Shown one piece after another: positions 1 to 64,000 of a stretch of 64,000 bases of DNA; position 1 is the stretch's first letter; the number at the start of each line of letters is the position of its first letter. The stretch lies in sequence record MW218148.1. One strand, 5' to 3'. The notes under the pieces are model-generated. The model saw only the letters and a program-made list of their open reading frames with translations, searched no databases and was not told the origin of the DNA. The position numbers were made by a program, and so were the translations under genes.

Positions 1-1380
1 CATCTGCTAAACAATGCTCATGGATCTGATATTAATATTGAAGATTATAATATTAATGAGTATATTAAAAAGAATCCTGAAACTAAAGTCGGTATTGATA
101 TTTGTTTCTTTGATATTGAGGTTGATGGATCTGAAGTTGTAGGTTTCCCAGTAGCAGGTTCAGCTGAGATCAATATTATAACAGTCGTTGATTGGAGTAA
201 ACGTAAATGTTTAACGTTTGCACTTAAATATGATACAGATAATTATAATGAAGTAATGAGTAAACAAGAAAAGATTAAAGAAGATCTTAATAATATTTAC
301 AATAATAAAGATAGTGAAATTGGTAAAGATTTAGGATTGGAATTTGAGATATATGAATTAGATACAGAAATGAAAGTTATTAAATCATTCTTATACTATA
401 TTAATGAAATTAGTAAGCCGGATATATGTACCGCATGGAATCTAGATTTTGACTTCGCAACTATATTTGAACGTATCAAAGTTAATGGAGAAGATCCAGC
501 AGATTATTTCTGTTCAAGAGATTTAGAAGACAAAAAAGCTTATTATAAACTAGATTTGAAAGCTACAGATATGGCTAATAGATCTTCAACTTTTGAAGCT
601 AATTCATATACTAACTGGATTGACCAATTAGCTTTATATGCAAATATTAATAAACCTAATGGTGCTCTTGAATCTGTTAAATTAAATGACATAGGTGAAA
701 AAGAAGCTGGAGTTAAGAAAGATGTTTATGAAGGTTCTATCTCAGATTTACACTTTAGAGATTATTATACATTTATATTGTATAACATTAAAGATACAGT
801 CTTAACTGCTTTAATTGAATATAACACTAATATGTTTGATTTATTATTCTCAATTGTAGATATGACAAGAACTAGACCGACTAAGGCGCTTAAGAAAACT
901 ATTTGTTTAAGAAATCGTAGTTCAGTATTCTTTGAAAATCAAGGGTACGTATTAAGTAACAATCACTCTAAATTATTGTCAGATCCAAATGCTGGTAAAA
1001 TTCGTGGTGGATTTGTAGCAGATATGAAATTAATTGAACGTAATGGCGATATATTAGTTAAAGGTAAAGATATTAGGTCTAATAGACTATTCACAAATGT
1101 ATGTGACTTTGACTTAAGTTCTCTATATCCATCTATTATTAGAGGATTTAATATAACACCTGAAGGTCATATTGGTAAGATGAATCTAATAGATATAAAT
1201 AGAATGGTTGCACCTAAACAAGAATTGGACAAAGAAAATTATGACTTTAACACTGAATTTGTAAGTAAGTTTAATAGTCAAGATTCTGTAGCATTTGCTC
1301 AAGAGTTTCATGGTTTACCACCTATTCTTGATGCAGTAGATGCTATAGTTGATGAGCTTGATAAAATTGATGTAGGATAA
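1..1380 (+). CDS. Family-B DNA polymerase, N-terminal half (3'-5' exonuclease plus palm motif A); 5'-partial, split polymerase
   Basis: Frame is open from base 1, upstream of the track's 256 start. ExoI CFFDIEVD, ExoII AWNLDFDF, ExoIII YNIKD and motif A DFDLSSLYPS are present. The ORF ends without motif B (KxxxNSxYG) or motif C (YGDTDS). Confidence 0.9.
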   Translation, partial: HLLNNAHGSDINIEDYNINEYIKKNPETKVGIDICFFDIEVDGSEVVGFPVAGSAEINIITVVDWSKRKCLTFALKYDTDNYNEVMSKQEKIKEDLNNIYNNKDSEIGKDLGLEFEIYELDTEMKVIKSFLYYINEISKPDICTAWNLDFDFATIFERIKVNGEDPADYFCSRDLEDKKAYYKLDLKATDMANRSSTFEANSYTNWIDQLALYANINKPNGALESVKLNDIGEKEAGVKKDVYEGSISDLHFRDYYTFILYNIKDTVLTALIEYNTNMFDLLFSIVDMTRTRPTKALKKTICLRNRSSVFFENQGYVLSNNHSKLLSDPNAGKIRGGFVADMKLIERNGDILVKGKDIRSNRLFTNVCDFDLSSLYPSIIRGFNITPEGHIGKMNLIDINRMVAPKQELDKENYDFNTEFVSKFNSQDSVAFAQEFHGLPPILDAVDAIVDELDKIDVG

Positions 1381-1391
1381 GGAAGTGTATT

Positions 1392-2171
1392 ATGGGTATC
1401 ATTATTGAAGAATCAAAAATAGTAAATAAATTAGTTATGACTCTTGAAGAGATATCTAAACTATTTAACAGCTTAGAAGAAGGAAATAAATATATTAAAC
1501 TAGAAAATAATAGAATTGAAAACTATTCTAATCCAAATGATAATCCTAATACAGTTGAGGTTGAAATAAGAGAAGATAATCCTATCTATGATTATCTTCT
1601 TGAAGTAAACCATTGTGTATTTAATGTAGAAGACTTTATAGATGTTAGGAAAAATAAAGCGGATAAGATTGTTAAAATAGAATTCTTTAATGAAGAGAAT
1701 AATAAAGGTATTAAAATAACTAGAGAATCTGACTTAGAGACTATTATAGATGATAGTGAGTTTTATGTAAATGAAGTTGATGAAGTTAATTATGCTTTTG
1801 AAGCTGTTAAATATTTTAGTTCTTTTGAACCATCTATCAATTATTCATTGGAAGAAGAACATTTACTTGGTATTAAAGAGAGAAAACCTTCTGAATTCTT
1901 TAAGTTTATATTTACTGAAGATAAAGTTCTAGTTGAAGATCCTTATTATATTTATGATGAAGAAGATTATTTAATTGATTTTAGAACTTCTAAGAAATAT
2001 CTTCTAGGTTTAAAGTATAAAAAATCTAAGGATAAAGTTGTATGTCCTGAATTTAATATAGATATATACGCACCTGAAACAGATGAATATAGCGAATTAA
2101 TCATGCTAAAATTTACAATTTCCCAAGATAAATTTGTTGCAAAACTCAAAATTTTAGTTTATAATATATAA
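1392..2171 (+). CDS. Acidic hypothetical protein, probably co-transcribed with the DNA polymerase half
   Basis: 259 aa ORF 11 nt after the polymerase stop, with RBS GGAAG; no diagnostic motif. Confidence 0.6.
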   Translation: MGIIIEESKIVNKLVMTLEEISKLFNSLEEGNKYIKLENNRIENYSNPNDNPNTVEVEIREDNPIYDYLLEVNHCVFNVEDFIDVRKNKADKIVKIEFFNEENNKGIKITRESDLETIIDDSEFYVNEVDEVNYAFEAVKYFSSFEPSINYSLEEEHLLGIKERKPSEFFKFIFTEDKVLVEDPYYIYDEEDYLIDFRTSKKYLLGLKYKKSKDKVVCPEFNIDIYAPETDEYSELIMLKFTISQDKFVAKLKILVYNI

Positions 2172-2233
2172 TATGAAAATTTGTTTATAAATTAAGGGAA
2201 ATTTCTAAAAATTTATAAAAGGAGTGTTACCGG

Positions 2234-4690
2234 TTGGCTGATGAAACTAAAACACAGAGAAGTATAGACGGAATCAATCGAGACATGGTTAAAGGATTAG
2301 GTGATGAAGAAAATCCTAAAAATTTATCCAGTAATGTTTCTGATTTCGAGAGTAGGCTTGCGGATATCAGACGTAAAAGTAATTATGGTGGAAGTAATGG
2401 TGATATACTATCACTTTCCACTAAAGTTAATTACAAAGATAGATCTAATAGAAAGAATGTAACTGAACAAGATAAAAAAGATTTTATCAAAGATTTTATT
2501 CAGGATAATATTGAGAATCAAGACTTTAGTTCTGAAATAGCACGTGTATCTAGATACGATGATTATCGTATTATAGATAAATTTATACCTGAAATTTCTA
2601 CTAGTATCGATGTATTTGCCACATCAATTATTGCTCCAGATGATACTTCTAAATTATCTTTAATGTACAGATATGGTGAAGTGCACAACAGTGATGAGAA
2701 AGCAAATAAAGAAATATTGAGTGAAATAGAACGTATTATAGAAAAATATAACTTAGACAATTTAACTTATACATCTGTTAGAGATGGTTTATTATTAGGT
2801 GATGTATTCTATATCATCAAAGATACTAAGAATGACTTTGAAGAAATTCTTAATGAGAATGACGATGTATTAGGAAGGGAATCTGAAGACAATCAAAAAG
2901 TAATTAATGAGTCTTTCATAGACCAAAATATTAATGAGTCTGATTTAGATGTCTTACTTAATGAATTTAACAATCAATTTGAAAAACCTATTAAAGATGA
3001 AAAACAATTACTAGAACAGAGAAATAATTTAAAAAGTGAAATACTGAAAAGTATTAATGAAAATGTAGCTTTCTATGAGAACTCTGCTGAATTATTATCT
3101 GATATGGGTAAATATAAAGGGTCAAATGACTTAAAAGCTTTCTTAGATAAAGCTGATGATAAAAATAAAAGTAGTAAACTAAAATCGGGTTCAGTTTACT
3201 TTAGATCAGTAGAACCTGAAGATATGATCAAATTAGAGATTGATGGTTTATGTATTGGATATATCTACATTGAACCAGATTCAGGAACAGATTTAAGAGG
3301 TGGAGCTAATCCATTATTATCTGCAATGAATGGTTTAATGGGTGATGGATATGAAAAAGGCGGACAAACTGGATCATTCTCAGGTGGAATGGGTATTGCT
3401 AACCTAGATCCTGTTACTGGTAATGTTGCTGGAAACAACACGTCAAACAATTCAAAAAATCCTAATACTGGAATGAATGCTACGTCAGGCTCTTATTATG
3501 AGAATGGTAATACTGTAATGGCTTATCAAGGTTTGGTTGATGTTATTGTTAAAGGTATATCACAAAAGATTAATATGGACTTTGTAAATAAAAATGATTC
3601 ATTTAAAGATATCATATATAGATTAATTCGTAAGAATTATATTATTGAAAATGGTATCAAAATGACATTCTTAGAAGCAGATGAAGTTGTTCATCATAAA
3701 TTAGACAGTCAAAGAACTTATGGTATTTCTAAACTTCACAAATCTTTATTCTTTGCTAAGTTATATCTAAGTACATTAATCACTACTATGATGGTTAAAA
3801 TTAATCAGTCAAGAGATAGACGTGTATTTAGAGTTAACTCTGGTTTAGATGATGATTATGAAGGTACAGTAGAAGAATTAATTCGTAACGTAAGACAAAA
3901 TGAAATGTCTACTGGTATATTTGGCGAAGGTACTTCAGTACAGACAATGTTTAATCAAGTTGGAAATCTTGAGAACATGTACATTCCACAAAATAAAGAA
4001 GGTACATCACCTTTAGAAATAGATACAATTTCAGGTATTCAAGTTGATATCAATGATGACTTTTTAGACTGGCTTAAGAAATCAGTTATATCTGGTACCG
4101 GTGTTCCTTTAAACTATATTGATGCTGAAGCTGAAACTGATTACGCTCGTTCATTATCTATGCAAAATAATAACTTCGTTAGACGTGTAGTTAACTATCA
4201 AAAATCATTTGGTGAGTTCTATACTACTGTTTTAAGAAAACTTTACTACTTAGAAAATAATGTATCTAAGAAGAAAGAAGATTATAATAAATTAATGAAT
4301 GACGTAGAGAATATTGAAGCTTACTTCCCTGCACCAGTATTCTTGAACTTAGGTAACTTAAATGAAGAAGTTGGAGCAGTAACTCAAATGTTAGATTTCT
4401 TATTACCTTTATATACTTCAGAAGCTTCTGGAGATGAACCTGAAGATGATAATGAAAAACTAAAACGTTTATTCCGTAAAGAGTTAGTCCAACAAGAATT
4501 CATGTCTAATCTTGATTATGATCGTTATGAAACTATAATCAATAATATTAAACAGAAAATCAATGAAGATAAGAAACAAGAAGAATTAGGTAAAACTGAT
4601 GAAGGTGAAGATGACGCATTTGGAGGTTCTACTGATACAGGTGGAGCAGACACAGGCGGAGAAGATGACAATCTTGAAGACGACTTTTAA
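2234..4690 (+). CDS. Portal protein (T4 gp20-like)
   Basis: RDRRVFRVNSG...ENMYIPQ..EGTSPLEIDTISG...DDFLDWLKKSVISGTGVP...NFVRRVVNYQKSF parallels the gp20 segments APDRRVWYVDTG / EDYWL / TEVDTLPG / ALRVP / FAKFIRELQHKF. TTG start after RBS AAAGGAG. Confidence 0.85.
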   Translation: MADETKTQRSIDGINRDMVKGLGDEENPKNLSSNVSDFESRLADIRRKSNYGGSNGDILSLSTKVNYKDRSNRKNVTEQDKKDFIKDFIQDNIENQDFSSEIARVSRYDDYRIIDKFIPEISTSIDVFATSIIAPDDTSKLSLMYRYGEVHNSDEKANKEILSEIERIIEKYNLDNLTYTSVRDGLLLGDVFYIIKDTKNDFEEILNENDDVLGRESEDNQKVINESFIDQNINESDLDVLLNEFNNQFEKPIKDEKQLLEQRNNLKSEILKSINENVAFYENSAELLSDMGKYKGSNDLKAFLDKADDKNKSSKLKSGSVYFRSVEPEDMIKLEIDGLCIGYIYIEPDSGTDLRGGANPLLSAMNGLMGDGYEKGGQTGSFSGGMGIANLDPVTGNVAGNNTSNNSKNPNTGMNATSGSYYENGNTVMAYQGLVDVIVKGISQKINMDFVNKNDSFKDIIYRLIRKNYIIENGIKMTFLEADEVVHHKLDSQRTYGISKLHKSLFFAKLYLSTLITTMMVKINQSRDRRVFRVNSGLDDDYEGTVEELIRNVRQNEMSTGIFGEGTSVQTMFNQVGNLENMYIPQNKEGTSPLEIDTISGIQVDINDDFLDWLKKSVISGTGVPLNYIDAEAETDYARSLSMQNNNFVRRVVNYQKSFGEFYTTVLRKLYYLENNVSKKKEDYNKLMNDVENIEAYFPAPVFLNLGNLNEEVGAVTQMLDFLLPLYTSEASGDEPEDDNEKLKRLFRKELVQQEFMSNLDYDRYETIINNIKQKINEDKKQEELGKTDEGEDDAFGGSTDTGGADTGGEDDNLEDDF

Positions 4691-4802
4691 TGATTAACAA
4701 ATTTGAATAATGGATTAATACAATTCATTATTCAAATTTATATTATATAATAGGTAATATCATGAATATTGCTTTCAATTTATTATAAGGAGATAAGAGG
4801 AT

Positions 4803-6719
4803 ATGACAAAAGAAAAAGAAATAGTATTAGAGTTAGATTTAAAAAAGTATAATGAACATTTACATTCGGATAATTACTTTGAATTATTAGAAGAACTTAA
4901 GAAAGACATAATTGACAATCCTCAGAAAAGAATGGAAGATTACTTTGAAGATAATATATCTAAAAGTAATTATTTCACATTATTAGTTTTAGGTAAACCT
5001 TTTAGAGATACTGGAAAAGAATTTACTGAAGAGTACTTAGTTAATCCTGCTGACGTTGATGAATACTATGAATACTTCGATAAAGTAGTAGTAAACTTTA
5101 TTCATGAAGGATATGACTCTAATGAAGTAAGTCAGTCTATAGCATTTATTATTGATGAGTTAACTATATTCTCTAATGAACACATTCTACCATTAGATGG
5201 TCCATCTATTTCTTTATATGATATTATGCGTTTAGCTAATGAGAATGAAGAAATTGCTAAATTAATTAACTTTGATAAGGAAGATATAGATCCTGAACTA
5301 AACTATCAACAGATAATTAATGAAGTACAAAATCCTAATATGTTTAAATTGATTGAACTCATTAAAGATGATAAAGAAAATGACTATAAAACGTTCTTAC
5401 ATTCAGGTACAGGTATTAACAAGATACAATTGAATGAGGTTCTAAGTTTCATTGGTTATAAACCTGATATTAGAGGTGACGTTGTAACTGAAATTATTGA
5501 TACTTCATTTATGCGTGGTTTAAAAGATACAGTTCAATTTGCGATTGATGCAGAATCATCATTAAATGCATTAATGAACTCTAAGAATAAAGTAAGAGAA
5601 TCAGGTTACTTAAATCGTAAGATTACATTATTAACATCTAATTTAAAACTATCAGATACTGAAGATTGTGACAGTAAACACTTTGTATTTGTTAATATGG
5701 ATAGTCAAGATAAATTAGACAGATTTAATGATAGATACTATTATGATGAAAAAGAAGAGAAATTAAAGTTAATTAACTCTTATAAAGATACACACTTAAT
5801 TGGTAATATAGTTGCTTTAAGATCCCCTATTACATGTGCTGAGCCTGGTGGTAAAATTTGTAATACTTGTTATGGTAAACGACTTTATAATATTAATAGA
5901 AATTTATCTGTAGGTATTTTAGCTACATTAAGATTAACTGAACCTATGACTCAGAAATTACTTTCAACTAAACACTTACAGGCTGTTAAATTATCTGAAT
6001 TCTCTTGGCCTCAATCATTTAAAGATAATTTTGAATTCTCTGGAGACAATATTATTCCTCGTAATGAGAAAACAAAAGTAATGATTGATGAAATGATTAT
6101 TAATGAAGACTATGAATATGGTAAATATAAAGCTAATAGTTTCAAATTTAAAGTAGGTAATAAGACACATACAGTTAAATCACCTGTAACTCTTAAAATA
6201 CCAGATCAAAATTATGATACAATAGAAAAATTCTATGATGAAGATGAAAATGCTTATATCTTTAGTATGAAAGACTTAGGAGAAAACTTCTTATTCAATA
6301 TCAAGATTAAAAATGAAGGCGTAGCAGATCCACTTCTTAAAATACGTTCTATTCTTGAAAGTACTAAATTCATTAATAATGATTATGAAGAAAAGAACTA
6401 TCAAGCTATGTTTAATGATGTAACTGACTTATTACTTAAATCAGGTACAGATGTAATGAGTGTTCATTTAGAAACAATTATCAGAAACATGGTATTCTTA
6501 AATGGTGGTTATAAGGACAGAGTTAAATATAAAGACGTTTACTTTGATCCAGAAATCTCATTAAGAAATGTGGGAAGAGCTATATTAAGTTCACCATCTC
6601 CAGTACAGTCATTGATATTTGAAAAAGTAAAAGCTCAATTAAGTACTGAAGAAACAAATAATTTCTTTAGTAAAGATGGAGAATCAATGTTTGATCCACT
6701 ATTTGATTTTGATATCTAG
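4803..6719 (+). CDS. rpoC: Multisubunit RNA polymerase beta' C-terminal subunit, probably non-virion (nvRNAP)
   Basis: Bridge helix KVRESGYLNRKI, Zn site CDSKH..LRSPITC..ICNTCYG and trigger loop EPMTQKLLSTKH. nvRNAP is inferred from size and from a second beta'-C gene lying beside the virion beta gene. Confidence 0.88.
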   Translation: MTKEKEIVLELDLKKYNEHLHSDNYFELLEELKKDIIDNPQKRMEDYFEDNISKSNYFTLLVLGKPFRDTGKEFTEEYLVNPADVDEYYEYFDKVVVNFIHEGYDSNEVSQSIAFIIDELTIFSNEHILPLDGPSISLYDIMRLANENEEIAKLINFDKEDIDPELNYQQIINEVQNPNMFKLIELIKDDKENDYKTFLHSGTGINKIQLNEVLSFIGYKPDIRGDVVTEIIDTSFMRGLKDTVQFAIDAESSLNALMNSKNKVRESGYLNRKITLLTSNLKLSDTEDCDSKHFVFVNMDSQDKLDRFNDRYYYDEKEEKLKLINSYKDTHLIGNIVALRSPITCAEPGGKICNTCYGKRLYNINRNLSVGILATLRLTEPMTQKLLSTKHLQAVKLSEFSWPQSFKDNFEFSGDNIIPRNEKTKVMIDEMIINEDYEYGKYKANSFKFKVGNKTHTVKSPVTLKIPDQNYDTIEKFYDEDENAYIFSMKDLGENFLFNIKIKNEGVADPLLKIRSILESTKFINNDYEEKNYQAMFNDVTDLLLKSGTDVMSVHLETIIRNMVFLNGGYKDRVKYKDVYFDPEISLRNVGRAILSSPSPVQSLIFEKVKAQLSTEETNNFFSKDGESMFDPLFDFDI

Positions 6720-6735
6720 GAACAATTAAATTAAC

Positions 6736-6767
6736 AACCAAACTTCTATTAACTTAGGAGTTTGGTT
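6736..6767 (+). terminator. Stem-loop after the nvRNAP beta' gene
   Basis: AACCAAACTTCT / AGGAGTTTGGTT stem with 8-nt loop ATTAACTT. Confidence 0.55.
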
Positions 6768-6795
6768 ACATTATAAAAATCAGGAGGAATTTATT

Positions 6796-7065
6796 ATGTC
6801 AAATTTATTAGCACAGTATGATTTTGATAACAAAAAACTAGAAGGTCTTATTTTAAAAGAATGTTACAGTTTATTTAATGAAATTAATGACAATGGTGAA
6901 GATGAAGTTTATAGAATTGACAGTTTAGAAGTACATGACGATTATACTCTTTCATTCCTATTAACTAAAAATAATTTACCGACTTCATCTCATTCAATCT
7001 CAATAGAGGATGTTAGTAGCTTTAATGATCTTAATAAACTTATTGTAAAAGATATTAATTCTTAA
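6796..7065 (+). CDS. Small acidic protein, candidate DNA mimic (Ugi-like, see findings)
   Basis: 89 aa, 17 D/E versus 7 K/R, strong RBS AGGAGG. Confidence 0.6.
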   Translation: MSNLLAQYDFDNKKLEGLILKECYSLFNEINDNGEDEVYRIDSLEVHDDYTLSFLLTKNNLPTSSHSISIEDVSSFNDLNKLIVKDINS

Positions 7066-7132
7066 AAAATTAATTTTTTATAATAACTCATAGATATAAA
7101 ATTTTAAAGTAAAAAGGAGAATTTTTATTAAT

Positions 7133-7579
7133 ATGGAAATTTTTAAATTAAAAGAACTAGAAGGCAATCAAGAACAAACAATTGAATTAACTGGTGAGGA
7201 TAAAAATCTTAAAGAAATTAGAGATGCATTCTTTAAATCAAATTCAGGTACTTATATGGTTAATAAAACAATTAATGACAATATCGAGGAATTCTTCAAA
7301 CATTCAAAAGAAGGAATTACTGTTGATGATGTATATAAACTTAATGTAATTGTAGAGGAAGACAAACAAATCACATTAATTAAGGCTGAGAATGACGACC
7401 AATTCTTAAAAGACAAATTCTACATGGTATTTGATATGATGGGACCAGTTCCAGTTTATACTGATTTAGATAATCCTGATTCAACTTTTGATCTTTCAGG
7501 AATGTTTAAAGAAGATGGATTGAATTTCTTTGAAACTATTGAAAAAGTTTTCCCAACTACTATTGAATTAAATCAATAA
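7133..7579 (+). CDS. Hypothetical protein
   Basis: 148 aa ORF with RBS AAAGGAG. Confidence 0.7.
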   Translation: MEIFKLKELEGNQEQTIELTGEDKNLKEIRDAFFKSNSGTYMVNKTINDNIEEFFKHSKEGITVDDVYKLNVIVEEDKQITLIKAENDDQFLKDKFYMVFDMMGPVPVYTDLDNPDSTFDLSGMFKEDGLNFFETIEKVFPTTIELNQ

Positions 7580-7598
7580 GAAAGAAGTTGAGACCAAT

Positions 7599-9146
7599 AT
7601 GGTGGTATTAAATGAAACTAGGAAGATAAAGGTTTCTGTATATCCTACTCGTATATTTGTTGAAAATTACGAGTTAGGATTTTGTTCTGCTATAGAGAAT
7701 TATCTTTCAGTATGGGATAAAATTTATCATAAACATACTTATAAAGCTTTCAATTATGATGAAGATAATAAAACTATATCTTTCCCTTCAGGAATAAATA
7801 TGAAGCTATTATTACAATCATTAAAGAATCATGGTGAAATAGACTATCAAGATTTTAGAACAGTGGAAAATTTATTCTTTAAACCTAAAACTAATTATGA
7901 TGTCAAAATGAATTTCTCTCCTAGAGATTTACTTCAGAAGAAAGCTATTGAGTTTTTGAATTCATTTAGTATATATGAACCATTAACTCAAAAGTTTTTG
8001 TCATTACAAACAGGTGAAGGTAAAACTTTCTGTGCTTTAAAGTCGGTTATCGATAGACAATTAGTTCCTATGATATTTGTCAATAACAATAAACTTAAAG
8101 AGCAATGGAAAGAAAAGATAATCGAATATACTAATGTAGAAGAAGATAGAGTATTCATTATACAAGGTAGGTCTAGTATTAATAAGCTTTTTAAAATGAA
8201 GTCTAAAGAAAGAAATAAGATTGATTTTTATATAGTGATGTATAAGACTTTAAATTCATTTATTCAGGAAGATGAAGAAAGACTTCAAGAATTACTATTG
8301 AAGACTAAAGTTGGCATTAAGATATTTGATGAAGCTCACTTAGATTTTAGAAGCTTAGTCAATATAGACATACAAACGGATTTACCTTCAATATATTTAT
8401 CAGCTACTCCAAGAAGATCTGATAAGTCTGAGAACATGGTGTTTAGTAATATATTTATGAAGACACCTATGTTTACTTCAGATAATTATGATAGACAAAT
8501 AGCTGTTAATAGAAAAATACCTTCTAAATATCATGATGTATTTATTATACGTTGGAACAGTAGTCCTAGTGAAGTTGATTTAGCTGACTTCATGAGTGCT
8601 TCTAAACGTAATGGACTTAATGTAAACCATTATAGTAAATATTTAATTGAAGATAATAAAAGAAGAAATGATTACTTTGATATGATATTCAATATTATAA
8701 GTCAAGTAATTATGAAGGAAGAAGTTAAAAAGACAGTTGTCATGTTTAAATTAAAGAACATGATAGAAGACTTTTATTCTTATCTAGAAGATAAATTAGG
8801 ATCTGAAGGATTAGACTTTTTAAATTGTATAAGGTACTATGACGGTGTTGATAAAGAAGAGAAAGATAAATTGTTAGAATCAAACTTAATTATCACTACT
8901 GATTTATCATTAGGTACTGGTATTGATATACCTGATTTGAAGGCAGTAGTTAATACAGTTCCTTTATCATCTGAAAGTAAAGTTACTCAGATAATGGGTA
9001 GATTAAGATATATAGAAGATGAAAAACTTATGTTCTTTGATTTGATAGATCATGGTTTTAAAAAGTTAGTCACTCAAGGTGGAAATAGACTTAGAAATGT
9101 GTATAAAAAGAAAGCTCTTAATATAACAGACTTTAAAATAAAATAA
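7599..9146 (+). CDS. Superfamily 2 DExH helicase (UvsW-like)
   Basis: Motif I LQTGEGKT, II IFDEAH, III LSATP, V GTGIDIPDL, VI QIMGRLR. Confidence 0.92.
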   Translation: MVVLNETRKIKVSVYPTRIFVENYELGFCSAIENYLSVWDKIYHKHTYKAFNYDEDNKTISFPSGINMKLLLQSLKNHGEIDYQDFRTVENLFFKPKTNYDVKMNFSPRDLLQKKAIEFLNSFSIYEPLTQKFLSLQTGEGKTFCALKSVIDRQLVPMIFVNNNKLKEQWKEKIIEYTNVEEDRVFIIQGRSSINKLFKMKSKERNKIDFYIVMYKTLNSFIQEDEERLQELLLKTKVGIKIFDEAHLDFRSLVNIDIQTDLPSIYLSATPRRSDKSENMVFSNIFMKTPMFTSDNYDRQIAVNRKIPSKYHDVFIIRWNSSPSEVDLADFMSASKRNGLNVNHYSKYLIEDNKRRNDYFDMIFNIISQVIMKEEVKKTVVMFKLKNMIEDFYSYLEDKLGSEGLDFLNCIRYYDGVDKEEKDKLLESNLIITTDLSLGTGIDIPDLKAVVNTVPLSSESKVTQIMGRLRYIEDEKLMFFDLIDHGFKKLVTQGGNRLRNVYKKKALNITDFKIK

Positions 9147-9164
9147 TGAAAGGATTGAGGTATT

Positions 9165-9881
9165 GTGTCAAATATATCTCGTAAAGATGCTATTGATAAC
9201 TATCAATACCTCAATGAATTATTTTTAGAAATCAGACAGGATATTAGAGATTTTTTATCTAATGAATTATTTAAAATTAATAAAACTGATTTCAAAAAAT
9301 CCATCGTAGATAGTATTGAAACAGATTTTAAGGTAATTGAAACTAAAAGTACTGTTAAAATGATGGTAAGAAATAAATTCATTGAATTTGATTTATATGA
9401 AGGTTTTATCATTCTATATGATTTTAGAAGAAATATTGAATTGATAAGAGAAAATATAGATAGAAGAAAAAAAGAAATAAACTTTAAGATAGATAATTTA
9501 TATGGCATGGATGAAGTATATAAAAATAATGAAAATGAATTAAGATCAAAAATTGAAAAATTTGATTCTGAATTAAAAGATAAGATTAAATTAGGTAACT
9601 TTACTAATGCTTTGTTAAATATGTTGGGTATGAGTAATACCTTTAAATTAAGAAAAGAAATAGATAATTGTAATGATGCAATTAATAATCTTCATGATTG
9701 TATAAAGAAAAATAATAGAGAAATTATTAAATTAGAAGATGAGTTAAAAATAATCGGCAATTATGATTATAGATTTTCTAATGAAAGATTTATGTTAAAT
9801 AAGATAAATGAATTCAATCAATATTTCTCTAATGAATATGGATTTGATTTTCATATTAAGTATGAGGAGGACAAAAAATAA
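9165..9881 (+). CDS. Coiled-coil hypothetical protein
   Basis: 238 aa with a heptad-like K/E/I/L-rich central region; GTG start after GAGG. Confidence 0.6.
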   Translation: MSNISRKDAIDNYQYLNELFLEIRQDIRDFLSNELFKINKTDFKKSIVDSIETDFKVIETKSTVKMMVRNKFIEFDLYEGFIILYDFRRNIELIRENIDRRKKEINFKIDNLYGMDEVYKNNENELRSKIEKFDSELKDKIKLGNFTNALLNMLGMSNTFKLRKEIDNCNDAINNLHDCIKKNNREIIKLEDELKIIGNYDYRFSNERFMLNKINEFNQYFSNEYGFDFHIKYEEDKK

Positions 9882-10480
9882 TGAGTGAAGAAATTTTACC
9901 GGCTTTAAATATTGTAGTTTCAGCTGTAACAACTTCTCCTAAAACTAATACAGAATTTATAAATATGACATTTATAGTAGACAATCCTAAATTTAAAGAT
10001 CTGTATTTAGAATTTTCGGATATTGATTTATCAGAAGTATTTAAAAATGAAATGCTTAAAGAGGCATATGAAAAAGGTCAATTATCTGAATATACTAAGA
10101 TTGATCAGACTTTAGATAATTACAACATTAGAATGGTTAAGGATGATACAGTTATTCAAATTCAACGTATCAGAGATTATCTTGAGGGATTATCTGAACA
10201 CGCTGAGAAGTTAGTATTTTGGGTTGATGAGATTACTTTATGGTCTCAATTAATAGAACTAATATATGGAGGGTTATCTGATAATACTTATGAATTACCT
10301 TCTTATATTGACTTTCAACCTATTGACATAAAATCAGTAGTTCGAATGTCAGCTATTAGAGATGATGATTATGCTTATGCAGAAGAATTAATGGGTACAA
10401 GTGAATCACTAACAGATTCATCACTATCTATTTCATCATTCTTATTATCTTTCATTAAAAATGCTGGAATACTAAAATAA
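9881..10480 (+). CDS. DEDDh/RNase AS-like exonuclease-fold protein, apparently lacking catalytic residues
   Basis: Pattern EFINMTFIV..DLYLEF..LVFWVDEITLWSQLIELIYG..LPSYIDFQPIDIKS resembles Rv2179c-type 3'-5' exoribonucleases, but there is no DxE in the first strand. Confidence 0.4.
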   Translation: MSEEILPALNIVVSAVTTSPKTNTEFINMTFIVDNPKFKDLYLEFSDIDLSEVFKNEMLKEAYEKGQLSEYTKIDQTLDNYNIRMVKDDTVIQIQRIRDYLEGLSEHAEKLVFWVDEITLWSQLIELIYGGLSDNTYELPSYIDFQPIDIKSVVRMSAIRDDDYAYAEELMGTSESLTDSSLSISSFLLSFIKNAGILK

Positions 10481-10486
10481 GTTTTT

Positions 10487-10506
10487 AAATATATATTATA
10501 AAAATG
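10487..10506 (+). promoter_or_regulatory. Early-type (virion RNAP) promoter motif AAATATATATTATAAAAATG
   Basis: Exact intergenic 20-mer repeated at 32666, 35798 and 47705; core resembles the phiKZ early motif TATATTAC. Confidence 0.65.
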
Positions 10507-10543
10507 TATTAATATAGAAATTATATTAATATAAATAATAAAA

Positions 10544-11812
10544 TTGGAGAGTGGCATAGATATGTTAACAAGTTTTAAAGATCATTTACACAGAGGTAAT
10601 AATTTATCGGTTTCTATTTATACTTTATTTGCGAGAAAGAATAAAAATACAGGTAATCCTATTAAAGGTGAGTATGTTAATACTTATCAATCTAGTCAAT
10701 ATAACGGAGTTCCTTTCTTAAGTGAAATTGAAAATAATGGCAGTCATTATATTTCTTTCTCTTATAGCAAATTCCAACAAGGTCAAGCACCTATTACAGA
10801 AGATGTTTTAATTAGCTATCCTCACTTAAAAGAGTTCAATACTTTTTTAAAGGCTACTTATTCAAGTATTAGTGAGAACTTTGACAAAATCTTTTCTAAT
10901 AATCAAGTAACTCCAGAATACCAACAACACATCTGGCAATCACCTGAATTAATCTCAGGTAAACAAATTGCAATTGCACCGGGAGTAATTCAAAGTCAAA
11001 GAAATAATGGAAATGAAATTGGTTTCAATATCATGGTTAATGATACTAGTAAATATGACTTCTTAACAGCAAACACATTTATTAGCTTGGTTACTTTATT
11101 AGCTAGAATTACTAATGATCCATTAACTTTCCGTAATCAATGTATTCAAGCAGAAATGCAATCTAAAGAAATTGAAAATAATTACTTATTAAAAGGGTTA
11201 TTAAGAGCTCAAGGTTTACCTACAGACATGAGTAATCATCACATGGATGAAAAAGCTTCTTATGGAAATAACTCAGCTCCACGTAATAACTATAATAACA
11301 ATAATAGCTATAACAATGGTGGAAACAAGTTTGGTAACTTTGGTGGAGGTAATAACGGAAATTTTAATAGACCTCAGCAACAACAAGGAGGTTTTAACCA
11401 ACAACAAGCACCACAACAAAGTAGTAATCCATTTGGAAATTTCGGTAATCCACAACAACAGCAGCAACCACAAAGTAGTCCAAATCCATTTAATACAGAA
11501 CAAAGTAATGCTCAAGCACCACAACAAAGTGGTAATCCATTTGATGTTGGTGGATCAAATGAAATCTCGGATGATGATTTACCATTTGTAACTAAAGAAG
11601 AAGTTAATACTCAACCTCAACAACAAGATAACAGACAGATTGACAAAGGTAACATGTTTAAAGATGCTGAAGTTAATAAAGAATCTGGTTCATTGGAAGA
11701 ACTATCTAATACAGTTAATAAAGAAGAATCAGGTAAGGCAGAATCTTTATTAAACGACTTTATTAAAAAAGGTAAAGAAACAGAGCAAGAAGATGACGAT
11801 TTAGGTATCTAA
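10544..11812 (+). CDS. Probable single-stranded DNA-binding protein with a long Q/N/G-rich disordered tail
   Basis: Globular N-terminal half, repeated NPF motifs, internal EISDDDLPF and acidic C-terminus EDDDLGI. The true start is likely the ATG at 10561, since GGAG lies inside the track ORF. Confidence 0.55.
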   Translation: MESGIDMLTSFKDHLHRGNNLSVSIYTLFARKNKNTGNPIKGEYVNTYQSSQYNGVPFLSEIENNGSHYISFSYSKFQQGQAPITEDVLISYPHLKEFNTFLKATYSSISENFDKIFSNNQVTPEYQQHIWQSPELISGKQIAIAPGVIQSQRNNGNEIGFNIMVNDTSKYDFLTANTFISLVTLLARITNDPLTFRNQCIQAEMQSKEIENNYLLKGLLRAQGLPTDMSNHHMDEKASYGNNSAPRNNYNNNNSYNNGGNKFGNFGGGNNGNFNRPQQQQGGFNQQQAPQQSSNPFGNFGNPQQQQQPQSSPNPFNTEQSNAQAPQQSGNPFDVGGSNEISDDDLPFVTKEEVNTQPQQQDNRQIDKGNMFKDAEVNKESGSLEELSNTVNKEESGKAESLLNDFIKKGKETEQEDDDLGI

Positions 11813-11822
11813 TCAGATTAAA

Positions 11823-11862
11823 ATATGATCTAATATGGGTTAATATCCATATTAGGTCATAT
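11823..11862 (+). terminator. Stem-loop after the SSB-like gene
   Basis: ATATGATCTAATATGGG / TCCATATTAGGTCATAT inverted repeat followed by T-rich sequence. Confidence 0.6.
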
Positions 11863-11901
11863 TCCATCTTTTATTTTTTATAAAAAATTAAGATAAGGTA
11901 G

Positions 11902-12750
11902 TTGATATACATTATGGAAAACAAAAATGACTTAAGCGAATTAGAAAGAATTATAAATGATATGGACACTATGGATGTTAAAGAAGTATTTAAAAAGGTA
12001 AGATCATCAGATTCAGATAGTAGTAATGAAATTGATAAAGAGTCTTCTAAATATAAAGGAGATATTAAAGGTATTGTTACTAAAGAAGAATATGAAGAAT
12101 TACCTTATTTAGGTAAGAAATGTATTCAATTTATGGAGAATTATGTAGCTGATAAAGAGGATTTAACTTTTGAAGATTATTTCGAAAGATACGCTAACAC
12201 ATATGGTAAAGATGAAATTAACTCATTTAAAAATACTATATACAGACTTAAGACAAGCAAAGTATTTACAATACAATCTTTAATAAGTATAGTTAATGTT
12301 ATCGGTTATGAAGTTCATATGGAAGCTGAAGAGTTTAAACCTATGCAAAATCTTAGAGTATATAAACCTAAGAGAAAAGTAAACGCTTCTAGATTTATGG
12401 GTAAATTACATTTTGAATTAGATCCTAATGTAGTATATGAAGATTTTATATTGGAATTTATAACATTCTTAGAAGATTTAGGTGATGAAGGTTATACTTT
12501 TGAAATGTTATTTGGAGAACTTGAATATAATTCTGATGAAAGAAATCCAGTTAATAAACTTAAATCTACTTTAGATAAATTAATTAAGCAAGGTAAACTT
12601 ACTTGGAAAACTATGGAAACAGTTTCTGAATGTTTAGGTATGAACCTTAAAGTTGATTTTAAGAAAGATACAATTGATACAGATGAGATCAAAAAATTTG
12701 ATGCATCAAGTAGAATAAAACTTAGAGATGATGATATTACTAAAAAGTAA
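11902..12750 (+). CDS. Protein with two tandem XRE/HipB-like HTH modules
   Basis: Internal repeat FTIQSLISIVNVIGYEVHM and LTWKTMETVSECLGMNLKV, matching the T-L-x-x-L-x-x-I-x-x-x-L-G-Y HTH tail pattern. Confidence 0.45.
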   Translation: MIYIMENKNDLSELERIINDMDTMDVKEVFKKVRSSDSDSSNEIDKESSKYKGDIKGIVTKEEYEELPYLGKKCIQFMENYVADKEDLTFEDYFERYANTYGKDEINSFKNTIYRLKTSKVFTIQSLISIVNVIGYEVHMEAEEFKPMQNLRVYKPKRKVNASRFMGKLHFELDPNVVYEDFILEFITFLEDLGDEGYTFEMLFGELEYNSDERNPVNKLKSTLDKLIKQGKLTWKTMETVSECLGMNLKVDFKKDTIDTDEIKKFDASSRIKLRDDDITKK

Positions 12751-12760
12751 TCAAAATATA

Positions 12761-12792
12761 TCCCCTAACCTTATTAATTTAAGGTTAGGGGA
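12761..12792. terminator. Bidirectional terminator, CCCCTAA hairpin family copy 1
   Basis: TCCCCTAACCTT-ATTAATTT-AAGGTTAGGGGA between convergent genes; identical to 39996-40027. Confidence 0.8.
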
Positions 12793-12807
12793 ATTTTATT
12801 TTTTTTT

Positions 12808-14475
12808 TTATTCTATAGGTTCTTCTGGAGATTCTTCCACTTGTGAAGCAGTGATATTAATAGTAATATCTTTACTTACACTATCAGAAACAACCTTAAC
12901 TTTAGCAGTTCCTTCAGCTTTAGCAGTTACAAGACCACTGTTGTTAACTGAAGCAAATTCAGTTCCTGAAGTAATAGAATAACTTACAGGGTTTCCTTTA
13001 GGATCTGTAGTTACTGTTAATTGTTGAGTTTCATTATCTTTCATATCAACACTATTAGGAGTAACTGTTAGACTTTTAGTCTTTACTCTAGTTACATTGA
13101 CGTTAACTGTTTTACTAATAGAATCAGAACTTACTTTAACTTTAGCAGTTCCTATAGCTTTAGCAGTCACAAGACCACTACTATTAACAGAAACAACATT
13201 AGTTCCTTCAGTAATAGAATAATTTACAGTGTTTGTAGATGGTTGAATTTTAACGTCTAACTGTTGAGATGATTCTGCATCTATGTTAATTTCTTCTGGA
13301 GTAACAGTTAGACTCTTAGTCTTTAAACGACTTACATTAACCTCTACATTTTTAGAAACATTATCTGACTTAACTGTCACATTTGCAGTTCCTTCAGAAA
13401 TACCAGTAATATTTCCTTTATTATCTAATGAAGCAAATTCAGAACCGTCTTTTAATTCAAAGCTTACTGCTCTTCCTTCTGGTTCAGTAGTAACTTCTAA
13501 TTTCTGAGTTTGTTCAGCTTCAATATTAACTGTCTCTGGAGTAACAGTTATACTTTTAGTTTGGTTAATACTTTCAAATTTTCCGTCTTTAGGATTATAA
13601 ATAGAATATTCAAGTTTTTTATCAATTTCTTTTTGTATAGTTTCTTCACTTAAAATACGGATATTGAAATTAATAATATTATCTTGAATACTTCTCTCAA
13701 ATACTTTAACTAAGACTTCGCCAGTTTTACTAAAGAATAATAAACGATTTTTATCTGCTTGATATTTAGTGTAACTTTCATCACTAATTTCTACATTTAA
13801 TAATTGTATTAAGTTTTCTTTAGCTACAGGAGTAACTTCTTTAGAATCAAAGTCTTTATAACCTAAAATTTTATCTAAAGGTAAAGTAGATTCTTTAAGA
13901 ACGTTAATGTCTTGTTGTAATTGAACTAAACGACCTGTAAATTTACCGTATTCTTTAACTTTAATAAATACTGAATCAGAAACACGTTCAAATAAGTTTT
14001 TATGTCCTAAAGAAGTTGCGATATTGAATTTATCTTGAGAATCTTTAGGGAAATATAATTTAACTTCGTATTCTTCATCTATTTCTAAATCTGAAGTAGG
14101 AATACTTAAGATTTCAGACTTAATTTCTTTAGCAGTATAAGTGTCTACTACAGTTTTGTCTGATAATTTAATTAAGTCAAATTTTAAAAGACCTAATACT
14201 TCACGATCATCAACTGGATTGATGTAGAAAGGAATATTGATAAATTTATCAGATTCTCCTTCAGTTTTAAAGTATACAGTTCTTCTATCATATTTAATCT
14301 TACCAGTTTCAGGAAGTGGTTTAACGTCAGTAATAGTCCAACCAGCTTGTTTTAAACTAGCTAAATCATTACCAGAAAGGATAACATCTTCTTTTGGTCC
14401 TTTTTCACCCAATCCTAAAAATGGAATTAATTTTTCATCTAATAATTTTACTCTATAGTAGTTAGTAGTTGCCAT
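12808..14475 (-). CDS. Virion protein with three C-terminal Ig-like (Big_2) domains
   Basis: Three roughly 80-aa repeats such as SLTVTPxxVxxxxxxTQQLxVxxxP..V.VxxxGLVTAKAxGTAKVKVxS. Confidence 0.85.
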   Translation of the reverse strand: MATTNYYRVKLLDEKLIPFLGLGEKGPKEDVILSGNDLASLKQAGWTITDVKPLPETGKIKYDRRTVYFKTEGESDKFINIPFYINPVDDREVLGLLKFDLIKLSDKTVVDTYTAKEIKSEILSIPTSDLEIDEEYEVKLYFPKDSQDKFNIATSLGHKNLFERVSDSVFIKVKEYGKFTGRLVQLQQDINVLKESTLPLDKILGYKDFDSKEVTPVAKENLIQLLNVEISDESYTKYQADKNRLLFFSKTGEVLVKVFERSIQDNIINFNIRILSEETIQKEIDKKLEYSIYNPKDGKFESINQTKSITVTPETVNIEAEQTQKLEVTTEPEGRAVSFELKDGSEFASLDNKGNITGISEGTANVTVKSDNVSKNVEVNVSRLKTKSLTVTPEEINIDAESSQQLDVKIQPSTNTVNYSITEGTNVVSVNSSGLVTAKAIGTAKVKVSSDSISKTVNVNVTRVKTKSLTVTPNSVDMKDNETQQLTVTTDPKGNPVSYSITSGTEFASVNNSGLVTAKAEGTAKVKVVSDSVSKDITINITASQVEESPEEPIE

Positions 14476-14495
14476 TATTAATTCATCATCCTTTC

Positions 14496-14969
14496 TTATT
14501 GATTTTGCAATAATAACTCGATTAAGTCTTTCTTACGAGCATTGTTCGCATATTCGATTTCTTTAGAATCTAATTCTTCTTTAAGTTCAGCAACAGTGAA
14601 TTCATTTAAGTCTTCTTCTGTAACTTCAACTTCTTTAGCTTCTTCTTTAGACTCTTCTTCAGTTTCAGCTTCTTCCTCTTCTTGAGATTCAGGTTCTTCT
14701 ACTTTTTCTTCAATTTTCTCATCAGCTTTATCCTCTACCGCTTCTGATACTTCTTGATCTTCAACTTTAGTTTCTTCTTCCTCTTTTTTACTACTAGGAT
14801 ATTCATAGTCTTCGTCAACAATAGTAACATGTAAACCTAAACGTCTGAATAAACGGATTTGTGAACCTGAAGCTTGGAAAGGTTTAACAAAAGGACCTTT
14901 ACCTTTACCAGGTACAAAAGCTTTTTCGTTAATGATAATGAAATTATTATCTTCTCTGAAATTTAACAT
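14496..14969 (-). CDS. Small virion-associated protein: shared N-terminal module, acidic linker, C-terminal HeH/LEM-like domain
   Basis: C-terminal LNEFTVAELKEELDSKEIEYANNARKKDLIELL is HeH/LEM/SAP-like. Confidence 0.65.
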   Translation of the reverse strand: MLNFREDNNFIIINEKAFVPGKGKGPFVKPFQASGSQIRLFRRLGLHVTIVDEDYEYPSSKKEEEETKVEDQEVSEAVEDKADEKIEEKVEEPESQEEEEAETEEESKEEAKEVEVTEEDLNEFTVAELKEELDSKEIEYANNARKKDLIELLLQNQ

Positions 14970-15038
14970 ATGTTATTAATCTCCTTTATTATATTTTATA
15001 AATAAAAGTTATAGAGGAATATTATAAAAATTCCTCTA

Positions 15039-15887
15039 TTAACTAAACGTACCCCATGCAGATCCAATACGTTGTCCTTTACCATTAGATTTACCAATAG
15101 GTACATGAACGTATTGTCCTTTAAATTTACCAGATACCCAAATTAAACCATCGAAATCTTGGATTTCATCATATTTAATTGAGTCTCCTTTTTTCATTGC
15201 AGGTCCTTGAGGCCATCCAGTCCATGGACCATTCTTACGTGTAATGATTCCTGAATCAACATTACATTTGAATGTAGCTTTTTCAGCTTTCCATAGGATA
15301 CCGGCAGAATTACGTTTCCATTTACTAGTATTTGCAGTTGCTTTTTTAGCTGTTGCTTTCTTAACTACTTTCTTCTTAGTTGTAGCTTTTTTAGTAGCTG
15401 TCTTAGTTGTAGTTGATGCTTTCTTAGCTACAGTAGTTTTAGGCTTAGATGCAGATTCAAATGAAGGACGAATTACTCCCCAGAAACCTGTATAGTCATG
15501 AAATACTTTAGCGGCAGGTGAACCATTACTTCCTGAGTTAAACCAGTTTTGGTCAACTGAATAGAAGTTATAAAGATTAGCTGAAGTGATAATTCCAGTA
15601 TGTCCAAATTCTTCATAAGGTGCGTTAGCCCAAATAGCGATATCTCCAGCTTGAGGTAAGAAGTTAGCAGTATTCTTGATTAACTTCCAACCAGTAGGTA
15701 AAGTATTATCCTTAAGGTCTTTAGCGTTACCCCATGGCCAGAATTTACCATCTGTTAAGTAATTACAATAACCGATAGTTAAATCCATACATTGTGCTCC
15801 ATAAGCTCCATCCATATCAAGTCTACGACCAATACGATTATTAACCCAATTCAAAGCTTGAGTTTTAGTTTTCATAATATATTTCAA
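15039..15887 (-). CDS. Endolysin, CHAP plus SH3b (SH3_5)
   Basis: DMDGAYGAQCMDL (catalytic Cys), WGNAKD, GDIAIW, FGHTGII (His), DQNW; K/T/A linker; SH3b WKRNSAGILWKAEKATF. Confidence 0.93.
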   Translation of the reverse strand: MKYIMKTKTQALNWVNNRIGRRLDMDGAYGAQCMDLTIGYCNYLTDGKFWPWGNAKDLKDNTLPTGWKLIKNTANFLPQAGDIAIWANAPYEEFGHTGIITSANLYNFYSVDQNWFNSGSNGSPAAKVFHDYTGFWGVIRPSFESASKPKTTVAKKASTTTKTATKKATTKKKVVKKATAKKATANTSKWKRNSAGILWKAEKATFKCNVDSGIITRKNGPWTGWPQGPAMKKGDSIKYDEIQDFDGLIWVSGKFKGQYVHVPIGKSNGKGQRIGSAWGTFS

Positions 15888-15916
15888 TTCCTTTCTAAAT
15901 TTTCTTTAGTTCTTTA

Positions 15917-15928
15917 TATTTAGTTGTT
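15917..15928 (-). promoter_or_regulatory. Late-type promoter AACA-N6-TA
   Basis: AACA-ACTAAA-TATA upstream of the CHAP lysin. Confidence 0.55.
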
Positions 15929-16014
15929 CTTTATCATGGATTTTTTAATAGTCTCCCTAACGATCCTCTTTTATCAGATTCACGTTAGGGAAATTATTAA
16001 GATGAGAACAAATA

Positions 16015-16971
16015 TTAACTAAATGTTCCCCATGCTGGACCAACACGTTTACCATTACTGTTAGATTTACCAACAGGTACATAAACATATTGACCATTTA
16101 GTTTACCTGAAACCCAGATATAACCATCGAAATCTTGAATTTCATCATACTTAATTGACTGTCCTTTTTTAAGAAGAGGACCTTGAGGCCATCCAGTCCA
16201 TGGACCACCTTTACGAGTTACAATACCTACTGATACACCACATTTAAATGTAGCTTTTTCAGTTTTCCATAGGATACCTGCAGAGTTACGTTTCCATGTA
16301 GTAGAAGTTTCATTAGTTGTTTTAGCAGGTTTAGGTGTAGCTTTGGTTTTAGTTTCTGTCTTTTTAACTGTATCAGCTTTTTTAGCTGTTGAAGTTGTAG
16401 CACCTGATTTCATGTAAGCTAATACTTTCTTATCTACATTACTAACACTACGAGACATACCACATGCAGCTAATAAGTTACCCGGATCTTGCTTATCTGC
16501 TTGAATATCCTGATGTCCAGGCATATTAGTCTCAGCGTTAACTTTTTCAGTCTTACATAAATAAGCTAAGATTCTACAGTAGTTATCGAATGATTTTAAT
16601 GAACGAGTTCTATCAGTGAAGTAACATCCTTCCACTCCAATAGCTCCATCATTAGCATCAATACCATACCACTGATTATCTGTAGGTGTATTATACATAA
16701 CGTGCCATGCTTTTTCATCTAAAGGAACACAAATAATACATTCTTTATCATCAACGAAAATATGAGCAGAAGCAGTAGCGTTCCAATCAATATTATACGT
16801 ATTTTTATAATAGTCTACATTATTTTGTGCAGTCGTATTAGGATTACCAGTGTCATGAGCAACAATGAATTTAGGGCCAGTTAATTTATCTCCAGCTCTA
16901 CGAGTACCAATAGGTAAGAAGTCTGTATATACAGGAACTCCGTTCCAAGTACCAATGTGTTTTTTAGCCAT
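16015..16971 (-). CDS. Endolysin, Amidase_2 (N-acetylmuramoyl-L-alanine amidase) plus SH3b
   Basis: FIVAHDTGNP, SAHIFVD, EKAWH, IGVEGC and PGHQDIQADKQDPG Zn-amidase motifs; SH3b close to that of the neighbouring lysin. Confidence 0.93.
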   Translation of the reverse strand: MAKKHIGTWNGVPVYTDFLPIGTRRAGDKLTGPKFIVAHDTGNPNTTAQNNVDYYKNTYNIDWNATASAHIFVDDKECIICVPLDEKAWHVMYNTPTDNQWYGIDANDGAIGVEGCYFTDRTRSLKSFDNYCRILAYLCKTEKVNAETNMPGHQDIQADKQDPGNLLAACGMSRSVSNVDKKVLAYMKSGATTSTAKKADTVKKTETKTKATPKPAKTTNETSTTWKRNSAGILWKTEKATFKCGVSVGIVTRKGGPWTGWPQGPLLKKGQSIKYDEIQDFDGYIWVSGKLNGQYVYVPVGKSNSNGKRVGPAWGTFS

Positions 16972-17001
16972 AATTAAATTTTTCCTCCTTGAATTCTTAT
17001 A

Positions 17002-17241
17002 TTAGTTTGTTTCTTCTTCTGTAGAACTCCAAACATCAGTAGACATAATATCTAATGCTTCAGGAGCTTCTACTATTTGAACTTCTTCATTTTCATGTAA
17101 ATTATTTGATAGTATCTCAGCATATTCTAAGTGACATATTGTCAAAGTTCCATCTACAGATTTTCTCCAGTGTTCAGTATTATAACCTAATTTATCAAAA
17201 AATTCTACATTTGCAATAGCAAACTTCATTACAATTTCCAC
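17002..17241 (-). CDS. Small hypothetical protein ending the fibre/LamG operon
   Basis: 79 aa ORF overlapping the end of the last LamG gene; no transmembrane segment. Confidence 0.65.
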   Translation of the reverse strand: MEIVMKFAIANVEFFDKLGYNTEHWRKSVDGTLTICHLEYAEILSNNLHENEEVQIVEAPEALDIMSTDVWSSTEEETN

Positions 17242-17966
17242 CTTTCTTTTTCCAAATCAAAGTTATGGTTTATTTCTTCTTCAGTAAGTATTCTATCGTA
17301 TATCCTTACGGTTTTAAATAATGTATTATTTTTATCATTTACAGCTCGAATAATTTCTAAATCTAATCCCATTAAAGATATATTCTTACCAGTTGTATCA
17401 CTATTAACACTACTTTTACTCATATTATTACCATTAATAAAAATATTACGTTCTAAAATTTCCCCACCTGAAAGAGTAACGATCACATGTTGTAATCCAA
17501 TATTACTTTCGGGGAAAGAGTAATACTCATGAAATAAACCAGTTGAATTATTTATATGCAAATCTAATTGACCATAGTGAAATATTAAACTGACCCTATC
17601 TGAACCATTAGCTAAAAAAAGTAAATACTGCCAGTTTATTTTACTATCGTAAATATCAAATACTAATTCTAAAGTTAGATCTTTGTTTTTTCTACGAATA
17701 GGATTTTTACTTTTAATATAATCGTCAACACCATCAAATTTTAAACCTTCTCCGGTATATCCACTATCATTAGTATAATTGAATCCAAATAAGTTACTAT
17801 CGCTATCGTTTCCACTAAGGTCTTTTAAAGTATCTTTATTGGTATCATTGTTATTTATACCTTTTAATTCATACCATAATAATAGATTATCTTTAACTGG
17901 ATTAGGGTAAATGATATCATTACCTTTATAAAGTAAATTAATAGGTTTATTACCTAAACTGATCAT
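17229..17966 (-). CDS. LamG/concanavalin-A-like domain protein, paralog 3 (candidate receptor-binding head)
   Basis: YPNPVKDNLLLWY..KDLSG..LKFDGVDDY..RIYDRILTEEEINHNF..EKERW. Confidence 0.75.
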   Translation of the reverse strand: MISLGNKPINLLYKGNDIIYPNPVKDNLLLWYELKGINNNDTNKDTLKDLSGNDSDSNLFGFNYTNDSGYTGEGLKFDGVDDYIKSKNPIRRKNKDLTLELVFDIYDSKINWQYLLFLANGSDRVSLIFHYGQLDLHINNSTGLFHEYYSFPESNIGLQHVIVTLSGGEILERNIFINGNNMSKSSVNSDTTGKNISLMGLDLEIIRAVNDKNNTLFKTVRIYDRILTEEEINHNFDLEKERWKL

Positions 17967-17969
17967 TAA

Positions 17970-18698
17970 TTATAACCCCCATCTCTCTTTTTCTATTTTA
18001 TAGTCGTGTTGTATTTCTTGGTCAGTTAATGCTCGGTTGTAAGCTTTAACAGAAAGCATTTTACCTGTTAAATTTGTATTTCCTGATACCCATTTTCCTA
18101 ACTTAGTTAGTTTTACTTCTCTAGTAGAGATTTCAGTGTTTACTGTTGATAGTAGTTCATCGTTTCCATATAGTTTTAAAGTTTTTGTATTATCGTCTAA
18201 AGTCATTGTTATTACTACTTTAGATTGATTGTTTTGTTGCATTTTATAGAATAAAATATTACTATTAGATGTTGCACTTATTTGCTTGTCTGTATATACC
18301 GAACAGTGTAAAGCGTTATAATTTCTACGCATGTAAAAGGCTTGCTGGTCAAAACCTGCAAAAAATTGTACATTTGCTGAAAAGTCCATATCTAAAGTCA
18401 TAGTTAAAGTAAATGAATTACCTAAGAATACGTCAGTTGATAAGTCATCATCAATATTATCAAATTTAAGACCATCATTATATCCACTATCATCTGTATA
18501 AGAAAAGTTTTGTAACGTTCCATTGTTACCTTTACCGCTTAAATCTTTAGCAGTATTCTTACTCACATCACTATTTTTCATACCTTTAAAGTCATACCAC
18601 AACACTAATCCATCTTTAATGGGATTTGGATATGTTAATTCATTACCTCTATATATGAAATTTATTGGATAGTTTCCTAATTTCATCTCAAATCCCAC
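17970..18698 (-). CDS. LamG/concanavalin-A-like domain protein, paralog 2
   Basis: YPNPIKDGLVLWYDFKG..KDLSGKGNNGTL..LKFDNIDD..AYNRALTDQEIQHDY..EKERW. Confidence 0.75.
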   Translation of the reverse strand: MGFEMKLGNYPINFIYRGNELTYPNPIKDGLVLWYDFKGMKNSDVSKNTAKDLSGKGNNGTLQNFSYTDDSGYNDGLKFDNIDDDLSTDVFLGNSFTLTMTLDMDFSANVQFFAGFDQQAFYMRRNYNALHCSVYTDKQISATSNSNILFYKMQQNNQSKVVITMTLDDNTKTLKLYGNDELLSTVNTEISTREVKLTKLGKWVSGNTNLTGKMLSVKAYNRALTDQEIQHDYKIEKERWGL

Positions 18699-19507
18699 CT
18701 TTTCTTCTCTATCTGATAATTATGCGCTACTTCCGCTTCAGATAAAACTCTATCATAAATTTTTAAAGAGTACATTTCATGTTCAAATCTTCTATAATAT
18801 ACGTCAGCACTACCCTGTCCGAAGAAAGTTATTAAATCTTTTTCTTGAGGGGTTGTGATAGTTATGTCATTCAATGGTTTCTCATCTTTTTTGGCACCAT
18901 TCACATATAGAATTAATTTATCGTTTTTATCTAATGTAGCAGTTATATGGAACTCATCTCCGTATTTGTACCCTCCTATCGTGCTGTGAGAATACGCACT
19001 TCTTCCACCTTCAGCACCATAATAAGTGGATGCTGAAACAACAAATTCATCAGATGAAGTTATATTAAAGTCCTTTATAAACTGTATCCAAAATCTTCCG
19101 TAAGTTTTATTTGTCATAAATATTTCTGAACCTTGAGTCATTATTTTTTCTGTCATTTTCAAAGATATTTCTACACTAAATTTTTGACCGTTGTTTATTT
19201 TCTTCATATCTAATGTTTCAACCGTGTTATCTGGGTACTTTATAACAGGAATTAATCTGTCATCTATACCATCAAATTTAAGGCCTTTGTTTCCATAACC
19301 ACTCTCATTTGTATAAGCGAAGTTAAGTTGTTGAGCTTCTAAATTACCATTACCGCTTAAATCTTTAGTGACACCCTTATTTACATCACTATTTTTCATA
19401 CCTTTAAAGTCATACCATAAAACTAATCCATCTTTAACCGGATTAGGATAAATCAATTTATTTCCTTGATATAAAAAGAATGCATCTAAACTTCCCATAT
19501 TTATCAT
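18683..19507 (-). CDS. LamG/concanavalin-A-like domain protein, paralog 1
   Basis: YPNPVKDGLVLWYDFKG..LKFDGIDD..FHITATLD..LILYVNG..IYDRVLSEAEVAHNY..EKKRW. Confidence 0.75.
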   Translation of the reverse strand: MINMGSLDAFFLYQGNKLIYPNPVKDGLVLWYDFKGMKNSDVNKGVTKDLSGNGNLEAQQLNFAYTNESGYGNKGLKFDGIDDRLIPVIKYPDNTVETLDMKKINNGQKFSVEISLKMTEKIMTQGSEIFMTNKTYGRFWIQFIKDFNITSSDEFVVSASTYYGAEGGRSAYSHSTIGGYKYGDEFHITATLDKNDKLILYVNGAKKDEKPLNDITITTPQEKDLITFFGQGSADVYYRRFEHEMYSLKIYDRVLSEAEVAHNYQIEKKRWDLR

Positions 19508-19523
19508 AATATAACCATCCTTT

Positions 19524-20804
19524 CTATATAATGAAATAAAGAGTGTTAGGATCCTTTTCAGCTAAAGAATCATATTCATCTCTAGTATATACTTTAGGCG
19601 GTACTGATACTCCTGGATCACCTTTAGGACCTTGATCACCTTGAGGACCTTTTATTGAAATTTGTTTGGCATAAGTATTTGTACCAGTTTTCTTATATAA
19701 GTCACCATTATTAATTAAAACATAATCACCAGTTCGGTATGAAGTACTTCCGCCATTAGTATCAGTAGGAGCAGTTGCAATGTTTGCAGTATATATAGAA
19801 TAACCTATAGCACCCGTTGACCCTACAGCACCTCTAATACTATACTGCTTAGTATAAGTATTAACGCCAGTTTTCTTATATAAGTCACCATTATTAATTA
19901 AAACATGGTCACCGATACGATAAGATTCATTACCGCCATTAGTATCAGTAGGAGCAACTGCAATATTAGCTGTATAGATAGAGAATCCTTGTGGACCAGT
20001 TGGACCTTGAGGACCTGGATCACCTTCATATATTGAAGCATTTTCTACCATATAATTTTTAAGGTTGGTTTTGTAATCCCCAATAGTATTTTCAAAATTA
20101 GTTATCTTAGTATTAAAAGATTCTTGAGCTAACTTTAATGTTTCACTCTTTTCTCTAATCTCAGATAACTTTTCTTCAACTCTAATAACATCATTTTCCA
20201 TGTTCTTAATATAGTTAGCATTTTCGCTAAGCTTTTCCATCTCATCATTAAGAGACATAGCATTATTAAAGTTACTTTGGAAGTTATTTTTAACTGTTTC
20301 AAAACTGTTTAATTGCTCTTTAAGAGAGTCTAATTTATTCTGAGTTTCAGAGACTACATTATCAATCTCTTGTCTACCGGATTCAATTTCACCTTTTTTA
20401 TCAGTAACTATTTTATTGAATTGCTCTAGTCCTTGAATGTATTCATTAAGTTCTTCATTACCAACTGAATTATCTTTAATTTTCTCTAATACGTCATTAA
20501 TATTCTTTTCAATAGCAGAACTATCAGATACCATTATTCTTATTTGTTTGAAAGTTTCGTTTATTTGTAGATATTTTTGTTCTATGAATTTTTCAGTAGA
20601 TTCAAAAGTAGCTACTTCATAAACACCGTCTTCATTAATATCTTCATAAGAAGAACTAGATACAATATTATATTGTATTCCCATAAGTTGGTATAATTTT
20701 ATTAAATCTTTATTAATATAAAACGGTTTATTAATTGGTCCCATACCTTTATTAGGTATAAAAGTTTTATGTGGTACAGTTATCAATATTTTATTTTCAT
20801 CCAT
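19524..20804 (-). CDS. Fibre protein: shared N-terminal module, coiled coil, collagen-like triplets, two roughly 53-aa repeats, C-terminal docking peptide
   Basis: GDPGPQGPTGPQG and GPQGDQGPKGDPG; duplicated SIYTANIAxAPTDTNGG...VLINNGDLYKKTG; C-terminus YTRDEYDSLAEKDPNTLYFII. Confidence 0.8.
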   Translation of the reverse strand: MDENKILITVPHKTFIPNKGMGPINKPFYINKDLIKLYQLMGIQYNIVSSSSYEDINEDGVYEVATFESTEKFIEQKYLQINETFKQIRIMVSDSSAIEKNINDVLEKIKDNSVGNEELNEYIQGLEQFNKIVTDKKGEIESGRQEIDNVVSETQNKLDSLKEQLNSFETVKNNFQSNFNNAMSLNDEMEKLSENANYIKNMENDVIRVEEKLSEIREKSETLKLAQESFNTKITNFENTIGDYKTNLKNYMVENASIYEGDPGPQGPTGPQGFSIYTANIAVAPTDTNGGNESYRIGDHVLINNGDLYKKTGVNTYTKQYSIRGAVGSTGAIGYSIYTANIATAPTDTNGGSTSYRTGDYVLINNGDLYKKTGTNTYAKQISIKGPQGDQGPKGDPGVSVPPKVYTRDEYDSLAEKDPNTLYFII

Positions 20805-20933
20805 GATGATTTAGCCCTCTCTTTCTAAATATATGCAATATAAACCCCCTAATACACGTTATAAACCGATGATTTTTCTATATAGGTTTGCGGCTCATCG
20901 TTTAAAAATGTATTAGGGGATCTGGAATTATTA

Positions 20934-20945
20934 TATAATAATGTT
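20934..20945 (-). promoter_or_regulatory. Late-type promoter AACA-N6-TA
   Basis: AACA-TTATTA-TATA upstream of the fibre operon. Confidence 0.55.
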
Positions 20946-20952
20946 ATATGAA

Positions 20953-23406
20953 TTACGAGTTAATAATTTTGAATTTATTTTCATTATTAAAATCTTGTTC
21001 TAATCTTTCTTCATTAGTTAATATTTCTTGGAGGTCTTTTGTATCCATATCAAAATTAACTTTCTTACCATTGATAGATAGGGAAGATTCACTTAGAATA
21101 ATATCTTTAGAAGTATTTAAATCATTGATATTTTCATCTAAGTATTTCTTTACTCTAACTTTTTCTTCATTAGTTACGTTCTCATAAGCTTCAAATACCA
21201 TATCTTCATAGTATTCTTCTAACGATTCTTCGTAACCTTCATAAAGAACATCATCTTTGTTTTTCAAGTCAAACATAATGCTTTCTTCTAATGCTTCTAA
21301 ATCAACTTCTTCATTTAGAGTATCTTTAACATCTTCGTTAACTTCATCTAGTGGATTAAGTAAGTTTTCTAATAAACCTGATTCAGATTCATTATTAACA
21401 CGTTGAACTACATTCATACTAAATTCTTCTTCAAGATTTTCTAATGAAATTTCTTGGTCAGTATAGAATTCTTTAAGTACTTTATTTACTTTAGGTTCAA
21501 CTACAACTACTTTCTTAAATCCTTTACCAAAGTCAACTTTATTAACTAGTAGAGAAGAAGGATTATAAACTTTAGGTAATTCATCTAAATAAGATTCTTT
21601 ATGAATAACAATATCTACACGTTTACCTAATGATTCAGATAAAGCATTGGCATATCTAACTAAATCTTTAGCTGTATAAGTTTCATTAACTTGGTCTTCA
21701 TTAACTGTTTTAGTTTTAAATTCAACATCAGTAGAACCACAATTCTCACAAACTAGTTCATCTTCGTTAGTATTAGGATCTATCTCTTCCTGAACCCCAC
21801 ATTCATTACAGATAACTTCTCCAACTTCTTTAGAGTTTTGTAATGCTTCTTCAATTTCTTCATTACAATTCTCACAAACTAGTTCATTTGATTCATTCAT
21901 AGTTAATTTATTTCCACAGCTTTCACAAACCATTTTACCATTTTCAATTTTACCAGTTTCAGATAAGAATTGTCTAATAGTATTGATAGATTCATTAGTA
22001 ACAAATATTTGTTTTTGGTCTTTGCTTTCTAACATAAATGAATTTAATAGGTTTTCATGAATCTTTTCTGAAACACCTTTAAATGATTTAACAGTAGCAA
22101 AGCTAAATTCTTCTCCAATAGCAATGAATGGGAATGCTTTGTTTTTATCATCTACATAATTTTCATTAGCGATGATATCAACTTTTCCATCTTTTTTAAC
22201 ATCATCTACTTCTGGAGTACCAATAGTATAACCTATTTTGGCATCAGTAGCTAGAATTCCATTTCTTAAATCCACGTAAGTAAATTCTGGAGCTGGATCT
22301 TTTTCATATAAATATGGACCAGGACTAGCACTTTCAGTTACAGCACCAGATACTGAAGCTGAACCATTTGCTGCTGACATTCCACCGTCACTAACAGAAC
22401 TTGCACTTACATTAGAATTAGAAGTGCTTACTGAAACTGAGTTTTGAGGTCCAAAAGTAGTAGGTACTATCATTTGAGAGTCTAAGAACTTAGCTCTTAA
22501 TTCAGAGTAACCAGGTCTAGTTTCTTCATCATCATCTTCATCGAACAAAGATCCTTCTTCAATTTCATTATCTGAATTAGCTACATCAGTAGAAACAGTC
22601 TCATCTTTATCTAATATAATTGGTTCATCATAATCAGGATGATCAGAGTCAATTATTTCTACTCCATCTTCTTCCTCAGCATCTTCAATTTCATCAAGAT
22701 CATCAGATTCTTCATCGTCAAACTCTTCTTCTTTGATTAGTTCATTGAACATTTCTTCAATTTCTTCAGCATCATTAGGAATATCTCTATCTAAATCTTC
22801 ATCAAAATCATCTTCAAATAAAAACATATCTTCATTAATGTCTTCTGAAATAATATTTCTTTTAACTAAACTTTTATGAATTTTTTCCATAACTTTTTCT
22901 TTTTTAGCTATAACAGATTTTGAATGAATATCTTTCTTCTTAATTTTTCCTTTTTTAGTTTTACCTATAATACCTTTAAGACTATCAATATTCTTTATAA
23001 AAGTATCTTTGATTCCCTCATTAGAATTTTCAAATTCTTCTTTAAGATTTCCATTTTTATCTTTAATTTCTTGTACTGTAATATTTGATTCTTTTAAACG
23101 GAATAATCCTTCATTCAATTCTCGTAAATTTGCTGAAGCTACCGCTCGGAATAAATCATTCAAGACCTTCAATAATTCTTTTTCATTTCTGAATTTTCTT
23201 ACAACAAAACTAAGATCTATAATATCTAATTCTTGATTTACAAATAATACACATGACATTAAGTTTTTACCTTCTATATAAAATAATGTATCTGTGACAA
23301 TTTCATAACCATTTTCTCTCAAAGAGTCTGAGTATGGCATAACTGTTTCAAATAAACCATCATTAAATGCATCCAATGTTTTTTTAAGTTCTTTATTTTT
23401 TCCCAA
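20953..23406 (-). CDS. Large acidic head-associated protein with two Zn-ribbons and many [LIV]xE sites
   Basis: CESC..CENC and CNEC..CENC pairs; repeated LNE/INE/VNE/LxES motifs; TTG start. Confidence 0.55.
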   Translation of the reverse strand: MGKNKELKKTLDAFNDGLFETVMPYSDSLRENGYEIVTDTLFYIEGKNLMSCVLFVNQELDIIDLSFVVRKFRNEKELLKVLNDLFRAVASANLRELNEGLFRLKESNITVQEIKDKNGNLKEEFENSNEGIKDTFIKNIDSLKGIIGKTKKGKIKKKDIHSKSVIAKKEKVMEKIHKSLVKRNIISEDINEDMFLFEDDFDEDLDRDIPNDAEEIEEMFNELIKEEEFDDEESDDLDEIEDAEEEDGVEIIDSDHPDYDEPIILDKDETVSTDVANSDNEIEEGSLFDEDDDEETRPGYSELRAKFLDSQMIVPTTFGPQNSVSVSTSNSNVSASSVSDGGMSAANGSASVSGAVTESASPGPYLYEKDPAPEFTYVDLRNGILATDAKIGYTIGTPEVDDVKKDGKVDIIANENYVDDKNKAFPFIAIGEEFSFATVKSFKGVSEKIHENLLNSFMLESKDQKQIFVTNESINTIRQFLSETGKIENGKMVCESCGNKLTMNESNELVCENCNEEIEEALQNSKEVGEVICNECGVQEEIDPNTNEDELVCENCGSTDVEFKTKTVNEDQVNETYTAKDLVRYANALSESLGKRVDIVIHKESYLDELPKVYNPSSLLVNKVDFGKGFKKVVVVEPKVNKVLKEFYTDQEISLENLEEEFSMNVVQRVNNESESGLLENLLNPLDEVNEDVKDTLNEEVDLEALEESIMFDLKNKDDVLYEGYEESLEEYYEDMVFEAYENVTNEEKVRVKKYLDENINDLNTSKDIILSESSLSINGKKVNFDMDTKDLQEILTNEERLEQDFNNENKFKIINS

Positions 23407-23429
23407 TGTGATTTCAATCCTTTCAGTTT

Positions 23430-24710
23430 TTATTTTCTAAAAGTTCCTTCAATACTATCTTTGATTATAAATAATATACATGGTAGTAATACGTAATCTT
23501 CTAAATCCATATCGTATTTATCATCATAGTAATTGAAAACTTTCTCTAATATTTTTTCATCTATTTTTTCATCATTCATATACATAGAAATCAGTTTATA
23601 ACGATTATCAAAATAAGTTAAACTTTTAGTACCTTGATAATCTTCATTAACTTCATTAATCTTAGTTAAATTACTTAACTCTATAAATTCATTTAATCCA
23701 TCTATTATTTCTGTATCTTCTACATTTTTATGAACAAAGCTTAACTCTTTATATTTCTCTCTAAACATCTTTAAGAAGTTATCTTTAGTGTCATTAAGAG
23801 TAATAATATTAGGTAATGTCTTTTTATCTTTTAATTTTTCATATAAAGAGAATTTATAATTCTTTTGATTTATTCTTTCATTTTTAGGATTCTTATCTTT
23901 ATACGGTAATATATTTGATAAATATGTGCTAGTTTTTACTAATAAATTATTATCATATATAAATCTAGATAAGTTCAAATCTATATACTTAATAGGAGCT
24001 ACTGCACTGAATTCATCTTCGTAATATATAAACGTATTTAATGAAGAATTATAGAAATGATCTATGAATAATTGAGAAAATTCATCAGCATATTTAATGC
24101 TATGATTAACTTGATAAAAGTCTTCTTCTAATATTAATGATTTATTATCAGTTCCAATATTTGAAAATACTGTTCTATATACGTTTGATACTTGATTTTC
24201 AATATCTTCAGTATTGACATTAAAGTTTTGGTAGTATATTTTATAATATGAAGAATTTTCTAATGAACTCATTTCTACATTAGTTATTCTATATATTCGA
24301 CTAGTTCCACTTTCCTTAGATTGGTATTGAAATACAATAAAATCGTCTGGTAAAGGTTCAATAGTGCCAGGTAATATAACTGCTTCAGATTCTAAATCTT
24401 TTTCAGTTCCCCACTCTTCATCCCATTCAATAGTAGGATTCATTTCAGATACGTTGTATAGAGGGAAATCTTTTAATTTATTATATTTCAAAGGAGAATT
24501 ATCTCCAATAATTTCTTCAACATTATCTAGTGAACGATCAGAAGTAGATTTCTCATGATCTTTACTATAGTATGTAACAAAACTAGGAGCTCCTGCTTGA
24601 AACTTACTATATTTTTCTGTACCGGATAAATATGAGGATACGTAACTATTTACAATGTCTTTTGGTTGTAAATCATCATTCGAAATAAATGTACCCATTT
24701 TAATCCTCAC
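23430..24710 (-). CDS. Virion structural protein (possibly neck/head-tail connector)
   Basis: Late promoter upstream; beta-rich core VTYY..EAVILPGTIEPLPDDFIVF..IYRITNVE typical of connector-like folds. Function is inferred. Confidence 0.45.
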   Translation of the reverse strand: MRIKMGTFISNDDLQPKDIVNSYVSSYLSGTEKYSKFQAGAPSFVTYYSKDHEKSTSDRSLDNVEEIIGDNSPLKYNKLKDFPLYNVSEMNPTIEWDEEWGTEKDLESEAVILPGTIEPLPDDFIVFQYQSKESGTSRIYRITNVEMSSLENSSYYKIYYQNFNVNTEDIENQVSNVYRTVFSNIGTDNKSLILEEDFYQVNHSIKYADEFSQLFIDHFYNSSLNTFIYYEDEFSAVAPIKYIDLNLSRFIYDNNLLVKTSTYLSNILPYKDKNPKNERINQKNYKFSLYEKLKDKKTLPNIITLNDTKDNFLKMFREKYKELSFVHKNVEDTEIIDGLNEFIELSNLTKINEVNEDYQGTKSLTYFDNRYKLISMYMNDEKIDEKILEKVFNYYDDKYDMDLEDYVLLPCILFIIKDSIEGTFRK

Positions 24711-24730
24711 TTTCTTATTTAATTTTCGTA

Positions 24731-24742
24731 TATGGTATTGTT
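24731..24742 (-). promoter_or_regulatory. Late-type promoter AACA-N6-TA
   Basis: AACA-ATACCA-TATA. Confidence 0.55.
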
Positions 24743-24770
24743 ATCTTTGATTACTTTTTTAATATAATAA

Positions 24771-24801
24771 TCCCAATACCTATCGATTTAAGGTATTGGG
24801 A
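24771..24801 (-). terminator. Terminator hairpin
   Basis: TCCCAATACCT / AGGTATTGGGA stem, identical to the stem at 52127-52155; loop contains ATCGAT. Confidence 0.7.
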
Positions 24802-24812
24802 TATTTAAGAAA

Positions 24813-25319
24813 TTAAAGACCGAATTCTTTATCTAATGATTCTTCTAAAGAACTAATCTCTTCATTTGTAACTGGGTTCTCTTCAACGGCTTCAAATAAG
24901 CTGAATAAAGCTTCTTGAACTGGATCAACTACAGAATTAATTTTATCTTCCATAGCTTCATTTACCTTAGTAGGTAATTTTTTGAATAGGTCAACGTATT
25001 TTTTCTCATTAGCGTCTGCCCATTTTTCAGCACGTCTAGGGTCACTGAAAGCACATACGAAAATTTTGCGAGTCATAAAACCTGTTGAACCTGATTTATC
25101 TTTTAAACGGTAAGTAAAGTAAACAGATTTACCGATATTAGTTAAACCATATTCTTCGTCAAATTTTTTACCTTTAGCAACTAAAACTGCTTTCTTTTTA
25201 GTTGCACGTGCAACGAATGCATCCTGAATATCTTTATCTGAAGCGTTTAATAATTTACGTAAAGTATCTTTAACTTTACCTTCTTGTAAGAAAGTTTCTT
25301 TAATTAATTCTACTGACAT
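24813..25319 (-). CDS. Head-associated protein, paralog of 25377-25934
   Basis: AEKWADANEKKYVDLFKKLP versus AQKWVQSNGNKFVSIFKKAP; ends LEESLDKEFGL. Confidence 0.6.
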   Translation of the reverse strand: MSVELIKETFLQEGKVKDTLRKLLNASDKDIQDAFVARATKKKAVLVAKGKKFDEEYGLTNIGKSVYFTYRLKDKSGSTGFMTRKIFVCAFSDPRRAEKWADANEKKYVDLFKKLPTKVNEAMEDKINSVVDPVQEALFSLFEAVEENPVTNEEISSLEESLDKEFGL

Positions 25320-25376
25320 ATTATAATTTCCTCATTTCATTTTAATATTTTTATTATATAAATTAGTTTAAATAAA

Positions 25377-25934
25377 TTATAATTTAAATTCTTCATCCAA
25401 TAATTGCTCTAAGTTTTCAATAACCTTATCATCTTTACTAACTTCAGGTTTCTTATCAGGAGCTTTCTTAAAGATGGATACAAATTTATTTCCATTACTT
25501 TGAACCCATTTTTGTGCATCTTTGAAATGATCTGCAACTATTCCAATAGGTATTCTTCTAATTTTATCTTTACCTTTATACTTGATAGGTACTTCTAAAG
25601 CAGCGTTTTTACCACCAGTACGTTTGGCTACCACTACAACATTACCGGAATCAATCTTAATACCTTTACTTTTAGCTTTTATTTTAAAATTCATACAAGC
25701 TTTAGAAAAATCCGCTTCAAGAGTATCAGGCTCAACAATTCCTTCTTGAACTGCTACATCTTGAGTATTTCCACAATCTTCACACACTAATTGTCCTGAT
25801 TCATTTGAAGACATTTTAGAACCGCACTCTTCACAAATAGGTTCTTCTTTATCAGTGTCAATATCACGCTTTAATTCTTCATTAACTAAACCAAATTCTT
25901 TATCTAAAGATTCTTCTAGTAATTTAAGATCCAT
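25377..25934 (-). CDS. Head-associated protein with a Zn-ribbon
   Basis: Starts LEESLDKEFGL; CEEC..CEDC; ends LEQLLDEEFKL. Confidence 0.6.
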   Translation of the reverse strand: MDLKLLEESLDKEFGLVNEELKRDIDTDKEEPICEECGSKMSSNESGQLVCEDCGNTQDVAVQEGIVEPDTLEADFSKACMNFKIKAKSKGIKIDSGNVVVVAKRTGGKNAALEVPIKYKGKDKIRRIPIGIVADHFKDAQKWVQSNGNKFVSIFKKAPDKKPEVSKDDKVIENLEQLLDEEFKL

Positions 25935-25966
25935 TATATTTTCCTCTTTTCTATTTATTTTATTAA

Positions 25967-25978
25967 TATTAATGTGTT
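25967..25978 (-). promoter_or_regulatory. Late-type promoter AACA-N6-TA
   Basis: AACA-CATTAA-TATT. Confidence 0.5.
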
Positions 25979-26038
25979 AAAATATTATATCACTAAAAAT
26001 AACCCTAACCAAAATGCAAATGGTTAGGGCATATAATA

Positions 26039-29000
26039 TTAAATCATTTCTTTTACTTTACGTTTTAATTCGATTAATGCTTTATTAGTAAAGAGCATCA
26101 AGTAAATATCGGTAGTCATACGAGATACGATACTTAGTGGAGAGAATATAGCTTCAATTTCTTCATCAGGTCTATATTCTGCATAAGGTGATTCATTAGG
26201 AGGAGTAACATCGGCAATAACTGTTTTACATGCACCGTAGAAACTAATCTTATCACCAATACTCATATCATCTTCATACTCTGTGAAGATTTCAATAAGT
26301 ACTCCATCTACTTTTTCACCTTTAATTTTCTCACTATTAATTTTCTCAACTGCAGGAATATCTACGTCTAGACCAGGTAATGTAGATTTATTACCTTTCA
26401 CAGCATCTTTATATTCCTTATATTTATTCTTAGATTTGTTAATATATCCATTAACTAACTTAGATAGTGTAGGAGACATATTTTCAATATCATCATTATA
26501 ATAGATATTTACTTTCTTGATAACTCCGGTATATTTACTTCTTACTGCACGATTTGATATATCTTGGATTTCTTGTTCAAATTCAGAACCGATTTTATCT
26601 AGTAAAGAACCAATTCCTACGTCATCAAATGAATTCTCAAATATCATTAATGGATCTCCAGTACGTACATTTTGACCTTCTTTAACGATATATTGAATAT
26701 TTGTATTAGAAGCTAAGTTAACTGTTTTCTTCATAGTAACTTTAGTTGACATCGCTTCAGACATACTATTAGAGATAATGGAACTATCTTCATACGTACC
26801 ATAGCTTGAAGCAACTGCAACTTTTGATAATTTACCTGCAGCAAATTGAATATCATTTTTACTACCTGAACCAGCAAAGTAATCATCATTCTTAGCTAAT
26901 ATTTGACCTTTATTAAATTTATTTCCAACCTCAAATTGTGGAGTAAGTTTATTATTTTGATAGAAACCACCATTAGAGTTCTTAGCAAGTTTTTCAGATA
27001 TATCAATTACATCTTTATCTCCATTAACATATTCAACAGTCATCAGACCAGTCTTTTCATTAACAGATATAACTTTACCATCTTCTTTAGCTTTAAAGGC
27101 AAAGGTATCAGATATTTGATAAGCTAAAGCTTTATCCACACCAGATCCAACTAATGGACGATCATTTGTCTTAGTGGCAATTAAATGCTTAGCTTGAGTA
27201 CCTGTCATTCCTATACGTGGTGAGTCGGCATGTTTACTAGTATAGGGGTTGAGTAATTCTAATGGAGTGTACAATGCAGTATCAGGAACGTTTTCTTTCT
27301 TATTACCATCGGTATATCCACGAGTAGATTTAATTTGTGTATCATATGAAAGTTGTCTAACTATACCTACCTTATTAGAGTCAGGAGTGGATATTCCTAA
27401 TATACCTTGCATACTTTCATCGTAAGAACGAATATCGGGTTCATATGATTGTTCAGAGTTACGTCCAGCCGGACCTTTAAATGTAACAGAAGTCATTTTA
27501 TCTATTTCTAAGTTAGGGTTTAAATCAGATACTTCATCAACTGTTGGCTGTTCCATAATTGTCTTGATCAATTGGTCTTGTTTAACAGAAATATTTCTAG
27601 GATTCTTATTATTGTAAGAGTCAGAATATTCTTTATAAGCGTTCGCCATCATTTTATATAATAATGCATTGATTTGCTCTGGACCACGAACACGATAAAT
27701 TCCCATATCATTATGGTCTTTAGCTGATACATCTTCTAACATTGTGTTAGCTAATAGTAATAATTCAACCATATTGTCAGGAAGTTTTAAGTCTTTCAAT
27801 ACTTCTTTAGTAATAGGATCCATTGCTAAATCCATAGTATTTTTAATACCTTTACCAACATTACGACTGTAGAATTTATCATTGAAATATTCTAAGTAAG
27901 GTGTTTCAGTTTCAAAATCACTGAAGTTATATTGAGAAGTAGGTAATACAGTTAATCCAGACATTAATAAATCAAATCTCAATTTATCCGTAGAGTATAT
28001 TAAATAACCATCTTGGAATTTAATCTTATTCTTCTTATCATGAATACTGATTCTTTCATTTTCTTCAGTAAATTTGTAATCAACCTCATACAAATCAAGA
28101 ATATGCGTTAAACCTTTATAGAATCCTAATAATAAGATTGTAGGAACTAATTTATTGGTAATCTTAACACGAGAAAATGCCATAGTTTTATTAGATTGAA
28201 TATTTTTACTAAATTTCTTATCAATAACACCAAAGTCAACCTCATCATCTAATTTCTCAATTAAGTAATCAAATATATTTACTTTCATAGACTTGATATT
28301 AGATTTTCCACACTCATACATAACTGATTCAGTTTTATCAGCTAAAATTAATTTAGACTTATTAACATTATAGCCAATAGGGAAATATTTATCTTGATCA
28401 TAGTCTATTTGAGATAAACTATTGCTATTGGAAATCATTCCTAATAAACTTCTTTGGTTGAATTCAAGAGTATTAATTTCATCTTTAAAAGTTAAAATAT
28501 TTCTTGATAAACTGTTATAAATAACTGAAGTAACATATTTATCATTGATTAAAGAAGCATTACCTTTCTTAACAGATAACTTAGATTTACTTTCAATATA
28601 TTCTATAACTTGATCATCTTCAATAACTTTTTTAATCCATTCAGTTTCAGCGTTTTCTTTATAACCAAATTTTTCTATAATGAATTTATTATAGTTAGTT
28701 GTGATCCAAACTGTGTCTGGTCTATACTTAACAATTGGCCACATCATTAACTGTTTAGTAAGAACTTTCTTACCTCCATTAAGTTTCATATACTTACCGT
28801 CAATAACTTTAGGTACATCAAACTTAACATTGTGAGTTAATCCATCTGGGCTCTTGAATTGAACTTTAACAGTGTTCTTTAATGATTGACTATCCGAATT
28901 ATCCAACACTTCCATTTTATTAATGAATACTGGAATTTCTTCATTGTCATTAAAACTCTTCATGATATCAATAAAATCTTTATTAAAAGTTTTTTCCATA

Positions 29001-30295
29001 TAAGATTTATCAAAGTCATTAGAAGCAATATTGTTAACTGTTTCTTCATTTATATTATCAATATTTTCATTGATTTCTCTATCAATGATTTTATCTTCAG
29101 AAAAACTAAAATCTTCTAATTGATTCAAGTATTCTTCTTGTTTATTAGATAAAGCTAAAATTTTCTTAGTATTTCTAAGAGCTTCTTCACCTATATTAGA
29201 TTTATTTTTAATATTTCTCTTTATAGATCTGAATGATTCATTCTTATCTAATACGTCCGTGTATAAAGTCTCTGTATCAATATCAATCAATTCTTTATTG
29301 TCTTTTAATTCTTTTTCGACAGCTAAAGCTATATTATATTCATCATCCACACTCATATCAATATTGTCTAATGATCTCATATGACTAATTACTGAATCAA
29401 TTTTGTTAGACATTCTTTCTAATTCTTCATCATTTTCATATTCAGTATCATCGTATTGAGCTTCTATTGGATCAATATCTTTGACATTATCAAAAGCATT
29501 TTTCTTAAATGATTGATCTTTAGCTACTGTTTTGTCATCGTCTTCAACATTAGATACTTCATCTACATTTAATGATTGTGTATTAGAGTCAATCATTCTT
29601 CTTAATCTTTGTCTAAGTCTCATATTAAGTTTATTGTAATCTTTATAATCAAATTTAAACATGATTCCATTATCTAAAGATATGAATAATAAGTTAACAT
29701 TTTGATTTTCACCATGAGGTAATTGTTCTTGTCTATTGATCATCATAAACATACTTGACATAAAGTCTTTAGTATTAGGTCTAATAGCTTCTTGTGAAGA
29801 TCTATTATAACCATCTACATTTATTACATATAAAAGATTATTGTAATCTTCTGTATTATTGATTGTATTGAATGTAGAATTAATTGAATCTAATACTGTA
29901 GAAACATTTTTAGTCATTAATGACTTATCTTCTAAATCAATAAACTTAGTTGAATCAACTATATAGTTTCTACCTTTAAATAATTTCTCATTTCTTTCAA
30001 CTCTATACTGTTTATAAGATTTAGATTTAATTTCTTTTTGATACTCAGAAATATTAGTTAATAATCTAGTTCTTCTGTTTTTAGTTCTATACAATCTTGG
30101 AGTATAGATATTTTTAAAATTCTGATGATATAAAATACCACTATTTAAAAAATCTGTAAAGGAATTATCTTTAAATCCTTTATAAATAACTAATTGATCT
30201 TTCTTTTTATCTTTAATTTCCTCATCAATAGCTTTAATTTTATATCCTGATATTGAATAGAATTTAAGATTTTTTAATCTATTAAGATATTTCAA
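26039..30295 (-). CDS. rpoB: Virion RNA polymerase beta subunit with a long N-terminal extension
   Basis: DVPKVIDGKYMKLNG, GILGISTPDSNKVGIVRQLS, DSPRIGMTGTQAKH, YEDSSIIS, GDKISFYGACKTVI and FSPLSIVSRM correspond to conserved beta blocks. TTG start. Confidence 0.92.
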   Translation of the reverse strand: MKYLNRLKNLKFYSISGYKIKAIDEEIKDKKKDQLVIYKGFKDNSFTDFLNSGILYHQNFKNIYTPRLYRTKNRRTRLLTNISEYQKEIKSKSYKQYRVERNEKLFKGRNYIVDSTKFIDLEDKSLMTKNVSTVLDSINSTFNTINNTEDYNNLLYVINVDGYNRSSQEAIRPNTKDFMSSMFMMINRQEQLPHGENQNVNLLFISLDNGIMFKFDYKDYNKLNMRLRQRLRRMIDSNTQSLNVDEVSNVEDDDKTVAKDQSFKKNAFDNVKDIDPIEAQYDDTEYENDEELERMSNKIDSVISHMRSLDNIDMSVDDEYNIALAVEKELKDNKELIDIDTETLYTDVLDKNESFRSIKRNIKNKSNIGEEALRNTKKILALSNKQEEYLNQLEDFSFSEDKIIDREINENIDNINEETVNNIASNDFDKSYMEKTFNKDFIDIMKSFNDNEEIPVFINKMEVLDNSDSQSLKNTVKVQFKSPDGLTHNVKFDVPKVIDGKYMKLNGGKKVLTKQLMMWPIVKYRPDTVWITTNYNKFIIEKFGYKENAETEWIKKVIEDDQVIEYIESKSKLSVKKGNASLINDKYVTSVIYNSLSRNILTFKDEINTLEFNQRSLLGMISNSNSLSQIDYDQDKYFPIGYNVNKSKLILADKTESVMYECGKSNIKSMKVNIFDYLIEKLDDEVDFGVIDKKFSKNIQSNKTMAFSRVKITNKLVPTILLLGFYKGLTHILDLYEVDYKFTEENERISIHDKKNKIKFQDGYLIYSTDKLRFDLLMSGLTVLPTSQYNFSDFETETPYLEYFNDKFYSRNVGKGIKNTMDLAMDPITKEVLKDLKLPDNMVELLLLANTMLEDVSAKDHNDMGIYRVRGPEQINALLYKMMANAYKEYSDSYNNKNPRNISVKQDQLIKTIMEQPTVDEVSDLNPNLEIDKMTSVTFKGPAGRNSEQSYEPDIRSYDESMQGILGISTPDSNKVGIVRQLSYDTQIKSTRGYTDGNKKENVPDTALYTPLELLNPYTSKHADSPRIGMTGTQAKHLIATKTNDRPLVGSGVDKALAYQISDTFAFKAKEDGKVISVNEKTGLMTVEYVNGDKDVIDISEKLAKNSNGGFYQNNKLTPQFEVGNKFNKGQILAKNDDYFAGSGSKNDIQFAAGKLSKVAVASSYGTYEDSSIISNSMSEAMSTKVTMKKTVNLASNTNIQYIVKEGQNVRTGDPLMIFENSFDDVGIGSLLDKIGSEFEQEIQDISNRAVRSKYTGVIKKVNIYYNDDIENMSPTLSKLVNGYINKSKNKYKEYKDAVKGNKSTLPGLDVDIPAVEKINSEKIKGEKVDGVLIEIFTEYEDDMSIGDKISFYGACKTVIADVTPPNESPYAEYRPDEEIEAIFSPLSIVSRMTTDIYLMLFTNKALIELKRKVKEMI

Positions 30296-30612
30296 TTAAT
30301 ATTCCATTCCTTTCGTTAATTTATTTTATTGACTGATATATTTATATTAATTTGATTTTTTAATATTATATATTTTAATTCAATAAATTTCTATATTCTA
30401 TAGTTTTGATTATGAATATTATGTATTTTATTAATACATTTTTATAGAATAAAAATGTGTATTATCCCCTAAAAATATAATAATTTATATTAATTATAAT
30501 ATTTATAAATATTATAATTAATTATTATTATTAATTAATAATATAATTATTATATTCCGGGAGTTTTTTAAAATTTTATTGCATAATTGATAAAAATATA
30601 ATAACTGACGGT

Positions 30613-30624
30613 AACAACTTAATA
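30613..30624 (+). promoter_or_regulatory. Late-type promoter AACA-N6-TA
   Basis: AACA-ACTTAA-TA upstream of the vRNAP beta' gene. Confidence 0.5.
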
Positions 30625-30655
30625 TCAATAAAATAATGAAAGAAGTGAAACTGAA

Positions 30656-31882
30656 TTGGCTAATATGACTTATCAAAATAAGACACTTAATGAAAAAGAG
30701 ATATCAACCTTATTAAGTATAGGTAAAGATGATATTACATTAGATAAATTAAAAGAATTATTTGCATTCAGAAAAAACTCTGAACCAATGTTTAATCCTT
30801 CTGATAAATTCACATTAAAGAAAAATCTAGTGTATAATAAAAATGATGAGAAAACTACTGTTGGTAGATATATATTTAACAAATTCATTTTAGATAATAA
30901 AATTGGACCTATTATTGGATATATGAATCGTAATATGAATGGTTCAGGTATAGGTGACTTCCAGTCAGATTTATCAAATCTGTTACTTAATGATATCATA
31001 ACGACTAAAGATATGTCAGAATACATTGACAAACTTCAATGGTTAGGATTCTCTATAGCTGGATTTATTAATTCTAGTTTAACAACTACTATGATGACAG
31101 CTACGGAAAAAGTTAAACAGAAAAAAGAAGAACTATTGATTAAATATGAAAAAGCTTTAAATACTCCTGGTGAAGAATTGAATGCTATAGAAGTTATTGA
31201 GAAAGAATTAATTAAATTAAGTAAAGAAGAATTAAAAGGAATTGCTGACTTGGATATTTATGATAGTGGTTCACGTGGTTCATTCGGTAATAACTATAAA
31301 TTAACAGCATTGATACGTGGAGCTAATAAAAACTTTGCTGATCCAAGTAAAATTAGAATTGCTAAAAGTTCATTAGCTGAAGGGATTGATCCTAATGAAC
31401 TATACATGTTTGGTGATATAATGACTGCAGGTTCAGCAGGACGTGCGCTTGGTACTCAAGAAGGAGGATATCAGGCTAAACAATTAATGTCGGCCTTCCA
31501 AACAACTGTTCTAGATAAAAAAGGTTCTGATTGTAGAACAAAACATCATCTTAAATTACTTTTAGATAAATCAAACGCATCATTGATGATGTATAGATAT
31601 TTCAAAGATAATAACTCAAGAGCAGGTCAATTAATTTTATTAACACCTGAAAATGTGGATGATTACATGGGTAAAGTTTTAGAATTTAGAAGTCCTATGT
31701 ATTGTGCTAGTGAAGATATTTGTAGTAAATGTGCAGGAGAATTACCTTACAAACTAGGTATTGAAAATATTGGTCTATTGGTTAACCAAGTAGCCCAAGC
31801 AATTGTAACAAGTTCTATGAAATCTTTCCATGATATGACTATCAAACAAAATGAAGTTGATATAGAAAGTTATATAGAATAA
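30656..31882 (+). CDS. rpoC: Virion RNA polymerase beta' C-terminal subunit
   Basis: SGSRGS, SSLAEG, bridge helix RALGTQEGGYQAKQL, Zn site SDCRT..FRSPMYC..ICSKCAG, trigger region TSSMKSFH; divergent from vRNAP beta. Confidence 0.9.
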   Translation: MANMTYQNKTLNEKEISTLLSIGKDDITLDKLKELFAFRKNSEPMFNPSDKFTLKKNLVYNKNDEKTTVGRYIFNKFILDNKIGPIIGYMNRNMNGSGIGDFQSDLSNLLLNDIITTKDMSEYIDKLQWLGFSIAGFINSSLTTTMMTATEKVKQKKEELLIKYEKALNTPGEELNAIEVIEKELIKLSKEELKGIADLDIYDSGSRGSFGNNYKLTALIRGANKNFADPSKIRIAKSSLAEGIDPNELYMFGDIMTAGSAGRALGTQEGGYQAKQLMSAFQTTVLDKKGSDCRTKHHLKLLLDKSNASLMMYRYFKDNNSRAGQLILLTPENVDDYMGKVLEFRSPMYCASEDICSKCAGELPYKLGIENIGLLVNQVAQAIVTSSMKSFHDMTIKQNEVDIESYIE

Positions 31883-31886
31883 CATA

Positions 31887-31916
31887 AATTTAGTGACATT
31901 AATTTGTCACTAAATT
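31887..31916 (+). terminator. Terminator of the vRNAP beta' gene
   Basis: AATTTAGTGAC-ATTAATTT-GTCACTAAATT followed by a poly-T tract. Confidence 0.8.
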
Positions 31917-32043
31917 ATTTTTTTTTTAATTTATATAAATAACTAATAAATATAGAAATTTAAATTTCTATATTAGGTATTATATTGGCATATCATTACC
32001 TTTTAAGGCGCTTGTTTATGATAAAATTAGACAAGTGTTATTT

Positions 32044-32119
32044 GTTTCCATAGCTTAATTTGGTAGAGCAAACCTTTTGAATAAGGTTATAGGTGTGAGT
32101 TCAATTCTCACTGGGAACA
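32044..32119 (+). tRNA. tRNA-like gene with non-canonical 8-nt anticodon loop; isotype undetermined
   Basis: Acceptor GTTTCCA/TGGGAAC, U8A9, D-arm GCTT-AATTTGGTA-GAGC, anticodon stem AACCT/AGGTT with loop TTTGAATA, 6-nt variable region, T-arm GTGAG-TTCAATT-CTCAC, discriminator A followed by CCG rather than CCA. Confidence 0.7.
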
Positions 32120-32121
32120 CC

Positions 32122-32600
32122 GAAAAGGATTAATCATCCTAATATTGAAGCTGCAGATTCAGTATAAATAAAAACATAATATACGTTGTATGCCACACGC
32201 ATATTATTAGATTCAACTAGTGTAAAGGCATATCGCTAGTTGTAAAACAATAAGTCAGACGTTATGATCTGTCATATCATAACGTAATCCAGACTTAGTT
32301 AACTCTCTTGCGTAATTAACTAGGTCACATCTAATAGAATTAATAAAGTAGGACTCATCTACGATAAAGTTATGAGTATCTGAGCTTTATTAATTCTCAA
32401 GAAGGTTTTCTAGTTTAAGTTCCTATATCAATTGAGATAAAGAAAACTAGAATATAAAATTTTGTAGTTTTACATTCTTTGTACTCCAATAATTTTGAAA
32501 ACAAAGAATGACCAATACAATGCTTTATTTCTTTTTAGCTCACAACTTAAAAGAAAAACTAGGTGGACCATTTTATGCTTTATTGGTCGGCAAATAATTA
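32122..32600 (+). ncRNA. Candidate large structured non-coding RNA
   Basis: No ORF of 60 aa or more; at least nine helices including perfect 10, 12 and 10 bp stems, plus a long-range helix closing a multiway junction; bounded by the tRNA-like gene and a terminator. Confidence 0.6.
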
Positions 32601-32611
32601 TTAAAGCAATC

Positions 32612-32644
32612 TCCCCTAACCTCATTAATTTGTAGGTTAGGGGA
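32612..32644 (+). terminator. CCCCTAA hairpin family copy 2, terminator of the tRNA/ncRNA unit
   Basis: TCCCCTAACCT-C-ATTAATTT-GT-AGGTTAGGGGA plus poly-T. Confidence 0.8.
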
Positions 32645-32665
32645 ATTTTTTTTATACATACTTTT

Positions 32666-32685
32666 AAATATATATTATAAAAATG
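32666..32685 (+). promoter_or_regulatory. Early-type promoter motif
   Basis: AAATATATATTATAAAAATG exact copy. Confidence 0.65.
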
Positions 32686-32742
32686 AGATATTGAATAATA
32701 ATTTAATATCTGATAATTTTATAATATGGAGATGAAGATGAT

Positions 32743-34959
32743 ATGATTGGATCAAAATTAAAAAGTCAACTAAATAAGAAGTTTAGAGAACTAGAAAGAA
32801 GTCAATATTCTGTTTATGAAGTTGATGAAAACAAAGACTATGATCTTAATAAAGGTAAAATAAAAGTAAAGGATATTGATAAAAATATTACAGTAGAAAC
32901 CAAAGTCCATTATCTTAAGTATAGAAAAGACTTAAAATGGTTAGATGGAATGTTTATTAAAGCTGAAAGTGAGAAAGAAGTTAACAAGGAAGATAAAAAG
33001 GAAGAAGATAAAAAGGAAGAAGATAAAAAGGAAGATGATAAAACAGAAATTAAAATAAAAGAAAGTCCTGAAATTGAAAATGAGAAAAATGATTTACTGA
33101 CTAGTACTAGTAAGTTGAAAAGTAAAATTAAAGAAGTTAAAAATTCTCCTGAATTTATTAGAAATACATTTTATCAAACTCTCTCAGACAAAAAGTACGG
33201 TAAAAATAGATATATCATGGATAATTTCAATCCGGGTAACGTTAATAAATCTAATGATATACATTGTAATATTCATGGTAAATTTAAAAGATCCCCTAAA
33301 GAATTCTTTAATCATGGAAAAGAATGTCCTAAATGTATGAATAGCGAAAAGATGGTAAAAGATATAGTGGAATTAAATATGTCTTCTAAAAGAGATGACT
33401 TATTTAAAGAGATAATTGATATTAACAGTGGGATGAAAATTGAAGATAGACTTACAGTACTTACTACCAAAGAACTTTTTGATGATACTTTCATATGCCA
33501 AATATACGAAAGTTGGGCTAAAAAATTATACGATAGAGAATATGATATGTCTAAATTTAAACCGGAATACATGGTTCATCCTCAGATTATAATTTATGAA
33601 GGTAAAGAATATAAAACCACTTTAGACTCATTCTTTAAAAAGAGAATTGACATCATACAAGACGAGGAAAAACCTGAAGAGAAAGTAAAAGAAAAACAAG
33701 TTAAGAAAAAATATAATGCAGAAGAAGAAAATAAAAAATTATTAGCGGATGTATTTAATCAGCCTGAAATTAAAATTAGTAAAGAACCTGAAAAGATTGG
33801 TAGAAAATCTTCTCAAGCTGAAAGATTTGAAAGAAATATAAGTCCACTTCCTGAACCTAAAAAGGTTGAGAAGAAAGAAGAAGATAAATATGATATTCAA
33901 TATTTAATAAATACTTCTGATATGAACTTAAATTCGAAAATACATGAAATTAATAAACGTAAGTATTCTGATGCAGAAAGATTAAGATTCTATAATGGAA
34001 CTACAATTCTCAAACATGGTAGAAATAAATATATAATGGATAAATTCAAACCTAATACTATTAAACATGAGCAAGAAATAGTTTGTAAAATTCATGGTAC
34101 ATTCAAAATGACTCCTGGTGATTTCCTACTTGATGGGAAACAGTGTCCTAAGTGTTCTCAAGGTAAAACTTCTATGACAGAAAACTTTGTAAAAGAATAC
34201 ATTAGAGATATGGGAATTGAAGTTAATACTTATGAAGATAGAGAAATTATTAAACCATATGGAATTGATATCATTATAGAGGATTTAAAACTAGCTATAG
34301 AAGTTAATGGAATTAAATATCATTCTTCAGAAACAAGATCTGATAGCTCAAATAAATATCATCAATTAAGAAAATTAAAAATGTTAGCTGACAAGGGTTA
34401 TTCTTTAATTAGTATTTATGATGATGAAATTCCTAATGATAATAAAAATATTGGATGGGATAAATTTTCTAAGTTCCTAACTGAAATTATGCTATTTAAT
34501 GAAGATTTTGTTATAGATGATTTTAATGCACGTAGTATGCAAATAAGAGGTATTAGTTATTATAAATTTAGAGAATTCTTTGAAAATTCTAGACAACAAT
34601 TTGATTCTGTAGACTTTGAATATAAAGGAGTATTCTACAAAGAGAAATTAGTATCTGTATTTTCGTATAATAAAGACACTCTTGAATGTCATAACTATCA
34701 TACCGTAATGAATAATAAATATGATTTGGAGTTGATTGGAAGAACTTATAAAGATTTAAAATTTATTGTTAAACGTGATTCATACAATTCATACAAGTTA
34801 AAAGACTATGGTATGCTTTCTGTAGCTGAAACAGAACCTGAATTCTGTAATTTCACAAAAACAAAGGATTTTAAAACTAGTTACTTTAGAACTAAGAATA
34901 AAGATGTTAATAATAAAAATAAAATATATGACTGTGGTAAAGTAGTCTATATATTCTAA
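32743..34959 (+). CDS. Hef-like homing endonuclease: two DUF723-like Zn modules, Vsr/PD-(D/E)xK nuclease, degenerate C-terminal domain
   Basis: Two KYGxNRYIMDxFxP..C.IHG.F...P..F...G..CPKC repeats; EN-x..YGIDIIIEDLKLAIEVNGIKYHS; C-terminal IYDCGKVVYIF. Confidence 0.75.
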   Translation: MIGSKLKSQLNKKFRELERSQYSVYEVDENKDYDLNKGKIKVKDIDKNITVETKVHYLKYRKDLKWLDGMFIKAESEKEVNKEDKKEEDKKEEDKKEDDKTEIKIKESPEIENEKNDLLTSTSKLKSKIKEVKNSPEFIRNTFYQTLSDKKYGKNRYIMDNFNPGNVNKSNDIHCNIHGKFKRSPKEFFNHGKECPKCMNSEKMVKDIVELNMSSKRDDLFKEIIDINSGMKIEDRLTVLTTKELFDDTFICQIYESWAKKLYDREYDMSKFKPEYMVHPQIIIYEGKEYKTTLDSFFKKRIDIIQDEEKPEEKVKEKQVKKKYNAEEENKKLLADVFNQPEIKISKEPEKIGRKSSQAERFERNISPLPEPKKVEKKEEDKYDIQYLINTSDMNLNSKIHEINKRKYSDAERLRFYNGTTILKHGRNKYIMDKFKPNTIKHEQEIVCKIHGTFKMTPGDFLLDGKQCPKCSQGKTSMTENFVKEYIRDMGIEVNTYEDREIIKPYGIDIIIEDLKLAIEVNGIKYHSSETRSDSSNKYHQLRKLKMLADKGYSLISIYDDEIPNDNKNIGWDKFSKFLTEIMLFNEDFVIDDFNARSMQIRGISYYKFREFFENSRQQFDSVDFEYKGVFYKEKLVSVFSYNKDTLECHNYHTVMNNKYDLELIGRTYKDLKFIVKRDSYNSYKLKDYGMLSVAETEPEFCNFTKTKDFKTSYFRTKNKDVNNKNKIYDCGKVVYIF

Positions 34960-34965
34960 AATATA

Positions 34966-34997
34966 TCCCCTAATACTATTAATTTAGTATTAGGGGA
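34966..34997. terminator. Bidirectional terminator, CCCCTAA hairpin family copy 3
   Basis: TCCCCTAATACT-ATTAATTT-AGTATTAGGGGA; identical to 63613-63644. Confidence 0.8.
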
Positions 34998-35014
34998 TTT
35001 TATATTATTTTTTT

Positions 35015-35698
35015 TTATTGAATAATCTTATTTGGTTTAACTTCATTTTTCATCTTGATTTCAGTCTTAACTTTATCAAGAACTTCTGATTCATATAATG
35101 AAGGATCTTCTTCATATTTCTTAGTCATCTTCTTAACAGCTTCTATTTTATTTTCTAAAGGAGCTTCCAATTCAACTTCACTAAAAAGATCTTCAAAATT
35201 ACCGAAAACAAATTCTTCATTCAGAGGTATGAATAAATCACCATTATGTGCTAATTCATGAGCAGTATAAGATAATGGCACTATACCTATTTTACCTTCA
35301 AAATGCATTTTAATGACATCTTCAGCCACAGTAAAACTCTCATAAGACTTTTTATACTCATAATTAGTCTTAAGTTTTTCTCTATAGCTAGATACTATAT
35401 CATATAAAGATAATGGGTAGTGGTGCATTTCTATAGTTAAACGCTTATCGTCATTTATATCAACTTCTGGAATAAACTTACATTTAGTAAGATCCATTTC
35501 AGTTTTCAAAGCTTTAATAAATGATTTGTATTCATATGAGCTTCTAACTATTTTTTCAATATATTTATTAAATGTCTCTTCAGACTTTATTTCATCTTCA
35601 CTATTATACATTTCGAATTTCTTTGTTTCATCTACATTTAACTCTATAGTTTCGACTAATTTTGGAAGGTCTTTTTTATCTACTTTTGGCATTTGCAT
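35015..35698 (-). CDS. HNH-like fold protein
   Basis: CKFI..IEMHHYP..GIVPLSYTAHELAHNG resembles the beta-beta-alpha-metal pattern. Confidence 0.5.
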   Translation of the reverse strand: MQMPKVDKKDLPKLVETIELNVDETKKFEMYNSEDEIKSEETFNKYIEKIVRSSYEYKSFIKALKTEMDLTKCKFIPEVDINDDKRLTIEMHHYPLSLYDIVSSYREKLKTNYEYKKSYESFTVAEDVIKMHFEGKIGIVPLSYTAHELAHNGDLFIPLNEEFVFGNFEDLFSEVELEAPLENKIEAVKKMTKKYEEDPSLYESEVLDKVKTEIKMKNEVKPNKIIQ

Positions 35699-35743
35699 AG
35701 ATTTAATTACCTTCTTTCTAATTTTCTTTTATTTATATTAATA

Positions 35744-35755
35744 TAAATAATTGTT
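35744..35755 (-). promoter_or_regulatory. Late-type promoter AACA-N6-TA
   Basis: AACA-ATTATT-TATA. Confidence 0.5.
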
Positions 35756-35797
35756 ATGAATTATTTATATGAACCTATGCGTTTCATGAAATTTTTT

Positions 35798-35817
35798 AAA
35801 TATATATTATAAAAATG
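35798..35817 (+). promoter_or_regulatory. Early-type promoter motif
   Basis: AAATATATATTATAAAAATG exact copy. Confidence 0.65.
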
Positions 35818-35875
35818 AAGTGTTACTTAGCTAATAACATTTCACAAAAATTTAAAAATGGAGAGTGAATAGGAT

Positions 35876-38005
35876 ATGAGTAAACAAATTTTAAACACAA
35901 GTTATTTGACAGAGGAAGAATTCAAAAAGGAAATAATGTGGTACAAAGAAGAGGTTAAAAAGAATTATCCAATTAAAAAGGAATATAGTAGAGATTTTCA
36001 TAACAATGTAAATAGTTTATTTAAAGAAATTATAGAAACAATGAAAAACAATAGATTCATAGGAGAAGAAATTAGATTTGTATCATATGACTCAGACGAT
36101 TACTATAATAACACTGTATATGTGGTTTATGAAATCATGGGTTATGCTTTCATAACATTGGTTAGTTCTAATGTATTTGATCTAGATGAATACAATTCTG
36201 TATTAGGTTTATTACATTTTATTAAGTCAAGCTTTATGGATAATTATAATATAGCTAGACTTTATCATGATAAAGATTATAGTTATCATAGAGCTTTAAA
36301 TGTTATCTATGAAGATCATGGAGATAATTTATTTGATCATATCATTGCCAATAAGCAGGATACTTTAGAAAAATATTCTGATAGATTACAAATGTTTGAT
36401 GTTAATAAACCTTCATTTAGTGTTTATTTAGAACAACCTGATAATGTTTTAATAGAATCTCTATTAAGCTCAAGACTATATCTTAATGAAATTAATGATG
36501 CCGACTTAATATTAGAGAACTATAAAGAAAGTAAGGTTGTTAATCCTTATGGGTTAGTTGCAACAAAAAGAAACGTATCACCAACTTACAACTATAGCCA
36601 GAAATCAGACTATCAATTATCAAATACTTCGATGTATTACTCATCAAAAAATATAATATCACCAAATTATGATAAATATTTAGATATTGAAGGATTGGAT
36701 CGCATTAATGTAACTGATATTGCTACAAATAAAATAAACAGTTCATTTAATCCTTTTAGATTAAACTTATTATCTCCATCAGGATATAATAAATTAGGTA
36801 ATATAATGGTTATCTACATGTTATTATCTGAGTTTGAAATTGAAAATTCAGAATCTTATATTGAAGATTTAGTTTCAGGATTGTTTACTAATTTTAAGAG
36901 TAAAGTTACCATTAATTCTAAAATGACTGTAACAAGTACTGATTTGATCTCTAATAAGAGCGGTCAAGATAAGAGACTATTATATATGGACCTTCTTAAT
37001 CAAGATGATGGTAGTTCATCAATTGTATTATTCACATTAATTAATAATATGATTTACAACTACATTAATAACAATGACTTTGATTGGACTACAGCTAAGT
37101 TTGGATTATTAGACGTTATTAAATTTAATTTAAAATCTCATAAATTAAAAGACTTCAGAAAAGAAGTTAAAGAAATTTATAAATTTAGAGTTAAGGATGT
37201 CAAATCTAAAGCTTATAAGAGAGATGAAGAATATAAGTATAAATCTTTCAAAGAAAGTGTTATGGCATATGTAGAAAAATTAGGTTTAAACAAATTAGTT
37301 AAAGATATTAATGACATATTAGGAGATGAAGAGTTTATGAATAACGAAAAAGAATTAGGAATAACAGAATCACAAGTAGAAAAGTTCAACAGAAGATACG
37401 GTATGTTTAATGAAATCGATGAACAAGATGAAAAAGATATTCATGAATACTTTGAAGAACTCAATAAAAATGAAGAGAAAAATGATAGTTCAGAAGATAT
37501 TGACCCTAAAGTAGTTGACTTTATAACTAGTGTAAATAGTGCTAGTGATTTAATTGCAGATAATAAAAATGATGAATACGAAGTTATTAAAGATAGTAAA
37601 ATCTTCCAAGACATCACTTTTAAATATGCAGGTCAAAAACATATTTTAACTAAAGTACCTAATTCAAAAGTTAAAGTAGAAATTAATAAGAAAAAACTTT
37701 TCATCAATTGTATTTTTGATGATGCAGAATTTAATTACTTTGTAAATTCTATTAAATTCATTGATAGCAGAAGAGTGGAGTTTACAAGTAATGAAGGGAA
37801 GTCAAAAATTGTGAATGATTATTACGATATTCTTACAGGTGAGGAAAGCTTAAATGAAATTAGACCAACTAACGTAAGAAGAGGTTTAGACTATAATATT
37901 GACTTAATTAAGAATATCACTGGTCTAAGTAATATTTCTAAAGAAGGTAATAAAGTTTATCACAATGGTGAATTCCTATGTGAAGTAGAAGAATTAATGA
38001 TTTAA
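35876..38005 (+). CDS. Large hypothetical protein, predicted early
   Basis: 709 aa ORF after the early motif; no recognisable catalytic motif. Confidence 0.7.
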   Translation: MSKQILNTSYLTEEEFKKEIMWYKEEVKKNYPIKKEYSRDFHNNVNSLFKEIIETMKNNRFIGEEIRFVSYDSDDYYNNTVYVVYEIMGYAFITLVSSNVFDLDEYNSVLGLLHFIKSSFMDNYNIARLYHDKDYSYHRALNVIYEDHGDNLFDHIIANKQDTLEKYSDRLQMFDVNKPSFSVYLEQPDNVLIESLLSSRLYLNEINDADLILENYKESKVVNPYGLVATKRNVSPTYNYSQKSDYQLSNTSMYYSSKNIISPNYDKYLDIEGLDRINVTDIATNKINSSFNPFRLNLLSPSGYNKLGNIMVIYMLLSEFEIENSESYIEDLVSGLFTNFKSKVTINSKMTVTSTDLISNKSGQDKRLLYMDLLNQDDGSSSIVLFTLINNMIYNYINNNDFDWTTAKFGLLDVIKFNLKSHKLKDFRKEVKEIYKFRVKDVKSKAYKRDEEYKYKSFKESVMAYVEKLGLNKLVKDINDILGDEEFMNNEKELGITESQVEKFNRRYGMFNEIDEQDEKDIHEYFEELNKNEEKNDSSEDIDPKVVDFITSVNSASDLIADNKNDEYEVIKDSKIFQDITFKYAGQKHILTKVPNSKVKVEINKKKLFINCIFDDAEFNYFVNSIKFIDSRRVEFTSNEGKSKIVNDYYDILTGEESLNEIRPTNVRRGLDYNIDLIKNITGLSNISKEGNKVYHNGEFLCEVEELMI

Positions 38006-38042
38006 AATTATTTTAACATCATTAAATAACGTTTAAATTATC

Positions 38043-38070
38043 AATAGGTGTCTTAATAAAGGCACCTATT
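38043..38070 (+). terminator. Terminator hairpin
   Basis: AATAGGTGTC / GGCACCTATT plus poly-T. Confidence 0.7.
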
Positions 38071-38076
38071 TTTTTT

Positions 38077-38712
38077 TTGGAGGGATGGATAAAATTGATA
38101 GATTTTAATAAACATATAAATAATGACGTTAGGAACATAGAAATTTATTGTGATGGAGCAATAAAAGGCGTTAGATCAAAAGGAACTAAATATGGAGGTA
38201 TTGGTATTATTCCTGTCCAAGAAGATTTATTTGATTATCTATCTATACCTTACATAGGAGAAGATCTAACTAATAATAGATTAGAAATGTTGGCTGTAAT
38301 ATTCACTATATTATTCTCATTAGAAGTTTCTCAAGATTATAAAGGTAAAACAAATATTAATATAAAGTCTGATAGTGAATATACTGTTGATGGTTATAAT
38401 ATAAATTTAGATAATTGGATAATACAAGGTTGGAAGAACTCTTCAGGTGCTGACGTTAAGAACAAAGAATTGTGGAAGTTAATTGAAAGAGTTAAATGTT
38501 ATTTAAATAGAAACAGAAATAAATATTATGTAAATTTACAATGGACTAAAGGACATGATAAGGAAAAATATAATGAATTATCAGACGAATATGCAGTTAA
38601 AGCTAAAATGGAAGCATATGAAAACAATGAATCTGCCTTTACTATGACCTATGCTATAGAAAAAGCTGAGTCATTCATAAATAAATTAGAAGAAAGAGAG
38701 AAGATGAGTTAA
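38077..38712 (+). CDS. rnhA: Ribonuclease HI
   Basis: YCDGA, TNNRLEMLAV, SDSEY, GWK...VKNKELW, WTKGH, NELSDEYA. The true start is likely a slightly downstream TTG after GGAGGG. Confidence 0.95.
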   Translation: MEGWIKLIDFNKHINNDVRNIEIYCDGAIKGVRSKGTKYGGIGIIPVQEDLFDYLSIPYIGEDLTNNRLEMLAVIFTILFSLEVSQDYKGKTNINIKSDSEYTVDGYNINLDNWIIQGWKNSSGADVKNKELWKLIERVKCYLNRNRNKYYVNLQWTKGHDKEKYNELSDEYAVKAKMEAYENNESAFTMTYAIEKAESFINKLEEREKMS

Positions 38713-39273
38713 ATGACTACAAGAATAGATTTTAACAATGAAGAAGAATATGAAGAATTCTTAGACATAAATGAATGGAATAGATTATGTATGGATTTCT
38801 GTATTAGATCATCTAGCATTAGTAAATGTGCTGCTCGAAAAGTTAGTTCTATTATAGCAGATAAAGATTCAATATACTCTTTAGGAGTTAATGGTACTTT
38901 TCCGGGTAAATTAAATTGTAATGATATATTTAAAAAAGAAGATGGAGTATGGTACATCAAAGACATTAATGAAGAAACAAACCTTTTAGAATGGATGAAA
39001 TGTGAGGATCAAGAATCTCATCATAAATGGTCTTTATTAAATGAGGTTCATGCTGAGATAAATGCTCTATCTAAAATGAATAAAAAAGGAATCTCAACTA
39101 AAAATCTTGATTTATATTGTACCCATTCACCTTGTTATAATTGTGCCAAAAGTATAATTGCTGCTGGTATTAAAAACGTTTATTATAATGAATTATATGA
39201 TGGATATGAAGACGTAATGGATCTTTTAACATCTAACGGAATTAACTTTATTAAGATTGAAGTGGGTGAATAA
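38713..39273 (+). CDS. dCMP deaminase
   Basis: SKCAARKV, GVNG, VHAEINAL, THSPCYNCAKSIIAAGIKNVYY. Confidence 0.93.
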   Translation: MTTRIDFNNEEEYEEFLDINEWNRLCMDFCIRSSSISKCAARKVSSIIADKDSIYSLGVNGTFPGKLNCNDIFKKEDGVWYIKDINEETNLLEWMKCEDQESHHKWSLLNEVHAEINALSKMNKKGISTKNLDLYCTHSPCYNCAKSIIAAGIKNVYYNELYDGYEDVMDLLTSNGINFIKIEVGE

Positions 39274-39275
39274 AA

Positions 39276-39509
39276 TTGATGATTGCTGTAGATATACTTA
39301 ATTATATAGTTGTTTTATTTGTAGCTTATGTAATAATATATACACTCTTTTATATATTAAAAATGTATAAATTAGATAAAAAATTAAAAGAAGAAACGTA
39401 TATGTTAGAAAAGAAATTAGAAGAAGAAAATATTAGATTTTATAAAAGAAGTAGATTTAACCAAATGAGATCTGGACATAGAAAGAAAAGAAGTGATATG
39501 AATGCATAG
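39276..39509 (+). CDS. Small membrane protein
   Basis: N-terminal hydrophobic helix ILNYIVVLFVAYVIIYTLFYIL and a basic tail. Confidence 0.65.
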   Translation: MMIAVDILNYIVVLFVAYVIIYTLFYILKMYKLDKKLKEETYMLEKKLEEENIRFYKRSRFNQMRSGHRKKRSDMNA

Positions 39510-39990
39510 TATAGATTTACTTTTAATAATTACATCTTTATTATTTTTATCTACACTATTATTTGTATTTTTAACTTTCTACTTCAGAAATAAGTTTATT
39601 AAAGCTTCAAAATTAAATTCTCAGTATCAAAATAAGATATCCATATTGGAAAAACAATCTACTGGTAAAGACATACTAGATTCATTAGAAGCTATGATTG
39701 ATGAGTTTCTAAAACCTACTTATGATTTAACTATAGAAGAAACTTATATGGATCTTAAGTTAGATAATCCTTCAGTGGCAAATAGAAATATCTCTATATC
39801 AGAACAAAGAAAGAATATTATACTGGAAGATGCTTATAATAAATTTATGCATTATTTATCTGATGACTTCAGGAATAAACTGTCTCTAGTTTATAAGAAT
39901 GATGAGATTGAAAATATAATACTTGATATTATGTACTACAAATTAACTATATACGTTAAAGAAAGAAATGAGCTACAAAAAAATTCTTAA
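39502..39990 (+). CDS. Single-pass membrane protein
   Basis: N-terminal LLLIITSLLFLSTLLFVFLTFYF followed by a soluble domain. Confidence 0.7.
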   Translation: MHSIDLLLIITSLLFLSTLLFVFLTFYFRNKFIKASKLNSQYQNKISILEKQSTGKDILDSLEAMIDEFLKPTYDLTIEETYMDLKLDNPSVANRNISISEQRKNIILEDAYNKFMHYLSDDFRNKLSLVYKNDEIENIILDIMYYKLTIYVKERNELQKNS

Positions 39991-39995
39991 TTATA

Positions 39996-40027
39996 TCCCC
40001 TAACCTTATTAATTTAAGGTTAGGGGA
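39996..40027. terminator. Bidirectional terminator, CCCCTAA hairpin family copy 4
   Basis: Identical to 12761-12792, including the downstream ATTTTATTTTTTTTTT flank. Confidence 0.8.
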
Positions 40028-40041
40028 ATTTTATTTTTTTT

Positions 40042-40809
40042 TTATAATAATACATTTATTAAATCTGTTAAGAATCTTAATTGATTTTTGTATGAAAGAT
40101 ATTCTGCTTTTATATCTTCTTCTAGATCATCTTCTACATACATTTCCATAGAATCCATTTCAATAATATATTTATTCTCAATAATATCTTTATAATAACC
40201 TATAGGTAAATTATTAGTAACTAAATTATCTTTAAATATAAGTAGTTTCTTGTATAAGTCAGTTTTATCTTTCTTTTTATCTTCCCACAGACATTCTGTT
40301 AGAAATTTAAATAAATAATTTTTATGATGTTCTTTGACTTCACTTGAATAACCTTTTATGTCCATTTCATCTTTATATAAATTAATATAGTGTTCTTTAT
40401 CCAATATATTAATGTAATTATCATATTCTTTACTTTCTACAAATCTAACATTTTTAGAAATATTTAAGTTATTACATTTTTTACCAATAACAAATATAGC
40501 ATCTTTTTTAATACTAAGAATATCACTATCATTAAGATTATTACTTTCGATAAATATCTTTCTAGCTATCTTAAATCCATTCATTAAAACTTCATTCATT
40601 TTTTTATTGTTTCTCAACATTTTACCAATAATAACATTTCTTTCATATTTAGAAGTATTCTTTAATTTGTTATATTGCTCTTCATTAAAATAACCAGAAT
40701 CAAATAATATATTCATACCAGCTGATTTAATATCATATTCAGTAATTACAGTATCTTTAATATATCTTACGTCTGATGTGTAATTAGTTTTCATGTATAA
40801 ATTAGACAC
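40042..40809 (-). CDS. Minimal DNA-polymerase-palm-like protein
   Basis: TEYDIKSAG resembles motif A and LSIKKDAIFV resembles motif C; no exonuclease domain. Confidence 0.5.
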   Translation of the reverse strand: MSNLYMKTNYTSDVRYIKDTVITEYDIKSAGMNILFDSGYFNEEQYNKLKNTSKYERNVIIGKMLRNNKKMNEVLMNGFKIARKIFIESNNLNDSDILSIKKDAIFVIGKKCNNLNISKNVRFVESKEYDNYINILDKEHYINLYKDEMDIKGYSSEVKEHHKNYLFKFLTECLWEDKKKDKTDLYKKLLIFKDNLVTNNLPIGYYKDIIENKYIIEMDSMEMYVEDDLEEDIKAEYLSYKNQLRFLTDLINVLL

Positions 40810-40880
40810 TGCAATTACCTCCTCTATAATATTTTAATAAACCAATTACTATTTAAAAATACATTAGCTAAGTAATTAAT

Positions 40881-41015
40881 TTATAATCCTCCTATATAAT
40901 CATCGCCAGCCTCTTTACTAATTTCATATTCTCTCTCAATATCTTCTTCTGATTTACCTTGTAATCCTTCTGCAACTTCACCATCTTCATCAAATAAAAA
41001 ATCTAAAAATTTCAT
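40881..41015 (-). CDS. 44-aa acidic miniprotein (below the track cut-off)
   Basis: RBS GAGGAGG, ATG, MKFLDFLFDEDGEVAEGLQGKSEEDIEREYEISKEAGDDYIGGL, stop. Confidence 0.7.
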   Translation of the reverse strand: MKFLDFLFDEDGEVAEGLQGKSEEDIEREYEISKEAGDDYIGGL

Positions 41016-41073
41016 TATAAAACCTCCTCAAATAATTATTTTCGTAAATTTTATGCTATTCTTTTATAGTATT

Positions 41074-41634
41074 TTAATTCTTAACAAAGTTATGTTTCAT
41101 CAATGTCTTAATAAATTCTTTATTAGTTAACCAGTCACCAGTATTATTAACTACTTCAAGATCAGTTGCTTCATCTAAATCTTTCTTTTCTTTCTCTAAA
41201 TCTTCTCTATTTCTTCCTTCACGTTTAACTTGATTCTTTTCATTAACTACTTGAATAGTAATAATGTCAGAATCTTCACCATATTTCTCTTTAATATCTC
41301 TTACAGAAGCATCTCTACCTTCTCTATTTACAATAATAATATTTACATTATAAATACCATTTTGCGGATATTCTAAACTTTGATCAATTGTACCGTAATA
41401 ATTTTCGTAGAAATTAGTCTTAGCTATTAAATTACCTTTCATATCATCATATTCTTCTTTATTTAAGAATACATAATCTACACCGTTTACTTCATCTTCT
41501 CTTCTTTCTCTAGTTGTTACTTGATCTAACTTCTTGAAGAATAAGTGCGGATAATCTTTCTGATCCGATAAGTTATTTGCTAAAACTGTTTTACCTGAAC
41601 CTGATACACCACATAATAATATAAATTTTTTCAT
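41074..41634 (-). CDS. gmk: Guanylate-kinase-like nucleoside monophosphate kinase
   Basis: GVSGSGKT P-loop, VTTRERREDEVNGVDYVF, YYGT. Confidence 0.88.
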   Translation of the reverse strand: MKKFILLCGVSGSGKTVLANNLSDQKDYPHLFFKKLDQVTTRERREDEVNGVDYVFLNKEEYDDMKGNLIAKTNFYENYYGTIDQSLEYPQNGIYNVNIIIVNREGRDASVRDIKEKYGEDSDIITIQVVNEKNQVKREGRNREDLEKEKKDLDEATDLEVVNNTGDWLTNKEFIKTLMKHNFVKN

Positions 41635-41708
41635 AAAAGAAGAACCTCCAAATTTTATTATCTAATATTATTTGGTTTTCTACATTTTTTAGAAAAATTT
41701 GTTATAAA

Positions 41709-42452
41709 CTATGAACGAATTCCATCTTTTTCTCTTAATTTATCTATTAATGTAATAAATTCATTGTATTTTTTATCTAATATTTTAATGTAGTTATACT
41801 CTGAATTAGATGCAACTTCATCTTTTTTCTTTTCTTTAAGTTCATCACGTTTTTGGTAGTGATTATTTTTCCCTTTAATTTCAACTAATAGGTTAAAATC
41901 AGGTAAGTAGAAGTCAGGCATATAAAAATGATCTTTGTTTGCAAATTTATAAGGAATAACTATATTAGATGGTGATAAAACATTATTAGACTTAAAGTCC
42001 ATTTGTTTGTCTAAGAATTCTAAAAAGTCTTTTTCATAAGAACCCACATAAGGAGTAGGTAAACCTTTACCTGAAGACCAATGATACTTTCCAGATATTT
42101 TTCTATTAGCTAACATTTTATTTTGCATATCAGGATCATTTAATAAAGTCGTCTTACCGTACTTTTTATTCATTCTTTCTTTAAATTGCTCTCTATATTT
42201 TTCCTTACAAATCTTATCATGTACTCTTTCATATTTTTCAGTTTTCTCATTAAATTTGGTAGGTTTTCCACATATGATACATGTACCATGAGTTTTTTTA
42301 TTTCTAAAGTTAAAATAAACGTTAGCAGCAGATAAATTACCTAATTCTTTAGGATGACATTTTTCCATATGATTATATAATCCTTTTTTATCTACATATT
42401 TCTTAGGACAAAATGGACATTTATGATATTTTGTAGCCATTATTAATTTCAC
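41709..42452 (-). CDS. C2H2/Zn-finger protein with a TnsA/T4 gp4-like PD-(D/E)xK endonuclease domain (head-completion nuclease candidate)
   Basis: CPFC..HMEKCH, CIICG; GSYEKDFLEFLD..IPYKF..HFYMPDFYLPDFNLLVEIKG. Confidence 0.7.
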   Translation of the reverse strand: MKLIMATKYHKCPFCPKKYVDKKGLYNHMEKCHPKELGNLSAANVYFNFRNKKTHGTCIICGKPTKFNEKTEKYERVHDKICKEKYREQFKERMNKKYGKTTLLNDPDMQNKMLANRKISGKYHWSSGKGLPTPYVGSYEKDFLEFLDKQMDFKSNNVLSPSNIVIPYKFANKDHFYMPDFYLPDFNLLVEIKGKNNHYQKRDELKEKKKDEVASNSEYNYIKILDKKYNEFITLIDKLREKDGIRS

Positions 42453-42480
42453 CGTTCTTTCATATTGATATTATTTAGTA

Positions 42481-42492
42481 TAAATGCTTGTT
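42481..42492 (-). promoter_or_regulatory. Late-type promoter AACA-N6-TA
   Basis: AACA-AGCATT-TATA. Confidence 0.5.
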
Positions 42493-42613
42493 TCTATAGT
42501 TTTAACATAAAAAATTAAGAGGCAGTTTATTTTGAAATATAATATTATATATTAATTTAATTGAAAGTCGGTGATATATTATCGCTACTAAGGGAAAACA
42601 CTTTAGAAAAGAG

Positions 42614-43021
42614 ATGTTTCTAGCTCAGAATATCTATAACAAGCAACACATGTTAGAAGATATGGAAGCACTGGGTCAGACTATACAAAATCTTATTATA
42701 ATGAAGAAAGGTACTTATCCTAATACCCCTAGTTTAGGAGTTGGAATAGAAGATTATTTATTTGAAATCTTAGATAACGAAACTATATCTGATATTACTA
42801 ATAATATTAATACTCAGATAAGTCAGTTTATAGTATCAAATTCAGTTAATATAGACGTTAAAGTAATACAATTAAACAATAGTAATGCCAATTTAAATAG
42901 TCTAAAGATAGATGTTACATTAACGGAAACTAATGATAATTCTAAAAATCAAAGTTTCTCGTTTATATTTGCATCTAATTTATTAACTAAGAAAATGATT
43001 ACTAAACTTGTTTTAGGATAA
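42614..43021 (+). CDS. Baseplate wedge protein (T4 gp25-like)
   Basis: IQNLIIMKKGTYPNTPSLGVGIEDYLFE signature; the start may be a non-canonical ATC at 42581. Confidence 0.8.
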   Translation: MFLAQNIYNKQHMLEDMEALGQTIQNLIIMKKGTYPNTPSLGVGIEDYLFEILDNETISDITNNINTQISQFIVSNSVNIDVKVIQLNNSNANLNSLKIDVTLTETNDNSKNQSFSFIFASNLLTKKMITKLVLG

Positions 43022-43058
43022 ATAAAATTAAAAGAAAAAGAATGGAGAGTAAATTTTA

Positions 43059-44420
43059 ATGGTAAAAAAAGCAGATAACCAAGAACTAAACGATTTTATG
43101 TCAGATGAAGAATTAAAAGAAATCGATGCAAGTCCTTCAGAGGAAAATGTTAAAAAAGAAACTCAAAATAAACAAGGTCAAAATAATAATAATAAAAAGA
43201 GAAATAACAACAACCGTAGAAGAAATAACAACAAACAAAATCAAAATAATAAAAAATCAGCTATTCCTACACAAAGAAACAAAGAGGAAGTTAAGAAAGA
43301 AGAACCTAAGAAACAAGCTCCTAAAGATACTTCTGAAATGACTCTTTCTGATTTTGAAGACTATCAAAAAGAAGAGGCTAAAAAAGGTAAAGAAAGAGAA
43401 GAATATTTAAAAGGTCTTGAACAAATTGGAAGTAATGAAAGATCAAATTTATTAAATAATATTAGTGTAGATTTAGATAATATTGAATTAATTTCTGATA
43501 TTGATTATGATATTGATAAAGAAAATACTAATTTTGTATTAAACAGTAAAGCAACTCATCAAGTTGTATTACCTCAATCTTCATATATTGCACATATGGA
43601 AAGTTTACGTAACCAAGAAATTCTTTCTATTGCAGAATCAATTGATGATGATTACAATGCAATGTTAAAACGTTACCAATTATATTTCCATAAAATGAAT
43701 ACGAATTCATTAGGTATTACTAACTTCCAAGATTTTGCTAAATTAACTTCAGTATACGATGTTAGTACTATTGAATATGGATTATATAATATCTCATTCC
43801 CAGGTGAAACTAAATTTGATATTCAATGTGGATCATGTAAATCTAAATTAAAAGATGTTAAAATCTCTAATGATCAATTAATGTCATTTAAAGATGAAGA
43901 AGTATTTGAACATGTAACTAAAAATGTTAAAAATATCACTACTATTGAAGAAAGTAAAGAACACTCATTAATTTATAGTGAAAAACGTATAATCTTAGCT
44001 GACTCTAAAATTATCTTTGAAATTGTTACACCTACTGTTGAAAAACACTTAAGTGTATTAGGTAGTATCCATACAGATGGTTTATCTGAAGAAGAGTCTG
44101 AAAGATTTAAACAAAATGCTACAGCTTTAATGCATGTTAAAAATGTATACATTCCTGACTTGAAATCACTTAAAGAAGAAGGTAAAGCTAAATATCGTAT
44201 GCTACCTGAATCAAATATGAAGGATAAAATGAAAGTAATTGAAAATCTTTCTATCCGTGATGGACATCAGTTAACAGATGCTATATTTGATAGAGTTAAT
44301 AAAAATGCTATTGAATACGCTATCAAAGGAGCTAAATGTCCTAAATGTGAAAACGATCTAGGAAAAATTGATATTGATATGAGTGAAATGCTTTTTCGGG
44401 AAGCGCTGCATTTGGTTTAG
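43059..44420 (+). CDS. T4 gp26-like baseplate hub/tail assembly chaperone with an N-terminal low-complexity region
   Basis: FDIQCGSC and AKCPKCENDLGKIDIDMSEMLFR Zn-binding pairs typical of the gp26/T4_baseplate family. Confidence 0.65.
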   Translation: MVKKADNQELNDFMSDEELKEIDASPSEENVKKETQNKQGQNNNNKKRNNNNRRRNNNKQNQNNKKSAIPTQRNKEEVKKEEPKKQAPKDTSEMTLSDFEDYQKEEAKKGKEREEYLKGLEQIGSNERSNLLNNISVDLDNIELISDIDYDIDKENTNFVLNSKATHQVVLPQSSYIAHMESLRNQEILSIAESIDDDYNAMLKRYQLYFHKMNTNSLGITNFQDFAKLTSVYDVSTIEYGLYNISFPGETKFDIQCGSCKSKLKDVKISNDQLMSFKDEEVFEHVTKNVKNITTIEESKEHSLIYSEKRIILADSKIIFEIVTPTVEKHLSVLGSIHTDGLSEEESERFKQNATALMHVKNVYIPDLKSLKEEGKAKYRMLPESNMKDKMKVIENLSIRDGHQLTDAIFDRVNKNAIEYAIKGAKCPKCENDLGKIDIDMSEMLFREALHLV

Positions 44421-44692
44421 TCACAACCACGAACAGCAAGCAGTATAAAAAGAAGGTTTATGACGATGCAGCGTATATAGCATATCTGCTTGATTTATTT
44501 GAAGGACGTTTATCTTTTAATGAAATTCTTAATATGGAATTGAATATTCTTAACTCTATGGTTAGAGCTAAAGAAAAAGAAATGAAAAATAAACGTATGC
44601 AACAGAAAAAGATAGAATCTGCTCAAAGAAGGAATTTCGATAATGGAATGCCTAAAACTGAATTACCTAGACACTTAAATCCAGGTGGTTAA
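44387..44692 (+). CDS. Start-less -1 frame ORF (gp51/T-like extension), predicted to be reached by frameshift
   Basis: Open for 101 codons after TGA 44384; no ATG/GTG/TTG until 44534; LSFNEILNMELNILNSMVRAKEKE is T-domain-like. Confidence 0.6.
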   Translation, partial: NAFSGSAAFGLVTTTNSKQYKKKVYDDAAYIAYLLDLFEGRLSFNEILNMELNILNSMVRAKEKEMKNKRMQQKKIESAQRRNFDNGMPKTELPRHLNPGG

Positions 44693-44724
44693 TAAAAAAG
44701 AAAATGAAAGGAGCTGACTATTGA

Positions 44725-45018
44725 TTGGTTAATAACACTAAAGATAGTCAGAAGATCCTTCATATTTATGATTCTCTTGTTGAAGGTGATGAGAACCTAA
44801 TATCATCTCTATGTCATTCAGAAAAAGGTTTACTTTTTGTAAACCTTTTGTTTGATGTAGATTATAAAGTTAAAGAAGGATTTTCTAAAAACTATAATGA
44901 ATTTGATTACGTCATTTTAGAAACAGAAGATAAAGAAAAATTAAAAGAAAAAGTTTCATATATAAAAAATTTAAAAATTGAAGACAACAAAAATAGTATA
45001 AGAATTTCAATCGTATAA
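44725..45018 (+). CDS. Hypothetical protein upstream of the chaperonin
   Basis: 97 aa, TTG start, RBS AAAGGAG. Confidence 0.6.
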   Translation: MVNNTKDSQKILHIYDSLVEGDENLISSLCHSEKGLLFVNLLFDVDYKVKEGFSKNYNEFDYVILETEDKEKLKEKVSYIKNLKIEDNKNSIRISIV

Positions 45019-45032
45019 AGTGAGGTACAACT

Positions 45033-46772
45033 ATGTCAGAAAAGAATAAAGAAAAAAAGTTAGTTTCAAATATAGTAGATGAAGAATCTTATAAAGATAT
45101 AGCAGAGGTAACTATTGATACTATTTCAAATACTTTAATGAAATCATTAGGTTATTTTGGTTCTACAACTATTTTTGATGATGGTATCAGTAGATACGTA
45201 ACTAAAGATGGTTATAATATTCTTAAGAATATTAGGTTCCAAGATACAATCGCTACAGCTATCTTAAATTTCATTAAAGAAGTATCTTTATCATTAGTTA
45301 AATCAGTGGGAGATGGATCAACTTCATCAGTAATTAACTCACAGTCTATGTTTAAAGAGATTAACAAAAGATTAAAAGAAAAAGACGATTTAGGTGGATA
45401 TTCTCGTAAAGAGATTTCAGATTCATTAAATAATATGAAAGAATTAATTTCTAAAGAGTTAATTAAAATATCTACTGAAATCAATGAAGACAATTTCTAT
45501 AAATTAAAAAATATCGCTACAGTATCAAATAATAATGATGAAAAATTAGGGGATATGATCTATGAAATCTTTACTAAGATTGGTAATAAAGGTTTTATTT
45601 TCCCAGAAACATCTGATAATGATGAAGATCATTACACTTTAACTAGAGGTATTGAAACACCTTATGCATTATTGGATAATAAATTAATTAATAACAAAGA
45701 TGACCACTCAGTTGATTTTAACAAACCTTATGTAGTTGTAGTTAATGATAAATTAACTGAAGAAGATATTAAGTGGACTTCAGACATAATCTCAAAAATT
45801 AAACCTTTTTCAGGACAAGGTTTAGTATTCTTTGCCCCATCGTTCTCTAAAGAATTTAAAGACTATATTAAAAATAATATCCATGCAAATAGAAACAATG
45901 GTTCATTGCAAGCAGTTGAGACTGATTTTGAATTATCAATTGGATCACATTATAAAGACCCAGAGAAATTAGAAGACTTAGCAATCTATACCGGTGGTTC
46001 TATTATAGATAAAACAGTTGATAAAGAAGAATTCTATAAAAATGTAGAAGCTGTTGTAGACTCTCATGAAACTGATCCAGAATGGATGTTATTTAAAGAA
46101 ACGGTTATTGGTAGAGCTGATCGTATTACTATTGATAGTTTTAAAACTCAAATTATTAATGGACATGGAAATGGTTCTAAGCGTTTGAAAGATCGTATTT
46201 CTGAAATCAATAATGAAATTAAACATTATGTAGATATGAATTCAGACCAAGCTATTACTGCCATCACTGATCTACAGAAGAGAGCTAATTCTTTAAATAA
46301 TGCAATTGCTAAATTATATGTAGGTGGATCTTCTCATGCAGAGAAAACATCTAGACTTTATTTAGTAGAAGATTCAGTTCATGCTTCTAAATCAGCTTTA
46401 AAATATGGATATGTATCAGGTGGAAATCTTTCTGTTAATAAGGTTATTAAAAATATTGACAGAGAAAAATTAAGTACTTTAGATAATTTAACTCTAGACT
46501 TAATCGACATTTCTTCTCGTGAAGTATATCATAAAGTATTAGAAAACTTTAATAGATTTGATAAACATGAAATTAAATCTATTACACAAACATGTATTGA
46601 AAAAGATGCTATTTTAAATATTAAGAAGAATGAATATGAACAGGATTATGAAACAGATATTATTAACTCTGTAGAAACTGATATCAAAATATTAGAAACT
46701 ACAATTAGTATTATCGGATTGATTTCATTAAGTAACCAATTCTTAACTAATTCAATTATCATTCCTCAATAA
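45033..46772 (+). CDS. groEL: Phage GroEL-like chaperonin
   Basis: SLGYFG, TKDGYNILKNI, VGDGSTSSV, YVGGSS..EK..R..VEDSVHA..SAL..GYVSGG. Confidence 0.92.
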   Translation: MSEKNKEKKLVSNIVDEESYKDIAEVTIDTISNTLMKSLGYFGSTTIFDDGISRYVTKDGYNILKNIRFQDTIATAILNFIKEVSLSLVKSVGDGSTSSVINSQSMFKEINKRLKEKDDLGGYSRKEISDSLNNMKELISKELIKISTEINEDNFYKLKNIATVSNNNDEKLGDMIYEIFTKIGNKGFIFPETSDNDEDHYTLTRGIETPYALLDNKLINNKDDHSVDFNKPYVVVVNDKLTEEDIKWTSDIISKIKPFSGQGLVFFAPSFSKEFKDYIKNNIHANRNNGSLQAVETDFELSIGSHYKDPEKLEDLAIYTGGSIIDKTVDKEEFYKNVEAVVDSHETDPEWMLFKETVIGRADRITIDSFKTQIINGHGNGSKRLKDRISEINNEIKHYVDMNSDQAITAITDLQKRANSLNNAIAKLYVGGSSHAEKTSRLYLVEDSVHASKSALKYGYVSGGNLSVNKVIKNIDREKLSTLDNLTLDLIDISSREVYHKVLENFNRFDKHEIKSITQTCIEKDAILNIKKNEYEQDYETDIINSVETDIKILETTISIIGLISLSNQFLTNSIIIPQ

Positions 46773-46778
46773 AATTTG

Positions 46779-46812
46779 ACCGAAACCATTATAACAATTA
46801 AATGGTTTCGGT
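46779..46812 (+). terminator. Terminator hairpin after the chaperonin
   Basis: ACCGAAACCATT / AATGGTTTCGGT plus T-tract. Confidence 0.75.
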
Positions 46813-46831
46813 TTATTTTTCGTCTTTTATA

Positions 46832-46843
46832 AACACAATATTA
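46832..46843 (+). promoter_or_regulatory. Late-type promoter AACA-N6-TA
   Basis: AACA-CAATAT-TA. Confidence 0.4.
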
Positions 46844-46933
46844 ATTTCTAAAATTTTAAATTTTGATATAAATTTATTTGCTTTTTTGCAAAAATTTTGA
46901 TATAATTAAAAATATAAGAAAGGGGATTTTGTA

Positions 46934-47698
46934 TTGACTAATTTTACAGCTTCACAATTCCTCAAAAACCCTACAGGTAAAGGTTCAGCAACTGTGGCAA
47001 GACGTGATAGAATTATACTAGATATGAGAACAAGATTTTCTTATCTATACAGGAAAAATAAAAGGAATTTTAAGTTAAAAATATTCTTATATCAGGATAA
47101 GTATTACTTTTATTTTCAAATACCTTCTGAAGACTATTATAAAGAGGGATTAATATATGACGTTATAATAGAATTTAGACCACCTAATGAAAAAGCAGCT
47201 AAGTCTAAAGATCTTAATAACTACTTAATTAGATTTATTAGTAACTCTCCTAACTTCATGTTTACTTATGGTTATCTTTATAATAAGGATGATTTATTAA
47301 TAAGTTGGTTAAGCTATAAATTAGGACCTAAAGCACTAAATCAACCTCCAGAAATAAGAAACCCTAGACTTGAATACGGTTTTGAGAAATCAGTTTATTT
47401 TGCTCTTTTATACTTGGAAACAAACCCTAAAGCATTAAAAAATCCATTACACTTAACTTTACCTAACAGACAAAGAATTAAAAGCTCATTTAAATCATCT
47501 GAGTTAAAGTTAAGGGAATACAACAAAATTAAGAAACAAAATTCATCTAAGAAAAAGAATCAATCATCTTTAAAGAAAAAGTTAAATGATCGTGTATCTA
47601 AATTCAACGAAGAAAAGCAGAGGAAAACTAAACCGATTAACCGTAAAGTAAAACCTATCGGTAAGGTTAAAAAGGTTAAAACAACAAAGAGAAAATGA
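46934..47698 (+). CDS. Hypothetical protein with a highly basic C-terminal tail
   Basis: 254 aa, TTG start after AGGGG, K/R-rich tail. Confidence 0.7.
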   Translation: MTNFTASQFLKNPTGKGSATVARRDRIILDMRTRFSYLYRKNKRNFKLKIFLYQDKYYFYFQIPSEDYYKEGLIYDVIIEFRPPNEKAAKSKDLNNYLIRFISNSPNFMFTYGYLYNKDDLLISWLSYKLGPKALNQPPEIRNPRLEYGFEKSVYFALLYLETNPKALKNPLHLTLPNRQRIKSSFKSSELKLREYNKIKKQNSSKKKNQSSLKKKLNDRVSKFNEEKQRKTKPINRKVKPIGKVKKVKTTKRK

Positions 47699-47704
47699 CT
47701 TAAT

Positions 47705-47724
47705 AAATATATATTATAAAAATG
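47705..47724 (+). promoter_or_regulatory. Early-type promoter motif
   Basis: AAATATATATTATAAAAATG exact copy upstream of the sigma-like subunit. Confidence 0.65.
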
Positions 47725-47770
47725 ATAAATGATTAAAACCATTTATCATTTCATCATTATTATTTGAGGA

Positions 47771-49516
47771 GTGTGTCGGATATTGGAAAGAATTGCTGAG
47801 ATTGAAGAAAAGAAAGGTTTAGACTTAAAAAGGATTGATAAACTAGTTTTTAACGAAGAAGAAGTGCCATTATTATCTAGTAACGTTAATAAGCTTAATA
47901 GAGTTTATGGAGATTTTAACCCTACGAATAAGTATATTAATTCACAAGATTTAGAGACAATAGAAAAAGAAAGTAGTAAAGGTAAAGTCGACTTTGATTA
48001 CATACAAAGAGATGATATTTTACCTTTAGTTAAATTTATTGAATCAGAAAAGAATGACACTATCTTTATAGACTTCAATAAAATACTTGAAACAGATAAT
48101 CGAAAAGTAAATAAAGAAGAAGATTTTAATGACATATTTACAATTCAGATTAAACAAAGATCTTACAAGAGTATATTAGATTTTATTGTTAATGATATGA
48201 ATTATATTGTTAATGAAATACCGCATATTATAATTAAAGCAGCGACTATATTAAGTAAGATTTCTAAACTTAAAGATAATTATGATGAAGTAGATTTCTT
48301 TAAAGATATACAAAATCTCATTGAAGATGAAGATCTAAGAAATATTATTCGTTATATTGTGGAGAATAACTATACTATAAACTTAGATCAAACTAATGCT
48401 GAAGCAATGTTACAAAGTAAAAAGGTTATTAAGAAAGACCTTCAAGTAACAGACAAAGTCAATCAGTCATTCTTATCAGCAGCTTTGTTACAAAGATTTA
48501 TCATACCGTTTATTAGTCAATATTATGTAATCACTAATAAGTATCATTGTGAAAATGCTGATGCAGATAAAGAAAGAACTAAAAATGGTTATTTCAAAGC
48601 GTTCAATTATTGTATGTGCGTTGCTTCATTTGATTATAATGTAAGTAATAATAATAAACTGTACAAGATTGTTGAACCGAAAGTAATCAAAACGAAATAT
48701 AATGATAGAGTTATTTGGAGATTCTTAGATTTAAGATCTATCGATCCAGATACAGTTATCAACAAAATTATGGATAAAATTATCAGACAAATCGTATGTA
48801 AATTATTAGTTGATACTTCAGCTGTAGCGTACTTTACTTCAGTAATTAAATTCTCTATTGATTATGAATTTAAATATAAATATCCTATCAAATTCAGATC
48901 TATTAGATTAACTACTGATGACGATGATGAGGAAGATAGCTTTGATAGATTCCAAATGAATAATTTCCATAAGGTTAATGAACGTTTAGATTTAGCTAAT
49001 AAAATCACTATAGACAGATTCATTAATGAAAGAATTAAAGAACTAGATATTTCAGATGATTATATAAATAGATTATATGATAAATTTGATTATATTAATG
49101 ATCTTCAATCACACTTAATTAAAGTATACTTTGCTGAATACTTTAATGTAACTACTAATGATAGAAAAAGTATTGTCTCGCTTTTAGCTATCATGTCTAA
49201 AGAATTAATTAACAATAATATGGTTACTCTAGGTAAAATTGTTGCTAGTAAAGTTATATCTGGAACTAAGGCTAAGAATGTAGGTAAACTATCTCTTGAT
49301 GTTATCGCTGATAGATATTATGTTGAAGCTTGGAATAAATATAAATTTATAAATGACATCACAGAAAAAGATAATTTCATCTTAAGAATAGCTTTGGTTA
49401 ATGGATATTCATTTAGTTTCACTCCAGAAGATAATAATAAAGAAGAAGAGATTATAGAAGATATTGATAAGAAGTTCTTTATATCAGAAGTGTCTCAATT
49501 CATTTCTCAGTATTAA
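47771..49516 (+). CDS. Sigma-like promoter-specificity subunit of the non-virion RNAP (AR9 gp226 / phiKZ gp68 family)
   Basis: KQRSY, DLQVTD, NKLYKI..TKYNDRVIW and FKYKYPI match my recollection of AR9 gp226 (NKRSY, ELQVTD, NKLYKI..TKYSDVVIW, FTFKYPI). Confidence 0.82.
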   Translation: MCRILERIAEIEEKKGLDLKRIDKLVFNEEEVPLLSSNVNKLNRVYGDFNPTNKYINSQDLETIEKESSKGKVDFDYIQRDDILPLVKFIESEKNDTIFIDFNKILETDNRKVNKEEDFNDIFTIQIKQRSYKSILDFIVNDMNYIVNEIPHIIIKAATILSKISKLKDNYDEVDFFKDIQNLIEDEDLRNIIRYIVENNYTINLDQTNAEAMLQSKKVIKKDLQVTDKVNQSFLSAALLQRFIIPFISQYYVITNKYHCENADADKERTKNGYFKAFNYCMCVASFDYNVSNNNKLYKIVEPKVIKTKYNDRVIWRFLDLRSIDPDTVINKIMDKIIRQIVCKLLVDTSAVAYFTSVIKFSIDYEFKYKYPIKFRSIRLTTDDDDEEDSFDRFQMNNFHKVNERLDLANKITIDRFINERIKELDISDDYINRLYDKFDYINDLQSHLIKVYFAEYFNVTTNDRKSIVSLLAIMSKELINNNMVTLGKIVASKVISGTKAKNVGKLSLDVIADRYYVEAWNKYKFINDITEKDNFILRIALVNGYSFSFTPEDNNKEEEIIEDIDKKFFISEVSQFISQY

Positions 49517-49534
49517 AAAAAAATATTTAAAAAT

Positions 49535-49567
49535 AACCCATACACTTCTTATTGAGGTGTATGGGTT
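49535..49567. terminator. Bidirectional terminator
   Basis: AACCCATACAC / GTGTATGGGTT between convergent genes. Confidence 0.75.
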
Positions 49568-49599
49568 GTATTATTTTTTTTTCTTGGATCATAGAAAAT

Positions 49600-50751
49600 C
49601 TATCGGTTTAATTCACCTTCAAATAGATAATCAATATTAATGTAAGTTCTTTCAAACACTTCTTCATTAAGTGTTTTAATTTCATTAGGATCATTAAAGT
49701 CAATAATCTGTGATGAAATTATATTCTGTATCTTACTACCGTCTATCTCATCAACTATATGTGAATGATTAAACAATTTAAATCTCTTAATTAATTCTTC
49801 CATTTTATCGTCTTTTAATTTACCTGAAAATAACTTTCTTAAAGAAGATTCATTTGCATAATCTTTAAGAGGTGATAACTCTATATCAGATATCATTTTA
49901 TCTAATAATTTGACTGTAGATACTGGTCCATAACCAGGAATTGATTTGTATTCTTGATCTTTATGGTCTGTAAATAAGTTATATATGTCTAAGATATTAT
50001 AGTCTATATTAACAAATTCATTAATGTCCTTTTTAGTTCCTGAACTAAATAACTCATCTTTAACATTCTCTTTTGATATAACTTTACTCTTTTCTGAACC
50101 TCTTAACTCTAATAATAACATTCTATCTTTATATTTTAATAACTGTCTGTATATTTTATCATTACTAACTATTAAAGAATAATCATTATTATTGTCTATA
50201 TTAGTTTTATTTATAATATAGTATGGTAGTATAGTTGGTTCTATTTTGTAGGTATCAATAAAATATGCATTAGGAATATACTTAACTATAGTTTTAACCA
50301 ACTCTAAAGTTGATTTAATTGTCTTATTTGTATCTCTATAAGTTATATTATTTTTATCCATCTTCTTATAATATTCTTTCTTATAGTTACTATCTATATT
50401 TGTATGATAAATGGATTCTTTATCTGAATAGAATAAAAAGAATCTACTATGCATACTTAACCTACTTGCAAAGAAATGTCTATAATGCCCTATTATATTA
50501 ACCAACTCTACCACTAAATTTAATCTATCTTTAGTTTTTATATGAGTAAAGTTTTCAGCTATCTGAGGCGAATATAACTGTTTGATTACTGAATTGATAT
50601 CTATATAAACAGTAACGTTATCATTGTTTGTATAACTATTAAATTTCCCTCCTTCTACATAAGGTCTAACTAATTCTGTCATTTTGTTATAATTTAATTT
50701 TTTGGAATTTATAATACGTTCTATTATACTAATATCCATTATGTAACTCAC
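49600..50751 (-). CDS. 5'-3' exonuclease/flap endonuclease (PIN plus H3TH, T4 RNase H-like)
   Basis: VYIDINS, IVSNDKIYRQL, SIPGYGPVSTVKLL; the EADD-equivalent reads IEPT, so activity is uncertain. Confidence 0.7.
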   Translation of the reverse strand: MSYIMDISIIERIINSKKLNYNKMTELVRPYVEGGKFNSYTNNDNVTVYIDINSVIKQLYSPQIAENFTHIKTKDRLNLVVELVNIIGHYRHFFASRLSMHSRFFLFYSDKESIYHTNIDSNYKKEYYKKMDKNNITYRDTNKTIKSTLELVKTIVKYIPNAYFIDTYKIEPTILPYYIINKTNIDNNNDYSLIVSNDKIYRQLLKYKDRMLLLELRGSEKSKVISKENVKDELFSSGTKKDINEFVNIDYNILDIYNLFTDHKDQEYKSIPGYGPVSTVKLLDKMISDIELSPLKDYANESSLRKLFSGKLKDDKMEELIKRFKLFNHSHIVDEIDGSKIQNIISSQIIDFNDPNEIKTLNEEVFERTYINIDYLFEGELNR

Positions 50752-50820
50752 GTCCTTTCATTTCTATAATATATAATTATATATTAATTCGTAATTTTAT
50801 AAAAATTGATATTAGATGGT

Positions 50821-50832
50821 AACATTCACTTA
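50821..50832 (+). promoter_or_regulatory. Late-type promoter AACA-N6-TA
   Basis: AACA-TTCACT-TATA. Confidence 0.55.
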
Positions 50833-50855
50833 TAATAATATGTATTGGGAAGTCG

Positions 50856-52139
50856 GTGAATTTTAAATTGATAGAGAGTTTAATTACTAAAAAAATATTT
50901 AATATAAGGTTAATAGCTTTATATTCAGATGGAGAATCTGAAGATTTATCTCAATTCATTAAACGATCCAGAATTGAAATGAACTTTCAAGAATTCATAA
51001 TGCCTTACTATAGGTTTATATTAAGATTACCTAAAGAGACTATAATTAAAATTAATAAAGACAGAGACAAAATTGTTTTCTCATTCAACTCAAATATGAT
51101 AACTACTGATGCTGAAAGTGAAAGTCTTTCTGTACCATTTTATGAAGAAATTATATTGAAACCATTAATGGATTTAAGTAATCCAGTTAATTATGATGAT
51201 AGAATAACTAGAGATGATGAAGATGAGAAACATTTATTTGATCGTTATGAATTAGTAGCAATATCAGAAGAGACTTTAAAAACAAATAAACCTATTGTAT
51301 CTGGAATATATAATAACTGTACTGTATCAGAAGTAGTTACAGATCTATTATCAAATCTTAATAATAGAGATATCTATCTCCATGAAATTGATAATGATAA
51401 GATATATGAACAAATAATACTACTTCCAGCTAATGTATATGATAATATAAAATTCATAGATGATGTTTATGGAATATATAATAGAGAAATCAAAGTATTT
51501 AATCATGAATCAGGTTTAAATATACTACCAATGTCTGGATTTGATCCTAATGAAATTGGTAAAGTTAAAATTGATATAAGATTTCCTGCCAATCAAACTG
51601 CTGAAGAAATCATAGAAGGATCATATGAACAAATATCTGAAGTTGATGATAGAGTAAGAAATAAAAATATATCTACTAAAATAAATAATGTATCTTTAAT
51701 AGACAATACACGTTTATTTAATGAGCTAATCGGTTCTGAAATAAATCTTTTTGGAATGGAAAATACTTCTGATTCACCTAAATTAAGTACTCATAAGAGA
51801 TATATTGAAGATAGAAATGGTGTTGTTAATAAAGTTAAAGTTTATGATGACATATACGATAATCCATACAGTTTAGAAAAAGAATTTAATAATAGTAAAG
51901 ATATAATTGTAAAAATTCAGCTTAATGACATTGATATAACTATGGATGATACATTCAAACAATTTGACTTAGAATTCTTTAATCAATATTATAAACACTA
52001 TAATGGTTTATATGAGTTACTTTCAATTAATCAAGAATTCAAGACCGCTAACAAAGCTTTAGTTCTTTCTAATTATGTAACTTTAAGAAAAATAAATGAC
52101 CATGTATTTACACAAAATGATAATAATCCCAATACCTAA
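50856..52139 (+). CDS. Virion protein, probable baseplate hub (gp27-like)
   Basis: Late promoter; SGIYNNCTVSEVVTDLL..EQIILLP..IKFIDDVYG pattern of hub proteins; likely start is the TTG at 50868. Confidence 0.45.
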   Translation: MNFKLIESLITKKIFNIRLIALYSDGESEDLSQFIKRSRIEMNFQEFIMPYYRFILRLPKETIIKINKDRDKIVFSFNSNMITTDAESESLSVPFYEEIILKPLMDLSNPVNYDDRITRDDEDEKHLFDRYELVAISEETLKTNKPIVSGIYNNCTVSEVVTDLLSNLNNRDIYLHEIDNDKIYEQIILLPANVYDNIKFIDDVYGIYNREIKVFNHESGLNILPMSGFDPNEIGKVKIDIRFPANQTAEEIIEGSYEQISEVDDRVRNKNISTKINNVSLIDNTRLFNELIGSEINLFGMENTSDSPKLSTHKRYIEDRNGVVNKVKVYDDIYDNPYSLEKEFNNSKDIIVKIQLNDIDITMDDTFKQFDLEFFNQYYKHYNGLYELLSINQEFKTANKALVLSNYVTLRKINDHVFTQNDNNPNT

Positions 52140-52155
52140 AGAAAAGGTATTGGGA
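52127..52155. terminator. Bidirectional terminator
   Basis: TCCCAATACCT / AGGTATTGGGA. Confidence 0.7.
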
Positions 52156-52162
52156 TATATTA

Positions 52163-52924
52163 TTAACTGATATATTTCTGAACGTCATTTAATAGATTAA
52201 CATGGCTTTGCATTGAATTTTTAATAACCTGTCTGTAGATCACATTTAGTTTATTAAGATCATTAACTAATAATTGATTTTCTCTGATTTTTTGCTCTTC
52301 AATTTCTTTATTTGCAAATTTAATAGAAGTTTCTGAAGTTGCTTTCATTGTATCTGCTGAAATCTTAAATGATCTAGCAAATACTTTAGCTTCATTAAAC
52401 TGTTCAAAAGATTTATTAACCACATATTCTAAATCCATAGACATTGTTAAGGGTATTTCTAAATAATGATCTTTCTCATTTAATTCCAGCTCAAATTCCC
52501 TACACTTAGCTGCAAATCCTTCTTGACCTGCATATTTAAGCGTATCTTCATGTTTTCTTAAATCAGTGGATTTCCAAATAAGGAAAGTTGATGCTGGACC
52601 TGAAAGATTTCCCATAACTCTATTAATTTCTTCTTTATTCTTTCTAATCTTCTTGATAGTTGATTTAGTTTTCATAGTCACTCTATTAAAATTAGTATTA
52701 AAGAACTTCATGAATTTAACCAAAGTATTTTTTATCAATGCTAATATATTTAAAAAGAACTCTTTCAATGCATGAAAGAAACTTTCAACTGGCGATTCAT
52801 TTAATCTGGCAATTTCATTATGAAAACCTAATGAAGAGTTTACTATTTCTATTTCTTCTTTAAGAAAAACTGTTTCAAATTCTTTGTTTTCTAACAAAAC
52901 AAAATCTCTCCTTTCATATTTCAA
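52163..52924 (-). CDS. Internal head (ejection) protein paralog
   Basis: LxE/LNE-rich N-terminus followed by amphipathic FFHALKEFFLNILALIKNTLVKFMKFF, as in phiKZ-type inner head proteins. Confidence 0.6.
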   Translation of the reverse strand: MKYERRDFVLLENKEFETVFLKEEIEIVNSSLGFHNEIARLNESPVESFFHALKEFFLNILALIKNTLVKFMKFFNTNFNRVTMKTKSTIKKIRKNKEEINRVMGNLSGPASTFLIWKSTDLRKHEDTLKYAGQEGFAAKCREFELELNEKDHYLEIPLTMSMDLEYVVNKSFEQFNEAKVFARSFKISADTMKATSETSIKFANKEIEEQKIRENQLLVNDLNKLNVIYRQVIKNSMQSHVNLLNDVQKYIS

Positions 52925-52935
52925 ATAAAAAAAAA

Positions 52936-52966
52936 AGACCTAATACCCATATAGAGTATTAGGTCT
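52936..52966 (-). terminator. Terminator hairpin
   Basis: AGACCTAATAC / GTATTAGGTCT with poly-T on the minus strand. Confidence 0.75.
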
Positions 52967-52974
52967 GTAATCAA

Positions 52975-53823
52975 TTAAGCATTCATAGCTTTAGCTTTTT
53001 TGTCAGCTGCTTTATTTTGATCTTTAACAGCTTGTTTAGCGTTTTTAGCACTTGCTTTGCTTCCACTATTTAAGATTTTAGCTACTTTATAAGCTTTGCC
53101 AAGAACTTCATTATTACTAGCAATTGACATTGAAGCATATTTACGAGCTAATGCTATACATTTATTATTGATTTTAATTTCAGCTTTCTTTTGATTCACT
53201 AATTCTTTATCCCCTTTAGCGGCTGCTTGAGTACCAGTTTTAGCACTGCCATCAGCGTTAGAAGAGTTTGTTTTGATAGTTTTAGCAGTCGATTTAATTT
53301 CTTTCATGCTCGTACTAGAATTACGAACTGCATTCACTATAGAACTTTTATCTTTTAATGTTGATTCTTTCCAAATTACACTTTTATCACTTTTTTCTGC
53401 ATTAAGTAAAGATTGTAATTGGTATAGTTCTTCTTCTTTTTTCTTAACATCAACATTAGCTGTGTCAAGTTTGCCTAAGTCAACCCCACCAGATAGAAGA
53501 ACAAATACTTTTTCTTCTTGGTCTTTTTCAACTGTACCATTTAAGTTTGCTTGAGCAATATATTTTTTAATATTGTTGAAACGAGAGAATAATTTATTGT
53601 AAGCATCAACGAAGAAAGTCATGAATTTCTTAACCGCTTCTTTAATAGCTTTAATAATTTTGATAAAGAATTCTTTAGCTTTTTCGCCAAATCCTTTTCC
53701 GTCTTTTGTATCTTCTTCAGCTTCATTTAAGGCATTGAAACTTTCTAACACCATAAGTTCATTTTCTGAAGCAGATAATTGTTCTTCTAAAATAGAATAT
53801 TCAAATGATTGATTTTGTAACAT
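52975..53823 (-). CDS. Internal head (ejection) protein paralog
   Basis: ILEE..VLES..LNEAE propeptide then FGEKAKEFFIKIIKAIKEAVKKFMTFF. Confidence 0.65.
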   Translation of the reverse strand: MLQNQSFEYSILEEQLSASENELMVLESFNALNEAEEDTKDGKGFGEKAKEFFIKIIKAIKEAVKKFMTFFVDAYNKLFSRFNNIKKYIAQANLNGTVEKDQEEKVFVLLSGGVDLGKLDTANVDVKKKEEELYQLQSLLNAEKSDKSVIWKESTLKDKSSIVNAVRNSSTSMKEIKSTAKTIKTNSSNADGSAKTGTQAAAKGDKELVNQKKAEIKINNKCIALARKYASMSIASNNEVLGKAYKVAKILNSGSKASAKNAKQAVKDQNKAADKKAKAMNA

Positions 53824-53874
53824 TATATAATTTCCTCCATTTATTTAAATTTATATATTTTGTTTTTTAATACA

Positions 53875-54957
53875 TTAGAAACTGATATTAAAATCATCTT
53901 CTAATTCTCTTCCAATTTCTGAATCGATTTTATCAGATTCTGACTTACCTTGAACTTCAGATACACCATCTTCAATATCAATTCGGTCAGCTAATTTATT
54001 TAAACGTTCAGCAGCTTTATTCTGTTTTTCACGTGCTTTATCTGATAAGTTATCATTTTGTTCACCTTCAATGATTTTAACAGCTTCACGTAAATATTCA
54101 GCTAAGTCTGAACGGGTTTTGATTATTTTAATGTACGCTTGTTTAACTAAAAATAAAGATAACATAGATCCTGCAAGTACAGTTATAGTTAACCCACCGT
54201 ATTTAATGAATTTTTCAGATTTTGATAATTTATCAAGCACATCACTTGCACCAATTTCTTTAGCTAATTTACTAATACTGTCAAGATCAAATTCAAATCC
54301 TTCATTAGTACTAATGAAAGAACCTTCAAATTTAAAAGTATCTCTAAGTTTTCCAGCTTTGTACATTTTCAAAACATTTTCCAATGTTTTTAATTCAACA
54401 GAGTCTTTCTTTCTTAACTTATCACCATTAAATACTAATCTACCTTGTTCATTATCAAAACCTAAGAAGAATAGTTGAGTAGTAAGTAATAGTACAGAAG
54501 AAGCAACAGTAGTATAAACTAATTGTCCCACTTCATTATTATTGTTAAAACATTTTTTAAAGTTATTTTTTTCTTTTTCAAGTAAGTTTACAGAATTCTC
54601 TACTGTATCAAAAACGGAAATAAGTTTAGGGTCAAAGCTTCTAGACTTATGAGCTTTTAAAAATTTAAAAGTTTTTTCAAAATCTTTATATGCTTTAACC
54701 TTATTAAAATCACCTTTACTAGAAAGGACTGATTTTAAGTTTTTATTTCCTGATTTTTTCAACATTTTTTCAGACGTTTTAGAAATAGCTACAGTTAAGG
54801 CTTGCATTTTCTCTTCTGGATCTAATCTCTTAAAAGGTCTGAAAGGTAAAGAGAATTCCTGTAAAACTTTTTGTGTCATTGCATCTTCACTAAGAAGATG
54901 TTTGCTTTCAAGAAGTTCCACAGGGAATCTCCACTTCCTTTCTAGGAATAAATTCAA
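53875..54957 (-). CDS. Probable virion (head/ejection) protein with hydrophobic segments
   Basis: Late promoter at 55011-55022; LLES/LSE/LQE sites near the N-terminus; hydrophobic VASSVLLLTTQLFFLG and LTITVLAGSMLSLFLV. Confidence 0.5.
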   Translation of the reverse strand: MNLFLERKWRFPVELLESKHLLSEDAMTQKVLQEFSLPFRPFKRLDPEEKMQALTVAISKTSEKMLKKSGNKNLKSVLSSKGDFNKVKAYKDFEKTFKFLKAHKSRSFDPKLISVFDTVENSVNLLEKEKNNFKKCFNNNNEVGQLVYTTVASSVLLLTTQLFFLGFDNEQGRLVFNGDKLRKKDSVELKTLENVLKMYKAGKLRDTFKFEGSFISTNEGFEFDLDSISKLAKEIGASDVLDKLSKSEKFIKYGGLTITVLAGSMLSLFLVKQAYIKIIKTRSDLAEYLREAVKIIEGEQNDNLSDKAREKQNKAAERLNKLADRIDIEDGVSEVQGKSESDKIDSEIGRELEDDFNISF

Positions 54958-55010
54958 ATAAAATAGAAAATGCTAATCTACACGCTAATATAAATTTCAT
55001 TTTTATTTTA

Positions 55011-55022
55011 TAAAATTTTGTT
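55011..55022 (-). promoter_or_regulatory. Late-type promoter AACA-N6-TA
   Basis: AACA-AAATTT-TATA. Confidence 0.55.
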
Positions 55023-55092
55023 CTAAATATAATTCCATTAATTTATTCAAATTAAGAAATATATCTTATTATATGATAAATGTTTCTACTAA

Positions 55093-56616
55093 TTATCGTT
55101 TTAATAATTTTTCAAGCATTTCAGAAGTTAAATCTTTTTGGTTATTCTTAACTTTGTAAGCACCAAGTTTACTTTCTTTAATGACTTCAAATTTATTATG
55201 GTCTGGTAAATATTTATAAACTAATTCTCTAGTTTGGTCTATGATAATAAAGTCTAATAAGAAGAATTCATTATAAATTTTCTTAACTGCTCTACGGTCA
55301 GATAATAAATCTACACCAGTTTTACGTTTAACTTCGTTAGCTTCATCAATAGTAATCATTAAAGCTGTTGTTGGAATATAGTTAGCTTTAGCTGACTTAG
55401 CAATACCAGAAGCTTTATTAACTGTATAAAGAGAATTTAATTTGTTCCAAATAGCACCAGAACGTCCTTTTTTAGAGTCTTGAGCTATTTTTTTAACTTT
55501 ATCAGCATCTAATAATAAATCTTTAACTAAACGTAATTCACCTGTAGTAAATTTAACTAATTTAGTTACTAAGTTTGAACCACGAGATTTATCAGAAAGA
55601 TAGAAGATGATGTCTTCAGTTTTAACAACATGAACTACTGTTTTAACACCGAATTTAACTTCTTTAGGAACTAATACTCCTGGTAAATATTCACCTTTAC
55701 TATCAGTTCCCATAAAAGTAACTTTAGAAGAAATAGTTGTAGGTAAAGAAGAATTTATTTTATCTTTATCAATAACTACTTTTGCACCGAATTTTTCATC
55801 TACTTCATTCTTAGATCTAGAAACATAACTCTCAACTCTATCTAAAAATGAATCTAAGACGGTATCATCCGATATAAATAGAACTTTGCCTTTAGCATCT
55901 TTATGAGGTTCACCATTTAAAAGATTTTTAACATTTTTTGAAGGATCACTCTCTTTAAGTCCTTTAAATTCATATTCTTCAGTTTCAATTTTTTCTTTCT
56001 CTATTTCATTTCCATCTCTATCTTTTTTAGCTTCTTCTCTTATAGTTAACTTAAGTTTCAAATCATAGGTAGTTGATGAATTTTCTTGTCTAGATTTAAT
56101 AAAATCTTTTTCATCAAAATCAAATTCATATTTTCTTGTATTTTCATTATTGCTTATTTTAAATCCTTCATTTACAAGTTCTTTCATTTCTTCTCTAGTG
56201 ATAGTCATATTATTTAAAGAAGACATATTAAATTTTTCTTCAGGAGTTTCTAATAAATAATTATTAGATCTTTTAATATCTTCTTTTGTACTTTCAGCTA
56301 AATTTACATTATTATGTAAATCAGCCATAAATGAAGTAGGGTCTTTCGGATCAAAAGTTTGTAACGGTGAATTTGTTAATACAAAATCAAACTCAAAAGC
56401 TCTCTCTAATTCTAACTGGTTTCTCATTAATTCAACTGTGTCTTGTTCTATAGTATCAGATGTAACTAAAGGGAACTGTAGAATGAAATCTCCTGATCTA
56501 GATTTCATTGAACGTTTTCTTTTATTATTGTCTTTATAATTTTTTCTTATACTATTTGGTTTTATATCTTGTAATAAAGATATTACATCTGTAAAAAGAT
56601 TTACTTTATTGGCCAA
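55093..56616 (-). CDS. Probable virion structural protein
   Basis: Late promoter, TTG start, internal LAES/LLE/VNE sites; sits in a head-protein cluster. Confidence 0.5.
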   Translation of the reverse strand: MANKVNLFTDVISLLQDIKPNSIRKNYKDNNKRKRSMKSRSGDFILQFPLVTSDTIEQDTVELMRNQLELERAFEFDFVLTNSPLQTFDPKDPTSFMADLHNNVNLAESTKEDIKRSNNYLLETPEEKFNMSSLNNMTITREEMKELVNEGFKISNNENTRKYEFDFDEKDFIKSRQENSSTTYDLKLKLTIREEAKKDRDGNEIEKEKIETEEYEFKGLKESDPSKNVKNLLNGEPHKDAKGKVLFISDDTVLDSFLDRVESYVSRSKNEVDEKFGAKVVIDKDKINSSLPTTISSKVTFMGTDSKGEYLPGVLVPKEVKFGVKTVVHVVKTEDIIFYLSDKSRGSNLVTKLVKFTTGELRLVKDLLLDADKVKKIAQDSKKGRSGAIWNKLNSLYTVNKASGIAKSAKANYIPTTALMITIDEANEVKRKTGVDLLSDRRAVKKIYNEFFLLDFIIIDQTRELVYKYLPDHNKFEVIKESKLGAYKVKNNQKDLTSEMLEKLLKR

Positions 56617-56649
56617 TGTATTTCCGCCTTTCTTTTCTTATTATTTTTA

Positions 56650-56661
56650 TAAAGATATGTT
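56650..56661 (-). promoter_or_regulatory. Late-type promoter AACA-N6-TA
   Basis: AACA-TATCTT-TATA. Confidence 0.55.
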
Positions 56662-56700
56662 TGATCATGGGAAACGATAAAAAATTAGAAAAAAAAAATA

Positions 56701-56740
56701 AATTTAGATATCGTATCAACTAAGACACGATATCTAAATT
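56701..56740 (-). terminator. Terminator hairpin
   Basis: 14-bp AATTTAGATATCGT / ACGATATCTAAATT with poly-T on the minus strand. Confidence 0.8.
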
Positions 56741-56790
56741 TTTGTGAGTGAGTTATTTTTGAATATCCATCATATTCGAGAAGTTTTATC

Positions 56791-56937
56791 TTAAATTTTA
56801 TCATAATTAGACAAAATATGCTTATTTTTAAAATCTTCGAAATCATCTCTTACTACATAAGATCCGCTTCCTATATTTCTATTAAATTTTTCCATAAAAC
56901 TTTTTTCTTTCTTTTCCGATACATTATCTTTATTCAA
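56791..56937 (-). CDS. 48-aa small ORF (below the track cut-off)
   Basis: RBS GGGGAGAG, TTG start, MNKDNVSEKKEKSFMEKFNRNIGSGSYVVRDDFEDFKNKHILSNYDKI. Confidence 0.5.
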   Translation of the reverse strand: MNKDNVSEKKEKSFMEKFNRNIGSGSYVVRDDFEDFKNKHILSNYDKI

Positions 56938-57211
56938 TTTTTGAATCTCTCCCCATTTATATTACTACTATTAAATATATTACATAAATATGTGTGAACG
57001 GACTAACCACCTTAAATATAATAGATATAACTGTTTTGATTATTGACCTAAATGTCATTTGGGAATCTTTTTATTGGTTAACTCACTCTGTTCACATTTT
57101 GTTATTTTATACTTCCATTCATTTTAGTATAGGGGATCTAAAATGAATCGGCATATTTATATATCTTAGTAGAATATAGTATATTAATGAGATGTTAATT
57201 TCTTAACTTCT

Positions 57212-57231
57212 CACTTTTATAATATATATTT
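57212..57231 (-). promoter_or_regulatory. Early-type promoter motif
   Basis: AAATATATATTATAAAAGTG on the minus strand, one mismatch to the consensus. Confidence 0.6.
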
Positions 57232-57300
57232 AAAAACTATTTACAAAAAAAAAAAGAAGAATCTTAAGATTCTTCTTTTAATACATTTGTAGGTTATATT

Positions 57301-58278
57301 TTAAAATATTCCTTTCTTCAGTCTTATTATATCTTGAATTGTAGTTATTTCAATATTCTCTTTTTTAGCTTTATATTCTACTAATGAATTTGCTTCCAAG
57401 AATATTTTATAATTATTCATTCTCTTTAAATCAGACCAATTAAAACCATTTCTTAAAAGATATTGTTTGGCTTCTTGATAGTCAGTATTAATTGCTCTAT
57501 CAAAGTAAGTTTTATCCAATTTTTCTCTTTCTAAAAATTCTCTCACTAATTTTCTTTTTTCACTATTTATTTTTTCTTCTTCTTTATTTATATCCCTTAC
57601 AATGTTAAAATCAAGATCATATTCTATACCTTCATTAATATATATAAATTCATCTCCTCTTACTTGTTTTTCCATTTTTTCTCTTGCCAATTCTTCAACC
57701 AATTTTTCTTCAGATCTAAGAAATACATTTTCGAAGTATTCTCTATCAAATTTATACTTACCATTAGAAAGATCTATAACTATAAATGGATATTCTGGTT
57801 CTCTTACCAGACCCGGACCAGCTTTTATATTTCTGCCTTTTTTATTTTTTATCAGTTTTCTAAGTCTCATTTTACCAACTGAATCTTCCTTTCTAAAACC
57901 TATAAAATCATTAAGTCTATATATATTATAATCTTTATCTACAGCAAATATTCTTTTCCCTCTAGTTAACATATCCATTCTATTAAGATATTCTAATTCT
58001 TCTCCTGTAATATTAAATTCAAAATCCATCTTTCTTTCGAATCCTTTGAAGTCACAGTTTCTTATACAATCTTTCATTGTATCAAATTTTTTAATATACA
58101 TCTTTTCTTCTACTGCGTCATTATGTTCACTACCAATAGAATCAATAAGAATATTTATCGTACTTGAAAAAGTAGATCCTTTACCATCATCTATTTTTCT
58201 TCTTCCCATAAATTTGTCTACTTTGTCATAATATACATTATACTTCTCTTGTATACTTTTTCTATATTTAATACCCAT
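57301..58278 (-). CDS. Hypothetical protein
   Basis: 325 aa charged ORF with RBS AAAGGATGG. Confidence 0.7.
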   Translation of the reverse strand: MGIKYRKSIQEKYNVYYDKVDKFMGRRKIDDGKGSTFSSTINILIDSIGSEHNDAVEEKMYIKKFDTMKDCIRNCDFKGFERKMDFEFNITGEELEYLNRMDMLTRGKRIFAVDKDYNIYRLNDFIGFRKEDSVGKMRLRKLIKNKKGRNIKAGPGLVREPEYPFIVIDLSNGKYKFDREYFENVFLRSEEKLVEELAREKMEKQVRGDEFIYINEGIEYDLDFNIVRDINKEEEKINSEKRKLVREFLEREKLDKTYFDRAINTDYQEAKQYLLRNGFNWSDLKRMNNYKIFLEANSLVEYKAKKENIEITTIQDIIRLKKGIF

Positions 58279-58340
58279 TTTTAATCCATCCTTTATTATT
58301 TTTTTTTTATTTACAACTTTTAAGATTTTCTATATAATAT

Positions 58341-58460
58341 TTACTTCTTTTGATACATCTTGATCGTTTCCCTCATCCACTTTGCTTTCTTTGCCGCTTT
58401 CTTCGCCATTGCTCTGTTTCTCTTGTGATTGAGTATCATTTGCTTAATTATCTCTTTCAT
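58341..58460 (-). CDS. 39-aa highly basic miniprotein (below the track cut-off)
   Basis: RBS AAAGGATGG, MKEIIKQMILNHKRNRAMAKKAAKKAKWMRETIKMYQKK. Confidence 0.65.
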   Translation of the reverse strand: MKEIIKQMILNHKRNRAMAKKAAKKAKWMRETIKMYQKK

Positions 58461-58561
58461 TTTTAATCCATCCTTTTTATTTAAATTAGTTGATAGTTAT
58501 TATCAACTTCATAATTATAATATAAATTTATAAATTAATTTATTACGGAAAAACATACTTT

Positions 58562-58573
58562 AACATAGCCTTA
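58562..58573 (+). promoter_or_regulatory. Late-type promoter AACA-N6-TA
   Basis: AACA-TAGCCT-TATT upstream of the baseplate operon. Confidence 0.55.
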
Positions 58574-58595
58574 TTAAAAATAATGATCGATAGGG

Positions 58596-59558
58596 GTGAC
58601 AAGAGAATTGGCTGAAGATAATTTTAAAAAGGCGTTAAAAAAAGAAGGAGATATTCATGAAATAAAATCCTTTAATCCATATAGAATGAAAGATAAAAAC
58701 TCAGAAATATTTAATAAAGGTCTACCTTTTATTTTCTTTACAGCACCTAGACTTAATCTAGTTGATGATAATCTAGGTAGAGAAGGTTTCTTTCTTTATT
58801 TAAGAGCAGTTAAACCTGATTTATTAAAAAGTCTTAACTTCAGTAATGCTGGAGCTTTAAGTTCTGGTAAACCGTTTATGCCAATTCTTTCTAATAGATT
58901 TATGGGAATATCTATTCCTGATACACAAACTACAATGAAAGAATTCCATGAGACATTTTATGGTTATAAACAGCATTTACCTATAGGTAATGTTAACTCC
59001 CTTGCTGGTGGAGAAATTACGGTTGATTTTGAGGAAAATAAAGAAATAGATATAATACACTTGATTAAAGCGTGGAGTGAGTATATAGAAGGTATTACAA
59101 GAGGATATATGTATCCTTCTGATGATGCTAAGAATAAAAGATATATAGACTATACTAGTTCTATATATTATTTCTTATTAGATTTTGATGGAGAGACTAT
59201 TCTTCATTACTCTAAATATACTGGTTGCTTCCCTATTAATGTACCTTATGATGTATTTTCACAAAATATTGGAGAAGATCCAGAAGTTCCTCATGTATCA
59301 ATTAACTTTGCTTATTCATATAAAGAAGATATGAACCCAGATACTCTAGTTGATTTTAATTCAGTATCTACTATGGCAACTAGTATAGCTAATGCTTCAG
59401 GAACTCAACCTATTAAAGCTAAAATTAATACTGTATCTATGGGTAATAAATTAAATTATGATGAAATGTATCCAGTTGATACGGGAAATCCGTACGTAGT
59501 TATGGGGCAAAGAAAAGAAGATAAAGCTAAACCAAAATATAGATTAAGATTTTTATAA
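58596..59558 (+). CDS. Tail-tube-fold baseplate protein (T4 gp48/gp54-like)
   Basis: GISIPD..EITVDFEE..HLIKAWSEYI..DYTSSIYYFLLD..YSKYTGCFPINVP is a tube-fold pattern; likely start is the TTG of MAEDNF. Confidence 0.65.
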   Translation: MTRELAEDNFKKALKKEGDIHEIKSFNPYRMKDKNSEIFNKGLPFIFFTAPRLNLVDDNLGREGFFLYLRAVKPDLLKSLNFSNAGALSSGKPFMPILSNRFMGISIPDTQTTMKEFHETFYGYKQHLPIGNVNSLAGGEITVDFEENKEIDIIHLIKAWSEYIEGITRGYMYPSDDAKNKRYIDYTSSIYYFLLDFDGETILHYSKYTGCFPINVPYDVFSQNIGEDPEVPHVSINFAYSYKEDMNPDTLVDFNSVSTMATSIANASGTQPIKAKINTVSMGNKLNYDEMYPVDTGNPYVVMGQRKEDKAKPKYRLRFL

Positions 59559-59580
59559 GAAAGAGAGTTGAAAATAATAA

Positions 59581-62568
59581 ATGGCTATAACACAGTATTT
59601 CTCTAATGAACAAGAGAAACTTGATTTTCTTAATAAAGCTAATATAGACACAGAAAGTGTTATTAAGATAGGTAGTACTTCATATGATGTCAAAGACAAG
59701 TGGTTTAATATGGCTGCTAAGTTCTTTGAAATTGATACAGAGAATACTCCTATTGATGAAAATGAAGATGAAGATTTAATTTCATTACTTAAAGCTGGAT
59801 TATTCGGTTATATTAATGAAATTAATTCACATGAAGTTAAAAATGCTATATATCATAGAAATGTATTATATGATGAGTTATTCTTAAATACAGCATCAAT
59901 ACCTATGTCTATATACAACTTCGCTAAGTTATATAACGTACCTATTCAAATGGCTAAACCTGCTAACTTTAAAGTAGATTTTGTTATTAGAAAAGATGAT
60001 ATATTAAAATTACCTTCTAAGGAAATTGTATCGTCACAAGAAATAGATAAGAAGAAATCATTAAAAACTTATGAAGTCTCTTTATCTAAAGAACAAGAAT
60101 TCACTATAGGTAACTTTAAGTACTGTTTACCTTATGATGTATCAATGGTATTAAAACAGTATCCAATTACTAGAGATGGTAAAGAAGCTATTGATTATAA
60201 AATTACTGCTAGATACGATGTAGACAATAATCTATTTAAGTTTTCTTCTATTATAGATAATAATATTAAAGTGTCTAAAAATATAATCAATGGTGTTGAT
60301 TATATGTATTTCTCTTTAGACCTTTATCAAATTGAAAGAGTATCTAAAGAATTTAACGTTACTACAAATGATATTGCTGAAAATATTTATTTTAATTCAA
60401 ATTATGATAATCAATTAGCTGGTTTTAATGTATTCTATGAATATATGGGAGATAGAACTCCTATGGAAACTTACTTTAATAATACATTCACACCAGAAAC
60501 AGGAAATCCATTCTGCTACTATAATTTTAAAGATGATAACACTTTAGAAATATCATTTTCAAATATAGCTAACTCATTTAGACCTAAAGCTAACAGTAAG
60601 ATAATAGTTGAAACTTTAACTACTAAAGGTGAAATGGGTAACTTTTCTTATAATGATACACTTAAAGTAGAAATTAATACTGGTAATACATTTGAAAAAG
60701 TGCCGGTGTCAATTCTTCCTAAAGGAAATTCAGTTGATGGTAAAAACAGACCTGATGTTTATACAGAAAAGAGAAGAATAATTAATAAAGCTATTACTAG
60801 AGATAATATCATTACTGACTTTGATGTTAAGAATTATTTCAATGACATTAATGATAACAATAACATTAATAACTCTTTCATTAACTTTATTAAGAAACGT
60901 AATGATCTTTATACACGTATGTATAATGCATTCTTATTGTTAAGGGATAGTGATAAGAAAGTAATGCCTACAAATACAGCACCGTATATAGAATTTCCTA
61001 AACAATATTTCATTGGAAACACTTCTTTAGGAAATGAAGAAGACGGTTATGTTATTCCGGAAAATAGTTTATTCAGATATGACGGAGATACCAAAAAATA
61101 TGTCCACATTGAAAAAGGATTAGACGATCCTACTGAAAAAGAAAAGTTTGAAAAAGATAAAGATTCACTTTATTATGTTAACCCTTATTTGATTAAGGTT
61201 AATAAGTATCCATTTTTATCTACTAACTATTATAAAGTTCATGTAAATGATTTATTCTCTACTGAGTATAAATACATTAATGAATTAATACCAAATAATA
61301 TAACTACTACTGACTTATATGTAGAAAAGTTAAATGACTTTAAAAATACATTAGAGTCTGATACTTTTAAATTTAGCTTAGAAATTGGTATGGATAGTTC
61401 GATACAAGAAATGAAGGATTTATTAAAGGTAAGAGCAGTATTAATTTCTCAAGAAACTGGTGAGAGATATGGTTACTTTGAATTAAATCCAGAAGAAAGT
61501 ATTGAATCTGAAAATAATATTATTGATGAATCTGATTCAGCTTCAGACAAATCATCTTTATATTCAGGTATGATTTCTACAAATAGATCTTTCCATGATG
61601 GTAAGTTATCTATTACTGACTCTCTTTATAATGATAAAGGTGTAGTACAAGATAATGTATTTATTGATGAGAAATTTGTAGTTAAAGTTGGTTTACTTTA
61701 TAAAGATGAAGATATGAGATATTTTAATGACCTTGATATATCTGATGAGATGAATTTCTTTAAAGATTCTTTCCCTGATCATAGAGAAGAAGATATAAAA
61801 GATTATTCTTTAGCATGTTCTATGGAAACTTTTGAAGGTGTATCAATATACAAAGATATGTCTCATGTAATGAATAGTACTGTATCTATGACTAGTGATA
61901 AATGTAAAGTAGAACTTGTTCCTTTATTCTCATTAGGCTACTTCATGAATAATTATGAAGAAGTTTATACAGTATTGGAAGGATATAAAGAAATATTAGA
62001 AGACGCTATACCTAGATTACAAAATAATACTAGTATAGATATGAAGCTTTATAATACTAAAGGACCTTCTAATAATTATTATCTAGATACTGAATTAAAT
62101 GATGATAATTTAAATAATAAATATATCTCTAGAACAGATATTCTTTTAGATTTAGATATTACTCTTTATGCACCTATTAATGATTTCTTAGATGGAGAAA
62201 TTAAACGTTATATTTCTGACTTTGTAGAAGCATGTAACGAAAAAGGTGTACTACCTATATCTAACTTAATCAGATTATTAGAACAAAACTTCGATATAAT
62301 CAAGTATATAGTGTTCAATGGTATTTCTGGTAAGTATGCGGAAAAAGTAGACAACCATTACCAAAAACTACTTAATACTAATGTAGATTATATGGACTTA
62401 AGTAAACAACAAATTATTGAGTACGTTCCAGAATTTATCAATATTAAGAAAGTACTTAAAGATAATCAAGTTGAAGTGAGTAATGAAGACTCTGAAAGTG
62501 GAACTACAGTTATTGATCTAGGTTTATCTTATGATGATGTAGTTAATATAACTTATTCAATATCATAA
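59581..62568 (+). CDS. Baseplate wedge protein (T4 gp6/baseplate J-like)
   Basis: FLNTASIPMSIYNFAKLY, TLTTKGEMGNF, AITRDNIITDFD. Confidence 0.7.
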   Translation: MAITQYFSNEQEKLDFLNKANIDTESVIKIGSTSYDVKDKWFNMAAKFFEIDTENTPIDENEDEDLISLLKAGLFGYINEINSHEVKNAIYHRNVLYDELFLNTASIPMSIYNFAKLYNVPIQMAKPANFKVDFVIRKDDILKLPSKEIVSSQEIDKKKSLKTYEVSLSKEQEFTIGNFKYCLPYDVSMVLKQYPITRDGKEAIDYKITARYDVDNNLFKFSSIIDNNIKVSKNIINGVDYMYFSLDLYQIERVSKEFNVTTNDIAENIYFNSNYDNQLAGFNVFYEYMGDRTPMETYFNNTFTPETGNPFCYYNFKDDNTLEISFSNIANSFRPKANSKIIVETLTTKGEMGNFSYNDTLKVEINTGNTFEKVPVSILPKGNSVDGKNRPDVYTEKRRIINKAITRDNIITDFDVKNYFNDINDNNNINNSFINFIKKRNDLYTRMYNAFLLLRDSDKKVMPTNTAPYIEFPKQYFIGNTSLGNEEDGYVIPENSLFRYDGDTKKYVHIEKGLDDPTEKEKFEKDKDSLYYVNPYLIKVNKYPFLSTNYYKVHVNDLFSTEYKYINELIPNNITTTDLYVEKLNDFKNTLESDTFKFSLEIGMDSSIQEMKDLLKVRAVLISQETGERYGYFELNPEESIESENNIIDESDSASDKSSLYSGMISTNRSFHDGKLSITDSLYNDKGVVQDNVFIDEKFVVKVGLLYKDEDMRYFNDLDISDEMNFFKDSFPDHREEDIKDYSLACSMETFEGVSIYKDMSHVMNSTVSMTSDKCKVELVPLFSLGYFMNNYEEVYTVLEGYKEILEDAIPRLQNNTSIDMKLYNTKGPSNNYYLDTELNDDNLNNKYISRTDILLDLDITLYAPINDFLDGEIKRYISDFVEACNEKGVLPISNLIRLLEQNFDIIKYIVFNGISGKYAEKVDNHYQKLLNTNVDYMDLSKQQIIEYVPEFINIKKVLKDNQVEVSNEDSESGTTVIDLGLSYDDVVNITYSIS

Positions 62569-62610
62569 AAAATAATTAAAATATAAAATAAAGAAAGAGG
62601 TTTAAGAAGA

Positions 62611-63594
62611 ATGGCTAAAACATTTATTTCTGATTACCGTAAAAATCAAGCTAATCTTAATAGAAAAGCAGCTAATGCTTTAGAACAGAAAAAGTACAAT
62701 GATAGTATTAATGAAGAATTACAAGTATCAAAAGAAAAAGATTTAATTGCAGGTAGAAATAATAAATTACGTGCTAATAATAAAGTAGCTATTAATAATG
62801 CTAAAAACAAATCTGAGAAGGATCTTAAAGATTTAAACTCTCAAACAATTATGACAACTTTATTTTCAGCTTTAGTATTTAATACTTTCCCTAACAAAAT
62901 TGCGGATAAATCTAAATTACGTGAGAAAATTGTTTCTAAGAGTAGATTATTCTTTAATGAAGCTATGAATGCTGAATTAGCTACTTATCAAGGTAGTGAA
63001 GTATTCTCTAACGCTAAATTTAATGCAGATGTATATGCTAAAGATGCTCGTGGAGTAATTGATCCTAAGGATTCAATCAAAGGAGCTAAAGTAGTATATC
63101 AAAAAGGTAGAACTGAATTTGATTACTTAACAAACGTAGTTGCTAAGAAAATTGAATCAGCTGTAATCCGTGAATCTGAATTGGTTGATGTTCGTGAAAA
63201 GTTAAATGAAAGTTTAGCTGACACTCACAAAAAGAATAATAAAACTCTATTCCGTAGTTTACACGAATCAGCTATTAATAATATTGTAAATGATGAAGCT
63301 TATCTTAAAGAAGAAGTTTCTGCTGAAGAAGTTAATATGGATGCTTTAGTTGAAGCTACTTTAGACTACACTATTATGGAATTAATCCATACTGCTAAAT
63401 TAAGTACATTTAACATGGCTGAAGTTCAAAAAGCAGTTAAGAATGGTTCTATTAAAGTTAATACTAAACAGTCAAGTAAAGTTAATCCTGAAAATGGATC
63501 TACTAAACCTTCTGGTGACGGTGTTACGCCTAGAACTGTTGGTAATGAAAATAAAATTAAAACAGGTTCAGTTAAATTAAATAACGAAGAATAA
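62611..63594 (+). CDS. Probable prohead core/scaffold-type protein
   Basis: Helical, with INEE/LNES/LHES/LKEE sites and the motif DALVEATLDYTIMELIHTAKL. Confidence 0.45.
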   Translation: MAKTFISDYRKNQANLNRKAANALEQKKYNDSINEELQVSKEKDLIAGRNNKLRANNKVAINNAKNKSEKDLKDLNSQTIMTTLFSALVFNTFPNKIADKSKLREKIVSKSRLFFNEAMNAELATYQGSEVFSNAKFNADVYAKDARGVIDPKDSIKGAKVVYQKGRTEFDYLTNVVAKKIESAVIRESELVDVREKLNESLADTHKKNNKTLFRSLHESAINNIVNDEAYLKEEVSAEEVNMDALVEATLDYTIMELIHTAKLSTFNMAEVQKAVKNGSIKVNTKQSSKVNPENGSTKPSGDGVTPRTVGNENKIKTGSVKLNNEE

Positions 63595-63612
63595 AAAAAA
63601 ATAATATAAAAA

Positions 63613-63644
63613 TCCCCTAATACTATTAATTTAGTATTAGGGGA
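63613..63644. terminator. Bidirectional terminator, CCCCTAA hairpin family copy 5
   Basis: Identical to 34966-34997. Confidence 0.8.
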
Positions 63645-63650
63645 TATATT

Positions 63651-63998
63651 TTAAAAGTCATCAAATATTTTTCCTGGTTCAAAGGCTTTATCTTCTTCAC
63701 TGGCTTCTTTAGCTAAAGCATTATTTCTAAATTGATTAGCTATAGTTGACATTGTATTTTGTGCTCTTTCTGAGTTTATTGTATTCTCTAAATTAGAACC
63801 GATAGATTCCACACCTCTAATTTCTGCAGTACCCTCATCAACACTAAGTTTAAATGAGTTATCGAATGGTTGAGCAAAGTATTCAATTCTATCTTCACCC
63901 ATTTTACCACGACTAGCTATAAGTTTAAATGATAAATGATCGTCTTGACTCTCATCTTTAGCATTCTCTCTATTAATGATTATACCATAGTCTAAGTT
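63651..63998 (-). CDS. C-terminal end of a gene running off the window, possibly a DnaB-like helicase
   Basis: Frame is open to the window end: NLDYGIIINRE..HLSFKLIASRGKM..YFAQPF resembles the last RecA-fold strands of DnaB. Confidence 0.45.
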   Translation of the reverse strand, partial: NLDYGIIINRENAKDESQDDHLSFKLIASRGKMGEDRIEYFAQPFDNSFKLSVDEGTAEIRGVESIGSNLENTINSERAQNTMSTIANQFRNNALAKEASEEDKAFEPGKIFDDF

Positions 63999-64000
63999 TT

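Follow-up and report, generated by a model that had tools for sequence, protein, structure and literature searches.

The DNA analyzed here is a stretch of 64,000 nt, hereafter called the window, that matches bases 186001–250000 of MW218148.1 (Staphylococcus phage vB_StaM_SA1) letter for letter. An open reading frame is present on the plus strand at 47771–49516, and its longest form opens with a GTG codon at 47771. The TTG codon at 47783 is the likelier start. This codon is used by the GenBank entry and by a relative from the same cluster (P0001), and a GAGGAG sequence at 47766–47771, which overlaps the GTG, lies 11 nt ahead of it. The coding sequence at 47783–49516 (+) corresponds to QPI17159.1, a protein labeled "hypothetical protein" in GenBank. 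Our assignment for it is a putative sigma-like promoter-specificity subunit of a non-virion RNA polymerase (RNAP), orthologous to gp226 of AR9.

The surroundings of the gene also resemble those of AR9 g226. A predicted early promoter of the AR9 type, the kind associated with the virion RNAP, is located at 47704–47725 (+; TAAATATATATTATAAAAATGA). Its core, TATATTAT, occupies 47710–47717 (+) inside this element, upstream of the gp226 homolog. An 18-mer of the element is identical to the sequence at the early promoter annotated upstream of AR9 g226, and its 22-mer consensus is found upstream of ∼25 SA1 genes. SA1, AR9, BpSp, phiR1-37, and LPJP1 all have GroEL, the g227 homolog, and the gp226 homolog in this order.

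Residues 116–549 of the SA1 protein align with residues 27–439 of AR9 gp226 (PDB 7S01_A) with an E-value of 3.6e-37, and the two proteins are ∼29% identical across the full length of gp226 (PDB 7S01, 7UM0, 7UM1). The SA1 protein likewise matches phrog_25005, "RNA polymerase" (1.4e-51). The specificity subunits of S6, MarsHill, Madawaska, Machias, PALS2, UFV_DC4, and PB50 are 75–86% identical to it, with the S6 and MarsHill counterparts at 84–86%, and the homologs from Machias, Madawaska, and PB50 carry the annotation "specificity subunit". An N-terminal extension of ∼110 residues distinguishes the SA1 protein from AR9 gp226 and is also present in other Staphylococcus and Listeria-type relatives. 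Judged by these alignments, the open reading frame is a clear ortholog of AR9 gp226.

Structural comparison points in the same direction. An AF2 model of the SA1 subunit was built from an alignment of nine sequences and compared by Foldseek, where the best matches are 7S01_A (6.9e-16) and 7UM0_A and the third is phiKZ gp68 (8QUE_B, E-value 3.8e-4). The global TM-score of the model against the gp226-like fold is just 0.38–0.46, and its pLDDT is 66.5. Because pLDDT falls below 50 around the pocket (residues 301–328 in the 577-aa numbering), the model is good for fold assignment, whereas the geometry of the pocket is unconfirmed. A Pfam scan of the subunit at E ≤ 0.01 returned no matches, including to the sigma region 2 and region 4 domains. 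The term "sigma-like", as used for the SA1 subunit, is an analogy of structure and function adopted from PMC9209446. In that work, AR9 gp226 was described as having sigma2-like and sigma-finger-like elements that resemble those of the bacterial sigma-70 family and as giving the catalytic core its promoter specificity, although the AR9 enzyme differs by reading the template strand instead of the non-template strand. The relative in phiKZ, gp68 (PDB 8QUE_B, 7OGP_B), belongs to the phiKZ non-virion RNAP as its fifth subunit and has the same core-bound specificity role, but its sequence similarity to the SA1 subunit is not usable. The DNA of phiKZ contains thymine, and its late promoter element is TATG at the transcription start.

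The initial annotation had proposed that the SA1 protein retains the residues by which AR9 gp226 reads uracil. Both the alignment to 7S01_A and a 12-sequence MAFFT alignment bear this out. The SA1 segment KYNDR-V-IW pairs with KYSDV-V-IW of AR9, which places Val314, encoded by the GTT codon exactly at 48710–48712, at AR9 position 206. The segment SAVA-Y-F pairs with SSVIS-Y-L of AR9, so that Tyr354, encoded by TAC exactly at 48830–48832, corresponds to AR9 Tyr246. The roles given there for the two AR9 residues agree with those published by Fraser et al. (2022; PMC9209446). In AR9, the C-beta of V206 lies 3.9 Å from C5 of the −10 U, and the V206G mutant accepts T. The Y246A mutation abolishes transcription of double-stranded DNA, whereas fork templates are still used (PMC9209446).

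The remainder of the pocket is similarly preserved. The codons at 48710–48718 (+) specify Val314-Ile315-Trp316, which align with V206-I207-W208 in the 2.1bis helix that forms the −10 U pocket of AR9 (PMC9209446), and the K-Y-x-D-x-V-I-W motif of this helix is identical in the two proteins. Phe318 (48722–48724, +) aligns with Tyr210, which stacks on the −9 G in AR9 (PMC9209446), and thus retains an aromatic residue at this position. Ala353-Tyr354 (48827–48832, +) align with Ser245-Tyr246, which contact the non-template strand. Tyr369-Lys370-Tyr371 (48875–48883, +) align with Phe261-Lys262-Tyr263, of which F261 and Y263 form main-chain hydrogen bonds to the −9 G in AR9 (PMC9209446). The differences from AR9 at these sites are Ser245 to Ala, Tyr210 to Phe, and Phe261 to Tyr, whereas the aromatic character at 210, Tyr246, and K262/Y263 are all retained.

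Among the 12 close homologs in the MAFFT alignment, V206 and W208 do not vary, position 207 is occupied by Ile or Met, position 210 by Phe, and position 246 by Tyr, and the F261/K262/Y263 positions are Tyr/Lys/Tyr. The pocket residues of the Staphylococcus jumbo phage subunits are all identical to those of SA1. The replacement of Ser245 by Ala is limited to SA1 and its nearest relative, and is peculiar to SA1 among the Staphylococcus jumbo phages. Ala353 is a small residue and is probably tolerated in place of Ser245; the sole substitution tested at this position in AR9 is S245E (PMC9209446).

The −10 U of AR9 is also contacted by the partner betaN subunit, and a betaN homolog is encoded in the SA1 genome (E-value 1.9e-78). 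AR9 betaN Arg363 corresponds to SA1 Arg384 and is invariant across the eight phages compared. Lys375 of AR9 betaN, which forms a hydrogen bond to the −10 U, aligns with Asn397 in SA1, and Asn is also found here in S6, MarsHill, and Machias. The Lys that adjoins this position in the betaN proteins of S6, MarsHill, and Machias is replaced by Gly in SA1, a change that is peculiar to SA1 among the Staphylococcus jumbo phages.

Gene content was then considered as an indicator of the base composition of the phage DNA. Searches for ThyA, ThyX, and dUTPase (PF00303, PF02511, and PF00692), conducted with positive controls, revealed none of these in SA1, AR9, or phiR1-37. A dCMP deaminase gene is present in the window at 38713–39273 (+; PF00383 at 1.3e-16; genome search match at record positions 224773–225186), and its product is a plausible source of dUMP for the synthesis of dU-DNA. 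A dCMP deaminase is also encoded by AR9, phiR1-37, and two further genomes (G007 and G008), and a dCTP deaminase by another (G009). Thymidylate synthase was found in 0 of 15 genomes with an AR9-like subunit, whereas 29 of 30 more distant jumbo-phage relatives encode ThyA or ThyX. Uracil is reported in place of thymine in S6 DNA, and MarsHill-like DNA behaves as dU. SA1 is set apart from S6, MarsHill, and related Staphylococcus jumbo phages by its S. lentus host and by its proposed placement in a separate genus (≤65.6% genome similarity). A Ugi-like inhibitor of the host uracil-DNA glycosylase has been identified in none of the Staphylococcus jumbo phages, SA1 included (PMC10303552). By analogy with these phages, the SA1 genome is likely to be uracil-DNA.

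A different reading of the same pocket is that SA1 carries a true gp226 ortholog but has thymine or another base in its DNA, such that the pocket persists through shared ancestry or structural constraint and promoters are read independently of uracil. Three observations could be taken to favor this reading. Val is an insufficient predictor, as distant relatives that encode ThyA or ThyX also have Val at the aligned position. The two betaN positions described above depart from AR9 (Lys375 to Asn) and from the other Staphylococcus phages (the adjacent Lys to Gly). Finally, the describers of SA1 used ordinary library preparation and PCR, reported no difficulty with either sequencing or PCR, and never mentioned uracil. 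However, the Lys375 to Asn change is common to SA1 and S6 and is therefore compatible with a dU genome. The 84–86% identity to the homologs of S6 and MarsHill, which are respectively reported to have and observed to behave as having dU, also argues against this reading. Moreover, SA1 resembles the known dU phages in lacking ThyA, ThyX, and dUTPase while encoding dCMP deaminase, in a setting where nearly all distant relatives possess a thymidylate synthase. We consider a genome with thymine or another base in place of uracil to be improbable. It is the whole signature that predicts dU-DNA, and the single residue Val206 is a weak predictor.

The wider family illustrates this last point. A total of 266 representative clusters were found for the subunit family, compared with 12 published homologs, and Val is present at position 206 in 93 of 156 aligned representatives. 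In a sister clade from phages of 145–333 kb, position 206 is Arg or Lys and the aromatic residue at position 210 has been lost. A dUTPase-like gene is located directly upstream of the sigma-like gene in the two genomes of this clade that were examined (G002 and G004), and the coordinates of a third (G006) place such a gene there too; dC deaminase and thymidylate synthase are absent from the clade. In G006, the sole member tested, the enrichment of AACA-N6-T(A/G) upstream of genes persists. Residue 206 was considered as a tracker of thymidylate synthase within the AR9-like subfamily and was set aside because it does not discriminate, with thymidylate synthase in 0/12 of the Val type and 0/12 of the Arg/Lys type. 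Natural Gly206 variants also occur (P0107 and P0143), on contigs of 2–3 kb, and a Thr-type clade is represented by one short contig only. It is possible, but for now doubtful, that position 206 is a natural specificity switch in this family, with the Arg/Lys206 clade either having DNA other than plain dU or reading uracil differently. If this hypothesis is true, then the Val-Ile-Trp-x-Phe signature of SA1 would serve to tell lineages apart and would not simply be a trait fixed throughout the family.

If the SA1 enzyme recognizes promoters as the AR9 enzyme does, then its late genes should be preceded by the cognate form 5′-AACA-N6-T(A/G)-3′, and this was assessed by statistical and positional criteria, such that the sites listed below are predicted promoters. 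The 12 AACA-N6-TA sites counted in the initial annotation are all recovered in the sense orientation, 10–75 nt upstream of open reading frame starts in the window, with none in the antisense orientation. In 1000 dinucleotide shuffles, sense sites before these open reading frames averaged 2.5 and reached a maximum of 9. These comparisons indicate that the 12 sites are real and above chance. The total number of AACA-N6-TA matches in the window is 63, for which the chance expectation is higher (88.8 ± 9.2). Genome-wide, 31 sense and 4 antisense sites lie upstream of genes, where 10.5 ± 2.9 are expected. As a positive control, the same test applied to a 40-kb stretch of AR9 yielded 12 versus 4.

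The sites in the window precede genes as follows. On the minus strand, those at 15917–15928 and 17000–17011 are 30 and 29 nt before an endolysin gene (15039–15887) and an endolysin/amidase gene (16015–16971). The site at 17999–18010 is 33 nt before a virion-protein-like gene (17229–17966). Three sites, at 24731–24742, 55011–55022, and 56650–56661, are 21, 54, and 34 nt before virion structural protein genes (23430–24710, 53875–54957, and 55093–56616, respectively). The remaining minus-strand sites are at 25967–25978 (33 nt before the open reading frame 25377–25934), 35744–35755 (46 nt before 35015–35698, phrog_12252), and 42481–42492 (29 nt before an endonuclease gene, 41709–42452). On the plus strand, the site at 30613–30624 is 32 nt before an RNAP beta-like subunit gene (30656–31882), which we infer to encode a subunit of the virion RNAP. 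The other two plus-strand sites are at 50821–50832, 24 nt before the open reading frame 50856–52139 (a homolog of AR9 g218 and phiR1-37 g196), and 58562–58573, 23 nt before 58596–59558. Late-type family matches were obtained for seven of 10 downstream genes scanned, comprising two endolysins, four virion proteins, and the RNAP beta subunit.

Published transcriptome data could be compared with the motif for the few genes named in the text of the SA1 paper. The endonuclease gene belongs to the late class in that RNA-seq study, and three RNAP subunit genes (ORF177, 222, and 223) were also classed late. The RNA-seq data themselves were used as Logan contigs, which cannot fix transcript starts or strands. 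The contigs listed over the open reading frame 50856–52139 begin at 50846 and 50859, following the predicted start at 50832 by 14–27 nt, which is a weak indication. At the 55011–55022 site, two RNA contigs stop at 54990 and 54995, leaving 16–21 nt to the predicted start at 55011, and others run through the site. None of the contig pieces listed near the 56650–56661 site extends past 56527. The contig ends at the 50821–50832 and 55011–55022 sites are consistent with the promoter prediction.

The motif might instead be a by-product of AT-rich, purine-rich leaders, with SA1 late transcription using another signal. AACA-N6-TA is short, and only 30 of ∼245 SA1 open reading frames have a site at the right distance. 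A published MEME search also missed a late motif in MarsHill, and two distant genomes that encode thymidylate synthase, G020 (8 vs. 5) and G022 (6 vs. 3), have a slight, non-significant excess by the same test. However, the signal depends on spacing and sequence: A 6-nt spacer gives the 31 upstream sites, whereas other spacers give 10–19, and replacing the TA end with TG yields 2. Outside these positions, the SA1 genome is depleted of the motif (212 copies vs. 266–349 for other spacers), and 2.5% of genome positions hold 15% of all copies. The distances from site to start codon concentrate at 20–49 nt, and an extra T follows TA in 25 of 30 sites, a feature that SA1 adds to the motif it otherwise shares with AR9. 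Together with the strand bias, the late-type genes downstream, and recovery of the experimentally defined AR9 signal by the same test, these characteristics make a by-product distinctly unlikely. They support the prediction that SA1 late genes are preceded by AR9-type late promoter motifs. The remaining alternative, that the protein is not an RNAP subunit and merely has a helical fold in common with gp226, could draw on the lack of Pfam family matches and the "hypothetical" label in GenBank, but is scarcely credible given the E-value of 3.6e-37 across 434 residues, the conserved functional motifs and synteny, the AR9-type early promoter, and the annotation of the Machias, Madawaska, and PB50 homologs.

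We strongly favor the explanation that the product of the SA1 gene is a sigma-like protein serving as the fifth subunit of a non-virion multisubunit RNAP and that, by analogy with AR9, late transcription is dependent on dU. According to the mechanism described for AR9 (PMC9209446; PMC5449584), the injected virion RNAP would transcribe the gene early in infection, and the gene product would join the split beta/beta′ core. The resulting holoenzyme would read 3′-UUGU-5′ on the template strand at −11 to −8, with the −10 uracil buried between Val314/Ile315 and betaN Arg384. Because the uracil would be enclosed in this pocket, the methyl group of thymine would be expected to clash, and SA1 late transcription would consequently depend on the replacement of dT by dU in the phage DNA.

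The evidence supports the proposal that the SA1 protein reads uracil, but the proposal has been published before. QPI17159.1 was included by Fraser et al. (2022) among the homologs with an "absolutely conserved" valine (Suppl. Fig. 5; PMC9209446), and SA1 was named a putative uracil-DNA phage by Muselmani et al. (2023). What is added to the literature here is the explicit mapping of predicted late promoters of the AR9 type (AACA-N6-TAT) onto the genome of a Staphylococcus jumbo phage, and a calibration by gene content in which thymidylate synthase is absent from all 15 genomes with an AR9-like subunit and present in 29 of 30 more distant relatives. The "hypothetical protein" QPI17159.1 should be renamed as a non-virion RNAP specificity subunit. 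In practice, SA1 should be treated as a phage that probably has uracil-DNA, which bears on PCR, library preparation, restriction mapping, studies of host defense, and therapeutic use.

Every base of the window matched positions 186001-250000 of MW218148.1 by direct comparison. This record is the 260,727-bp genome of Staphylococcus phage vB_StaM_SA1 (SA1), whose host is S. lentus and whose source was pig-farm sewage. The sigma-like gene (ORF 47771-49516, + strand) is annotated in GenBank as a "hypothetical protein" (QPI17159.1) with a start at 47783. A Shine–Dalgarno sequence (GAGGAG, 47766-47771) overlaps the GTG at 47771 but precedes the TTG at 47783 by 11 nt, which makes the second start likelier. 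The true product would then be 577 aa long.

The single strong match of this product among PDB chain sequences is chain A of 7S01, 7UM0, and 7UM1 (E value 3.6e-37), which is gp226, the promoter-specificity subunit of the AR9 nonvirion RNA polymerase. The match joins ORF residues 116-549 to residues 27-439 of the 464-aa chain. The ORF also matches the PHROGs family phrog_25005 ("RNA polymerase," 1.4e-51), and a Pfam search of the product returned no family matches. An AlphaFold model built from a nine-sequence input has a pLDDT of 66.5, with values <50 around the 2.1bis helix, and is structurally most similar to 7S01_A, 7UM0_A, and phiKZ gp68 (8QUE_B). As a prediction, this model confirms a gp226-like fold and leaves the geometry of the pocket uninformed. 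The N-terminal extension (residues 1 to ∼110, window 47783-48110), modeled as a few short strands with pLDDT values of 60-85, is common to the Staphylococcus clade and to several relatives from metagenomes, whereas it is absent from AR9, BpSp, and phiR1-37. The LPJP1 homolog is annotated as two consecutive CDSs (L004:1465-2613 and 2692-3087) with the Val-Ile-Trp motif in the first, a split that may reflect a frameshift, a stop codon, or a sequencing error.

The initial annotation proposed that this subunit appears to keep the uracil-reading pocket of AR9. HMMER and 12-sequence MAFFT alignments both place KYNDR-V-IW opposite AR9 KYSDV-V-IW (V206) and SAVA-Y-F opposite AR9 SSVIS-Y-L (Y246), with the codons GTT (48710-12) and TAC (48830-32) located as claimed, and the structural roles given there for V206 and Y246 agree with the published work (PMC9209446). 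In AR9, the −10 U is wedged by gp226 I207 and betaN gp105 R363, its C5 lies 3.9 Å from the V206 C-beta, and the V206G enzyme accepts T. The Y246A change abolishes transcription of double-stranded templates, but fork templates are still transcribed. Y210 stacks on the −9 G, which is read by the F261 and Y263 main chain (PMC9209446). At the AR9 pocket positions, SA1 carries V, I, W, F (Y210), Y (Y246), Y (F261), K, and Y. The sole nonconservative difference from AR9, Ala in place of S245, occurs elsewhere only in the nearest metagenomic relative of SA1.

The partner subunit betaN comes from a gene that lies beyond the window, at 65166-66785 of the record. Its Arg363 is kept in AR9, BpSp, LPJP1, phiR1-37, SA1, S6, MarsHill, and Machias. 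At position 375, the Bacillus, Listeria, and Yersinia phages have Lys or Arg, and each of the four Staphylococcus phages compared has Asn. One of these four is S6, for which uracil-containing DNA has been reported, and therefore the change from Lys375 to Asn is compatible with a genome carrying dU in place of dT (dU-DNA). In contrast to S6, MarsHill, and Machias, which have Lys just before position 375, SA1 has Gly. At the level of sequence, the SA1 pocket is an imperfect copy of that of AR9. The betaN homolog of BpSp (L025, vB_BpuM-BpSp record 134279-135829) was recovered as a two-piece match with three TAA stops within the longer match; an intron probably interrupts this gene, in line with reports on RNAP genes in AR9-like phages.

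The AR9-type late promoter motif AACA-N6-TA is rarer in the window than expected by chance (63 copies vs. 88.8 ± 9.2). Between 10 and 75 nt before ORF starts, however, there are 12 sense and no antisense copies, as against 2.5 ± 1.6 (maximum 9) in 1000 dinucleotide shuffles of the same upstream stretches, which bears out the 12 sites counted initially. Upstream windows of the whole genome hold 31 sense and four antisense copies (10.5 ± 2.9 expected), and distances between the putative transcription start and the start codon are concentrated in the range of 20-49 nt. AACA tops all 256 four-mers preceding N6-TA for the share of copies located upstream (15% of genomic copies in 2.5% of positions). 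The 6-nt spacer gives 31 upstream sites, whereas spacers of 3-9 nt give 10-19; TA is the favored end, with TG giving only two, and T follows TA in 25 of 30 sites. Genome-wide, the 6-nt spacer is the rarest (212 copies vs. 266-349 with other spacers). Such depletion is what selection against stray copies would produce, and it suggests that late-promoter copies inside genes are under such selection. The same count recovered the experimentally defined signal in 40 kb of AR9 (12 sense, four antisense, shuffle mean 2.9). No clear enrichment upstream of genes was found in two distant relatives that encode thymidylate synthase, G022 (six sense, three antisense, shuffle mean 3.1) and G020 (eight sense, five antisense, shuffle mean 4.3).

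Ten of the 12 genes behind the window sites were included in a PHROGs scan, and among them are two characterized endolysins, four virion structural proteins, an RNAP beta-like subunit, and an endonuclease. A published RNA-seq study of SA1 assigns the lysins, the same endonuclease, and three RNAP subunit genes to the late class. In contigs from runs of one RNA-seq study, the pieces over ORF 50856-52139 have their first bases at 50846 and 50859, both downstream from the start predicted at 50832. Near the predicted start at 55011, two other pieces stop at 54990 and 54995 without reaching it, and others read through. The contigs are consistent with the promoter predictions and add nothing beyond agreement. 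Summed contig depth, a rough guide, is several orders of magnitude higher at 52950-54350 (− strand) than over neighboring genes in two runs. The genes located there, 52975-53823 and 53875-54957 (both − strand, the latter matching a virion structural protein family), probably give rise to very abundant late transcripts.

The sigma-like gene itself is preceded by an early promoter-type sequence, TAAATATATATTATAAAAATGA (47704-47725), located 45-53 nt upstream of both candidate starts. It shares an 18-mer, without mismatch, with the sequence at the early promoter annotated before AR9 g226, and its 22-mer consensus occurs upstream of ∼25 SA1 genes. This identity predicts that the injected virion RNAP would transcribe the gene early, as it does g226 in AR9. 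SA1, AR9, BpSp, phiR1-37, and LPJP1 all carry GroEL, a g227/g244 homolog, and a gp226 homolog in this order. In SA1 the middle gene is a 254-aa ORF (46934-47698, + strand, phrog_20045) that adjoins the sigma-like gene; its phiR1-37 counterpart is annotated as a "structural protein," and the ORF has been listed as exclusive to uracil-DNA phages (PMC10303552). On the other side lies the AR9 g220 homolog (49600-50751, − strand, phrog_26916), divergent from ORF 50856-52139. Counted from the start of its longest ORF, the early-type motif TAATTATATATTATAGAAATGA lies 14 nt upstream; translation probably begins downstream of that position (GenBank start 50739).

The finding on the sigma-like subunit is correct yet already known. 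Supplementary Figure 5 of Fraser et al. (PMC9209446) lists QPI17159.1 of vB_StaM_SA1 by accession as one of the homologs sharing an "absolutely conserved" valine, and SA1 and PALS2 were named putative uracil-DNA phages by Muselmani et al. 2023 (PMC10303552). The annotation of MarsHill-like phages by Korn et al. includes the specificity subunit; of the two promoter types, they recovered the early one and not the late one. What is added here is the SA1 late-promoter map with its statistics, the Lys375-to-Asn change in betaN, and a family-wide calibration. PMC10303552 gives YP_009283131.1 as the AR9 accession for "this RNA polymerase," yet in its own Table 3 that accession belongs to the 274-aa homolog of phiR1-37 g244 (the neighbor g227), and the apparent gp226 accession in Fraser et al. 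(PMC9209446 Suppl. Fig. 5) is YP_009283130.1. The PSI-BLAST query in PMC10303552 was probably the neighboring gene g227 rather than gp226.

For the calibration, a profile search of 1.84 billion representatives yielded 266 gp226-family clusters at E ≤ 1e-3, compared with the twelve GenBank homologs used in 2022, and enzyme searches were run on IMG/VR contigs of 95-340 kb with gp226-type genes. Among 15 genomes whose subunit retains the AR9-like motif T-x-Y-S-D-x-X-[IMF]-W, none was found to encode thymidylate synthase, as against 29 of 30 with a distant, degenerate motif (ThyA in nine, ThyX in 20). The difference (Fisher's exact p = 4.6e-11) represents essentially one deep phylogenetic split and not many independent events. 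All six complete Val-type genomes encode a dC-to-dU deaminase (a dCTP deaminase in G009; TIGR02274, 103.8 bits), and none of the six has a dUTPase.

The "critical" position 206 is Val in only 93 of 156 aligned family members, whereas W208 is nearly invariant, being found in 155. The alternatives at position 206 are Thr 12, Lys 9, Ile 9, Ala 5, Pro 5, Arg 5, Ser 5, Gly 4, plus a few more, and they occur in scattered parts of the tree; one coherent Arg/Lys-rich clade is conspicuous. This clade, represented by IMG/VR contigs of 145-333 kb (two complete), retains the order GroEL, g227, sigma-like gene; a g227 homolog was found beside the sigma-like gene in every relative examined, this clade included. 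A dUTPase-family gene lies between the two in the 333-kb (L037:1474-1878) and 214-kb (L041:1400-1870) contigs, and also in G003 and G006. It carries the usual dUTPase motifs, and among NCBIfam models the L037 and L041 copies best match those for dUTP diphosphatase, with scores of 126-137 bits that fall under the equivalog cutoff. Searches of the clade genomes for dCMP/dCTP deaminase and ThyA/ThyX found neither. In G006, the one member tested, AACA-N6-T(A/G) is enriched before genes (14 sense vs. four antisense, shuffle mean 3.9). Val also occupies the aligned position in the distant, thymidylate-synthase-positive relatives G020, G022, G026, G027, G028, G033, and G042. Therefore, Val206 alone is no predictor of uracil, which is predicted by the full motif, promoter motif, gene content, and kinship combined.

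Genome searches show SA1, AR9, and phiR1-37 to be alike in lacking ThyA, ThyX, and dUTPase and in encoding a dCMP deaminase (38713-39273 in SA1). The SA1 subunit is 84%-86% identical to its counterparts in S6 and MarsHill. S6 DNA is described as having thymine fully replaced by uracil, and the DNA of MarsHill-like phages is resistant to enzymes whose sites contain A/T and requires a uracil-tolerant polymerase (Korn et al.). Taken together, gene content, calibration, and kinship make it highly probable that the SA1 genome is dU-DNA.
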